DNA of 64,000 nt from Takakia lepidozioides (Eukaryota; Plantae; Bryophyta), in assembly GCA_030704615.1 (NCBI GenBank), contig CM060731.1, positions 86,924,001 to 86,988,000 of the forward strand, given 5' to 3'. Position 1 is the first letter of the stretch. Each line of letters opens with the position of its first letter. The notes beneath the pieces are model-generated. The model was given only the letters and a program-made list of their open reading frames with translations. It was not told the DNA's origin and made no database searches. Below, one piece after another: positions 1-64,000 of the stretch. Both the position numbers and the translations under genes were made by a program.

Positions 1-214
1 CCGACTATCGACATAATAATGCTTGGCTTTGCACGTGGACATGCATGTTGGTGGAGCTTTGCAATCGGCGCACTTGAAAGTACCCGAAGGAACCTGGCTA
101 GAGACAAAGAACGGCTGAAATGATGTGCCCGTCCAATCCGTCTCGTTTCTTCGCCCCCCTTTCGAGACAAAGTGGAAGCAGGTGGGATTCAGGCACCTCA
201 GCTTCCCCGCGCAG

Positions 215-730
215 AGGCCAGCCATTGAGCGCGCAATGGTGACATCTGGATTTGTCTTGTTAGGCAACCAAGATGGCATTTTCTGCTTGAGTGGACCGGC
301 AAGCAAGGGGTACCGGCCACTGCGGGTCTTGTTGGACTCGGGAGCTCAGCCACTGATGCTGGGTAGAGCTGCTATTGCATGTTTGGGCCTCACAGAGGCG
401 GACATGGAGCCTTGTCCTTTCCAGATATAGACATCTCTGGGAGGATCAGAGCAGGCTCGGGGCATGACACGGCGGGAGTTGGCCATTAGTTGCTACAGCC
501 GGATCACCCTACAGATGGTCAGTAACCAAGGCCATTTGTGACAGATGCGGTCTCTTACGATGTCATAGTTGGTGGGGCAGTGTTGTACCCCATGGGTTTA
601 TCCTGGATTTTTGGGAGGAGTCAGCCTCCTATAGGCCTGGATGGCAGTCAGGGGAAGGTCGTCATATGCAACTCCCTGTGACATCATTGGGGGTGTTGCT
701 GCTGCCCAGCGGGGCAAGATGCCGACACTA
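215..730 (+). pseudogene. Retroelement aspartic protease fragment; second copy of the protease region of the DNMT-carrying element
   Basis: RPAIERAMVT...RVLLDSGAQPLMLGR...MEPCPFQI is nearly identical to the 35478-36392(-) ORF. DNA similarity extends to about 730 (GGCAAGATGCCGACACT). Contains stops and frameshifts. Confidence 0.85.
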
Positions 731-1212
731 GGAGGTTGTGTAGGAAGCACATGACATCATAAAAGAAGAGGTCAAACTGAGCCCCGGAGCGAGGCCAAAG
801 CAGATTCAGCTGAAGGCAACCCACGAGATTGCTCTGGGGAAAATTATGTCTGAAGATGGGAAGGACCGAGTGCCCTTGGACGAGAGGGAGATGGTCGACC
901 TCTTGGAGTCTGTCTCGCATGTTTGCAGCCCCAATGTCAGGAATCACATTGTATCTTGCAAGCAACAATTCGGCCGGGGGTCGGACATGCACTCACTACA
1001 ACAAATCCTGGCTTTTAGGTCTGCTATTTTCCAGTCGTATCAGCCTTTTATGACTGCATGACTGCCCGGTCAGATACACCCAGTCAGTTGTGACAAATGA
1101 GTCGTAAGCGCCATAGAGTCGTATATGCCAGTCGTGGTGCTCACTGTTGACGTGACAATTTTATGTTCCTCTTTTCATCATACTCAAAGTTCTATAGGAT
1201 ATAGGTATAGAT

Positions 1213-2629
1213 GAGTGTTGAGCAGGTATACAATTTACCTAGATACCGGATGTATCATCTGGGTATATCGGGGTAAGGTTACCCAATAATAAATAATGTA
1301 TTACGCCTCCCGAAAGAAGCATAAATTATGGTGTCTCTCTTGACCTAGAAGGGCTACTGCCTGCTTGCATATAGGTGGACACTTTCGTAACACCAATTGG
1401 TGGAACCCAAAACCACTTCCGAGGTGGTATATGCCCATTACCACTAGGCTACAACTTGGTTGTCAAGTTACCCATATATATACCCAGACTAGGTTGAAGA
1501 GTAAAACACCAACGTTTACCCAACCCTTAGGACGGATATTGTTTTTCTTGGCGAGTAAATGACCGTCATTATCTTCTAGTTGTGCCACTCGACTTCATTC
1601 CCTTGCTCATTAAATTGTACCTCAAGGACGATCGCAAATCCCAAAACAATGAATACCATTATGGAGGTACTAGTGCAATTTTCTAGGCTTCTTCATGGCA
1701 AGCTTTGCCCTTGGACATGCACCTATATTTTGTTTCTACATTCTTGAGATTGAAACTTGGTTTTTAAGCATTAATTTATTATGCTCAAGATATATTTCAA
1801 AATCCATTCAATTTTAATTTCTTGTGGTTACATCTAATGGGTTCTTTTTTCTTTTCTTTTTTTTTCAAGAAAGAGGGACGGTGGCCTCGATAAACTTTAT
1901 AGCAGCTGGACAAAAAGGTCCGATAAATACAAAATATGGAAGTCTAGGTGGAAAAAATAACCACCTGTGGAGGCTTACTATGGAGGCATACCCACGCAAG
2001 TAAGCAAGAAAGGAGTAAGATGAAGGGGGGTAGGGAGGTGTGGAATTAGTGTGGAGGAGGAGATCATTGGTTTATAATCAAAAATTACCATTTACCCGAC
2101 CCTTATCCTATCTAAAGTTGAGTTTATCCGGGGTTTTTCTGTACACCCTGACCCGTTAAATAACCTTACCCTAAAGTTTATTTTGATAGAGATAAAGATA
2201 AGATAAAGATAAAGTTTCCTTAACGTCCAGTGAATTTACAGATCCTACTACTCAACACACAGGCCATCAAGGGCCCAATGGACGGTCTGAAGGCACATGT
2301 TGAAGTATTGAACCCAGGATCACCAAGGTTATGCACAGGCAAGGCACAAACACCCAACCGCTGGGCTACCTGCTCAAGAGAGAGAGAAGACTCCGGCCAA
2401 TGCCAGCGTAACAGACTACTGCTCCCTTCCGAGGGTGGGCCCTTTATTTTGATAATACCTGGTTACACCCTAACTTGGTGTGTTCTATAAATATGCATTA
2501 CCCGGAACCGACCCTTACTTTCAATTTGAAAAATAATAATACCTTGACCCGACGGATAAATATTTTTCTAAAAATTTATAGTACCCTTACCCTGCGAAAA
2601 AATAAAAAATAAATACTTGCTCAACACTC
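1213..2629. mobile_element. Non-autonomous hAT-type MITE
   Basis: TIR GAGTGTTGAGCA...TGCTCAACACTC. 8-bp TSD GTATAGAT (1205-1212) / GTATAGAC (2630-2637), one mismatch. Internal TTACCC/GGGTA motifs; no transposase. Confidence 0.75.
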
Positions 2630-3179
2630 GTATAGACTTCTGGTTATAGATTCATAACGTCTTAAATGAGTTGCGAGGTCCACATAGGGGCAATTCGGCT
2701 TGGGTCTAGGCTTTGAGCTAGGCCTTAGGCCCTAAAACTAGATCCGAGGCCACATGACCTCAGGCCCTAAAACCCTAGGCCACATGTACGTTCATGGCGC
2801 AACAAGTTGGGAAACGGCGCTTTAACATATCAAAATTTCCTTAAAATGGATGAAATGAATCTCATTGGATTGTTCTCTACTTAAAAGTAAATTTGTTTAG
2901 TTAAGAGTTTTTCCAATTTCTATCATTAAAAACCCTTAATTTTGCAAACCAATCGTGGGGGTCCAAGTGAGGCTGTGGCGCAGGTGCCAGGTAGTTTGCA
3001 ACGCGGTGCGACCAAATGCCACGAAACGGTGTGTCTAAGGCCCCATCGTGGCGCGCGATAGTATTGCTTCAGGCCGCATTCAAGGTTTTTTTACTTCCTT
3101 GGTGGAGCAGAATGTGTCGATCATGAAATTCAAGCGAGATTAATGTCACAAGAAAGAATCAAGCTTTGAAACAATTTCT

Positions 3180-5100
3180 CTATCCTACCTCTATGATCCT
3201 TGATCGCTGCAATTTCATCTTCTGGATACGAAGGGCTCTAGCATTCGTGGCTTCTACAAAACTCAGTAGCAATTTTGGTCTATATGCATCTATCGGCAAC
3301 ACTTGTGCCCTGAAATTTTTGACAAAGATGAGATCTTGCTGAGCATACCACAGGTTCAACTTCTTTTCTTCTAATTTGGCCAATGCCTTGGTCTCTTTGA
3401 CAACACGTCTTGCTTCAGCATCCATCTTTCTTTGTGCAATAGCAGTCTGCCGTTCGATTCTTTTTTCTTTTCTTTCTGTGCTATAGCAGCCGCTTTGCGT
3501 TCAATCTTGTTTCGCAAATGTTGTTGGTACTCAAAGCTAGTCAGTAGCGCACTCCCAGCAATTTGAAATCGAGGAGGCTGATCCACAGTTGTCGTATCTG
3601 TATTTGTCTGCATATCATGTCCCGCACTCAAAGTACAAGGAGCTTCAATCATGGTTTGAGTCTCGGGTATGATAGACATAGGCGTATCGTCAAAGATCGT
3701 GTTATCAACCCCCATCAGGTGGTTCCTGCAAGTGTGAAAGGGCAGGTTGATATACATCATTGTCATCGAACACATTCACCTCTGCATCGACATGATTTGC
3801 AGGATCCATATGCACAACTCCATCTCGATCCAAAGGCCCTCTGTCGTTAGAACTCGTAGGAACTCTTAAACTCAACAACAAGGCCCCCACATCTTCGCTA
3901 GGTCCAAAATCTCCATCCAAGGCATTTGGTTTTAATGGCCATATGCCTGTTCTCCTAAATCCATTTGCAATGGTATTCACCGTCAGTGCACGGCTGCAGT
4001 GCGTTGCTCACCAAAGAAGCTAGGTGTTATTTTCCAACCTCTATGTGGTGCTTCATCATGAACAAACTGCGTTCAAGCTTGAAATAATGTTTGAAAGGAT
4101 GGAAGCAAGAAACATCCAAAGGCTGCAATTTGTGAGAGGTGTGTGCAGGAATTGTTAGAATATCCAGTCCTACACTTGAGGCAAAGCTGATGGCATCCGT
4201 AGATATGTGAGAACTGCAATTGTCCAAAATGAGCAAATGTCTATTATCAACAGACATGTCGCCAGGAACATTACGTTGAAAATGCCGAAGCCAATCGGCA
4301 AACAAAGTTGTTGTCATCCAAGCTTTTGGTTGAGTCGCCATTGCTGCACCCGCTTCACAACTGGCTATGAAATTCCGTCTAGGTACTCTTTGTTTCCCTT
4401 TGAAAACATAAAATGTGGAATGGAATGACCTGCTGCGTTTACACATACCAGTATGGTGAGCCATTCTCTGCTTTTGGGAAGCACGCCGTAAACATCCTTA
4501 CTTCCTCGTTGTGCAAGAAGTCTCATACCCAATGACCTTCCAGCTTGTATATCGGTTTCATCGCAGTTCCATATGTTCGTCGGCTGATAATGGGATTGTG
4601 AATAGATCGATGCCAAATTTTTGTAGAATGGACCTACCACTTCTGCGCATAAATTTTGCACTCTTGACTTCTCCAACCCTTCAGCGGCTCTTTGAACGAT
4701 TTCAGGATGACTTTTTTAAACCATTTCCACCAACTCCTTCCCGGCATTCCATTTACAAATGGTGTAGGACGATCGCTGGTTATCTCCTTCACCCTTTAAC
4801 TCGTAGCATAGCTAAATTGACACATGTCCTAGCATGTTGACACTGCAACATCCATTCCACCAATTCTTTTTCTTCCTTAGTTGTCAACATGGTGTTCATT
4901 CCAGATTTTTTGGTAGTAGTAACTCCATACATCCATCTTCTAATACTGGACTCTGGAATCCCAAATTGTCTTCCTGCGGCACGCATGTTTGGAACTTCAC
5001 CATTTTCAATCGCCACATTTGGAGCTTGTACGTGTTTTTCTCGAAATCATAGGCTCGCCCGTGACTGTACCCCCTACAGACGATCGAGCTCTTAAGCAGA
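3180..5100 (-). pseudogene. pogo/Tc1-mariner superfamily transposase (HTH/CENP-B-like + DDE_1), frameshifted
   Basis: ORF pieces: HTH MRAAGRQFGIPESSIRRW, WNCDETD, WLTILVCVNAAG, WMTTTLFADWL, LLILDNCSSH, PAHTSHKLQPLDVSCFHPFK, NGFRRTGIWPL. Confidence 0.88.
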
Positions 5101-5414
5101 CACCTTTGGAGGAGAGACCGAAACATTGTCGCTGGGCTCACATAATTATGATTGAATCGCAGTAGCCCGATGAACAACTCTGGGACCTGATCTAGTATAC
5201 CGTTGTCGATTTGTCATCATGATTAGGTAGATACTTTTCAATCATGATACAAACTGCTGCATGTACTCGAATGAACTCTCGTAATGCTTAGAAATAAATA
5301 AAGACTAGAAAAACTAATACACCAGATCATGCCTGAAGCAAATATGTGCACAAGTTGCTCGGAAAATTCAAGCGTACAGTGGTAGTATCTAGTATCTATA
5401 TTGAGACAATTGAT

Positions 5415-5700
5415 TCAACTGCAGATGTCTTCATCACTACAGACTTCACCATCTGAATCACTACTTGTGTTCACCTCTACGCAAATGTTAGTATTCACAG
5501 AACACATGTAAGCAGGTAGTAGTGGGCATCGACAACAAATGGCTCGGTGGCGTATAGCATCAATCAATGAAAGATGGAACCTAAGTATAAGCGGACATTT
5601 GCAATGTGCTGTTGGGAGATATCTCTCAGAGGCAACCACTATCTTCCTGTAGCAATCCACGCATGAGCATCTAGACTTCCCCATCTCAGCCATGGAGCTA
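5415..5700 (-). pseudogene. Possible degenerate RING-variant (C4HC3-like) zinc finger ORF upstream of the pogo transposase
   Basis: CVDC...CKC-x6-H-x2-L...CCRC spacing resembles RINGv with one ligand lost. Confidence 0.3.
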
Positions 5701-6550
5701 ATTTTTGTATAAAGAGAGAAACAAGGCATGGATCTCAAATGCTTGCTAGTGTGTGGCGGGAGATATATGACTGCAATTTTGTAATTTGAGATTGAAGACA
5801 CGGTGAGTTGCCTGACAACGAAATTAATTCAGCCTCCAATTCTGTTAAGTAACAACTCTACATATTCCATAGTACAAAGTTCAGGTTAGTTCGATCAATG
5901 CATCTCTAAGATTATAAGGACATCTGTCTTATGATCTGGTATTGGCTCATTCTTTATCCAATGTGGTGCAGCTGTACACGTTGCATGGTGGTAAATAACA
6001 CCAATCATGGCACAGTTTTGGGCAGTCTAATTAACTCAACTTATCATGCCCATTTATTAGTGTTTTTTTTTTTTATGGTGGCACATCTGGCACTGTATGG
6101 TGATTCAAAGACAAATGGCTGGCCCTGCAAATTTCTGTGATCGTAGGCAAAAATGGTCTCGTGATTGCTCAAATGGCATTTACTACAGCTCAAATAGGAA
6201 TAGGCCAGGACAGGGTCTTGTATCACAACGAAGGGCTATTTGGGGGTTCATATGGTGGCTTATCTTCCATCACATGGTGGTCCCACGAAGATCGTTTTGG
6301 ATGTCAGTAGGTAGTCCTTTCATGGCACAACGTCCCGGTTATCAGCGTCACGTTCGTCCGTCAGCATAAGGTCACGTCAGACCTGACGCTGACGGGACCT
6401 CCGTCACGTCAGGTTCGGGGAATATTTTGGTAAAAATAGTACCAGGTAAAATACTGCCACTTAAGCAGACACGTCGCCGACACGGTGGCGGTGGCAAATA
6501 CATTTTAAAAATTAACAAAATGAACGCGACCACCAATTATGGCGGTCACT

Positions 6551-8198
6551 TAGTCTCTCTGCCATGTTCGGCGGAGCCAGTCGCAAGAGCATTCGCACGA
6601 GGCCGGCCTTGGCATCAGCGTCGTCTCGGAGCATGACATTGTCGAACAAGAATGGATTGAGCAAAGCCCCCGCATAATGCAAGTCCGTTCGAACCATCGA
6701 ACGACGGTCGTAAAATGCATCCGAAGCACTATCCGCAAGTTCAGGTTCCAAGGAGAAGGGATGATGCCTTAGGGATTGGACATGCTTCTCAAGATTTTTT
6801 CATTAGTAACCATGCCTTGCCCATTACTGGTTGCTTTCCATCAAACTCCCGCAAGATGATTAACACCGGCTCTACCATATAAACAAAGTTTTCACATTCC
6901 TTCCAGAAATCATCGCTGCGAATGTTGTTCCGAACTTTTCGACTTTTGTCCAATGACTTAACTTTTCTGGAGTCCCACAATGTCCGTGTGTATTGAGGAT
7001 CGATGATGGTGTGCTCCAGACTGCTCTTCACCGTCACCAACCGATCCACCATCAAGAAGTTAGTGGCAAAACGAGTTTCGCCTGGATTCCGGAGGCTGTA
7101 TTTGGGTTCATGCCTCATCTATATTGCCAAAGGAATGTGGTGTGTGCGGATGAACGACACAACGGTCTTCGCTCGCTTGACAAGTTGTTTCACCCATTGT
7201 TTTTTTCCCCAATCTTCCAAAATGAGGTCAAGGATATGAGCAGCACAACCTTGATAGTACATATGGAGATAATGTGCCAACAACATGTCTGCAATGTTTA
7301 TCATGTTAGCGGCATTGTCCATGCATATTTGCACGATTCTATCACTTCCGACCTGTTCGATGAAGTCCGTCAATAGTTGGCATTGATAACGTCCATATTT
7401 CTTCTCGCCGCTAGTGTCGACCGATCCCAAGAATTGTTCCCCAGTTGGACATACGAGCATGACATTGAACAATGGTCTATTTGTAACAGAACTCCAACCA
7501 TCGACACATATAGTGCTTCTATATTTTCTGATGCACTCGTCCGTCCTATCGTTGACTTTTTGGATAAGCTTGGTCATGGCGTCTTCTAGCAATCCCGTGC
7601 GGAGATTGTGATAAGTCGGAGGCACGTACGTGGATCGGGACTCCAAGGTTGCTCTAATGGCAGAAACAAATGCCGGAAGCCTTGACATATTAAATGATAT
7701 GTTAGCCTCGTAGAAAAACTGCACCCATTTTTTATCCAACTGCCTTTTCGCAGACAAGTTAAGACCTTCTTGCATAGATTGCTGCCGTAATCCTCTACTC
7801 CGTTGAAGTATAGGGGTACAAAGCGGTGTTAAAGTAGGTGTTGCTCCGGCACAACCCACTTGTCCAAGGACACCTGAAGCCTCACAAGAGTCGCCTTGGG
7901 TACTGATCGGGGCATCCTAACGGGAAAATGAAGTGTTCTGCTCAGAGGTCATGTCCAGATCCAGAGACATTGGAATATTGCCTCCACACTTGGCAAAGTG
8001 GCTTTTTACCCGCATAGATGCTTTAGGGCATAAACCCACCTCGGCGCTTTTTACACCTCTATAGCCAAGGTGAGCGAGCAGCCGATCCTTACGATAAGAG
8101 AGCTTCAATTCACATAGGTTGCACTCAACACTGCCAGTGGCACTGATAGTGTTCGGGATTACCGTATACCAAGGGCTCCATTTCTCTTTCATCTTCAC
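6551..8198 (-). pseudogene. hAT transposase, N-terminal two-thirds (BED zinc finger + DUF659/RNase H-like core)
   Basis: CNLC...RLLAHL...C; FFYEANISFN; ICVDGWS; IVQICMDNAAN; GCAAHILDLILED; PGETRFATNFLM; LHYAGALLNP. In-frame stops present. Confidence 0.9.
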
Positions 8199-8624
8199 CC
8201 AATATCCACTCCCCTGGGCCCTAGCGATGTAAACAACAAAAAACAGTCACATATAAATGAACGTGTTGTGAACGTAGAGTGCAATGCGATATCCCAACAC
8301 TTCTACACTTATCACCAACCCAAGTGGGTCGATGTGGGTTGTAGTGTTAAGCTTATACACAATCTGCTAAAGTGGCTTTGGTGGAAGCCACAACGGCAAA
8401 AGGTGCGCACCCTCCTCTTGGGCTACACTCTCGTTCAATGGAAGATAACATCCAAAGCAACCTCAAGTGTTTGCGCCAAAAAAAGTGATGAGCTCGGTGA
8501 CCCTGCTCCCTTATATATGCTCCAGAAAAGATGAAAAAATGAAAGTGAAATGAATAAATGACGAACCAATAGCGCCCACCCGAAAAAGGCGGTACAACCA
8601 TATTTGTTATAATTTTGAAATTAA

Positions 8625-10035
8625 GCGACCGTTCATACTGCGATCGCTATTTTTATTTTTTATGAAAAACAAGCGAACGCCACTATTGTGGTCGCTTTTA
8701 TTTCCTTTCGTTTTGTGCAATATTCCGGTCACTTCTATTTTGTATATTTTTAAATTTAAACAATCCCCCGTATGGCGGTCGCTACTGTTTTTTATTTCAA
8801 AATATAATGCGACCGCCGGTATGGCGGTCGCTTCATTTGTTTATATATTTAAAATACAGCGACTGCCAATATGGTGGTCGCTTTTATTCTTAATATTTAT
8901 AAAAAAAACGCGACCGCCAGTAAGGCAATTGCTTTTAATCTTTATATTTTCAAGTTTAAGCGACCGCCAGTAAGGCAGTCGCTTTTAATCTTTATATTTT
9001 CAAGTTTAAGCGACCGCCAGTCTGGCGGTCGTTTTTATTTTATATATTATTAAATTAATGCGACCGCCAGTTTGGTGGTCGCAAATGTTGTTTTATTTTA
9101 AAATAAGCGACCACCGGTGTGGCGATCGCTTTTATTTTCATATGTCGATTTTTTTTTAATAATTTTAAATTAACCGACCGCCATATGGCGGTCGCTTGTT
9201 TTTCTATATATTTTTGAAATTAAGCGACCGCCAAATGGCGGTCACTTGTTTTTTTAAATATATTTTTGAAATTATCCGACCGCCATATGGCAGTCGCTTG
9301 TTCTGTATATATTTGCAAAATTGTGCGACCGCCAATACGGCAGTCGCTTGTTTTTTTTAAAAATTAGGCGACGGCCAATGCGACCGCCAATCCTTTTTAT
9401 AAAAAAAAAAATTGAAGCGACCGCCAATATGACGGTCGCTATTTCTTTTTTTATTTCAAAAAATAAAGCGACCGCCAATCTTGCTTTTAAAAATAAATAA
9501 ATTTAATCGACTGCCAATATGGCGGTCTCTATTTCTTTTTTAATTTCGAAAAACAAAGTGACCGCCAGAATATGCGGTCACGTTCATTTTGTTAATTTTC
9601 AAATGTATTTGCCACCGCCACCGTGTCGGCGACGTGGCTGTTTAAGTGGCAGTATTTTACCCGGTACTATTTTTACCAGAATATTCCCCGAACCTGACGT
9701 GACCTGATTATCCGACCGCCATATGGCGGTCGCTTGTTTTTTTTAATATATTTTTGAAATTATCCGTCCGCAATATGGTGGTCGCTTGTTCTGTACATAT
9801 TTACAAAATTGTGCGACCACCAATACGGCAGTCGCTTTTTTTTTTTAAAAATTAGGCGACTGCCAATGCGACCGCCAATCTTGTTTGAAAAAAATAAAAT
9901 TTTGAAGCGACCGCCAAGATAGCGGTCGTTATTTCTTTTTTTAATTCGAAAAATAACGCGACCACCAGTGCGACCGCCAATCTTGCTTTTTTTTTAAACA
10001 AATTGAAGCGACCGCCAATAATGGCGGTCGCTATT
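8625..10035. repeat. Subterminal array of GCGACCGCC...GGCGGTCGC palindromic units with A/T spacers
   Basis: Dozens of units visible. Includes an inverted copy of the terminal block (about 9560-9705) and a direct duplication (about 9270-9500 vs about 9708-10030). Confidence 0.9.
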
Positions 10036-10041
10036 TTTTTT

Positions 10042-10647
10042 CAATGCTTCTCAGATCGCCGCGACCTTTTTGAGAACATGTCGGATCCAAAAGAGCTCAA
10101 TATGTTGCCACATGAATTGGAGCTGGAGCAAGAATATTGGCTCCCATTGCGAAGCGTATTCTTGCCCAAGTGTGCTCTACCTCATCTTGCAAACGCAATT
10201 GGAGCAGTTACTCATTTGTTCACAACAAGATTCGCAACAGGTTGAATCCCGCGAGGGCTGACAAATTGATGTATGTATATACTAATTGGCCGACTGCCAC
10301 ATGAGAGGGCAGCGGATGATGCTGTAGCATGGTATGAGAGAAATTTGCATTCCGAAGACTCTACTTTTGAGGTAGATTCGATGAGTGACGATATTGAGTC
10401 TCAGAGGGAATCATCTCAGAGGGAGTCATCTGCCCACGATAGTGAAGATGGATCCGATGATACTCCCGAAAATGCGTATGACCCATTTACGTTCACAGAG
10501 GAGGATGCTTATATCCAGCCGACCTTTGATGACATTCTTGAGGAAGTACGTATCGCAGATGAAGGTGAAGCTGCAATTGTGTCATCCCTAGAACATGGTC
10601 CTCAGAATGAAGTTGGGGTCGACCCTCGCCCCCCCACTACACGCTGA
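10042..10647 (+). pseudogene. hAT transposase C-terminal dimerisation domain and acidic tail
   Basis: The frame through about 10155-10290 reads RILAQVCSTSSCKRNWSSYSFVHNKIRNRLNPARADKLMYVYTNW, the typical hAT dimerisation signature. Confidence 0.88.
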
Positions 10648-11589
10648 AGCCACCGGTAGTGCCCCAATGGAACTTAGGGGTGATGAACTATCAGGACCGA
10701 GCGACGTACGCAACCCTGTTCATACAAACGATGGTGTCGAATCCATTGTACAGTCAACGAGAACGGGAACATGCCTCACCGATATGACCAGCTCCACCAC
10801 AAGGGAGAAACCGATTCAGCTCCCCATCAACACAACGGGCATTAAGGAGCAACGGGGTTGATCTGTTTTCCACACGCACGCATCATTCTGTTGCATTGGA
10901 CCGGGCGGAAGTTGAAGCCTCGAATGATAATAACCTGCCATTACAATTTCACCTTAATCGACGTGTTGCGTAGCAGACCCGTGGTTCCTCACATGCCAGA
11001 CCATCTAATGTCGGTCTATCTCGGGCAGACCCTCTTCCGGTACCACCTTCGAATATTGCGTCCCAAATCCATAAACGACAGATAACAGTCCAACCTTTTG
11101 TAGGCATTCGGCCCACAAACAGGTCAGATACCGTGGATGGTATTCAAGACCGGAGTGGGAGTCGACCTCAGAGAGAACTAAATGTGGTTCGAGGTCGCTT
11201 GCAGATTCAAAGGCCTGGACATGGGAGGTCGGATAGGGAGGACGATTCCAGCACTGATCATGGCAATGGTGGTGAAGTCGAGGGTGACTCGGATTTTCAG
11301 CCCATCGGAGCATCAAGATTAAGATCTTCTTCGTCCCGCCATTAAAGCAGTAGTGGACATGTTTACATTTCTGTAGTGAAATAATACCAGTGTGATCATT
11401 GTCACTATGAGTATTTGTATTGTTGTTGTGTATGTGTTAGGGAATAAAAGATGTTGTCCATGTGTATACCACCCAAAATGTCGGCCAAAGACACCGTCAC
11501 TTACTCATGTTTGTGTTCGGTGATTTGCTTGTGTAATGAAAAACAATTGTGTCAATGCTTCCAACTCTGCATTCATTTTAATTTTAATG

Positions 11590-12680
11590 CAGCAACCGAT
11601 ATCACTGGCGGTCGCTTTTATTTTTTATTTTTTGTAAATGTAGCGAACGCGATGTAATAGCGGTCATCTTTTGTTTTTTCGTAAATTCAGCGACTGCCAG
11701 AACTGTCGGTCGCTCATAATATATTTTATGTAAATGGAGCGACCGCCATTACTGGCGGTCGTTTTTATTTTTATTTTTTTTGAAAATTCAGCGATCGCCA
11801 TTACTGGCGGTCGCTTATTTTTTTAATTTTGGAAAATAGATCGACCGCCATTTTTTGCGGTCGTTTTTTTTGGTTTTTAAAGGTGGCGGTCGCTTCTACG
11901 AAGTGTGCCCTGCGCGTGGAGCGAGGAATGAGGGGGGGGGGGGGGGGGCATATAAGCTCCGAGTCATTCTCCCCTCACTTCCATTACTGGCGGTCGCTTG
12001 AAGTTTTTTCTCTTGAAAAATGCAGCGACTGCCATTACTGGCGGTCTTTTTTATTTTATTTTTTTGCGAAATGGAGCGACCGCCAAGGTGGCGGTCGCTT
12101 CTACGAGGTCTGCCCTATGCGTGGAGCGAGGAATGAGGCGAGGGGAGGGATATATTTTTTGTAAATACAGCGACCGCCATTACTGGCGGTCGTTTTTATT
12201 TTAATTATTTTGGAAATGGAGCGACCGCCATTACTGGCAGTCGCCACAATTGTTTTTTTTGTAAATGCAACGACCGCCATTAGTGGCAGTCGCTTTTATT
12301 TCAATTTTGTTGGAAATGGAGCGACCGCCATTACTGGCGGTCGCTTTTATTTTAATTGTTTTGAAAATGGAGCGACCGCCATTACTGAAGTCACTGTAAT
12401 TATTTTAGTTATAAATGACGATTTAATTTCAATTTGTTTGGAAATGAAGCGACCGCCGTTACTGGCGGTCGTTTTTTTTTTTTTTTTTTTGGAAAATGGA
12501 GCAACCACCATTACTAGCGGTCACTTTAATTTTAATGTCACTGTAAATGCAGCGACCGCCAATGCTGGCGGTCGCTTATTTATTTTATTTTGGAAAATGG
12601 AACGACCGCCAGTTCTGGCGATCGCTCATTTATTTTTTTTCGAAAAATGGAGCGACCGCCAAGTGGGCGGCCGCTTCTAG
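11590..12680. repeat. Second GCGACCGCC/GGCGGTCGC subterminal array, with partially duplicated promoter-like blocks
   Basis: Repeated GGAGCGACCGCCATTACTGGCGGTCGC units. The block GCCCTGCGCGTGG...GGGGGGCATATAAG occurs at about 11907-11956 and about 12688-12727. Confidence 0.88.
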
Positions 12681-12714
12681 AAGATTTGCCCTGCGCGTGG
12701 CTCGAGGAAGGGGG

Positions 12715-12730
12715 GGGGGCATATAAGCCA
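12715..12730 (+). promoter_or_regulatory. Putative TATA box of the downstream RING-finger gene
   Basis: GGGGGCATATAAGCC is followed by a C/T-rich leader, a GT-AG intron (12977-13039) and an ATG at 13041. Confidence 0.45.
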
Positions 12731-13040
12731 AGGGAGGCTCATTCTCCCCTCACTTCCTCTCTACACAACTTTTGTGTGCGTGGCATTTAATTATTCCACG
12801 ACACGTAGTCACGTGGAGAAGGAGGCCATTGGCTGGGTGGGGGGTATTTTTTGCCGCGATTTTTGTGAGGTCGTTGCAGAATGCTCCCATAGGCCCTCCT
12901 CAGGCTTCCAGGATCATTTTATTCTACAAAATTATCTTTTAGGAACTTTTCTGACACCTACTCAGATTCATTTCCGGTGAAGAGTTTAGAGTTACGTCTT
13001 ATTAGTAAACCTCGTTACGTGTTGCTCCGATTGTTGCAGA

Positions 13041-15320
13041 ATGGCAGAGGGCCAGGACGATGAGCGTCATGGAAGACATGACCCGAATGAACATGAACTG
13101 CCCCCTAAGAAAATGAAAGAGTCAAGGCAAAACTTGAATTGGGAAGTATACGATGACTCTAACATACTAGCAGAAGAGGGCTGGGAGGATGTTCCGGAAG
13201 AGTTCAGGGTGCCGATGGGGAGATGCAAAAAATTCGTGAAGTGGTATTACATCAATCGATTGTGGCCTCTGGATAGGCATGACGTGCAAACCCGAAACAA
13301 TTACGCAGAGTCCAGGTCTTGCACGAACTTGCATTTCCAGCATAAGGCGATTGAGGTGCATAACACATTGTGGGGTCAACCTATCTTAAAGGGCCAAATC
13401 CCGTACACCTTGGCAGCCATGTTGTACGTGGAGGTCATACTATTACGTCCAGTGAATTGGCAAACTGCTAGTAGGAGGAACGCAAGGATGTTATACGATT
13501 TGGAGTACATCCCGGACACATTTGTAACACAACCGGCTGCAACGTTAGAGGAACAACTGGCGGAAAGAGACCAGCGAATCAGGACCTGCACGACCAACTG
13601 GACTGGCAAACACTGCGCATAGCCGAGTTGGAAGCTAGATTGCAAGACATGCCTCCAAACAATGAAGACACTGTTGTCCATAATGAGGTTCGAACAAACG
13701 TCTTGGACATGGACGCGGAGTTTGCAATGCCTGATCGCAGTATTGACCTCATCATTCACGAAATTACGGACGTCCTTGACCTTGCGGCATGGTTGAGGAA
13801 CAGCGAATTGCGGATAAGATATGGAGGAAAAGAAAAGAACCAGTACTGGAAACCGGGAAATGCTCGAGGGTCGTCATTCAATCCGAGATTAATCCGATAT
13901 TTGATGTCGAATGCGTTACAAAGGAGCGGGACATTGTCATGGCAACTACATGGCGCTTGTCCAAAACATTGGAGATTCGGGCATGGGTCCCATTGAATGA
14001 CGATTGGGAGATTTGGATACAATGGGCGACCCATTTGGCCTCCAGAGAAGCACGGGTAGAGCGGGCACTGTCAGCCTTGCAACGTGTCGCACGCATATCA
14101 AACCGTAGCGTGGATAGCATTTATGCCAACATGCAAAGGTATAACGATCTATGCAGCTCATCAAGCGTGTTCGCCGGGTATATCAACTGGGCAGATGTGG
14201 ATTCTATGTTCGATCGATGTGAGCACAAAATTTCGGGGCGAACAGAAGCATAAACTGGGAATTGGAGATAGAGGAGGAGTGGGACATCACAACAAGGATG
14301 ACCAGCCACATCAAACCGGCCCAGAAGAAGGAGATACCACGACGCGTTTTGCCGTCATGGATATCAGATGACACAGTTTGTTCGATGTGCAGGAATCCAT
14401 ACGGCCCAGAGGGATATCATGTGCTTGGATCATGTAGACATATGTTCCATCTCACATGTCTTATCTCGTTGCCTAGAATGTCGTACACCAATCCATCGCC
14501 GTTTCTATGAGCTGGTGGGCTTGGAGGAAAGGATGCCCATAGGTTTTGAATACAATCGACACAACCTCCCATTGGATGGGCTACCATTTACATTTCTGAA
14601 TTGTGTGCATTGGGGCAAGATGGGATGTAGACAGAGAGATGCATGGCATACGTTAAAGATCCCCAGTATTTTTGGGTCACATCTGACTGGGAGATAACCA
14701 TACGTGCGGGAGACATTCCCGATTGGTGGGAGAGAGAGCAGTTTTGTTGCAATTTGGGAGGGCATTGGAGTCGGAGAAGGTCCAGGTTTATCCGGCTCCC
14801 ACAGGTTCCATGGGTGCCGGAGGAGAATGAATTGTATAATCGAGAACCGATTGGGAGACATTTGTTGTTGTCCGAACTGGAAGATGCTATAATATGTCAA
14901 CGCCAAATGAATGAGGCGTACGAGGTGGCTTATCGTCGAAACGACACAACGATTAGGGGCAGGGCCCGCAAAAGGCAGTTAGAAAGTTTCAAAAGTACCA
15001 TCAAGGCAGTTGTAGAGCAATGGAGGCGACTATGGACAGACCGCTATCATCGTGTTTCGGGGGCTCTATTGCCGAATGTGGATGGCATCGTTGCCGATTT
15101 GCATGCAACCCGAGCACTTGTTGTCGATCCATCTCCCCACGTCGTGAGAGTAAAGAAGAAAGTCAACTTTCACCGCGAAGTAGGCGGATGCAAGCCAGAA
15201 TTGATCACATGCCATTAGGCCCCTCATTGATCACGAGATCACGGTCGCAAGCTCTCCGTATTGGCAGTGCAAATCTGGCCACAACATCACATCCTTTGTC
15301 CTCGGACAGTGATGACTAGG
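13041..15320 (+). pseudogene. TE-associated gene with N-terminal VNW-containing domain, coiled coil and RING-H2-like finger; frameshifted
   Basis: Chain of overlapping + ORFs. RING: CSMCRNPYGPEGYHVLGSCRHMFHLTCLI / RCLECRTPI (about 14378-14495). Confidence 0.6.
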
Positions 15321-15774
15321 CTTTTAATGACTGACAACGTAATACATAGACAAAGTGCATTCTTGTTGTAACTTGAATATTGTTGGAAAATACAGTGATA
15401 GCATTCCGCCAATTTTGTATATGCACCAATTTTGTTAATACACAATGCACATGTGCGGCACCTGCCAATTTCAATTGCATGAGCAGCGTTTTTTTCACAT
15501 TTACACTCGTGTGATGGGGAAGAAGTGGGGTTTACCCTGTAAACAAATTTACAATGGTGTCATATTTGTCATGACGTGTTTGTGGGTAATCTGCAATGAA
15601 CTCCGAAAGCTAGAGAACAAGGAAAATTGATGTTAACCAATAAGTTATAATAGTTACGAACGCTCGTCTTCCAAACAAATTTCGTCTGGTCCCTGCGTAT
15701 TTCATAATCATTTCGCAAATTCTATGATCTTTCTACGTATGACGAACATACCCACAAAGTTCTCAAAGCACAAA

Positions 15775-17830
15775 ATAATTTCGATTGATCTCATATTACG
15801 CTGGGACCTGTCAGATGGTACGTTGAATATACTGGCCAAGTCTCAAAGCGAACGAAAATCAATTGGATGGGCAACCATCCGTTGGCCCATTGAACGAATT
15901 TCGATTGATCTCATATTACTCTGGGACCTCTTACATGGTACATTGAACATACTGGCCAAGTCTCAAAGCGATCCAAAATCATTTCGATGGGCAACCATCC
16001 GTTGAGCCATTGAATGAATTTCGCTTGATTTGTGTTTTACTTCATGCACTATTTATAGAGAGTTCTGCAATAGTGAACGAAGAGAACACTTTTTTTTTGG
16101 GACATTTTTTATTGGTCCAAATTTTGGTGGGGGAGTAGCAGTGGCATGCTTGAAGCCGCAAAACAAAATTGAGCCAAAAACAAAATCGATACGTGGCAGA
16201 AACCCCTGATGAAAGGCAGTGCAAACCTAATTATTTGCTTGAAATTCATTTAAATTCAATTCAATTTTCGAATTGGTTGAGGGGTGAGCACGTCGATTTT
16301 TTCTTCTGTTGTGTCGCACACATGTTCAAGTACATGCGGGCAAAAGTAGGGCTTCATCCACATCCGTTCAATGGGTGCAATAACCATTCACCCATGACAT
16401 GATATTTTTTTTTGCAACGAACAATATTGGATGACAAGTGAACGCCTCATTGGCCCATCGAACGAATTTCGATTGATCTCATATTACACTGGGACCTGTG
16501 AGATGATACGTTGAATACACTGCCCAAGTCTCAAAGCAAACCAAAATCATTTGGATGGGCAACCATCCGTTCAGCCATTGAACGAATTTCGATTGATCTC
16601 ATATTACTCTGGGACCTCTTACATGGTACATTGAACATACTGGCCAAGTCTCAAAGCAAACCAAAATCATTTCGATGGCCAACCATCCGTTGAGCCATTG
16701 AATGAATTTCGATTGATCTAACATTAGTCCGGGACATGTGAGAGGGTGTCCCGAACGTACTGGCCAAGTTTGAAAGCAAACAAAAATGATTTGAATGGGC
16801 AACCATCCGTTCACCCGTTGAATGAATTCCGTTGGATCTGCTATTACTTTGGGACCTGTTGGACTGCGTTTCGCATGCTCGTGATTTTTTTTTCATTCTG
16901 TTTTTGAACCATATGTATAATGACTTCATATGCAACGTGCGTGCCAAATTTGGGAGCGAACAAAATTCATTTGGACTCAAAACCACAGTTTCTTCCATGT
17001 TTTGCACTCCAAACTTAATTTGTGTTTTACTTCATGCATTCTTCATAGAGAGTTATGCAATAGTGAGCGAAGAGAACACTTTTTTTTTGGGACATTTTTT
17101 ATTGGTCCAAATTTTGGCGGGGGAGTAGCGGTGGCATGCTTGAAGCTGCAAAACAAAATTGAGCCAAAAACAAAATCGATACATGGCAGAAACCCCCAAT
17201 CAAAGGCAGTGCAAACCTAATTATTGGCTTAAAATTCATTTAAATTCAATTAAATTCTTGAATGGCTTGAGGGGTGAGCGCGTCGATGGGGAGGCAAATG
17301 ATTTATTCGTCTGTTGTGTATTCGCACATGTGTTGCAAACATGTTCAAGCACATGCGGGCAAAAGATGGGCTTCAACCACATCCGTTCAATGGGTGCAAT
17401 AGCCGTGCACGCACTGAAGGATTTATTTTTCGCAATGAACAAAAACTGGATGACAAGTGAACGCCTCATTGGCCCATCGAATGAATTTCGATTGATCTCA
17501 TATTACTCTGGGGCATGTCAGATGGTACGTTCAACATGCGGACCAAGTCTCGAAGTGAACGAAAATCATTTGGATGGACAACCATCCGTTGGCCCATTGA
17601 ATGAATTTCGTTTCAATTCATATTACTCTGCAACCTCTTAGATGGTACATTGAACATATTGGCGAAGTCTCAAACTGAACGCAAAATCATTTTGATGGGC
17701 AACCGTCCGTTGAGCCATCAAATGAATTTCAATTTATCTCATATTAGTCCGGGACCTGATACATGGTATGTTGAACATAATGGCAAAGATTGAAAGCAAA
17801 CGAAAATCATTTGGATGGGCAACCATTGAA
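15775..17830. repeat. Tandem ~120-bp repeat array with a larger (~430 bp) duplicated block
   Basis: Unit TTCGATTGATCTCATATTACTCTGGGACC...TGGCCAAGTCTCAAAGC...GGATGGGCAACCATCCGTT is repeated. About 16030-16460 is duplicated at about 17020-17480. Confidence 0.9.
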
Positions 17831-17884
17831 TCGCCCATATTTAACCGGGACCTGTTACACGGTATGCATTTTGAAGCTCTTTTT

Positions 17885-18174
17885 GTAGTGTCTCCTGCTT
17901 CGTAATGCGGTGCTTCTCCATGTCCAGTTTATCCAATATGTCGATGTTCTCCACCTGGAACAGATCCACACATGTGTGCAGAAATCCTTAAATAAGCAAA
18001 TGACCATCTCCACTTTTATAAGCCTCATCTGCAGCTTCCAATTTTGATGGTCATTTGGTTTTTTAAGTATTTACATACGCATGTGTGGATATGTTCCAAA
18101 TGGAGAATATCAACGTTGGAAAAATAAGAGTTGGAGAAGCACCTCATTACGTAATACGAAGCAAGAGACATTAC
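17885..18174. repeat. Long imperfect inverted repeat (hairpin 1)
   Basis: Arm 17885-18008 (GTAGTGTCTCCTGCTTCGTAATG...AAATGACCATC) pairs with 18046-18174 (GATGGTCATTT...CGAAGCAAGAGACATTAC). Confidence 0.8.
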
Positions 18175-18471
18175 AGAAGACCTCAACATATTGAACATCT
18201 AGATAAAGAACCTTGCCCATCGTCAGTTCAAGCGTTACTGAAATGATCACATGTTTGTTGGTTTTCACAAATGCGATGTGATACATTTGTGAAATGGTAT
18301 CACATCAACCGTTTAATGTGGCCAATGCACCTCTTCTGCACCATGGCAGAAATGTTCGTCACTTGAAGGCACAAACACAAATAATCCGTGCAAACAATAT
18401 CAAGAATCATATGTACTGCAAGGTGTTTCATACTGCCGATGTTCATGTGGCTGATTTCCTTAGGAATCGTT

Positions 18472-18688
18472 TTGCTACTCTCATGCCAACAACATCAGGT
18501 TCACTGGGACTGCCATATTCCAAATTCCGTATCAGCCACCACGGACATGAAACCAGGAACTGAGCACAAAATCTCCAATTCATTCAATTTATGGTGGGTC
18601 ATGGCTGCAAGCTGGCCGGGGTGGCTGATACATTCGTTTGAACATGACAGTCTCAGAGGATCTGATGTTGTTGGCATGGGAATAGCAA
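18472..18688. repeat. Imperfect inverted repeat (hairpin 2)
   Basis: TTGCTACTCTCATGCCAACAACATCAG...GTATCAGCCACC pairs with GGTGGCTGATAC...CTGATGTTGTTGGCATGGGAATAGCAA. Confidence 0.8.
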
Positions 18689-18832
18689 GAAGAGTACTAC
18701 AGAATTCAGCTAGAGGAACAACAATTCAAACACCTTACCGTAAATATGATTGTTGACATTTGTTGTGACAGCTCCAATCAATAGAGAACTCGCACCATCA
18801 GTTGCACTCCAGCAGCAGTACCGGTCCCCCGA

Positions 18833-19378
18833 GTAAATAAAGTTCCGTTGTAAATAATAAATTGCATACGCTCGAATCTCACAGATGTCATTTCAACAAA
18901 ACTGGCTGTGTATTGTGTCACTGTTTGTAACTTCAAATGTTTCAATGTTTCTGACAGGGTACTGAGAAAATGATATATTGGTTCCGTAGGAGTTAGACAA
19001 CAAATGTTCCATATCTCATTCAAATGTCGACACTACCATGAGTGGCATGGATAAAAAAGTAATAGGTGTACATGCGACCTCCGGATGTTCAAGTAGACCA
19101 TTCGCTGGACCTAGTATCAAACGTTCGGACTTCGGAGGTCGCATGTGCACCTATAACTTTCTGATCCATGTCTCTCATGGAGTATCGCACATCCGACTGA
19201 GATGTGGGATTGTTTAACTCCTACGGAACTAATACATCGTTTTCTCAGAACCCTAGCGGAAACGTTGGAACATTACAAATATAAACAGTGAGACAATACA
19301 CAAACCATTTATGTTGCGATGACAGGTGTCAGGGTCGAGCATATGCAATGTCACATTTACAATGGGACTTTATTTATT
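18833..19378. repeat. Long imperfect inverted repeat (hairpin 3, ~250-bp arms)
   Basis: Arm ending CATGCGACCTCCG (about 19083) pairs with the arm starting CGGAGGTCGCATG (about 19133). The outer ends TAAATAAAGTTCCGTTGTAAAT / ATTTACAATGGGACTTTATTTA are complementary. Confidence 0.85.
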
Positions 19379-19459
19379 ACATGCACGATCAAAATTGAGT
19401 TATATCTTCATAAAAGAACCATTGTACCGCCACAAATTTCATATCTACGAGACTATGGT

Positions 19460-21720
19460 CTACTCCGTCCTATATACGTCTTTCGGCTCAGGCCAATTGA
19501 ATGGTTTGCCTATGAACCGAAGTACTACATGGGCTAATGTGACTATCTCATTCTTGTTGTTGTCGTACAACCTTTGTAGCATTGAATGCCAACAACCTCC
19601 CGTAAATTGGTCCTCGAACATATTTTGATCATAATGAGCGCCGTCATTTATTCGTACCGCTATCTTCCCAATGACAAAGGCCTCCCACATCATGTCCTGG
19701 GGGGGGGGGGGGGGGTGGCATTCGCATTAAAAACCGATGCAATATCTTTTTCCACCCATCATCTTTTTGCGAGTTCCCGGTCCAGCTTGTCTTGGTTTTC
19801 AAACAACGGAGGGATGTCTCCCAAACTTTTTTACCTACACAAGAGTAGAAACAAATAAAGATTAGCGAAGACATACATGAAGAAAAAAACATGTAAACAA
19901 AATTGATAGGGAATGAAGATCTTACAATGCGGGTGGCGAACGATTTGGCTCCTCCCGGGCCAAATTTGTGCGTGGAATCCCCTTTCTCTAGGCGGACATT
20001 GGCTGCCTCACGACCCCGAGCAAACTTTGGCTTCTTCTCGGCATCGGTCTCCTCGGCAATGAGGACCTCCCAAGACTCCTAGGCATCCATCCTCGTTTTA
20101 TTAGTTCTTATATACATGAAAGCATGCATGAAGAGGCTTACACATGGGGGGAAAAAATACAATGGAAAGACAAGAGACGAAGATAGCATACCTACGAACA
20201 GGTTGTAGGCCTCTTGGGAACGAGGCCGCCCTTTGTTGCCCGCCGGATCTCCATCCTCGCACGGCATCGCTTGTTCCTCAAGTTCATCCCGATCACCCCC
20301 ATTAGCCGGGTCTCACTCCAATGACCCCCAAAGACATTTTCTACCTCATCCACAAACTCTCTACGACGCGCCCATGGAATTTGGTCCCACTCTACATGCA
20401 AGGGAACCACCTAGATGCCTTTGAGAAGATATATTTCTTCATGACCTCCCGAAATTCCCCCATAGGATATCCATGTACATTCACCTCTAAAGGTGGGATC
20501 TGAAGTACAACATTCTCTCCCTTTTTTTTACGCTTCTTGGTCTTCCCTCCCTTGCCACTACTAGGCGCTACCACATCAGAGCTCTTCCCACTTATCCCAC
20601 TTGTATCTCCCGACACATAGGGCTGACCACTAGGACCTCTACGACATCCTTGCGAGGCCTCTTTTTCTTCTTTGGGGGTTCTACTGATGGGCCTTTTCCT
20701 TTCCCAACAACAGCCTCACTTTCTCTCTCTCTCTGCCTGCGTCTCTCTCTAGCCCCCTCATCAATGACAAGAGGGACCTCAAGGAGCCGTACCCCCATCG
20801 TCTGACTCTGCATTGAGCCGAAAGAGGCCGCAACCTGCGAATTAAACACAAGTTCAAAAAAGACGAGAAAAACTAAGAACAAATTTGAATAAGATATGTT
20901 ACCTGGTGGTCAGAGGCAATGGTCGCCGCAAGGGGAATGCCCAATTTCGCCAAGGGCACCGCCTTCTCGGTGGGAGAGGCGGCATCCCAACTTGGCAAGA
21001 GGTTGCCGGCATCCACCAAACGACGTCTAGTCGAGGTGGAAACACCCCCGGTGCTCCCATGAACATGTGAGGGAGAGGGCGCCACATCACCGACAAAGTC
21101 AACATAGCCGCCGCCGCAAGCTCGGTGGTGGCATCAAGTTGCCCTGATGAACTCCCCCTGGCATCACCACCCCTCTCCACCTCTGACCCCAACCCAAGGC
21201 TCAAAGTACGTGATGACATCCGCTCCACCCTCTCCTTCTCTCTTGCCTCAACCAGGGCTGCCCTCCAAGCCTTTATTTGCGATGTCGGGCTAGGGCCATC
21301 CGGGATATCGAGGTAACCCATCCTAGGGCCCTCCCAAATAATCCTAGGAGATAGGGGTGGTGTGAGCCCTACCTCTAACTCATGGGCATGAGCAGATGGG
21401 ACTGCCGGACCATGCACTACATGCTGCAATGAAGTGGTATGGATGGTACCATAAAAAGTTGTCGGATGGATGGCGAGGGGGGCCAGGGGGCATGTTGCCC
21501 GGGGGGGGGGGGGGGGGTGTGTGCCTCCGGGAGGACTCCAGGGGCAGGACCAGCAGCCGCGGGGGTGGGCAGGCAACAACATCCGCCGAGGCTCCCACGT
21601 CCTCGCGGCTCTTCCTTGTCGAACGAGTTATGCGCAGGGCCATATCCAAGTTGTCATGTCGTTTCTTCTTCTTCATGGAAGGAGGGCGACGAGGGGTCTG
21701 GTCCTCATCCGGGGCCATGC
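19460..21720 (-). pseudogene. Multi-exon transposon accessory gene, TnpA/Ptta-En/Spm-like
   Basis: VEWDQIPWARRREFVDEVENVFG...IGMNLRNKRCRAR, then exon SWEVLIAEETDAEKKPKFARGREAANVR...THKFGPGG (resembles the HxxGxxG motif). Apparent GT-AG introns near 20080-20195 and 19835-19925. Confidence 0.5.
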
Positions 21721-22257
21721 CTACAATGCAAACAAATACGCATGACCTCAAAAGAAGCAAATAAAACAGGGATGGTAGCATAGAACACATTAACAAACAA
21801 ACAAAACTAGCTAAGATAACCAAAAAAATAACTAACTAACAAACAAACAAAACTAAGTAAAGTAACAAAAAATAAAAGTAAACCCTCACGAACAAACCAA
21901 CAACCAAGCCCCTAAGCTAATTAACACTAAACCAACTAAGCTAAAATACTAAGTAACCATTTTTATTTATTTTCTGAAGGGAAACACCTAGGAGCTCACA
22001 AATCAGGCCCTTCATAGTGAGAGGAGAAAATAACCTCTTTCACAGTAACGTTGCCGTGAAGGCTTTCTGATGGGACACCGCCCAAGGGAAGGGGGAGAAG
22101 AGCATACCATACCCGTCAAGTTGCAGGATTTGACCCCAGAAAAATATGGGTGGCACTCAGTGCACTAACCAACTGAGCTACTGACTGCTGGGAGGTTGGG
22201 GGGCTCACTGCACCCAAACCAAGGCTCGGGCGCGTAGGGAAGCAAGCAGGCCGAGGG

Positions 22258-22292
<35 letters not shown>

Positions 22293-22533
22293 CTTCATCA
22301 CTTGGGGGCGAATTAACACAAAAGAAAAAAAAAAACAAGGGAAGGGGGCAGAATTGCTCACCTGCCGAGCAGCGAAGGGACTGCGGGGGGTGGGGGGTTG
22401 GGCGGGTTTCAGCGCGCGAGCAAGCAACAGCTGCTCAGTGGCAAGCAAGCGAGGGGGTGATCGGGCGAGCAGAGCGAGTTGATTGCGAAGCTCCACCCGC
22501 GCGTTGAACCTCCACCCGCGCTGAAGCTCCACC

Positions 22534-22695
22534 TGTAGGTACGTTCCTCTATCCCCTCACAAGATTAATACTACACTAAGAAGGGGGAGAGAGTGCATGA
22601 GAGAAGATATACATGTCATGTCAAGACATGGACAAGACCACTAAGGTCATTGTCATTGAAAGACAAAGCAACCCTTTACAGGGCATCATCTAACA
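22534..22695 (-). mobile_element. Short (~160 bp) LTR with adjacent polypurine tract
   Basis: Minus strand reads AAAAGGGGT (PPT-like), then TGTTAG...CCTACA (TG...CA ends). No partner LTR found. Confidence 0.45.
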
Positions 22696-24627
22696 ACCCC
22701 TTTTACCAACTCATTTGAACATCTTATAACTTTTCAGGGTATCTAAAAAACAGGGTGGGAGGGCGGGATTCCTGGTCATTCATATCCTGAAAGTCCCATA
22801 AGTTGACATAAAGCATTCATTTTTTGTTGTTGACACGGGTCAAGCCTTACATAATCTAGTTCTTGAGCCATTCATCTTCCTAAAACAGCATCCTGTGTAG
22901 GCGTGAAACTGATCTGTCAGTGCCAAGACACATGCAAGATTCATAAAGTAGAAGCGTGGCTGAGTTTTTTCAGGCATATGTAAGCCTGGATAGTTATTCC
23001 AGGACTTCAAGATCAAAACTCTGCCATAGTATAAGGTAGGAAGCGCACAACATCTACCAGCAAGCAGTTCTTGAAAACCAAAATACTGATGGGGCTAGGT
23101 CTGAAGGTGCTTCAGTGCCAAGTCATAAGCCAGATTTCTAACAAAACAAAACATAGGGCTGAGTACCCTCAAGTAGATATGGGCCTGGAGTGGTATTCCA
23201 GGGCCTCATAACAAGCTCTGCTAGTTAAAGAAATGAACTCAGAAACCATTGTCCCCTATCATGCAATGAAATAGTGGTGATATAAGAGCCTTGAAGAATG
23301 TTTGTTATCACAAGGTCTATCTTCTGATCCATCAGAGCCAGGCCATGGTGTTTCATTTCAGAGCTTAGTTTCCATGCTGCCAGAGCTATAGCCGCAGCCA
23401 TGTACCTTTGTTGAAAACAGCCAGAGCCTTCAACAGAGACTTTGTTTTCTATGAAGTCCCTTGTGTGTCTTAACTCCAAAACATATAGAAGTGGTTATCA
23501 AGAACCAAAAACAGGGATAAGGAGTAAGAAGGTGATCCTCATTAGAGCAGACTTGAAGCCAATTTGAGGCAGCAAGATGGCAGATTTGAAACAACAGTTG
23601 GTATCAACAGCTTCAGGCGGTAGCAGCAATCCCTTATGCATGAATCAGACTCTGCAAGCTTCAATAATTCAAGACAAGTGAAGACCCTCACCTGTGCCCG
23701 TCCCAAAAACCACCATATAGAGATGTGTGTTAGTGAGGATGCATCAGGTGAGTGGCAGGTTTTCACAGTTGCTATCCATGTCAGTGTTGAATTCTAAAGC
23801 ATGTACAAATCGTAATCCAAGCAAGGGTACACTCAAAAAAAACCTTGAGTGTTTGTGGTATGCCCTGCGCCATGGCGTCCAATAGATGTCTCCAGCAGAA
23901 CGTAATCAAAGTAGAAGTGTTCACAGATAGAGAGTAGCTCATACAGAAAGAGAGCAACATGTAATCTGTGGCTAAGTAGGGGTGGAGTACTTCCCAACGA
24001 GGAGTAAGAGCGCCGTTGCGAATTTAACAAAATCATAAATTTCTGAGCAGAGCGATCACTGCATTGTCGACTGCCAGAGAGGAATCTGTCTATCTGCCAA
24101 TGCGCATCCCAAAAGCCAGCCATCACGAGTACCATGTAGCCGCAAGGGAGCAGGTTTACACGGCGCATCATCAAGGATCATAGAAGCACGAGTTCTGTGC
24201 TGTGAAATATGTCGGCCCGTTTAGGGCACAACTTCCCGATTTCTCATCCAGGGTGGATGAAAAATCACATTTTAAAGAGATGCACTTTGTTAATGGATGA
24301 TATCCCATGAAAAGGTATCTTAGGGTTACGGTATAGGCTTAGGTTTAGTAACTACCATCATTTATGATGGTACAAATTACTACCTCTTGGATTTTTAGAA
24401 TAGGTCACCATTATTCATGTATTTCATCCAGTTTAGATGAAAGAAGCAAATAGTAAGTATCAAGGCCAAATGAAATCCAAAAAGTTATAGAGGGAGAGGG
24501 AGAGAGGGAGAGAGAGATAGAGAGGGGATGAATGTTGCCCATGTCCGACGGACACGGGCATATATTCATCCATTTTAGCATGCTATGGATGATTTTCATC
24601 CATCGTGAAAGATGAATTTTTAAACAT

Positions 24628-25005
24628 TGCGACGCTTTTGCGAAGTAATTTCAAATTTTGCGTTGGATTTTTTATGGTTTTAATTCAAGTGACGGAAAAT
24701 CCGTCGCATATTTTTGCTTGGTTTTTTAAAACAAAAACATAACTGCGACGCCCAGGGGATCGCTTGGCGGCCGACAACGCGTCGCAGTTTTACTGCGACG
24801 CCCAGGACGACGTTTTTGGGGTTTTTTCTGTGGCGGTCTTTAGGGGGGGGGGGGGTTTCTTGGGGGAGGCCCAGGGGCGTCTTACGCGGCCAAAAGCGTC
24901 ACAGGTTAGCTGTGACGCCCTGAGCGTCACATTTGGGCTTTTTTTTGGGGGGGCGGGGCCACCAAAAGCGTCGCAGGTTTAGTGCGACGCACCTGATGTC
25001 GCATT
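24628..25005. repeat. GCGACGC/GCGTCGC subterminal-type repeats (CACTA-like)
   Basis: Repeated TGCGACGC and CGTCGCA motifs in both orientations, immediately upstream of the SET exon. Confidence 0.6.
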
Positions 25006-25144
25006 TTGGGGTTTTTTTTTTTTTTTTACCCTGGGAGGGTGGGGGGGGAGGGGTTTTCCAGTGTTGGACTGGTATCGTATTTTGAACACATCAGGCTAGT
25101 ATTGGTATATAATCCAAATTTGAATTTTGTTTTGTATGCAATAG

Positions 25145-25801
25145 GTGATGGTGCGGTCACGTCCCCATCGGTGCACGGAGGATGATTTCCGGAACGTTTA
25201 TGTACAGCCACCCAACCCGGGTTCAAACATTGGTGTGGTTGACATACCTCCACGAGCACCTCGGCGCCATAGGCTCGATGATTTGCCAATTGTACCACAT
25301 GTGTCTGAACAAGGCCCCAGGCATCCGGTCAATGATATTGTGGTTCCTCGTGGGAGCAACAGCATGGTGGACTTGTTTCCATACTACACCTCCGGGGAGT
25401 TGCATACATTACGCCTCGAAGCCCCATATATCCTACCCTACATTTTGTGTGTCAACGGACAGGATGTACGTAGATGGAGGGTGTCTCCCATTGAGATCAG
25501 ATTTTGTGATGGTGACCCCGATATCTTTGGAAATGTTGCTGGGCTGGTCAACAGTTCTTTTGGTCATCCTAGGAGAATCAATGTAGTATGGGACGAGCAA
25601 AGTGACGGGTATGAGAGGTTTTGTGGTCATATACGTCGGTATACTGTGAGTCCGCACATGTTTGTGATGACATGTGCTAGTAGGACTATTAGGGCTGGCA
25701 CCAAGCTATTTGCATCATACGAGTTCTTCCGGGATGATTGGGACCGCCGGTTACAGCATGAGTGGGATGTGTATGATAGAAATAGGGTTGCTTTGAGGTA
25801 G
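25145..25801 (+). CDS. Divergent SET-domain protein exon (probably the last exon; TE-associated)
   Basis: FCDGDPDIFGNVAGLVNSS..P..NV corresponds to the SET GNxxRFINHSxxPN motif, and ASRTIRAGTKLFASY to AxRDIxxGEELxxDY. Acceptor TTTTGTATGCAATAG just before 25145. Open for 218 codons. Confidence 0.65.
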   Translation: MMVRSRPHRCTEDDFRNVYVQPPNPGSNIGVVDIPPRAPRRHRLDDLPIVPHVSEQGPRHPVNDIVVPRGSNSMVDLFPYYTSGELHTLRLEAPYILPYILCVNGQDVRRWRVSPIEIRFCDGDPDIFGNVAGLVNSSFGHPRRINVVWDEQSDGYERFCGHIRRYTVSPHMFVMTCASRTIRAGTKLFASYEFFRDDWDRRLQHEWDVYDRNRVALR

Positions 25802-26669
25802 GGGTCGCGTAGAGGGGCATTGTAGATATTCTCATGATGTACTTTGTATACATTCGATTAATCGATTGATGCAAATATTTTTTCTTGTTGCTTGTGCGGG
25901 TTGTGACTTTGCAGGGCAATGTTTTGGTAATGTTGCAGGTGTCAAGTTAAATAAACACAGTGTGAAACTAACTAGAATAAAACTAGTTATTTGTATTTAA
26001 CACTTGGATTTAGTTCAAGTGTTAAGTCAGGTGTCAAGTTTAGCTTGACACCTGAACCATCTTATCTTCACGAGAGCGTCAGTCGTGCGGCTCATCTCTC
26101 TCGAGTTGAGCGTGCACGACCGAGCTCCTTCACTGCTTAGAATCTGAGTGTGCTTATGAAGGGAGAATAGGATGTTGTGGGGTGGAGTCCCCATAGCTTG
26201 GGGTGCCCCTAGCTCGACTCTTAGTTTAACGAGTGATGGTGTTGTATTTCATGTCCTTGTGTCAACAGTGTGAGTTTAGGTTACATATCACTCGAGAGAG
26301 ATCATCTTGCATCTGTGAGTGCCAGAGGTGAGTTTAGTTGTAGCACTTGTGGTTTTTGTTTTGAAAGTGAGAAAATAAAATTATGGTGGTTTGTAGATTA
26401 TGTTTGTGACAAGCTGGTTGAGACAAAGAAGTGATTATCTGTGTTTAGGTAATCTTTAGTTAGAAAGATGTCAAGTTTGGCCACTGGAGCGATGGTTAGA
26501 AAGCGCGGTGAAGCCTTCTACTGTCTATCAGCTTTGTCATCGTTGTTGCCATCATAAGGCTGACGGTGTGACAATGGCGGCGCCTTCCAGTGCCTAGGTT
26601 GAACGTACATGCCAACACCTGGCATCGTCGGAGTATACTGGTCACCGCCAACCTGTGCATTATGCGCCA

Positions 26670-26935
26670 CCGTCGGTGCGGAAGCCGATGATGAAAGAAT
26701 ATCCTTTTTGCTGAAGGAGTTGGATGGTAAAGATATTACGGAGGTGATTGCTTCCGGCAGGGAGAAGTTTGCATTTGTGCCATCAGGCAGAGGCGGCGGC
26801 GGCGGTGTTGTGGTGGCTTCCTCTGGTGGAGGTGGAGGTGCTGCTGCTGCACCTGCCGGAGAAAAGGAGGAAAAGAAGGAGGAGGAAGCCAAGGAGGAGT
26901 CTGATGATGACATGGGTTTCAGCCTTTTCGACTAA
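26670..26935 (+). pseudogene. RPP2: 60S acidic ribosomal protein P2 fragment (5'-truncated, apparently spliced)
   Basis: [34 protein letters not shown]...[17 protein letters not shown]. Confidence 0.92.
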
Positions 26936-27112
26936 GCTTGGGATGCAGTTTTGCAACGCATCTGATGGTTACTTTGATGCTATCTCAACTGCATGTGGCT
27001 GTTGAGCATTACTTAACAGCCATTTTATACCTGCGCTGGTGCTGGTGGAGGTGTTGCCGTCGCCACAGGAGCACCTTGCTTTATCCTCGGGGCGGCTGCT
27101 TGTTCTTCAGCT

Positions 27113-27226
27113 TATGTCTTCAACCTCCTCCAGATAGTCATTGTAGTCTCGAAGTGATGGAAAACCGTCCTCTCGTTTATTGAACAAGTTCTGAATTCTC
27201 CGACGCACAGCAATCTCCTTGTTCAT
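27113..27226 (-). pseudogene. MAT1: CDK-activating kinase assembly factor MAT1 N-terminal fragment
   Basis: MNKEIAVRRRIQNLFNKREDGFPSLRDYNDYLEEVEDI. Confidence 0.85.
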
Positions 27227-27404
27227 TTCGCAGTGTTCGGCTTGTCCTTCCTGATCAACGCACTCTCTCAGACATTTCTGTGCTCTCAACTCCAGGCTAG
27301 GAAGAAAGAGGAGCAAAAAGCTGGGGGCTGGATTCCGGAACTTGGTCGCAGACGGGCGTTTGAAGAGGCCTTCATGAGTATGTGGATGAAGATAGCTGGT
27401 ATTG

Positions 27405-28085
27405 GAGAAGGTCATAAGCTGCACGAACCACAGCCAAAGTTCCCTGCTTTGTGGCGGCACTCATGCAAAATGATTCTACCCCTTGTGATCTCAATGTCTC
27501 TTGAAACATGGGCCAGCGATCTACTGCCTCTGGGATATCCATCTTGTTCAAAGCCACTACGTGTGGTTTAAGTGCCAAGTTGGCGTTGAAGAGCTGCAGC
27601 TCCAAGCGCACTGCTTCATACTCCTGAACAGCTTGCACACTTGTACCGTCCACCACCTGCACTAGGACACGGCAACGCTCTGTGTGACGGAGGAACTCAT
27701 GGCCCAAGCCCTCATGTGCCCTTCCAGCAGGCCGGGTAGATCAGCCACCACCATCGATGTGTCAAAATCCAATGCCACGACCCCTAAGTTGGGCAGCAGT
27801 GTAGTGAAGGGATAGCTGGCAATTTCAGGGCGCGCAGCACTGATGGCACTCAAAAGTGTGCTCTTGCCAGCATTTGGAACGCCCACTATGCCCACATCTG
27901 CAACCAGCTTCAGCTCCAATTCCACCTATATTTCTGCACCCTCTTCGCCATTTTCGGCCATCTGAGGAGTCTTGTTGCGACCAGTTTTGAAGGCAGTGTT
28001 GCCTCGCCCACCCCGACCTCCCGGCAGCAGCAGCTCCCGTTTCCCTGGAGTGGTCAATTATAGCAGAACATCTCCATTCCTTCAG
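27405..28085 (-). pseudogene. Organellar Obg/CgtA GTPase fragment (intronless, with stops and a frameshift)
   Basis: [33 protein letters not shown] (G1), [11 protein letters not shown] (G2), ADLPGLLEG (G3), [14 protein letters not shown] (G4), SA (G5). Confidence 0.92.
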
Positions 28086-29707
28086 TCTTCCCAACGTCGT
28101 GGCCTCTGTGTTGACATTGGCTTCACCTGCTTTAGCCTTGGAAAGCTATTATGAAGGTTTGAAGAAGGCGTCCAAGGAATTCTTAGGGAACTTGCAGTGA
28201 ATCGCAAAAAACGTGGGAACAAGGAACCAAAGGATTCCAATTGAAAATAGTTTTTCCTTGTATTTGTTTCTATTTAAGGTCATGTATTATATTTACAGAG
28301 CCTCTTTGGCCATATCTTTGTCATATGAGCTCCGTTTGACTCAGTCTTTGAGGGGATAGCTGCAGAAAGGGGAAATCAACCTATTTAGACTGGTTTTAGT
28401 TTTTTGGACTCTGCTAAAAATCTATGGAATTTTTTGAGTGTGAGTGTGCTATGAAAGATCCACAATTCTGTTTCTAGAACCTGTTGTGGTCTACACGAGA
28501 GACAAATCTGGGGATGTCCTCCTTGTATGGCTGGGGGAAATGAGGACGTAATTGAAGGGCAGGTCTCTTCTCTTAGCCTGTGCACACAAGGGGACAAGAT
28601 TTATGTTTCTCAAGGAACTCAGACTGATTTGCGTGGAGAGCAATTGGACGAGTTGATTGCATACTGGGAGTCAGGCATTAGCAATAGACAACAAACTGCA
28701 GTACTTGGCGTTGAGGGCCTCAATATTGCTTTGGACAATCAGAACTCTGTTGGAGCAAGCAGTTCTGCAGCTGTAGGAGAAATACCAAAGTGGGTGGAAG
28801 CTAGGCTTGGAACACAGCCAAAGACAGCCCCGGGGACCAAGGTGTTCAGCCACAAGGCCGTGGTGTACTGGAGCAAAGGAACAGGAGCTACACAAGTTTT
28901 TGCAATCAACTACCTGGCAGAAAGAGGATGAGGGTTGGTTAGAGCGAGCTACTGTAGCTTGGGATAAGGTTAGTAACAAGTTTCTGGACATAGATATACC
29001 TCCTACACCTTACCATCATGCAGAGCGAGGCACTTTGAGAGAAGTCTGGCAGTTGATAGCATAAATCAGGATTAGATCTTGCTTGGTCGGGCCTCTATTC
29101 TTTCCCTCCCTCTTTTTACTATTTTCATTACTTTGTACTTGTAGTTGCCAAACCCTCTCTTGGTGGAGGCCAGTCAGTCTGGGGTTTTGGGCTGGGATGT
29201 TCTGCAGGATCAGCACTGCAGATGGATTTTGGTGTGGGGGTGTTGATGTTTTGATTTCTTGTGTTTGGATCCCCCCCAACGCCTGCATGCTTGACTTTGC
29301 GCCATGTTGGTTTTGTGTGGGCGCTTGCTTTCATAGGGATTAGGCCGGATTTGATCACCGGTCAATCCTAGAGTATGCTGTCCGTGGTGAGGCTGGAGTG
29401 ATGACCAGCAAGACCACCAGTGTTTCTTCTATGGTGAGGCTGGGTTGATGACCAGCCAACCATAGGAGTTCTTGCGGTGGATGCAGGTGCAGGTGCCCTT
29501 AGCCACTGGGATATGACCCTTAATCCGCAACAGGTGCTCACCTATGTCACTATTAGAATTAGTACTAGAGCCTTATAGTGTCATGTGGGGGAGGTGCGGG
29601 TTGTGAGTGTCATCACGGAGTTATCCAAGGGTTTTGAGGGGAGTACGGCTACAGGTAGTAGCTGTGAGGGTGGGTTCACCAGATGAGGTGTTCGTTTCAG
29701 ACCACCT

Positions 29708-30547
29708 TGTTAGAGGACTGTCTGGGACTTAGACACTTAAACGGGATCTGTAGGGTACCCTTAATTTTTGCACAGACTGAGACCAACAGGAGCCTTAGGG
29801 GTGACAACAGCGCACTGTAGAGGGGGGTTACACAGCCCGTCACAGTAGTCACAGCCGACACAGCCCGTCACAGTCGTCACAGCCGACACAGCCAACACAG
29901 CCCGTTACAGTCATCACAGCCGACACAACCACACAGCCCGTTACAGTCGTCACAGCAGCCGACACAGCCGACACAGCCGACACAGCCACACAGCCAGTCA
30001 CAGCCCGACACAGCCAAACACAGTCGCACAGCCAGTCACAGCCCGTCACAGTTTCACACAGCCAGTCACAGCTTGACACAGCTGTCACGATCATAGGGAA
30101 CGGAGAGCAGGACAGGGAACGACTGTGGGAACAACACCTGCGAAGGGAACATGTTAGTTCACAGACGACGGTTAGTGAGGGAAACGGTTAGAACCACGGG
30201 TAGGAAGATAAAGGGAGAAGCGGGGAATTTTGGGAATATCATTCGGTGGAGGACTTCTTGGTCATGGAGGAGAGGGGATCGGGCAGAGATTAAGAACGGA
30301 AGTGAAGATAGAGAGATGATGAGTAGATGCTTGTTATATGCAAGGCTGTAATGATATTGTAGAGCACATTAGAGACACAATGGCTTCGGCCTGATACCTG
30401 ATAAATCATAATCGGATACTTTTACGATACAATCACACTGTGTAGAGAGATCTGAGTGAAGCTGTGGAATGAATGGATGAGTTGATGGAATCCAATAGAT
30501 TGATAAAGCAAACTGATACTTAATTATCAATGGTAAGGTAGCTAACA
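29708..30547 (+). mobile_element. LTR-like repeat with internal CACAG tandem repeats (copy 1)
   Basis: Ends TGTTAG...CTAACA. Colinear with 38138-38860. CACAG(C/T)C repeats at about 29830-30090. No TSD. Confidence 0.55.
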
Positions 30548-31718
30548 TGAATGCCAAAAGGGAAACAAATAGGAAACACCCCCATGAAATACACTAGCTG
30601 TAGGTCATGACTAATTGTTCTGCGCGGGCTGAGACTTAGAGATTTCCAACTCTTCTATCTTGGAGTTTCGCTCAAATAGCGAAGGGATGGGTGAGTAATT
30701 GCCGCGCGACATTTGGCGACCATACTGGGGAACTGAGGCTTGAACAACCAGATGTGACAGGCATCTGGTGGGATCATGGTGGTTGGACCATTAAGAATTT
30801 TGAAGTGAATCAAATTCCCTGTGGAACGAAGGAAGAAAGATTGTCCAAACAATTCTTTCAAAGGTTCTTGGAATTGCCAGACGGTTGTAAAGAAAATATT
30901 CTTAAGCGAGTGCATGATGCTGATCCGAATGGGGTCTGGAGAAAGGAGTGATAAAGATTATCAGGTAGCCTAGAGGGAAGAGCACGTTGGTTACCAACAT
31001 TGGTTATGTGATAGCATTGCTATCCATTAAGCGAGTAGAGTTTGAAAGCTGGGAAGAAAGAAAGGTGAATGTTTATACTCATATGCATGAAGAGCTTGTA
31101 CTGGTAAAGAATTGGATTCCAAAGGATATTTTGTGGATCAAACTCACACCAAGAAAGTTTTCAGACTGTTTGCATATGGTTATATGGTAACGGAGACTTC
31201 AAGTATAGCAAGGGTGCATTGAAGCTTGAAAGAAACCAGGCATATACGAGAGATATTACAGAAGAGAGTTTTGGTTATTGCCACATTAAAAGAAATGAAA
31301 GACAGGACATGAGTGATGAAAGAGAAGCTAGACGCCAAGATATTCAGCAAAAGAGAAGCTATCTGAAAGCTAATAATCCATATCTTGGAGAGAGGAATAG
31401 ACATGGGAATCATCTGGACCTCTCACACCATTAAGATCAAAGAGTACATCACCCATACCGGAAGAACTAGAGTTGGATGCCACTCCTTCTGTTTCTTTGC
31501 AGAAAGATTAAGGGAATTGTACAGGAAGAAGATCAATCACGGTGAAAGATCTGAGGTACATCCCTGGATAAAAGATTTGACAAAAATCTTTGATAAGAGT
31601 TGGCATGGAACACCAAAAGCAGGAACTCCAGTTTCTGAAGCAGACGTGAAGAGGAAGAGGATGTGGCAGAGCCAACGGAGAGTTCAGACTCTCCAACACC
31701 ATTACATTGAGTTACATG

Positions 31719-32218
31719 NNNNNNNNNNNNNNNNNNNNNNNNNNNNNNNNNNNNNNNNNNNNNNNNNNNNNNNNNNNNNNNNNNNNNNNNNNNNNNNNNN
31801 NNNNNNNNNNNNNNNNNNNNNNNNNNNNNNNNNNNNNNNNNNNNNNNNNNNNNNNNNNNNNNNNNNNNNNNNNNNNNNNNNNNNNNNNNNNNNNNNNNNN
31901 NNNNNNNNNNNNNNNNNNNNNNNNNNNNNNNNNNNNNNNNNNNNNNNNNNNNNNNNNNNNNNNNNNNNNNNNNNNNNNNNNNNNNNNNNNNNNNNNNNNN
32001 NNNNNNNNNNNNNNNNNNNNNNNNNNNNNNNNNNNNNNNNNNNNNNNNNNNNNNNNNNNNNNNNNNNNNNNNNNNNNNNNNNNNNNNNNNNNNNNNNNNN
32101 NNNNNNNNNNNNNNNNNNNNNNNNNNNNNNNNNNNNNNNNNNNNNNNNNNNNNNNNNNNNNNNNNNNNNNNNNNNNNNNNNNNNNNNNNNNNNNNNNNNN
32201 NNNNNNNNNNNNNNNNNN
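31719..32218. other. Assembly gap (500 N)
   Basis: Run of N. Confidence 1.
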
Positions 32219-32909
32219 TTGCTATAGGCCCACCTGGCACTTACTGCCCATAGTTTGCATGGCAGGGAAGGAAACTAAAACGGCTACATTCATGGATGAG
32301 CCAATCTTCATCCGTGCAGATCTTGTCGAGGGGAAATTAAATGTGCCCTGGAGTGTTGTGAGGAATTGCAGCGTTTGCTTGAATTTCTTCCAGCCACCGC
32401 GCTGCTGCTCCTCCATCCGGAAGCTACTGTCATTGCGTACTTCGCTACTCTTTTTCAGGGATGCGTGCGCCAAAATCCTGCTGACTTACCTTATCATGGC
32501 CACGATTATGCTATGTTCAAACCAGAATCAGGAGACATTCATTGTCTGGCTCTCTGTTTTTCACAGATGCTTCTGGAATCAAGCGGGAGTCTTTGCGCGC
32601 AATGGAGTATCTGGAGGGCTATTACCGCTTTGAGCGAGGTGAGGGCGAGGGTCAATGCGGTCCTTGGGTCTGAAAATGTTGACCTCAATATACGAGGTGG
32701 AATGGGATGCCAGACAGATCACCGCACGGCCTCACTTTGGCGCTGGAAACTGCTGCCAGTGGACCAGGGAGGACGGCCACCGGGGAAAACGTATATTCGT
32801 GGAGTTCCACTCCGCTTTTCCAGTGTATGGAGACATTCGGCAGTTGCGAAGATGAATCGCACGGGCACAGGCGAGGCCCACAGTGACTTGTCAATGTGAT
32901 GTGGTGGTA

Positions 32910-34547
32910 TGATGGGGACATCAACCTTGGAGCGTGGGGAGGAAATGCATGCTTAGCCCGGCGGTAGCTAGCTTAGGAATCCGATTACAAAAACTTGTAT
33001 TGTACAAAAAAATTTGTTATAAAGGAACTGGGTTCCGAATGTTGTGCGTCCTATTTTGTTTGGAATGGTGATGCATGGTATGGTTGGCTAGTGTGTAGAA
33101 TGCATGCTAGCTTATAAAAGTGGGAGAGGTAAATTGGGTTAATCGTGTGTTTGCGTAGTGCCGAAATCGGGTGACTCCATCCAAGGGGCAAGGAAACTTG
33201 CGACTTCTTTGGAAGTTCACGTGCTAGTGCGCACCTGGCACGTGCGCGTACTATAACTGCGCTACCGAGGGGGTTGCTTGTAGTGCGGGCTAACGCGGAA
33301 GCTACGTGCTTCCGTTCACGTACTATAATCGTGTAGCCTGGGACGAAGTCGTAGTGCGGCTTTGGCGTGTTCCCGTACCTCAGGCCAGCCATTCCAAGGC
33401 GGACCCAATTGTAGTGATTGGGGCGCACGGTTGGTTCAAGGTTATCTTCCTAGTCAAAGAGGGTTCCAGGTGAACCCTTGCTCAAGGTGATGCCAAAAGC
33501 GGCATCATGAGCAGTCGCAAGCAATGTTGTTCCAGTAAGGCGATTCGATCCTCAAGGAGGATCGTTCTTGCCTTGAAGTAGGCCAAGATGAGTGCACTGG
33601 GAGGAGCTTGAGAGGCCTCCACCCTTGGCCGGGACTTGGAGGAAGTCGGCCGAACTAGCTAGTGGAAGGAGAGTCAAGTGTGGGGGTTTGGTTCTTGCCA
33701 TGGGACGCCATGGTACGGAAACAAACTCCTTGATGTGGGACGCCCACAACTTGGATGTTCGTTTCTACAAAATGGACAAGTCGATGAGGACATCGACTCC
33801 CTGTTGGTAGGGGTGTGTGTCGCGGCCCTTTGCCTTGAGAGTAGGGGGGTCGGGACACATGAGGGGCTGCCTCTGTGGTGGTGGGGGCAGCGGCAGCGAT
33901 AGGTATGGGGGGGCTGAAGCACCTTGAGTGCCCAAGGCACTCAGGGAAGCGGAGGCGCTCACTAGGTGGAAGCCCCGCACACCGGGTTGCGGTGGGGTGG
34001 CTCCACAAGGGGTGGTGGTTAGCTTAGTGGGACTTAGTGGGGGTGGCATAGGACTCACCATGGGGGCGGAGACCTCGTGGTGGGAGTCGTGGGGAGTCTT
34101 GGACTCATCACGGTCCATAGGGGCCGTGGTGAGCGGGCCAAGACTCACCGTGACTCACCACCGGGAATCGAGGGTCTTCGTGGTGGTTCGCCATAAAATG
34201 GCATGGCTGGTTGTGAAACCCCCCGCGGCAGCTACAGAAGTATATATATGGAGTAGTAACCCCCGAGAACGGTGCAAAGCCCGTTGGTGACCAAAAACTA
34301 GTGAGTAAGCGAGCGAGCCGGAAAGCGAACAAAGAGTGGGGAGCTGTTCCGGACTGCCATCTACCAAAGGGAATTCCACTAGGCCCAAAATAGGTGGAGG
34401 GTCTATCGGGAGAGCGAAGGGGACCGTTATGTCCCGGTGAGCAGCCGAAGCTCCAAGTTGCCCGGCGGCCGGTTGGGAGTCAGGCGCGCGCATCAAAGCG
34501 AGTAACTATGACTTGAGGGGGAGCTTACCGAAGTGAGGTGCGCGACA
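32910..34547 (+). mobile_element. Partial second copy of the chromovirus: 3' UTR, PPT and 3' LTR (33818-34547), inserted into the DNMT ORF
   Basis: Reverse-complement match to 43735-45365. LTR runs TGTCGCGG...GCGCGACA and abuts the DNMT frame after WWTNLM. Confidence 0.9.
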
Positions 34548-36840
34548 CATCAAGTTAGTCCACCATAGCCGTGGACGATCAGCCCGTGATCCCACTGCAG
34601 CTGCATCCAGCAACACTGCTGACCCAAGCCACGACCGGACTTGATGCACACTGGCCATCACCCTGGCCTGAGAATCGCCCATCAGTGGCACATTCTCCAA
34701 GATGTATGCTGGAGATACAGCTTGATGAAGCTGTGAGTAGCACAACACCCGCACCATCTCCTAAAACAGACCCAACCTCGAGTCTCGCAATCCATTGCCA
34801 TGCCCAGCTGATGAATGCCCTTGGCAGGGCCAACCTGCCACTACTAGATCAATGGAGCCAACCCGCTCCAAATCCTGCGCCCCCAGCAACGAAATGTCTG
34901 CTGGCAAGGCCTGCTGATATCCACGAGCTGTAGACACCGACAACAACTCAGGGTACTACTGCACCAACTGAGCAATATGGCGTATGGAGACGAGTCGTGC
35001 AGTCTCATCCCTCTCCACATACAGGTAACGTCGTACCCGTACACCTACCTGTAGAACAGCAGCCAATCCGGTGCTGATCCCGCCAAACAAGTCCTGAAGG
35101 CAAATGCCTTCATCCGGACACTGCCACACGATCGGTGTGGTGTCCAATGGTGACAACTGAGGTGGTCCTGGTGCAATCCCCGCACTGTCCTCCTCTCCAA
35201 ACGGTACAAAAGCCTCTTCCCAGGCTTGTTGCACCTGTCGATCAGCAACCCGCTGCAAATCCTTGCTCGAGCCCCACAATGGAGTGTGAGCAACCATGGC
35301 AGGCAACTCCGCCATACCATACATGTCATCCTACTCTTTTGGAGGCGACACATCTTCTGAATGAGTATTCCCATCCAACAACTCTCTAGGCCAAGTCACT
35401 GCAGCAGTGAATGCTGCCAGTGTTGGCATCTTGCCTCGCTGGGCAACCGCAACTCCTCCTATGAACGTCACAGGGAGCTACACACGCCGGCCCTCCCCTG
35501 ACTGCCATCCAGGCCTATAGGAAGCTGACTCCTCCCAAAAATCCAGGGTGAAGCCCATGAGGTACAACACTGCCCCACCAACAAGGACATCGTACGAGAC
35601 CGCGTCTGTCACAATGGCCTTGGCTCTCATCACTGATCCATCCGTAGGATGATCCGGCTGTAGTTTGATAGCCAGCTCACGCCGTGTCATGTCCCGAACC
35701 TGCTCTGATCCTCCCAGAGATGTCTGTATCTGGAAAGGGCACGGCTCCATATCCGCCTCCGTGAGGCCCAAGCCTGCAATAGCATCTCTACCCAACATCA
35801 ATGGCTGAGCTCCCGAGTCCAACAAGACCCGCAGTGGCTGGTACCTCTTGCCTGCCGGTCCACTCAAACAGAAAATGTCATCCTGGTTGTCTAACATGAC
35901 AACTCCAGGTGTCACCATGGCGCGCTCAATGGCTGGCCTAGCTGGCAGCTCCATCAACCTGGCAGCTACAGCTTGCCATGGCGCCACCGTGGCAGTCTTG
36001 ACCCTCACATCCGAGGATCCCTCCGGCACTACACCTCCCACTATCTCCGCAGAAGATGAAGTAACCTCCCCACTCTCAGAGAGTGTAGCTGCCAGCCTGA
36101 ACACCTCAGCTGGTCTTACCCCCGGCGTCGCAATCATGGTAGCTGAGAACAATGGAGCCTGGCACACAGCTGTGGCCGCCCCCAGCAGCACACTAGTTGC
36201 CATAGCCTTGGCAACACTAGGTAGTGGTGCTGCCCGTGTAGCTCTCCCCAATGGCATAGTAACCTCCGCCTCGGTAACAGTCGGGCGAGAACTAGGTGCC
36301 ATGGACGGCGTTGACACTGTCTCCGCCAATGTGAATGACTGATGAAGCCTGGCCTGACGGCTTGCCTCCCCACGCTGTGGATCCAACTCCACCTCCGCAC
36401 CCTGTGGCTCAGGAACTCATGCTGCTCCTCGAGTCACTGCCGCAGCTGACTCCACTTGCATTAGTGGTAGTCCTGCCCCGCACATAGTGGTAGTGGTAGT
36501 GGTGCCCGGCAACTAGTGGTAGTGGTGCCCCACCCACAGTGGTAGTGGTAGTGGCACCCCTCACTAGTGGTAGTGCTACCCCACAGATGAATCCCATGCC
36601 TCCCATGTCTCCTCCCTCAGGAGCAGGAGGTGGACCATCCGGCCTTGGAGCCGGTACCACCTGAGCTGTGGCCATGGCATCGAGCCTCTACTCTAGCTGC
36701 TGAAGCCGGTTGGCCATGCCTTGGTCACCACCCCGACCTCCGCGTCCTTGTCCATGTTGAGCTTGCCCTTGGCCTGCACCTCGTGCCTGGCCACCTCGTC
36801 CTCTCTGGGCTGCTCCACCTCGCCCCCGGCCACCATTGTT
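34548..36840 (-). pseudogene. Retroelement polyprotein: Gly/Arg-rich gag-like tail - aspartic protease - DNMT3-like C5 cytosine methyltransferase
   Basis: ORFs starting at 36392, 35324, 34946 and 34757 share one frame. Protease LLDSGAQ and YDVLVG. DNMT motifs: I DLFGGISTG, II YVERD, III ADI, IV DLVVAGWPCQ, VI YILENV, VIII RADRPRLWWTNL. Interrupted by TAG stops. Confidence 0.88.
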
Positions 36841-36844
36841 CCCG

Positions 36845-38137
36845 GTGGAGGAAGGTGGGAGTGAGACAGCCGCAGGGCAGGAAGAGGAAGAACAGCCATT
36901 ACAGGAAGAGGGCGGACTTACAAAGAGGGCCTGTATAGACGAAGATACGACGAGCGCAATAGCGCAAGTGATGCTCACTTCCACGGCCGATTCTACACTA
37001 CAGAGAGAAGGAGATGATCAACAGCCAGAAAATCCTATACTGCAGGGAGAAGGAAATGTGCAGCCCCACGAGACGACTTTGATGGAGATTATACCTGCCA
37101 ATTTCAACACGGAGGTTTGGCAAGAAATGGCCACACAAATGGAACAGCAAGCAAGGGAGGTGGAAAGCATAGTTTCGCAGCAGCAGCAAGCGATGGAGGT
37201 GACGCAGAAACAACAGCAGTTCTTCCCTCTGCTGCAGTAGTGTGGTATTGCTGGTCAGAACCTTTGTCATCTGGGCTTTAGTGGCTTTGATTTGTTTTGT
37301 GATTGCCTCAATTTCTGTCTCCGTTGTTCGGTATTGATCTCTCTCCGCGTCAAGATCTGCGTGGACTGCCTGAGTTTCTTGCTTCTGCCTCTGCCACTTC
37401 TATTCCCATTTAGCTTGGAGTTCCTCCAGGTGGTTGTACTAGCGGAGCATAGCACTCTTCTGGTCCTCCAAAACAGCAATTGTAACCTCATGGTTACATG
37501 TCGTTCGTGCTGCTGCAAGCTCCTACTGGTGCTTGGCTTTGATGTGCTCCAGGATCATATTAAGTTGCTCTGGGGTTATGTAATCTTTGGCTCTGTTCAT
37601 GTATATCGTTGCCTAATTCAGAGCTTGTACTGCCTGGAGAACGACATTGCCTGGTGTTTCCTCCAATCACGTGTCTCATGCTGCTGTAATAGCAGTAATT
37701 CCAAATTGGAATGGTTCTTTTGCTGGGTGGATGACTGGATGGGTGCATTGGCTAAGTAGGTGCGGCCATCTGTCGCAGACTTGGTGAGTGTGCAAGCAGA
37801 GAGGGCAGTATGGTGAGGGGAAGAGGTGTGGCCATAAGACGTGTTTGCGTTGGTGACCCATATATTGTGTGTAGCAAAATTTAAGTGTTTGTATAATTTG
37901 AGCATCAGTTGCGGCTTTGGAGTGCCAGAAATAATTGGAGAGTTTGTGGTGTAGTATGGTGGATAGTGTCCATTTTTTAATATGGATTTTGGTGTGGCTC
38001 ATGGATGCCCTAGTTTGTTGTGTGGCCTCCTTAGTAAGGGTGGTGAGGAGATTGCGTATTGGCTTAGGGTCAGGGGGGTTGGGGACTGGGTGGATCAGCC
38101 ATAACGGGTGGGTATGCGCAATGTGGATAGGATCTAA
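36845..38137. mobile_element. Mosaic of Gypsy extra-ORF fragments (+ then -) and an RLE-LINE zinc-knuckle fragment (-)
   Basis: 36845-37240(+) matches about 61500-61800 (EEEGSETAAGQEEEE). 37240-37720(-) is a coiled coil. 37720-38130(-) matches about 61830-62100 (LKFCYTQYMGHQRKH..YCPLC..WPHLLSQC). Confidence 0.75.
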
Positions 38138-38860
38138 TGTTACAGGGCTGTCTGGGACTTAGACAGTTTTACGGGTTCTGTGGGGTACCCTTAATTTTGC
38201 ACAGGCCTTAAGGTGTGGCAGACTCAGACCAGCACAGGCCTTAGGGTGGCAGACACAGGCTCACACAGTCAGCAGTCACAGGCTTATACAACCTGTCACA
38301 GCATGTCACAGTTCGTCACAGCTTGACATAGCACACAGTCGACACAGTCTGTCACAGCACTAAACGTCATAGCCAGTCACAGCCCGTCACAGTGTCACAC
38401 AGGTCACAGCTTGACACATGGAGCGGTTATCACAGGAGGGAACGAGTGTGCGGGAACGTCATCAACAGAGGGAACGGCAGTTCTTACGAACTATCTTGGC
38501 TGGCAGTTAGTTAGTTAGTTAAGCGGTTAGAACAGCTTGCAGACACATTATGCAGGGTAGCTACATGGAGGGGATCACTTCTTGGAGGAGGATCTTGGAG
38601 CACAGGGACGAGAGAGCACACGGAGGAGGAGAGACGATCTGTTGTAGCTTGATACATGCAAGCTGTAGAGATGTATTGTAGGGCAGAATAGAGACACCAT
38701 GGCTTCGGCCTGACACATGATAGATATTAATACGATACCTATTTTATACTCACACTGTGTAGAGAGACCTGAGTGAAGCTGTGGAATGAATGCTTAAGTA
38801 GATGGAACACGGCAGATTGCAGAAGCAATCCGATACTTAATCATAGGCAGTAGGGTAACT
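38138..38860 (+). mobile_element. LTR-like repeat with CACAG repeats (copy 2)
   Basis: TGTTACAGGGCTGTCTGGGACTTAGACA...; colinear with 29708-30547. Confidence 0.55.
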
Positions 38861-40984
38861 GGGGATTGCAAATCCATGAGCATGAGCGGTGAGCGCATGA
38901 GCATGAGCAAAGGTTCCCGATCCTCGCCCGAACCTACACCGAACCACCTCGAAGGTGAAGGTCGGCAACCAAAACTGCCGACTTCATGCATCTTGGTAAC
39001 AGTCCACGGAAATAGGAGGTGGAACGCCTATGACCGTGGCCTGCAGGTGAGGTGTTATAGTCGCCATAGACTATAGCACCACATTCGTTATTGGGGGGGG
39101 TCCGTAGGGCAATATTGGGTGTTATGGTTGCCACCAACTATATCATCCCCACTAAAAGCTGGATCTGTATAAAAATGACAACTAACCCAGGTAGATGGGG
39201 GAGGTTGAAGGAAGCAGTGTATGCGTTGTCTCTTTTTGGACTAATACTTCTCTAGTCCCTTAATTTGTGACAGACACAACAGTCTATTGAACTAAGGTTG
39301 GATAAGTTAGGTAAGAATTTATTATTTACGCATGGTGTGTGAGGTTTAGTGATAGATTTAGTTGAATGGAGCAGAACATATTCTCATTTTAGGTTGGGAG
39401 GGATGGTTATTATTGTGCTTATAACTTTGTATGTCTGTTGTAAGGTCTTGACCATGTTTGTTCAACATAGGAGTGGTTTGTGTGCATAGTAGTACAAAGT
39501 AAAAAGCTATTTGTTCTTGAAATGGACACACATGAAGTGTGGTTGTCTGTGAGGGAAATAGTGTGCACATGGAGTGTCAAATTTTGTGGCATAGCTGTTG
39601 TCATGTCATGGCAACGGTCTTCACAATATGAGCAGACCAGTGATTGACTCATTTGGATATTTGTCGAAGGTCCTTTATGGCTTCAGCAGACCAGGGCTCA
39701 GCACTCCAAGAATTCCAAACTTTGCTTCAACACTTGATTGCCGTTCTGACTCCTCCCATAGCTCAGTATCCACGAGTTTGTTATGTGCCAGTGATTACAA
39801 AAGCTGGAGATAAAAAATGTAGGATAAACCTAGGCAATCCCTCGTCTGAGGTCAAGCAAGCACCATCTTGGGACTACCTAGGTCTCACCAACCTTTGTTC
39901 TCAACCCTCCCTTTCTGCTTGTAATCTGGGTAGTTGCATCTGCAGACCTCATTGCGGACGTCCCATGAAGACTGACTATCCCGAGTTTACCCTCAGATGG
40001 TTCATCTAACATATATGAAAGGCATGGAAATGAAGACAATGATGCGCGTTCGAAGGCTTCTCAATGGTTGCTAACTTTTGTACTCCAACTATCTACAGAA
40101 ACCCATTTGGAAGCACACTCCAAACCAGAATCTTGCTTTCACCAAGATGCTTTGTACACCCTTCTTTTGTGAAACCAACATTCGTGGTGATGATGATGCG
40201 CAACTAGAGGCTTCCACACCGGGCTGAAGCACCCTTCTCAACGTGCAATTTGGACAAGATAGACTATATTAGCCCCCGCGAAAACACATTTAGAGGGAAA
40301 AAATGATTCAAAGTTCCCTTCAGCCAAATAGCGTGCTCACTCCTTCATGAAACCATGACATTTCACCAAGCAGGTCGGCGATGCATTTGAAGAGCTGTGT
40401 ATGTGCCATGTCTGCATAACCATTTTGAAAAACAAAATGATATAATATATCATGAGATATAAAAAATTGATGGTACTATAAATGAGAGTAATCACATGAA
40501 GTTAAATGAAAGACTTTTTAACTTGGTTTGCTAGAGTACCACGAAGAAGGATATGCCTACGTGGAGGGTGCAAAGTACATATTAAGTAGCAAATAACTAC
40601 GACTCATGCAACTCCGTGTCATTTCGATCAGCTTCAGGTCATTGTCTTTGTGAGCTTTGTTTGTAGAATGTGAAGGGGTTTGCAGAGTTAGGATAGTTCA
40701 GTAGAGGGAAACATATATGGTCTCAATGGAATTCAACTACCAATTACATAATGTCCGAAGAAGACCACTTGGCAATCCACGCATAGACCCACCCTCGCTG
40801 GGTAGTTGGCACCGACTTCATATTTAACAATCATTTCTGCGTTCTGTCGCAACGACAAACTTAAAAACTACAAATGCCCAAGAGAAAATAAATTACTTCA
40901 TGCAAACATATTGGTTCTTTGAACTCATCCATGTTCATTAGAGAGGTAAATAGTTTTAAGAAAATAGTAATAATAATAATGAAT

Positions 40985-41492
40985 CTATTAGTCGGCGTCG
41001 ACTTATCTTCGACTATAAAAAATCAGTTTGGGTTTAAGTTCATCAGAGAATGGGAAATAAAAAAGAAAAGAAAATCAAAAAACTATTTGTCGGCGCCGAC
41101 TTATCTTCAACTATGAACACAAAATAACAGTTTGAATTTAAAGTCGGTACCGACTTTAACAATGGGAGAGAAAAAAAAAAAAACAAAAAACTATTAGTCG
41201 GCGCCGACTTATCTTCAACTATGAACGCAAAATAACAGTTTGGATTTAAAGTCGGCACCGACTTTAACGATGGGAGGGAAATAAAACAAAAAAAACTATT
41301 AGTCGGCGCCGACTTATCTTCAACTATGAACGCAAAATAACAGTTTGGATTTAAAGTCGGCACCGACTTTAACGATGGGAGGGAAATAAAACAAAAAAAA
41401 CTATTAGTCGGCGCCGACTTATCTTCGACTATGAACACAAAAATCAGTTTGGGTTTAAAGTCGGCACCGACTTTAACCAAGGGAGCCAATAA

Positions 41493-41525
<33 letters not shown>

Positions 41526-42445
41526 TATTAGTCGGCGCCGACCTATCCTCGATTATGAACCCCAAAAATCAACTTAGGTTTAAAGTCGGCACCGACTTTA
41601 ACCAAAGGAGCCAAAAAAAGAATTAATAAATTAATAAAAACTATTAGTTGGCGCCGACTTATCCTCGATTATGAACTGGAAAAATCAGCTTGGGTCTAAA
41701 GTCGGCACCGACTTTTAACCAAAGGAGCAAAGAAAAAAGTAAAAAGTAAAAAACTAGTAGTCGGCGCCGACTTATCCTCGATTATGAACACAGCTTGGGT
41801 TTAAAGTCGGCACCGACTTTAACGATGGGAACTTTACACCCATGAGCATGAGCAAAAATATTCATGAGCAAAGATAAAAACAACATTATTTGGATGAAAT
41901 ATAGTATTTGCTCTAGAATCTTGATTTAGTCGGCGCCGACTTATAGGTTTTTCCTTAAAAAAAGAAAAAAAAACTGATTTTTTGTGTTCAAACTTGAATA
42001 AGTCGGCGCTGATTTATAGTTTGTTTGTTTTTTTTTTTTTTTCGGTTTTTTTCTCCCATCGTTAAAGTCGGTGCCGACTTTAAACCCACACCGATTTTTT
42101 GTGTTCATAGTCGAAGATAAGGTCGGCGCCGACTTATATTTTTTTTTCCTTTTTTTTTCCTTTTTTTTCTCCCATCGTTAAAGCCGGTGCCGACTTTAAA
42201 CCCACACTGATTTTTTCTGTTCATAGTCGAAGATAAGTCGGTGCCGACTTATAGGTTTTTCTCTTTCTTTCTTTCTTTCTTTCTTTCCCTCCCTTTGATA
42301 AACTGTAACCCAAACTGATTTGTATATTCCTAGTCGAATATAAGTCGGCACAGACTTCTAATTTATTTAGTTTAATATTTTGTTTTTGCTTCTGATGAAC
42401 TTAAACCCAAACTGATTTTTTGTGTTCATAATCGGAGATAAGTCT
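40985..42445. repeat. ~105-120-bp tandem array containing AGTCGGCGCCGACT / AAAGTCGGCACCGACTTT palindromes; orientation flips near 41920
   Basis: About 8 direct units followed by about 4 inverted units; (TAA)n at about 41495-41523. One unit is split by the MITE at 42450 and resumes at 43585. Confidence 0.9.
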
Positions 42446-42449
42446 GCAC

Positions 42450-43584
42450 CATTGTTGGACATACCAGACTGGTCCTGGTACCAGCCCTGTCACAAAACTT
42501 TCATACCAGTCTGCTCTATACAATGGTGGATGTATTTTTTCCCAGATAGTGGTATGAGTATGAGTATCATGACTACAATACCAGCTGGTATGAGATATCA
42601 ATTCTGGTATCATTCCAAAGCCATTTGACTTACAAGTTTATCAAATATCAAGTGAAAACAAATATAATAAATATAAAGTAAATATAAATAAATACATGTA
42701 TGTACACATAAACTAGTATAGTACACATACCAGAGTAAATGAGGAAGACGACCGGGGGTACTCCAATATTGTAGCTGGTATGAGAAAACGGATACTAGCT
42801 TGGTCTGGTATATGACCTGGTATTGTAGAACTTAAGGCCAGGCTGGTGTGGTCCAGTGTTGGACTGGTATGTCCATTTTTTAATACCAGACTGGTCCTGG
42901 TATGAAGGGTCCCACCCCTTTTTCATACCAGGCTGGTATAGGTATCTATACAGGTATGAGCAACTTGGGTATGAATCTGGTATGAGTAGTTGTACTTTGG
43001 GTTGTATATGAGTATGGTACTGGTATTGCCCTTTCTCTGTAGTGATACTGGGGGGGGGTATGAGCACTGGTATGGTATTTCTGTAGCTCACCATACATAG
43101 AAATAAATGTCATTTAGCACATAGCTAATTTCAATCCAAGCCCTGGAACACTAGGCAAAAAAAGATAACACCAAAGTCGCACGAAACAGCAAATGAAGTC
43201 CTAAATGGCAACATGGAGCCTTGAAATAACCAAATTGTAGTACAGGGTATAACTAGCTGCACTAACATATACTCATACCTACCTCCATTCGCCATGAACT
43301 CACTGCAATATTGGTATCGGGACCATGCTATTCCTCCATATACCCAGACTGGTATGGTATGTGTGCGGGGAATCCTAAAGACATACTCCCCCCAGTACGT
43401 GTATCACATGGGTACACTGGTTCTTTCATACCCGACTGGTATGTTCTTCAATATATATATTCATACCTGTATTCCATACCTAGGTTAAACCAGGTATACT
43501 AGTCCAACACTGGTGTGGTCCCTGATAATAGGGTTGATACCAGCGTTAATACTCGGGTCTGATACCCATACCAGACCAACACTG
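42450..43584. mobile_element. Non-autonomous hAT-type MITE
   Basis: TIR CA(T/G)TGTTGG...CCAACACTG. 8-bp TSD GTCTGCAC (42442-42449) / GTCGGCAC (43585-43592). Interior rich in CATACC/GGTATG. Confidence 0.8.
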
Positions 43585-45363
43585 GTCGGCACCGACTTAT
43601 AATTTGCTTATTTCAATGAGTCTAGGATTAATATTGTGTCCATTATTAGCTATGTAGTTGGTTCTGAGTCTAGAATTGCAGCGACAAACTTGCATTTACG
43701 GTAGTAACATCAATCAGTCCGCTGGGACATCTCCTGTCGCGCACCTCACTTCGGTAAGCTCCCATTCAAGTCATAGTTACTCGCTTCGATGCGCGCGCCT
43801 AACTCCCAACCTGGCCGCCGGGCCAACTCGGAGCTTCGGCTGCTCAACGGGACATAACGGTCCCCCTTCTATCCCCCAACAGACCCTCCACCAATTTGGG
43901 CCTAGTGGAAATTCCCTTTGGTAGATGGCGGTCCGGAATAGCTCCCCACTTCTTGGTCGCTTTCCGGCTCGCTCACTTACTCACTAGTTTTTGGTCATCA
44001 ACGGGCTTGCACCGTTCTCGGGGTTACTACTCCCTATATATACTTCTGTGATTGTCCGCGGGGGTTTCACAAACAACCATGCCATTTTATGGCGAACCAC
44101 CACGAAGACCCTCGATTCCCGGTGATGAGTCACGGTGAGTCTTGGCCCACCCACCACGGCCCCATTGGACCGTGATGAGTCCCAAGACTCCCCACGACTC
44201 CCACCACAAGGTCTCCGCCCCATGGTGAGTCCTATGCCACCCCTACTAAGTCCCACTAAGCTACCACCACCCCTTGTGGAGCCACCCCCATCGCAACCCG
44301 GTGTGCGGGGCTCCACCTAGTGAGCGCCTCCGCCTCCTTGAGTGCCTTGGGCACTCAAGGGTGCTTTAGCCCCCCGTACCTATTGCTGCCACTGCCCCCA
44401 CCACAGGGGCAGCGCCTCCTGCGTCCTGACTCCCTACCCTCAAGGCAAAGGGCTGCGACACACACCCCCACCAACAGGGAGTCGATGTCCTCATCGACTT
44501 GTCCATTTTGTAGAAACGAACATCCAAGTTGTGGCGTCCCACATCAAGGAGTTTGTTTCCGTACCATGGCGTCCCATGGCAAAGAACAAACCCACACTTG
44601 ACTCTACTCTCCACTAGCTAGTTCGGCCGACTTCCTCCAATTCCCGGTCAAGGGTGGAGCCTCTCGAGCTCCTCCCAGTGTACTCTTATTGGCCTACTTC
44701 AAGGCCAAGGAACGATCCTCCCCGAGGATCGAATCGCCTTACTGCAACAACATTGCTTGCGACCGCTCATGATGTCGTTTTTGGCATCACCTTGAGCAAG
44801 GGTTCACCTTGAACCCTTTTTGACTAGGAAGATAACCTTGGACTAACCATGCGTCCCAATCACTACAATTGGGTCCGCCTTGGAATGTTGGCCTGAAGTA
44901 TGGGAACACGCCGAAGCCGCACTACGACTTTGTCCTGAGGCTACACGATTATAGTACGTGAACGGAAGCACGTAGCTTCCGTGTTAGCCCGCACTACAAG
45001 ACAACCCCCTCGGTAGCGCAGCTATAGTACGCGCACGCGCCAGGTGCGCACTAGCACGTGAACTCCCAAGGAAGGTGCAAGTTTCCTTGCCCCTTGGATG
45101 AGAGTCACCCGATTTCGGCACTACGCAAACACACGATTAATCCAATTTACCTCTCCCACTTTTGTAAGCTAGCATGCATTCTACACACTAGCCAACCATA
45201 CCATGCATCACCATTCCAAACAAAATAGGACGCACAACATTTGAAAACCATTTCATTTATAACAAAATTTGTACAATACAAGTTTTTGCAATCGGATTCC
45301 TGAGTTAGCTAAGCCGGGCTAAGCATGCATTTCCTCCCCCATGATCCAAGGTTGATGTCCCCA

Positions 45364-48300
45364 TCAACATTTCTTCCGCTTTTGAGGTCGCCCTTCAAAA
45401 GCTGCAACCGCCTCGGATGCGTTTCCCATTTCTGAGGCACGCACCCAAGATGCCTCCACATGATGATAGCCCTTCCATTTCACGAGATACTCCGTTTCTC
45501 AATTCTTGAACCTCCTCGACTTAAGCACTGCTTCCACCTCGTACTCAGGTTCATTTTCATGATCCAACAGCACAGGTGGCGGACGCAACACTTGATGCCG
45601 ATTCGGACGCGCTTCATCTTTGAAGTAAGGCTTCAAAAGGGAGACGTGGAATACCGGATGCACCTTGTTGTTTGCCGGCAGCTCCAATTCATGCACATCC
45701 TCATTCATAACTTTTCGGATGCGAAAGGGTCCCGCATACGGAGGTACGAACTTCGTACTCACTTCGGGAGGTAGTCGGAAATTCTTGATATTCAACCAGA
45801 CCTCCGTGCCTGCCTCAAACGTAACTTCCCTCCGCTTCCGATTCACCTGCCGTTCATACCGTTTCCTAGCTTTGGCAATGTTGTACTTTGCGAGCTTCAA
45901 CAAACGCTCGCGTTCTTCCAGCAACACTGTTGCTGCCGGTTCCTCAACGTCTTGGGCGGCCCAACTTGTCGGCACCAGAGGTGCTTTTCCATAGACCAAT
46001 ACGAAAGGGGAAACTCCCGTTGCAGAGTGTTTTGTGTTATTATAACAGAACTCTGCCACATCCAAGTGCTCCACCCAGTCCGATTGGTCTGCCGACACGT
46101 AATTCCGCAGGATCTGCTTCACCATGGAATTCACCCTTTCTGTTTGGCCATCCGTCGTAGGTCGGAAGGCGGTGCTCATCTTGAGCCTTGTCCCCATTTT
46201 CTTCCAAAGTGCCCTCCAAAATTTACTCGTAAATTTTGGATCGCGGTCCGAGACAATATCCTTCGGGAGTCCATGATGCTTGAAGACGTGGGCAAAATAA
46301 AGTCGTCCCATCTCCTGCGCCGTTGCCGTCTCCTTGGTGGGGATGACATGGCCCATTTTACTGAACCTATCCACCACCACCATGATTGCATCGAATCCTT
46401 TTGACAGCGGCATAGCAGTCATGAAATCCATCGAGACAATTTCCCAAGACCCTTCTGGAATCGGCAAGCGTTGTAACAGTTCCGCTTGCTTTTTGTACTC
46501 GCTCCGGTTTTGTTGGCATGTGGTGCATGACTTGACATACTCCTCGGCCTCCTCCCTCAGTTTGGGCCAGAAATACTCTTTCTTCAAGAGTGCCACGGTG
46601 CGCTTGGCTCCGCCATGGCCCGCAAGCGGACCATCATGACATTCTCTCAAGAGACTATCTCTGATCCCTCCCTTCGGCACGTAGAGACGCTTTTGCTTGT
46701 ACCGGAGCAGTCCATTTTGCAAGTGGAACTTTGATTTAACCCCCATCCTCAAGTCCCGACTTTGCCATCTCATTCTTTCGTTAAGCCTTCCAGATCTTCC
46801 TTTGGAACGCCGTCTCGCCCCTGTACACCAACAAGAGCTGCTACTTTCTACTTAAAGCATCGGCCACCACATTGTCCCGTCCCGGTTTGTACTGGATATC
46901 CACGTCGAACACCGCCAAAGTATCTTGCCACCTAAGTTGTTTTGGGGACAACTTAGGCTGCGTGGCAAAATACTTCACCGTGACATTGTCCGTGAATACC
47001 TTCACCGGGTTGGAACCAATATAGTGGCGCCAAAGCTCAAGGCAATGCACCACTGCCTTCATTTCTTTCTCATGCGTAGGCCACCGTCGTTCCACTTCAT
47101 TCAGTTTCTTACTTTCGTAAGTCATTGGATGTCCATCCTGCATGAGTACACCCCCTATTGCGAAGTCTGACGCATCCGTATGAATCTCAAATGGACGGTC
47201 GAACTCCGGGATTTTGAGGACTGGAGCTTCCGCCATCCGCTGCTTCAACTCGACAAAAGCTTGGCCACAAAAGGTGTTCCGTACCCAGACTTTGGATTTA
47301 CACAGAAGGTCTGACAGCGGCCCCGCGATCTTGGCGAAATTTCTCACATACTTCCGGTAATAGGAGGCGAGTCCTATGAAGCAAGATCGCTCTCACCTTC
47401 CTGTCATCCATTTTGATCCCATCATGTGTAATCACATGCCCCATGAACTTCACTTTTGTGACCCCGAATTCGCACTTTGAAGCTTTGGCATACAGCTTCC
47501 CTTCCCGCAATTTCTGGAACACCCTTTTGAGGTGCTCTAGGTGCTCTTCCTTTGTTTTCGAGTACAACAATATGTTGTCGATGTATACGATCACAAAGTC
47601 ATCCAACCACTCCTGGAAAAGACTGTTCATTAGCGTGCTAAAGGTCGCGGGTGCGTTGGTGAGCCCAAAAGGCATCACCAAGAAATCATACGAACCATAT
47701 CTTGTCCTGCACGCGGTCTTCTCCTCATCTCCTTCTGTCACTCAGATCTGATGATACCCAGAGCGCAAATTGATCCGGCTGAAATACTTTGCTCCTGCCA
47801 AGTGATCGAAGAGGTCGTCGATCCTTGGCAAAGGGTACTGGTTCTTGATAGTCATCTTATTCAAGGCCCTGTAATCGACACACATCCGCAGCGTCCCATC
47901 CTTCTTGTCTGCGAATAGCATCGGGGCTCCGTAAGGTGACTTACTTGGCCGGATGTACCCCTTTGACATTAGATCCTTGAGCTGAGTCTTCAGCTCGACC
48001 AATTCTCTGTGACTCAACCGGTAGGGCGCCTTGGCAGGCGGTTCCGATCCCGGTATCACCTCAATCTTGTGGTCAACTCCCCTTCGCGGTGGCAAGCCGC
48101 TTGGTAAATCCTCCGGCATCACATCCTGGTATTTCTCCAAGATCCCCTTGATCCAATCTGGGCTCGGCTCCCCATCGCCTTCTCCTTTCACTTGTCTTAC
48201 GTAAAGCAAAAACTGGGGCTCCTCCACGGCCCACTCCCTTGCTGACAGAAGGTTTATTCGCCCTCCCACGGGTTTGGACGTTTCCGACACTCGTAAAACT

Positions 48301-49628
48301 TCGCCACCATTCCCACACGACAGCGTGACTACTCTTTTGCGGCCATCTATGACCGCTCTGGATTTGCTCAAAAAGGTCATCCCCAAAATGAGATCCACTC
48401 CATCGATCTCGCAAATGGTGAAGTTCTCACGTCCCTCCCAACTCCCCAATTGAAGAGGAACATCGAACGCCAACCTCGTCGCCAATTGTGGTTCTTCTTT
48501 GGCAGAACACACCTCAATAGAGGCCCCCATGTCACTTGTCGGGAGCCCCAACTTTCGTGCCGTTGCCGGTGTCATGAAGGAGTGCGACGCTCCTGTGTCC
48601 ACCAACAACGACACGTTAGTTCTGGAAATTATCCCATCCACGAACAATAACTGACTTCCTTTACGTAGGGCGCCAGTTTCCTGATACAACTCACAAGAGT
48701 AGTTGCCTACCTTGCAAGTCTTGGCGACCACCGCTTCCACCAAGCGGCTGATGGACTCTTCCGACAGCTCTGTGGTCGCCCGAGTCATGTTCAATTGTCG
48801 GGGCTTTGCGCACTTCTTAGCCATGTGCCCGGGCTCCCCGCAATTAAAGCACACTCCATCGAAGGTCGCCTTTTGTCCGCCATAAGGCGCCGCACCTGAT
48901 TTTCCTTTCGGAGCACCGGGTGTCGTCTTGGCGTGTGAAGGCCCTCGTGCCATTGTCGCTGCGTGGCCTATCCCACTTCTTCACCCTCCCGCCGGGTCTT
49001 CTTGTGGTTAAGCTCCGTACGGCCTTGTCTTTCGCCCCTAGGGACATCCAAGAAGCATTCAGCCCTCTCAATTGCCTCGTTCAAAGTTTTAGGTGGCTTC
49101 TCCTCCAACTTCCGCCTGGCCCATGGGGCCAGTCCCACCACAAAGTTGAAGACCATTTCTGGTTCTGCCATGTCCGCGACTTTGAGCAACAGCACATTGA
49201 AAGCCTGAACATATCCCCGAATGTCATCTGTTTGCTTCAAATTCCTCATCTTATCCCGGGCGAGCTAGGACGCATTGAGGGGCACAAACTGTCTCTTCAT
49301 CAGTTCCTTGAACCCACTCCAGTTCAAGGTTTCCGGGTTTGGACCTCGGTCGTGAAGGCGTTTCTGCCACCATTGTTGAGCATATCCCCTTAAATAGGTG
49401 GGAGCCACTTCCACCCAATCCTCGTCACTCAACTTGGCCGCCCGGAAGTACTGCTCTAGCTCCAAGAGCCAGGTGTTGAGTGACTTCCGATTTCGGACGC
49501 CCTCGAAGGTGCCGGGTTCCTTAGGCTTCACCTTAAACTCCGCTTCGGTGACATGTCGCCCCCATCGGGCTCACCAGGATAATCATTTTTCGGGCTGTTC
49601 CGCTTTCGCTTTGGCTTGCCCGACCCCA
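45364..49628 (-). pseudogene. gag-pol (gag, CCHC knuckle, protease, RT, RNase H, integrase, chromodomain), decayed
   Basis: [14 protein letters not shown]; [11 protein letters not shown]; [11 protein letters not shown]; MPFGLTNAPATF; YIDNIL (catalytic D to N); HTDASD; SMDF..VSDRD..TDGQTER; HPVFHVSLLK; YEVEAVL..YLVKWKGY. Stops and frameshifts present. Confidence 0.93.
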
Positions 49629-49670
49629 TGATGAGGCCGAACCCAAGGACGATCGCGTACTGAACTCTAA

Positions 49671-49682
49671 GCTCTGATACCA
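49671..49682 (-). promoter_or_regulatory. Primer-binding site (tRNA-iMet)
   Basis: TGGTATCAGAGC on the minus strand, 2 nt after the 5' LTR. Confidence 0.9.
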
Positions 49683-50542
49683 AGTGTCGCGCACCTCACC
49701 TCACTTCGGTAAGCTCCCCTTCAAGTCATAGTTACTCGCTTCGATGCGTGCGCCCAACTCCCAACCTGGCCGCCGGGCCAACTCGGAGCTTCGGCTGCTC
49801 ATCGGGACATAACGGTCCCCCTTCTCTCCCCCAACAAACCCTCCACCAATTTGGGCCTAGTGGAAATTCCCTTTGGTAAATGGCGGTCCGGAATAGCTCC
49901 CCACTTCTTGGTCGCTTTCCGGCTCGCTCGCTTACTCACTAGTTTTTGGTCACCAACGGGCTTGCACCGTTCTCGGGGTTACTACTCCCTATATATACTT
50001 CTGTGACTGTCTGCGGGGGTTTCACAAACAACCATGCCATTTTATGGCGAACCACCACGAAGACCCTCGATTCCCGGTGATGAGTCGCGGTGAGTCTTGG
50101 CCCACCCACCACGGCCCCATTGGACCATGATGAGTCCCAAGACTCCCCACGACTCCCACCACAAGGTCTCCGCCCCATGGTGAGTCCTATGCCACCCCCA
50201 CTAAGTCCCACTAAGCTACCACCACCCCTTGTGGAGCCACCCCCACCGCAACCCGGTGTGCGGGGCTCCACCTAGTGAGCGCCTCCGCCTCCTTGAGTGC
50301 CTTGGGCACTCAAGGGTGCTTCAGCCCCCCGTACCTATCGCTGCCACTGCCCCCACCACAGGGGCAGTGCCTCCTGCGTCCCGACCCCTTGCCCTCAAGG
50401 CAAAGGGCCGCGACACCTCCACAAATCGTAATAGAACTAGGTATGTTTTTTATTTGTGTAAGTCAAATACATTGTCTCCATAGGCCACTAATCTACATTA
50501 TCATGGACACTGAGCTTCTCTGTCTGACCTATCTATATGGTC

Positions 50543-50700
50543 TCAGATCCGACGCCGGCAGAGAGGGCATGATCCGTTGAGCTGCACCCATGTGTCAAAG
50601 TATGGAGTGTGGAATGAATGGAAGCACTCACTCAGTATGCATACGGACTCTCCAGCTACTGGTGTCTCCAGGAAAATTGTGCATGGTTCCAATGCCCTTG
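50543..50700 (-). pseudogene. Degenerate RING-H2 (ATL-like) finger, C-terminal
   Basis: Hand translation: CTIFLETPVAGESVCILSECFHSFHTPYFDTWVQLNGSCPLCRRRI*; two Cys ligands mutated (F, Y). Confidence 0.7.
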
Positions 50701-51520
50701 TTTCCGCCGGCACAACAGACTATCATCGAGATATGGAGTCCACCATGATTCGGAAGCAGGCCTATCCTCCCCGTCGCCCTCCACAACACGGTTGCTGCTG
50801 CTTGCATCCACATTGGCAGCGTCCATCTTAGCTAAACAGACAAAATGACTAACAACAAACTTGATTTTGAGCTGTCAACACTGTGCTTGTAATTGTTTTT
50901 TTGGCATGATATGATTGTAGTTCACAAGCTTAACGAATGCCTTCAGCCTTGACCTCTTTGCGATCTTCTTCTGTGACGCATTCTTGACGACCTGTGTAAT
51001 GGAATTGCAACTACACATCCAATTCTTGCGAAGACCTGACGCTAGCTCTGTAAAGTCATAGGCTCACGTGAGCCTGCTCACGCCGTAGCATTTCTGACTC
51101 GCATGTCACCATAGATTTGGATCACAAGTTACTTGGTACTAGAAAGCTTGATTTAGGACCAAATGACGACATTGATGAATTGCGACAGTAAGAAGTGTTG
51201 GGCGGATTGCGCTAGCAGTGGAAGATGAAAAGTTCAAGAACATAAAAATCTTTCTTCCGTGAAAAAATTGTTAATATTTATTTACCAAATGACTCTTATA
51301 TCACTGAAGTTGAACTTATTTCTAGGTAAGTAACTCCTACGCACCCTACACTTCACAGCTATTACGTCACTTACAACCTTAATCCTCAACAAAAGAAAGA
51401 TTGAAAGTGGCCAGCTTGCCATTAAGTAACTAGTTATGGTTCGGATAGAGCCCACCACCGAAAGGGGCAGTACCTGCAAAGGGAAGAGGCTCTTATTTAT
51501 GCTAGCTCCGGCTGATGTCA

Positions 51521-52188
51521 TCAATATATGAAGGAAGCCAGTTTGTTTGTTTTGTTTGTTTTGTCACGTTGAGATGTCCCAAACCGCGGGGCCCCAACCC
51601 TGGTGCTTGGTACCGTTGGAAAGCCCTCGACGAGGAGGGGTGCACGGGCTTGGTCTCATGATTTTTGGACCTGCGGTGTGGGAGATGTGGAATTCCAAGT
51701 ACTTTTGGTCGCTGGAAATTCACAAAAAATAGCAAAAATAGCAAAGTGAGCATTCTTGGGACAATGGTTGGAGCCTCGACGGGAGAGATATGAAGGGAAA
51801 GATCTCCGGTTCAAATCTGGTTGTAGGCTCTGTGAAAAAAAAAATGCATTTGGACTTAGATGACATTGGACCCTTGGGCCAACGGCACATGCTACCCTAG
51901 AGGTGGCATTTGGGCCTCGACATAGGAGACGCACTTGCATACATAGGAGATTGCACTTGGGCTTAGATGACACTTGACACTTGGGCCAATGACACAGGCT
52001 ACCCTATATTCTTTAAACATTAGTTCATTCATGTACCACACATTCTTTGCAACTAAACAAACATCCAACTTCATTTTAGTATATCGATTTCAATTCTTCA
52101 CATGTGGGCCTCGACATAGGAGACGCACTTGGATACATAGGGGATTAGATGACCTGGACACTTGGGCCAACGGCACAGGCTACCCTAG
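51521..52188 (+). mobile_element. Non-autonomous Helitron
   Basis: Starts A|TC and ends GC-rich GGGCCAACGGCACAGGCTACCCTAG|T; no TSD. The 3'-terminal block is repeated internally at about 51873 and 51981. Confidence 0.65.
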
Positions 52189-52568
52189 TATATATATATA
52201 TAGGTAAGTAAAATTAAGTTATTATAAATTAAAAAATTGTGACGATTGTAATAAGTAACAATTCAAAGTTTGTTGTAAACAATAAATGATTATCTAAAAG
52301 TCTATAGTCAATACTTGTGATATAATTACAGAGCTTGACTAGAGTTAGATCAGTGACTGGCCAGTTTCTATAAGAGATCTACTCATGGCGCAACAAAGAA
52401 CTTGCATCAACAATCTTACTTCTTTGTGCCTCCCTTATAGGCTTATCCCTCCTGCCTAAACCCCTATAATAATTAGTCAATTTGTATGATGAACTCGTTT
52501 TATAAGTAAATCTTATTATGTTACTTCAAACTGTAGATGATGAGGATAACAACAGTATATCAAATGTG

Positions 52569-53522
52569 TCAAGTAAGATTGTCCTCATCAAGTTCTTGCA
52601 TTTGGAGTATTCCTCCTTTCAATTCTCCCCTGGGTAGTGCCTTAGCCAGCCTGATAATCATGTGGTCAAGGTGGGGAATGACAGTGCTAGTGCTCACCAG
52701 ATGTTTGATCTCATCTGGTCTGTTTTCTTCATACGCAATCAGAAGATGTTGTGCACACTGATGTTGATCACTTTTGAGAAATACTTCCATCTGAGAACAA
52801 TCGCTATGACATTGTTGGGCCTCCTTGATGTTACCTATATATAAGTAGACAATGATCGCACTCACATAGGCTTTACATTGGCTCTGCGTAGCTTTGCATG
52901 TATCAGCAGCTTGACCCCAACGTAATAACACACTTGCTGCCTCTGGATATCTACGGAGTTTGATATAGAGATTGGCAGCAGCACGGTACGTGTCAAAGGC
53001 CATTTGTTCCCGACCATCACTTTCTAGCATGCTACATGCATTCATATACATCGCCACAGCCTCCTCCGGCTTCGCTTCCTCCACAGCCCTGGCCCCCTTT
53101 GTAAGCGCATCGGCCCCCGGTTGTGCTTTACCACATTGTACATAGAACTCACTGGCTCTTTTGAAAAAATCCACCACCTCGTCCCAATTCCCAAGCTCTT
53201 TTGCTAACACCCCAGCTGATTCCATGTGCTTGCCAGCCGTCCATTGTGCTGATTGTCTTTCTTGCCCTATGGCAGCTTTCTCAAATGCCTTCTTTGCTGC
53301 CTCTGGCATTTTGGCTACTTTGAAAGCCACCGCTGCCTGTTCGTAGAGGGGTGTGGCAGCTGCCCAATCCGGTATCCATCTTGTAAAGCTCAACTGTGTG
53401 AGTTTCTCGGCTTTTCTTACCAGTTTTTCAGCATCTTTCACTTTATCCCTAGGTTTGTCACTTGCTACGCCACGCTCGTCCTCCCCACTACCAAAACCGA
53501 AATCGGGAAGCTTGCCACACAT
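52569..53522 (-). CDS. GSNAP: gamma-soluble NSF attachment protein (gamma-SNAP), intact intronless CDS
   Basis: KAEKLTQLSFTRWIPDW..YEQAA..KHMESA..GREQMAFDTYRA..SQCKAYVSAII..LDHMIIRLAKALP..LDEDNLT matches plant gamma-SNAP end to end. First ATG at 53522. Candidate upstream GT-AG intron at 53644-53532. Confidence 0.92.
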   Translation of the reverse strand: MCGKLPDFGFGSGEDERGVASDKPRDKVKDAEKLVRKAEKLTQLSFTRWIPDWAAATPLYEQAAVAFKVAKMPEAAKKAFEKAAIGQERQSAQWTAGKHMESAGVLAKELGNWDEVVDFFKRASEFYVQCGKAQPGADALTKGARAVEEAKPEEAVAMYMNACSMLESDGREQMAFDTYRAAANLYIKLRRYPEAASVLLRWGQAADTCKATQSQCKAYVSAIIVYLYIGNIKEAQQCHSDCSQMEVFLKSDQHQCAQHLLIAYEENRPDEIKHLVSTSTVIPHLDHMIIRLAKALPRGELKGGILQMQELDEDNLT

Positions 53523-55314
53523 GCACACGGCCTAAAACAATACACATTTCTCAACTTTTTCAAGGGATTCAAGGATTCTTATTGCGTATCTCAGTTACCA
53601 TACTGAAACTAAAACTAAATAAAATACAATTGTGGTACAAGTACCTTTCTTTCGAGGATTTGGATGTCTCGATCATCAGTGATGGCAACCCTTGACTTGA
53701 TGTTGGAATTGTGAACCTGCTACACCAGAGTCTCGTGAAGAAGCACAGGTTGAAGTCCTAAAACGGCTAATATTAATAACATGGAAAATGATTTTTTAAT
53801 GAAAATGCTATTAAAGCATTACCTTCACAAAAGTAATATTCAGAAAATAGAAATAAATTTTCAAAAATTGACAAAACATTGTTTTATTAGATTTTTTATG
53901 TCAACTTCATTAAACAAGCCAAAGAACCTAAATAAAAAAGACTAACAAAGTACTAGATAAATGCAATATCAACAATTGCACAATTCTATAATCTTTATCC
54001 AAGAAAAAGTCATCTAATAATTTTGAATCAATGAAAAAGTAAAGACATAAATAAGGCTCAATGTGGAAGTAAAATGATTGACCCACCCTTAATACGATGT
54101 ATCACTAATAATGGAAAATGCCTCATCTTTATAGTGGCTTTGGTCGGAGTCTTCTCTCTCATTGAATTGGCTGTCATGTAAGCATAGAAAGTACATTATT
54201 AGTTGTTTGCATACCTATCTATATCCTAATGAATGATATTTTATTATAATATTGACTTAGGAGTTGATTATAATTAACATATACACCAAATCAAAACGAA
54301 TGACTAAGCCTGATAGGATTACATTGACATTCCAAATATAATTATTTAAAATTCTTATAATAATAATAATAATTTTGTATTATTATTCCTTTCAAGTACA
54401 ATAATATGAAGCAATGATAAAGAATGTTACTGATCCAACATTTTGGGAGTTGATTGTTGAAAATAACTAATACACTATTATTTAAAGCTTGTATAGTCAA
54501 TATTTCATAACAACAATGAAAATTGGGAGCTGAATTGGGAGCTGACTTGCTCTCTTTGTCTACCTCACTCACACCAACACTCTATTTCAACATTCTGTAT
54601 ACTTCAAACCTAGTTGAATGAGAACATATTAAAATTATTACAACCCAAACTACATATGTATCTAGCTATAAGAGAATAACAAAATAATGCAAAATTGAGA
54701 TTCAAGAAAAGTTTCCTTACAAATGTTGAATTTTGTACATGATGGCTATAGTATTTCCTTTTGTATATTTGGATATCTGTTAAATATAGACATATGAGCA
54801 CAACAAGAAACAATGTTGACTGAGGTTGGGATCTCTAGAAAGATATTAAAGTAATTGATGAGTGTTTCTATGAAAATTTTGTACTAAGTTTTCATAAATA
54901 GAAGGTGGGATAGAAATTGTCTGACCTAAAATTGATCAGATTTGAAAAGGTGCGAGAAAAATATCACGATTAAAGGGTAGATGATTATGAAGAGGTACTA
55001 AATCAATAAGACTATAATGTAGACGGATATAATTAAATTGTTAGGATTTGTTGTGTTTGGATGAAAGACTCGACCAATCATGGTATTCTAAACTTGTGCT
55101 AACAAGATTTCACACATACATACACATTTCATTTAACCCCTAATGGACGAGGCGGGTCGCGTCAGGGTGGCTACAGAATTCATCCACGATGTAACTTTGT
55201 CGGATGACCTCGGATGAAAAAAAATTCTGAATGAAAGTTGTGCGCCTTGATGTCATGCACCTGCCTGTCTTTATGGCACCCTAAAATAATAAAAGCCACC
55301 TATCCCGCATTTGC

Positions 55315-58300
55315 CTATCCCGTTGTGTTGATATTGACAACACGAACGACGGACTCGTCAAAAAACACGTCCAAAATGAGGAGTGGTGCAGTGTTCGTCC
55401 ACTGACCATTGTCAATATCTGGATGGAGATGGCGCACATGAAGATACACCACGTCTATATTCATGAGGTTTGTGAAAACATGCAGATATTCCAGGCCTGG
55501 TGGGAGCTCCTCTACATCGTCGTTATATTCGCGTACATCCAACACAAACCTGTTCCGATTCTCCCTCAGCGTCAACAAGATATATTCTCGGGCCCAGAAA
55601 AGTGAGCCAGCAACTCAAGAGCCCGATCCGGAGACAATACTGTGGAGGTGGGGTGTAAGCATGGTAGTAAGACCTCAAGATCTCCCCACAACAACATCTC
55701 ATGTTGAACAGATGAACATTTCGTCTTCCAGGTCTATCTCGCACAACAAGTATCCATTGTTGTCCACTTGTGGGTCAGACCCAAAGAGAATCCCACAAAA
55801 CTGCCCAGAAACTCGTCACCATGCGTGTAGGTTCACTGAACTCCAACTCCACAATAATATCTCTCATCTGCGGTACTCGCAATTGCGAGGGTCGAATCCA
55901 CTTCGTCGAATGCAGGTGCCACGATCACAGGGCTACATTTTGCAAGTGTATGAGGAAGCACACTATGGACGAACAAGTTGAGGACGAGCGATCGGAGGAC
56001 TATGAATACTTTCGCATTTAGGTTTGTTTTAAAAGAACCCCTCTGTGGGCCACAACGGCTATGCCCCAGCGGCTATGCCCACCGTCTGGGCTCTTCCTTG
56101 CAAAGAGTCGTGACGGAAATGCGGCACCGCATTTCCATCCACAGGGACAGTAAGGCATGGTGGAGAGGAAATGCGGTCCCGCATTTCCATCCACGGTGAC
56201 ACAGAAGACAAGGTTGAATTGTCCAATCCGTCTCTACTAGACCTCACAGTCTGCAATGGCTGGGTCTAAGGAACTGGAAATGGGTGGGCCGGGACGTCTG
56301 TGCGTTGCAACATTCGAAATCCCGCTGCAGAAAGAGCAACCGCCTCATTCTGAGAGAGGTTGCAACCCGGTGCAACAGGCCAGACGATGGGAGGCTCTGG
56401 CATTCCCTGAATCCCGTACTTAGGCCTGTCAAATACACAAGTCATTATGTCGTGCCTACAGAACCAAAATATCTGCATCACCGCTGCGAAAAATCTGGCA
56501 GTCATAAATCTGCCGCTGAAACAAGGTGCAGATACAGCACCGTGTGGGTTCCTCCGAATTATCTCACCGCAGTATGCTCTTGTATCCACCCGGATGGCGC
56601 AACACTTCCCTCGAAGTGCAGGCATTGTCCTTGCAATTCTCCACTACATGACTCCGACACTCTTGTCTCGACAATAGGTACATTGTACTGTGTGACAACA
56701 GATGGCTCAGAATGTTCCTCGGGCACGTGCCATGTGTTCAAAGGAGATGGCGATCTTGAACGTGGAGGGCTTGCGGTGCTGGACGAGACGTCCTCAGGCA
56801 ACATTATGGGACCTCGAGGGAGCATGTGAATATTCTTGTCAGCTCGTCAGGAATCCTCTTCTCCGCCAGGTGGATCGTCAATTCGTCGTCTCACTGGACG
56901 GGTGCAAACATCTCCTTCCAGGTGCTCGCCTCTTCGAAGCATTGGCGTGTGTCGAAGGCCCTCTCGCAAGGCTGCTGCCCACTTCCGAGGATTCTTGGAT
57001 CTAGAGGCACTCCGCATCAGCATTTCCTGCCTGTCCGGCCCCGAGCCCCACTGTTTCTTTTTTCAAAAAATCGTTGTATCTGAAATGTTGCATGATTGAC
57101 CTCACAATGTCTTCCGTTGTGGCAGTGAGGATGTTCACCAGATGCGCCGCAAAGGAGGCATGCCATGAAGAATGCACTGATTCGGCCATGTTTGTTGTCG
57201 GCATGTCGGTGTCGGAGTCCAGACACATATCCTACAGATGCACATTCTCAGGTTAGAAGCAAGTTACAAAGCTTGACAACCATAATATTGTTGGGGACGT
57301 GAAATCGTTCAACTCACCTCCCGCATATACTCGCCGAACTGGAGGTTACGATAATGCCACCATGCAAGCCAACTGACCATTGCTCCCTCGTCTGATTTCT
57401 TTACAACACCTGACATTGTCCACCAAGCCCGTATACATGCAAACTCTATCTCTAAATCATCCAAAGTGGGAGCATTCTTCCATGCAAGACACATGAAACG
57501 GTGGTCCTCTCCTGAAAGCTGGTGCCACGAACCTAGTTGTGTACTGCGACTAGCTTTGCAGAAAATGGAACCCACAAGATCTCTCATTTCCTTCCATTGG
57601 AACATTCGGTTCCTCCCCGTACACCCTTCGGACTGCAGCCCAATTTGCTTGTGCGTTGTCCGCCATGAAACCACGGAAATTCGGCTGGGGCAATCCCGCC
57701 TTGGCCATCTGTTCGTTCATTTCCCTGCCAAAGGTGCATCTCCGATTGTGTGTACTCCTCTTTCATTTCACAAATAGCAATGGTCATTAGCATTCTGCAA
57801 TGGGGGTCGTAGACATGTGCACCCATTGTCACCCACTGGTGATTTGTAATGCGCTTGATATGGTCGAACATGACCCAACTGTTTGACAAGTCTCCACTCG
57901 TCATCCGGTGGACTAGATCCACGCAGCTACCTACACCACACGTTGACATTTTGAATATGAATCAACGATCTACCTCACTCCCTTGTCCTGGAAACCGACT
58001 TCCATGAATGAAGTCATATCCACATCGTCGCTTGATCTCCAGAATGAAATGCATATCCGAGCCTCGCCCAATTTTCTGTTTGCAAGAGACAATGTGATTT
58101 CTGACATCGGGGAACAGATGTGGGACACCTATTCTAGCAATGCGTCCATTTCATTCTCATCGAGAGGAACTCTGTCGGAGCCATCTTCCGACATTATTCT
58201 GCCCAATGCCATCTTATGGGCGGCCTGCAACTGTATCTGTTTCGGTTTCGCACCAGGTCTCAACTTCACGTCATCCTAAATGAGCTGCTCTACTTCCTGG

Positions 58301-58380
58301 GCAGCCTCCCGTGAGTTCCCCCTTGCCAATTTGTGACAGTGCACACCAATGCAAGCTCGTGTGACGTCTGGCAAAAGGTA
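55315..58380 (-). pseudogene. MULE/Mutator-type DDE transposase with degenerate C-terminal (SWIM-like) region
   Basis: WVMFDHIKR..WVTMGAHVYDP..MTIAICEM, FQWKE, WLAWWHYR, PTTNMAESVHSSW (catalytic Glu motif). Intron-like break near 57237-57320. Frameshifts present. Confidence 0.7.
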
Positions 58381-59334
58381 CACACATAGCAGGAACGCTA
58401 AACCGTGAGTGGTGAGCTTAGAGCGGTGAGCGGTGAGCTCGAAATCGTGAGCCCATAATATAAATTATGTATGATTATGAGCATGGATGGATCATCAAAA
58501 TATTAAGAAAGGGGACGTATTTTCGCGGATTACTGTATAGCGACCTTACATCCGAGGAAGCAAAAAATTGACAATTCAACAATGACAAAAAATGTACTTC
58601 AAACTATATCAAAAGACTGGAACACAAGATCAATGAATGCATTTGGTTGACACTCACGTAAATACACCAAATTGGTCATAAAAAGCATTGAATCAAATAT
58701 CAGAAGAGTCTTCCACTCCTTTCATAGTTCTGAAGGATAAGATTTCTAGTACAATGTCCCAAAAAGCACCCTATCGGACTTGAAGATTTTTCTTTCTATG
58801 AACAGAGAATCCACTTCCAAATTGAATTGAAGTGCAACATCTTATGCCTCGACAATAACAAACCCACCCTCATCCATACCTAATATGAATGGAATGAATT
58901 TCCATCAACGTATAAAGATGCATCCTAGGCATGTCACAGGCTATTGCAAGCCAAATATGATGCCGGAAACAATGAGAAAGAGAACATGACACTATGTGTA
59001 CAACCTGGAGGGCTATGTACAGTATCATGATAACAAACACACCGCCACAGACTCATCAATAGCACTACAAAGGAAGAATATTTATGAAGTCATCGTATTT
59101 AATTCTTACACATCCCATATCATCATTCTGATTTTATGATTAAAATCCAAATAGAAACTCATACCCATATTTTGCATGATTAGACACTGGACCAAAATAC
59201 TATTTTTTTTAATTTAGTTTTAAAATATCATTTTATCTTATTTCAATAAAAACTTATCTAGGATATTTAAACTGATATGAAGATATAAATATATATACCA
59301 ATATATAAAATTATATATTCAGATTCAAAAGTGT

Positions 59335-60117
59335 CAGGCCGAATCTACCAACAAAATATTATGCACTATCTTAACTAAGATAGTAAATGCCAATCGTACA
59401 GATTGGGACACCAAATTGAACACAGCACTATGGGCATTGAGGACATCATACAAGGTGACCACGAAGCATACACCATTTCAACTGGTGTATGGAGCAGAGG
59501 CACTATTACCCATTGAATGTATGATACCCACACTACGAACCGGAACTCATGAACGATGGGGTTTAGAAGAATCCTTACGAGTCAGGGAATATGAGTTATT
59601 CCATTTGGAAGAAGTTCGAGCAGATGCCGCAGATAATATGGCACGGCTTCAGGAACAACGAAGGAAAAGAATATTTGAAGGGAAAGAGAAATCTTTCCAG
59701 GACGGGGACATTGTATTATGGTTACCAAAAATCAAGAAGATCAAACTGGGCGGAAAATTGAAAATGCCATGGATGGGACCATTTCAAATCAAAAGGGTAC
59801 ATGACAATGGAACTGTTGATTTGCAAACCTTGGAACAAGAATTCGTGGGACGAATTAATATTAACAAGTTAAAAGGCTACCAGGGAATACATGACAAAGC
59901 CCTTATACATGATTTATACGCCAACGAGGAAGATCAAGCTGAAGATGAGGAGCGCGAAACCACCAATGCCTACTACATTCATCACGACACGATGAATCAG
60001 CATGTACTAAGACAGGTGGCAACACGAATTCAGGGCACCACGACGGCTAGACCACCATTTATCTGGAGGACAGCATTACCACCCCGTATACCATATGGTG
60101 AACCGTGGCCAGCATAG
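59335..60117 (+). pseudogene. Non-chromoviral Gypsy (Athila/Tat-like) integrase C-terminal part, 5'-truncated
   Basis: QAESTNKIL..DWDTKLNTALWALRTSYK..TPFQLVYGAEALLPIE..WMGPFQI (GPY/F motif). Confidence 0.88.
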
Positions 60118-60809
60118 ATGCCCTACAGAACAGTGAACGAATACGAAACGGCCAACGAGTCACTGATTGTGTTAAACTCCGAGATGTACGCTCCAGATCA
60201 ACCCACCGATAGTGGTAATCATACACCACTACCCTTCGATCATAACATAGAGGCAGAACGACGGCGCAATCCAACGGATTGCCAAAAGACGGCGGATGAT
60301 AAGGGCAAAGCCATTAAACCAAGCTGCAAGTACTGCGCCCACGCCGCCCATCTAAAAACGGACCACGTACCAAAGTGGATGAACACAGCTCAGAGGGATG
60401 AACATAAACTGACCGAAACTAGACAATCATCACGACCATCAGTTTTAAACAAAACAAATCACAAAGAAAAAACCAACGGAAGAAAATCAAGCACAAAAAG
60501 GATGAAGTTTTCTCAAAACCGTTACCTGAGGCTAAATGCTTCTTGGTAAGCCTGGGCCCAACAATTAAAGCTAACTACACTTTAAACCTAGGCAACCAGC
60601 AGGACAAAATTACCTCCATGAGAACCTCGAGAGAAGTTAGAGGAGAAACCTACAGAGAGGAACCCCTACTTAAACCCAGGAGCGAACTCCTCACATTCTC
60701 TTCCGCAAACTGGAAATTACTGTATACACAACTTCCAGTGTGCTTCATACTGCTTGTGATACAGGAATTGGTGCTCCAATTCCTTACAGCAACCGCGAGA
60801 CTAAGAGAA

Positions 60810-61812
60810 ATGGCAGGCACCAAGCGGAAGGCACCAAGTTCTTATGCGTAAGTCAATTTCAAAATCAGCCCGACATTGCGGAAGATTGAGCAGGACATAG
60901 AGACACAGGAGATGTTGGACAGTCTTGGCCTGCGATACTTCATCACCACGCTGGACTGGAACCTGAAGCACGACGAGCTATGCAAGGAGTTCTTGGAGAA
61001 TTACAACACCAGCACTCGGAGCACAAATGTCCACGACACGCACATCCTGCTGACAGAGAAGTACTTGGCGGAAGTATTTCACCTTCCCAGTCTGGACGTA
61101 CCACCGCACACCGGCAAACCTCCAAGGTTTGTACTTGCAGATTTGTTTGAGAATCTCAACCAAGCAGATCAAGGCTACACATGCAGCCACAGCAAAAACC
61201 CTGGCTTCAGGAAGATAGCCCCAGTACTTAGCACATTGCTTTGCCTCAGGCAAAACCATAGCTACTATATCAAGGAGCTAATCGACCAAGTGTTGATTTG
61301 CTTCAATGGGCAAATCGTGAATTGGGCAAGCTTCTTATTGAAGAAGTTAACTCAAGAACTGACCAGGTTGACAAAGAAGAAGAAGGAAGCAACTGTTACC
61401 ATGGCGACTCCCTTGTTACTCCAGATGATTTGACACACTGTACACCTAACGGCCGAAGAGCAAACGACGTTGGGAATTATGCAAAGGGTAGACACAATGG
61501 AGGAAGAAGGAAGTGAGACGGCAGCAGGTCAGGAAGAAGAAGAGGGCGGACTTGCAAAGAGAGCCCGGATCAACGAAGCAACCACAAGTGCAGCAGCAGA
61601 GGACATCATCAACTCGACGGCTGATTCCCCAGTACAGAGAGAAGGGGAGAATCAACAGCCAGAAGGAGGGAACAAACCACAGACCAACGAAGCAACGCCC
61701 ATGGAAATTAGCCATGGCAACACCGAAGCACAGCAAGCAGCACACACAGAAGAAGGAGACATAGTGGCGCAGCAACAGCAGATGGTGCAAGAGGCACCGA
61801 GTCAGCAGCAGC
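60810..61812 (+). pseudogene. Gypsy extra 3' ORF (Athila/plant-transposon-protein-like), decayed
   Basis: MAGTKRKAP..LGLRYF..LCKEFLENY..LAEVFHLP..IVNWASFL then an acidic linker; lies downstream of integrase in the same orientation. Confidence 0.6.
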
Positions 61813-61814
61813 AA

Positions 61815-62820
61815 GACAGAAGCTGCAGCCTCCATCAGCCACACCAAAGTATACATCCAAAAATGGACTCAATCAAATGTATTGCACCATAAACTCTCAA
61901 ATCATTTCTGACTAACCAAAGCTACCACTGTCGCACAAATCTGACAAACACTCAAATTCAGATACGCCCAATACATGGGTCACCAGCGCAAACACATCTT
62001 CTGGCCTCATCCCCATACTGCCCATTATGTTTAACCACTCACCAAGCTCGTGACACCTGGCCACATCTCCTCAGCCAATGTACGCACCCGATCATACATG
62101 GCCTTCATATCACGCGACACAACCAAGCAGTCTAGTATCTCCATAAGCTCTTTCTGAAACCAGATGGTTCTCACTCATAAACGCTGGTACCTACCAAGGT
62201 CGGCCACCCGACCACACTGTGCCACCCTGGCTGCTACCATGCATATGTACCCGATCACCATGTTCATGCCCTGCTAGGCTTTGCCTGGACATACTCCTTG
62301 TACAAGGCCTACCCATTAACACCCTACCCCCACCTCACCATCCCCACAATTCACCAATCATTTCATTGAATTCACATTTTGCCACGATCGTTACCCCAAT
62401 GACTCGATTTTAGAAAAACGTCAAAAATATGCCTCGCTTATCCTTGCAATCCGACGGTATGGCTGGAAAACTGGCCCATTAACCGTCATCACCGCCGGTA
62501 CTCGAGGCGGCATTCATAACGCCAGTATCAAGGAATACATGATAACTTCAAAATTCCCACTCTTCCCATCCACAAATGCTTCAAAGCAATTCACCTCACG
62601 GCACTCCGTTCACTCACAGCTATTATCACCAACAAACGCCAACTGGAATCCGGCACTTCAAACGCACCCTAGGTCCCCCAGGGTACCACAGACTCCCCTA
62701 CTTTCTACGGTCACTTGGTGTCCCATAGGACACCTTTCCTTTTATAGGGCCCACCCCCAAAAGGGGGCAATAGCCACAAGGCGAAGTGGCTCTTAGTTAC
62801 GCCGGCTTCGGCCGGAGTCT
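61815..62820 (+). mobile_element. 3' end of an RLE-endonuclease non-LTR retrotransposon (Dualen/RandI-like), 5'-truncated
   Basis: CPLC..DTWPHLLSQC..RHNQA zinc knuckle; PPWLLP..RLCLDILLVQ..IEFTFCHD..KRQKY..GW..VITAGTRG (PD-(D/E)xK-type RLE); hairpin-rich 3' UTR. Confidence 0.7.
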
Positions 62821-63071
62821 TTTCTTTCCCTTCAACATGGATGAAAAGTCTTAGAGGCAAAATGAAAGCTGGCTTTTCATCCATCCAATTGGATGACCAG
62901 TTGGCGCGAGTTGTCATTTCATCCATCCAGCTCCTCCAGGCGAATTTCAGGATTTTTCATCCATCCAAGGAGTAGAAATTCAAATAATCGACCCCCATGA
63001 GTGCCGTCGACTCAATAATTTGGCGCCGCTGCTAATCAGCTCCATAAATCACCAAACTTGGTGACAAACTA

Positions 63072-64000
63072 CCCTGGTTATCAGCGTCACGTCCGTCAGT
63101 CAAAGTCAAATCACATCAGACCTGACGCTAACGGGACCTCCGTCACGTCAGGTTCCGGGAATATTCTAGTAAAACACATACCAGGTAAAATATTGCCACT
63201 TAAGCAGCCACATCGCTGACACGGTGGCCGTGGCAAATACATTTTGAAAAATACTAAAATGAAAGTGACCGCCAATTCTGGCGGTCGCTTTATATTTCGG
63301 AATTTTAGAAATAAGAGCGACCGCCAACATGGCGTTCGCTTACATTTTTTATTAAAAAAACAAAATTGTCGGTCGCATTGGCGGTCGTCTAATTTAAAAA
63401 GAAAAATAGCGACCTCCATATTGGCGGTCGCATAATTTTGAGAATATATAAAAAAACAAACGACTGCCAGAATTGGCGGTCGCTTAATTTCAATAACATA
63501 TAAAAAGCAAGCGACCACCATAATATGGCGATCGCTTTATCTTACAAATATGTAAAAAAAACCAGCGACCGCCATAATATGGCGGTCGCTATATTTTAAA
63601 TATATTTAAAAAACCCAGTGACCGCTATAATATGGCAGTCGCTTTATTTTAAATATATATATATATATACATAACCCGTGACCGCCATAATATGGTGGTG
63701 GCTTTAATTCAATTTTTTTTTTAATAAAAATGACTGCCATAATATGGCGGTTGCTTTATTTTAAAAATATTTAAAAAAACCAGTGACCGCCATAATATGG
63801 TAGTCGTTTTTATTCAAAAATTTAAAAATAAAACAGCGACTGCCATAATATGCCGGTCGCTTTATTTTAAAAATATTTTTAATTTCAAAAAATGCAGCGA
63901 CCGCCAGTAATGGCGGTCACATTTATTTTTTATTTTTAAAAAATAGAACGACCGCCATAATTGGTGGTCGCTTGTATATTTTTAATTTCTGAAAATGCAG
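63072..64000 (+). mobile_element. Terminal region of another copy of the GCGACCGCC-repeat hAT family (runs off the window)
   Basis: Matches 6335-6550 and continues into the same subterminal array. Confidence 0.85.

Follow-up and report, generated by a model that had tools for sequence, protein, structure and literature searches.

Bryophyte members of a DNMT3-bearing Gypsy retrotransposon lineage carry a conserved stop codon behind the methyltransferase

Introduction

A 64,000-nucleotide stretch of the Takakia lepidozioides genome (referred to here as the window) contains a reading frame in which a retroelement protease is followed by the motifs of a DNA methyltransferase (DNMT). Is this a chance fusion, or the remnant of an element that carries its own methyltransferase and, if so, what would such an enzyme do for it? 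Why a retrotransposon should keep a silencing enzyme of the host type has been a puzzle since 2018, the sole plant-side example in the texts accessible to us being algal and inactive in yeast.

According to the accessible text of de Mendoza et al. (2018, PMC5890265), that example, KnitGypsy-Dnmt3 of Klebsormidium nitens, encodes a nonpermuted DNMT3 in Pol, in one open reading frame (ORF) with reverse transcriptase (RT), and has DIRS-type repeats in the layout A-coding-B-A-B. Its domain gave no methylation in yeast, a result that the authors call inconclusive, and the DNMT3 domain of a dinoflagellate retrotransposon carried out de novo CG methylation there. The paper's table holds 33 DNA_methylase genes for Klebsormidium, and the DNMT capture is attributed to the K. 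nitens lineage. In the literature searched, the name KnitGypsy occurred in one paper only, and no account of a land-plant DNMT-bearing retrotransposon was found; subscription papers, repeat libraries and supplements may hold one. As far as the accessible texts go, this agrees with the original prediction, made from the window sequence, which knew of no described land-plant family: only algal examples emerged. The accessible main text of a plant LTR survey (PMC6317226) contains no occurrence of methyltransferase, PHD or Marchantia, that of bioRxiv 10.1101/2021.02.12.428880 neither "retrotranspos" nor Mp4g09160, and that of PMC11982613 nothing relevant.

Results and Discussion

A dead DNMT-bearing retrotransposon fragment

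The minus-strand fragment at 36880-34548 comprises a Gag tail, a protease and C5-methyltransferase motifs I to VIII and is evidently dead. Its parts, the insert that cuts it and a second copy are as follows.

36441-36880, minus strand: Gag C-terminal remnant, an RGG-rich stretch and then an "RLQQLE" helix (tblastn, residues 30-99 of relative P0185 against 36708-36514, E 1e-4)
36458-36585, no strand assigned: local tandem expansion of 29/52-nt units, shifting the frame between Gag tail and linker
35826-36440, minus strand: conserved Gag-protease linker from AVTRG, with TGA at 36419 (alignment with relatives)
35577-35825, minus strand: retropepsin core, LLDSGAQ to YDVLVG (Pfam Asp_protease_2, E 0.0096; conserved in relatives)
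35094-35576, minus strand: protease-DNMT spacer, with TAG at 35480 and 35333 (colinear with a Klebsormidium protein)
34548-35093, minus strand: DNMT3-like C5 methyltransferase, motifs I-VIII, catalytic PC intact, TAG at 34958 and 34763, truncated before motifs IX-X (PF00145)
32910-34547, plus strand: unrelated chromovirus-type Gypsy insert, LTR and adjoining internal sequence, in opposite orientation to the DNMT fragment (92% over 1,653 columns to 43735-45366; TG end at the junction)
164-763, plus strand: second copy of the DNMT family, frameshifted, protease region only (87% nucleotide identity, 215-729 against 35939-35419)

On translation, one minus-strand frame (36440-34548) runs from AVTRG (36440) through LLDSGAQ (35825) and YDVLVG (35594) to DLFGGISTG (35093), YVERD (35021), ADIS (34901), GWPCQ (34835), ILENV (34703) and RADRPRLWW (34586). 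Methyltransferase motifs I, II, III, IV (GWPCQ), VI and VIII thereby stand in canonical order. The Pfam DNA_methylase search that the original prediction had proposed scored 39.7 bits (E 5e-10; cut-off 22), which together with the translation confirms its retropepsin and C5-methyltransferase motifs in a single frame with the catalytic Cys intact. The Asp_protease_2 score was 17.1, below the cut-off, over a region that aligns with relatives.

Some details of that prediction required correction. The claim that all breaks are TAG stops holds from the protease onward (four TAG) but not for the whole frame, whose fifth stop is the TGA at 36419. Protease and methyltransferase do share a frame, but about 160 residues lie between the protease and motif I, where the one had been described as running straight into the other. 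The RGG-rich Gag-like tail placed upstream via frameshifts is present, separated from the protease-DNMT frame by only one net frameshift, at the tandem expansion. Because Gag and protease of intact relatives share one frame, we regard this break as decay.

The DNMT ends at 34547, where the junction is the TG end of the chromovirus-type LTR, and motifs IX and X are therefore missing. This insert extends toward an N gap at 31719-32218. Also lost are the left end repeat and the 5' portion of Gag; upstream of 36878 the contig depth falls to about 1e3, from about 7.6e5. Within the 64-kb window there is no RT of the DNMT element, its link to the DNMT being known from relatives only, nor was any further piece of the element found except the second protease-region copy.

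Public contigs of the host cover the DNMT fragment at a summed depth of about 4e5 to 1.2e6, compared with 59 to 74 for unique contigs. Such sums do not give a copy number, but it is clear that the host genome carries the family in highly repeated form. One run of presumed RNA covers repeats of several families and does not bear on expression. Thirty-two of the contigs diverge from the window sequence at 34548, so other copies lack the chromovirus insertion. At the 36419 stop, nearly all contig depth carries a different letter, and the TGA is therefore private to the window copy.

An intronless, open gamma-SNAP gene at 52572-53465 (minus strand) has its best named matches in Sphagnum and Ceratodon (65-69%). 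In a tree of 26 rows (the window gene and 25 of the 120 listed matches, picked across lineages) it falls in the moss group (100/98); gamma-SNAP sequences of Sphagnum species form a mutual cluster at 90% or more, so that, judged from this gene, the host is likely a moss other than these. This CpG-poor gene is possibly a retrocopy.

The window also holds other repeats. A near-complete chromovirus-type Gypsy of the same family as the insert at 34547 occupies 43735-50416 (minus strand), with LTRs 96.8% identical over 720 bp, a Gag zinc knuckle, protease, RT, RNase H and integrase. The regions 38138-38850 and 29949-30527 hold two LTR-like repeats, related at 69%, that contain CACAG-type tandem arrays and have high depth in public contigs; the former was rejected as the left end of the DNMT element, since low-depth sequence intervenes and it is dissimilar to repeat A of the family. 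Four regions (8717-9570, 11570-12760, 63240-64000 and 40958-42450) hold arrays built, in both orientations, from two kinds of unit: one of about 50 nt around a GCGACCGCC core, the other of 105-116 nt containing a GTCGGCGCCGAC palindrome. They look like DNA-transposon subterminal repeats or satellites. An integrase C-terminal remnant at 59281-61889 (plus strand) is followed by two additional open frames without Pfam names, and part of this region has similarity to 36846-37030, which lies just upstream of the DNMT fragment. Remnants of hAT-type DUF659 and DDE_1 transposases were found at 7122-7916 and 4030-4497, respectively (both minus strand).

Domain order in relatives

Protein searches with the DNMT region yielded 20 longer proteins from 1,296 candidates and 32 similar-sized ones from 2,602. 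Named relatives, 55 to 75% identical, come from Marchantia polymorpha, Calypogeia fissa and Sphagnum; the window DNMT shares 63 to 75% identity with its best bryophyte relatives. Among metagenome sequences, 91 of 108 stretches encode a relative, and the best 80 of the 91 were retained. Wherever these loci left room, the protease lay upstream of the DNMT in 59 of 64 and RT downstream of it in 53 of 59. The complete order Gag-PR-DNMT-RT-RH-IN-PHD, and hence the Gypsy order Gag-PR-RT-RH-IN, is present in 13 of the 80 loci, with a PHD finger C-terminal to the integrase. The DNMT is linked to RT-RH in two Marchantia models (P0006 and P0037) and to the integrase in one from Sphagnum fallax (P0011). 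The architecture of the family is thus Gag-ZnK-PR-DNMT-stop-RT-RH-IN-PHD.

These counts, with the moss-grouping host gene, uphold the central claim of the original prediction, a Gypsy-type element of a land plant with its own DNMT3-like enzyme between protease and RT; the missing link of the DNMT to RT, integrase and LTRs in other copies, which it had named as grounds for dropping the idea, was not what we found. That the window fragment is a dead copy of a bryophyte DNMT-bearing Gypsy family is nearly certain.

The setting of the window copy, which lies amid nested elements and near an N gap and has neither RT nor end repeats, might suggest an assembly artefact, or that a host DNMT3 gene became fused to a retroelement protease by chance at this one locus. 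However, the same fusion is also found in Marchantia, Calypogeia, Sphagnum, Closterium and Klebsormidium, the window holds a second copy, and public contigs of the host span the stretch at very high summed depth. Klebsormidium KFL_013780020, which has the order zinc knuckle-protease-DNMT and may differ from the element drawn in PMC5890265, is colinear with the window protein over protease, spacer and DNMT (28% over 440 columns, E 4e-33). Contig coverage, domain linkage across the 80 loci and this colinearity refute the chance-fusion explanation, to which we assign a negligible probability.

Two further candidates were dropped. A programmed frameshift between Gag and protease was rejected, since the two lie in one frame in intact proteins and in 26 of 40 loci. 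A viral source was rejected after two scans of viral contigs, which gave distant methyltransferases only, the best segments reaching 22-53% identity with E no better than 7e-15.

Class and conservation of the methyltransferase

In sequence searches of the PDB, DNMT3A/B ranked at the top, DRM and bacterial enzymes lower and DNMT2 far down. The AlphaFold model of relative P0022 (pLDDT 79.9, pTM 0.83) likewise had DNMT3A/B as its best structural match (E 4e-18). Best matches of sequence and predicted structure thus support assignment to the DNMT3 class; host DNMT3, DRM, DNMT1 and CMT sequences are not among the rows of our DNMT trees. The DNMT3-like wording and non-DRM motif order noted in the original prediction are consistent with this ranking.

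Bryophyte copies retain motifs I, IV, VI, VIII, IX and X intact. Four Marchantia models of 1,278 to 1,281 amino acids possess all seven checked motifs, and these models and several proteins of 1,280 to 1,332 amino acids extend from Gag to past motif X with motifs intact. Unbroken natural frames of Marchantia include Mp4g09160, MpVg00370, Mp5g06330 and Mp5g06860. The catalytic Cys is retained in all 147 alignment rows; it is preceded by Glu (AGWECQ) in 52 of them, from distant relatives. The DNMT domain is under purifying selection, in line with the selection test suggested at the outset: dN/dS was 0.41 to 0.54 inside the decayed main metagenome family, and between lineages, where synonymous sites are saturated (pS 0.66-0.79), pN of the DNMT (0.20-0.23, window copy and L030) was lower than that of the protease (0.29-0.33).

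A conserved stop codon between DNMT and RT

An in-frame stop separates DNMT and RT in 58 of 59 aligned loci (TAG in 40, TAA in 18). It lies about 80 to 110 codons past motif X, in the same frame as RT, and CAA directly follows the stop position in 59/59. Stops occupy this codon in 56 of 57 copies versus a mean of 0.9% elsewhere in a 200-codon stretch, the next highest position having 12/51. The divergent, near-intact locus L030 reads TAG CAA CCA, followed by 766 open codons of RT-RH-IN, and L059 has a stop at the corresponding place. Sixteen relatives were checked for motif X at the protein level; 12 gave a match and 4 none, and 11 of the 12 end 65 to 108 residues later. Since near identity, or the same insertion seen twice, is frequent among the 80 loci, the 59 do not stand for 59 independent events; stop conservation rests on about three nucleotide lineages and on protein ends in Marchantia and Calypogeia.

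The original prediction was thus right to place the DNMT between protease and RT, but the bryophyte enzyme belongs to ORF1, with Gag before the conserved stop, and not to Pol. With the stop directly after it, the DNMT is expected to be synthesized along with Gag and to outnumber RT. We infer that Gag-PR-DNMT would be synthesized in bulk and RT-RH-IN-PHD by stop readthrough. The accessible text of PMC3542737 gives UAG CAR YYA as the consensus of type I readthrough in plant viruses (tobamoviruses). The stops here resemble this type in a UAG followed by CAR-YY, with the exact CAR-YYA in L030. They differ in that the stop would part Gag-PR-DNMT from RT and in the final C of the main metagenome family, whose context, CAACCC, is one base off the consensus. 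In 53 of 57 copies an ATG lies two codons past the stop, so reinitiation may be an alternative route to RT. A stimulating RNA stem-loop behind the stop was unsupported, with z about -1 in five of six sequences and -3.1 in one.

Closterium P0400 and the proteins P0377 and P0380 run from DNMT into RT with no stop. Bulk DNMT synthesis is therefore not required lineage-wide, and the stop looks like a later change on the bryophyte side, as judged from the sequences compared.

End repeats and integration

The search for intact copies with LTRs, as had been proposed, gave the complete domain order but not two equal terminal LTRs; the ends are A...B or A...B-A-B. Among the 38 loci with a self-comparison match, the layout A-orf-B-A-B was found in L035 and L057 (A 339 bp, B 113 bp) and A-orf-B in six loci; L068 shows BAB, and L021 and L044 show ABA, which is truncated or stops at the contig end. 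At the family level, 8 of 9 loci with both flanks show a 4-bp target duplication. A polypurine tract precedes B in 14 of 14 inspected loci, and in 4 of 4 the B/A joint forms a palindrome around a 2-nt centre. The last two features fit a working LTR of B+A, and insertion may proceed from a one- or two-LTR circle cut at the palindrome. Alternatively, A-orf-B could have arisen by later recombination or through collapse in the assembly.

The 11 to 14 bases that follow repeat A are complementary to a stretch within A (for example, L057:1679-2031); at least 12 of 14 bases are complementary in 7 of 17 loci. A candidate tRNA-free self-priming site after repeat A is a lead only.

A probable branch of a known green-plant lineage

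A profile search returned 510 clusters at E 1e-30 or better. In most of the best 150 with a readable order, the DNMT lies between RNase H and integrase, 35 showing the complete RT-RH-DNMT-IN-PHD; the only named host of this type was the chlorophyte Hariotina. The set P0265-P0414 consists of Gypsy polyproteins, mostly with the DNMT at this position and a C-terminal PHD, in which motif IV is often GWEC, not GWPC. Few of the best 150 have the protease-DNMT order, and the ten that were looked up include five Closterium clusters and Klebsormidium KFL_013780020.

In the FastTree analysis, a clade of 23 rows (0.946) unites the bryophytes with Closterium and Klebsormidium. IQ-TREE, run on 42 of 159 rows with one distant outgroup and rooted on Klebsormidium, its root unsure, placed the window in the bryophyte-type group (100/98), the RH-DNMT-IN (chlorophyte) type splitting off (100/99). 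Both DNMT-bearing types join in RT trees with two outgroups only.

Besides the nonpermuted DNMT3-type domain in a Gypsy polyprotein, the bryophyte family shares A-coding-B-A-B repeats and purifying selection with KnitGypsy-Dnmt3 as described in the accessible text of PMC5890265. It differs in that bryophyte copies halt after the DNMT, whereas KnitGypsy has DNMT and RT in one ORF, and in having land plants as hosts, with far higher repetition in the host of the window. The repeat layout and protease-DNMT order match, and the bryophyte family is therefore probably a land-plant branch of the lineage that holds KnitGypsy-Dnmt3, also present in Closterium, and not, on these sequence comparisons, an independent land-plant capture. 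The paper assigns the capture to the K. nitens lineage, whereas the relatives found here extend to chlorophytes, Closterium, liverworts and mosses.

SymbioDIRS-Dnmt3 and SymbioLINE-Dnmt of Symbiodinium (PMC5890265, accessible text) are likewise retrotransposon-borne C5 methyltransferases, with an A-B-A-B layout in the DIRS form, but they belong to tyrosine recombinase or LINE elements. The bryophyte family has a DDE integrase (rve and Integrase_H2C2, found by Pfam with RT and RH in ORF2 of L030) and 4-bp target duplications, which rule out a DIRS element with its tyrosine recombinase and no target duplication. The host's own bryophyte DNMT3, such as MpDNMT3b (Mp5g09290), has a DNMT3-class catalytic domain in canonical motif order; it is a separate host gene for non-CG methylation (bioRxiv 10.1101/2021.02.12.428880, accessible text).

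Bryophyte members of the DNMT3-Gypsy lineage with a conserved stop behind the DNMT are new here; the lineage itself is already known.

Possible role of the methyltransferase

The cDNA of LTR retrotransposons is made in a cytoplasmic Gag particle. From domain order and stop position, we think it probable that the element packs its DNMT into this particle in bulk and methylates its own new DNA before insertion. DNMT output would be at the Gag level, and occasional stop readthrough would yield the RT-integrase part. The protease would free the DNMT inside the particle, where it would methylate the element's cDNA, and the new copy would arrive premarked, passing as host heterochromatin or silencing itself. 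The PHD finger of the integrase would likely steer target choice, and integration would start from circular cDNA cut within the LTR, as the polypurine tract before B and the B/A palindrome suggest.

Loss of CG could record such self-methylation. CpG observed/expected at codon positions 3-1 was 0.23 in the window copy versus 0.69 to 0.84 in other window elements, 0.04 in RT of L030, 0.54 to 0.56 in the main metagenome family (120 CG columns versus 140 expected) and 0.71 in L059. As a scar, this is suggestive for the window family and L030, weak for the main metagenome family and L059 and uneven overall. The host gene, at 0.26, is as low as the window copy. Unevenness and equal depletion of the host gene count against cDNA self-methylation, as does the inconclusive absence of methylation by KnitGypsy-Dnmt3 in yeast (PMC5890265, accessible text).

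The enzyme might instead act on host chromatin, for example by marking target sites with the PHD finger or by methylating the host in trans through abundant ORF1 protein. ORF1 ending past the DNMT, the many intact ORF1 models in Marchantia, the PHD behind the integrase in 13/80 loci and the weak CG depletion of the main metagenome family are in its favor. However, fusion to Gag and protease puts the DNMT into a cytoplasmic particle, the site of cDNA synthesis, and the Pfam search of ORF1 gave no chromatin-reading domain; we consider this explanation unlikely. Another proposal is that the domain is kept for RNA methylation or for catalysis-independent binding that protects or circularizes cDNA. 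It would suit the inactivity of KnitGypsy-Dnmt3 in yeast (PMC5890265, accessible text), the Glu of distant relatives and the odd, circle-like ends of the family, but the invariant Cys, the intact motifs of bryophyte copies and a fold nearest DNMT3, with DNMT2 far down the list, make it quite improbable.

Methylation of cDNA in the particle, as favored above, can be combined with the other results into one account: a green-plant-wide Gypsy lineage would have carried an active DNMT3 since before land plants, and in bryophytes a leaky stop would have raised the enzyme to capsid level, giving DNMT-filled particles, cDNA methylation and integration from a circle cut inside the LTR. That every part of it holds is possible, though we would sooner doubt it than rely on it.

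The spread from chlorophytes to mosses and the two DNMT positions argue for an old lineage and not a Klebsormidium oddity. Since element frames are filed as hypothetical genes, bryophyte methyltransferase counts may mix host and element enzymes. The conserved stop makes a concrete prediction of dose, DNMT at the Gag level, and intact frames in Marchantia polymorpha, for which methylation mutants and methylomes exist, render the question testable. If the proposed role is true, a land plant with intact copies such as Marchantia would have a second, mobile source of de novo DNA methylation.
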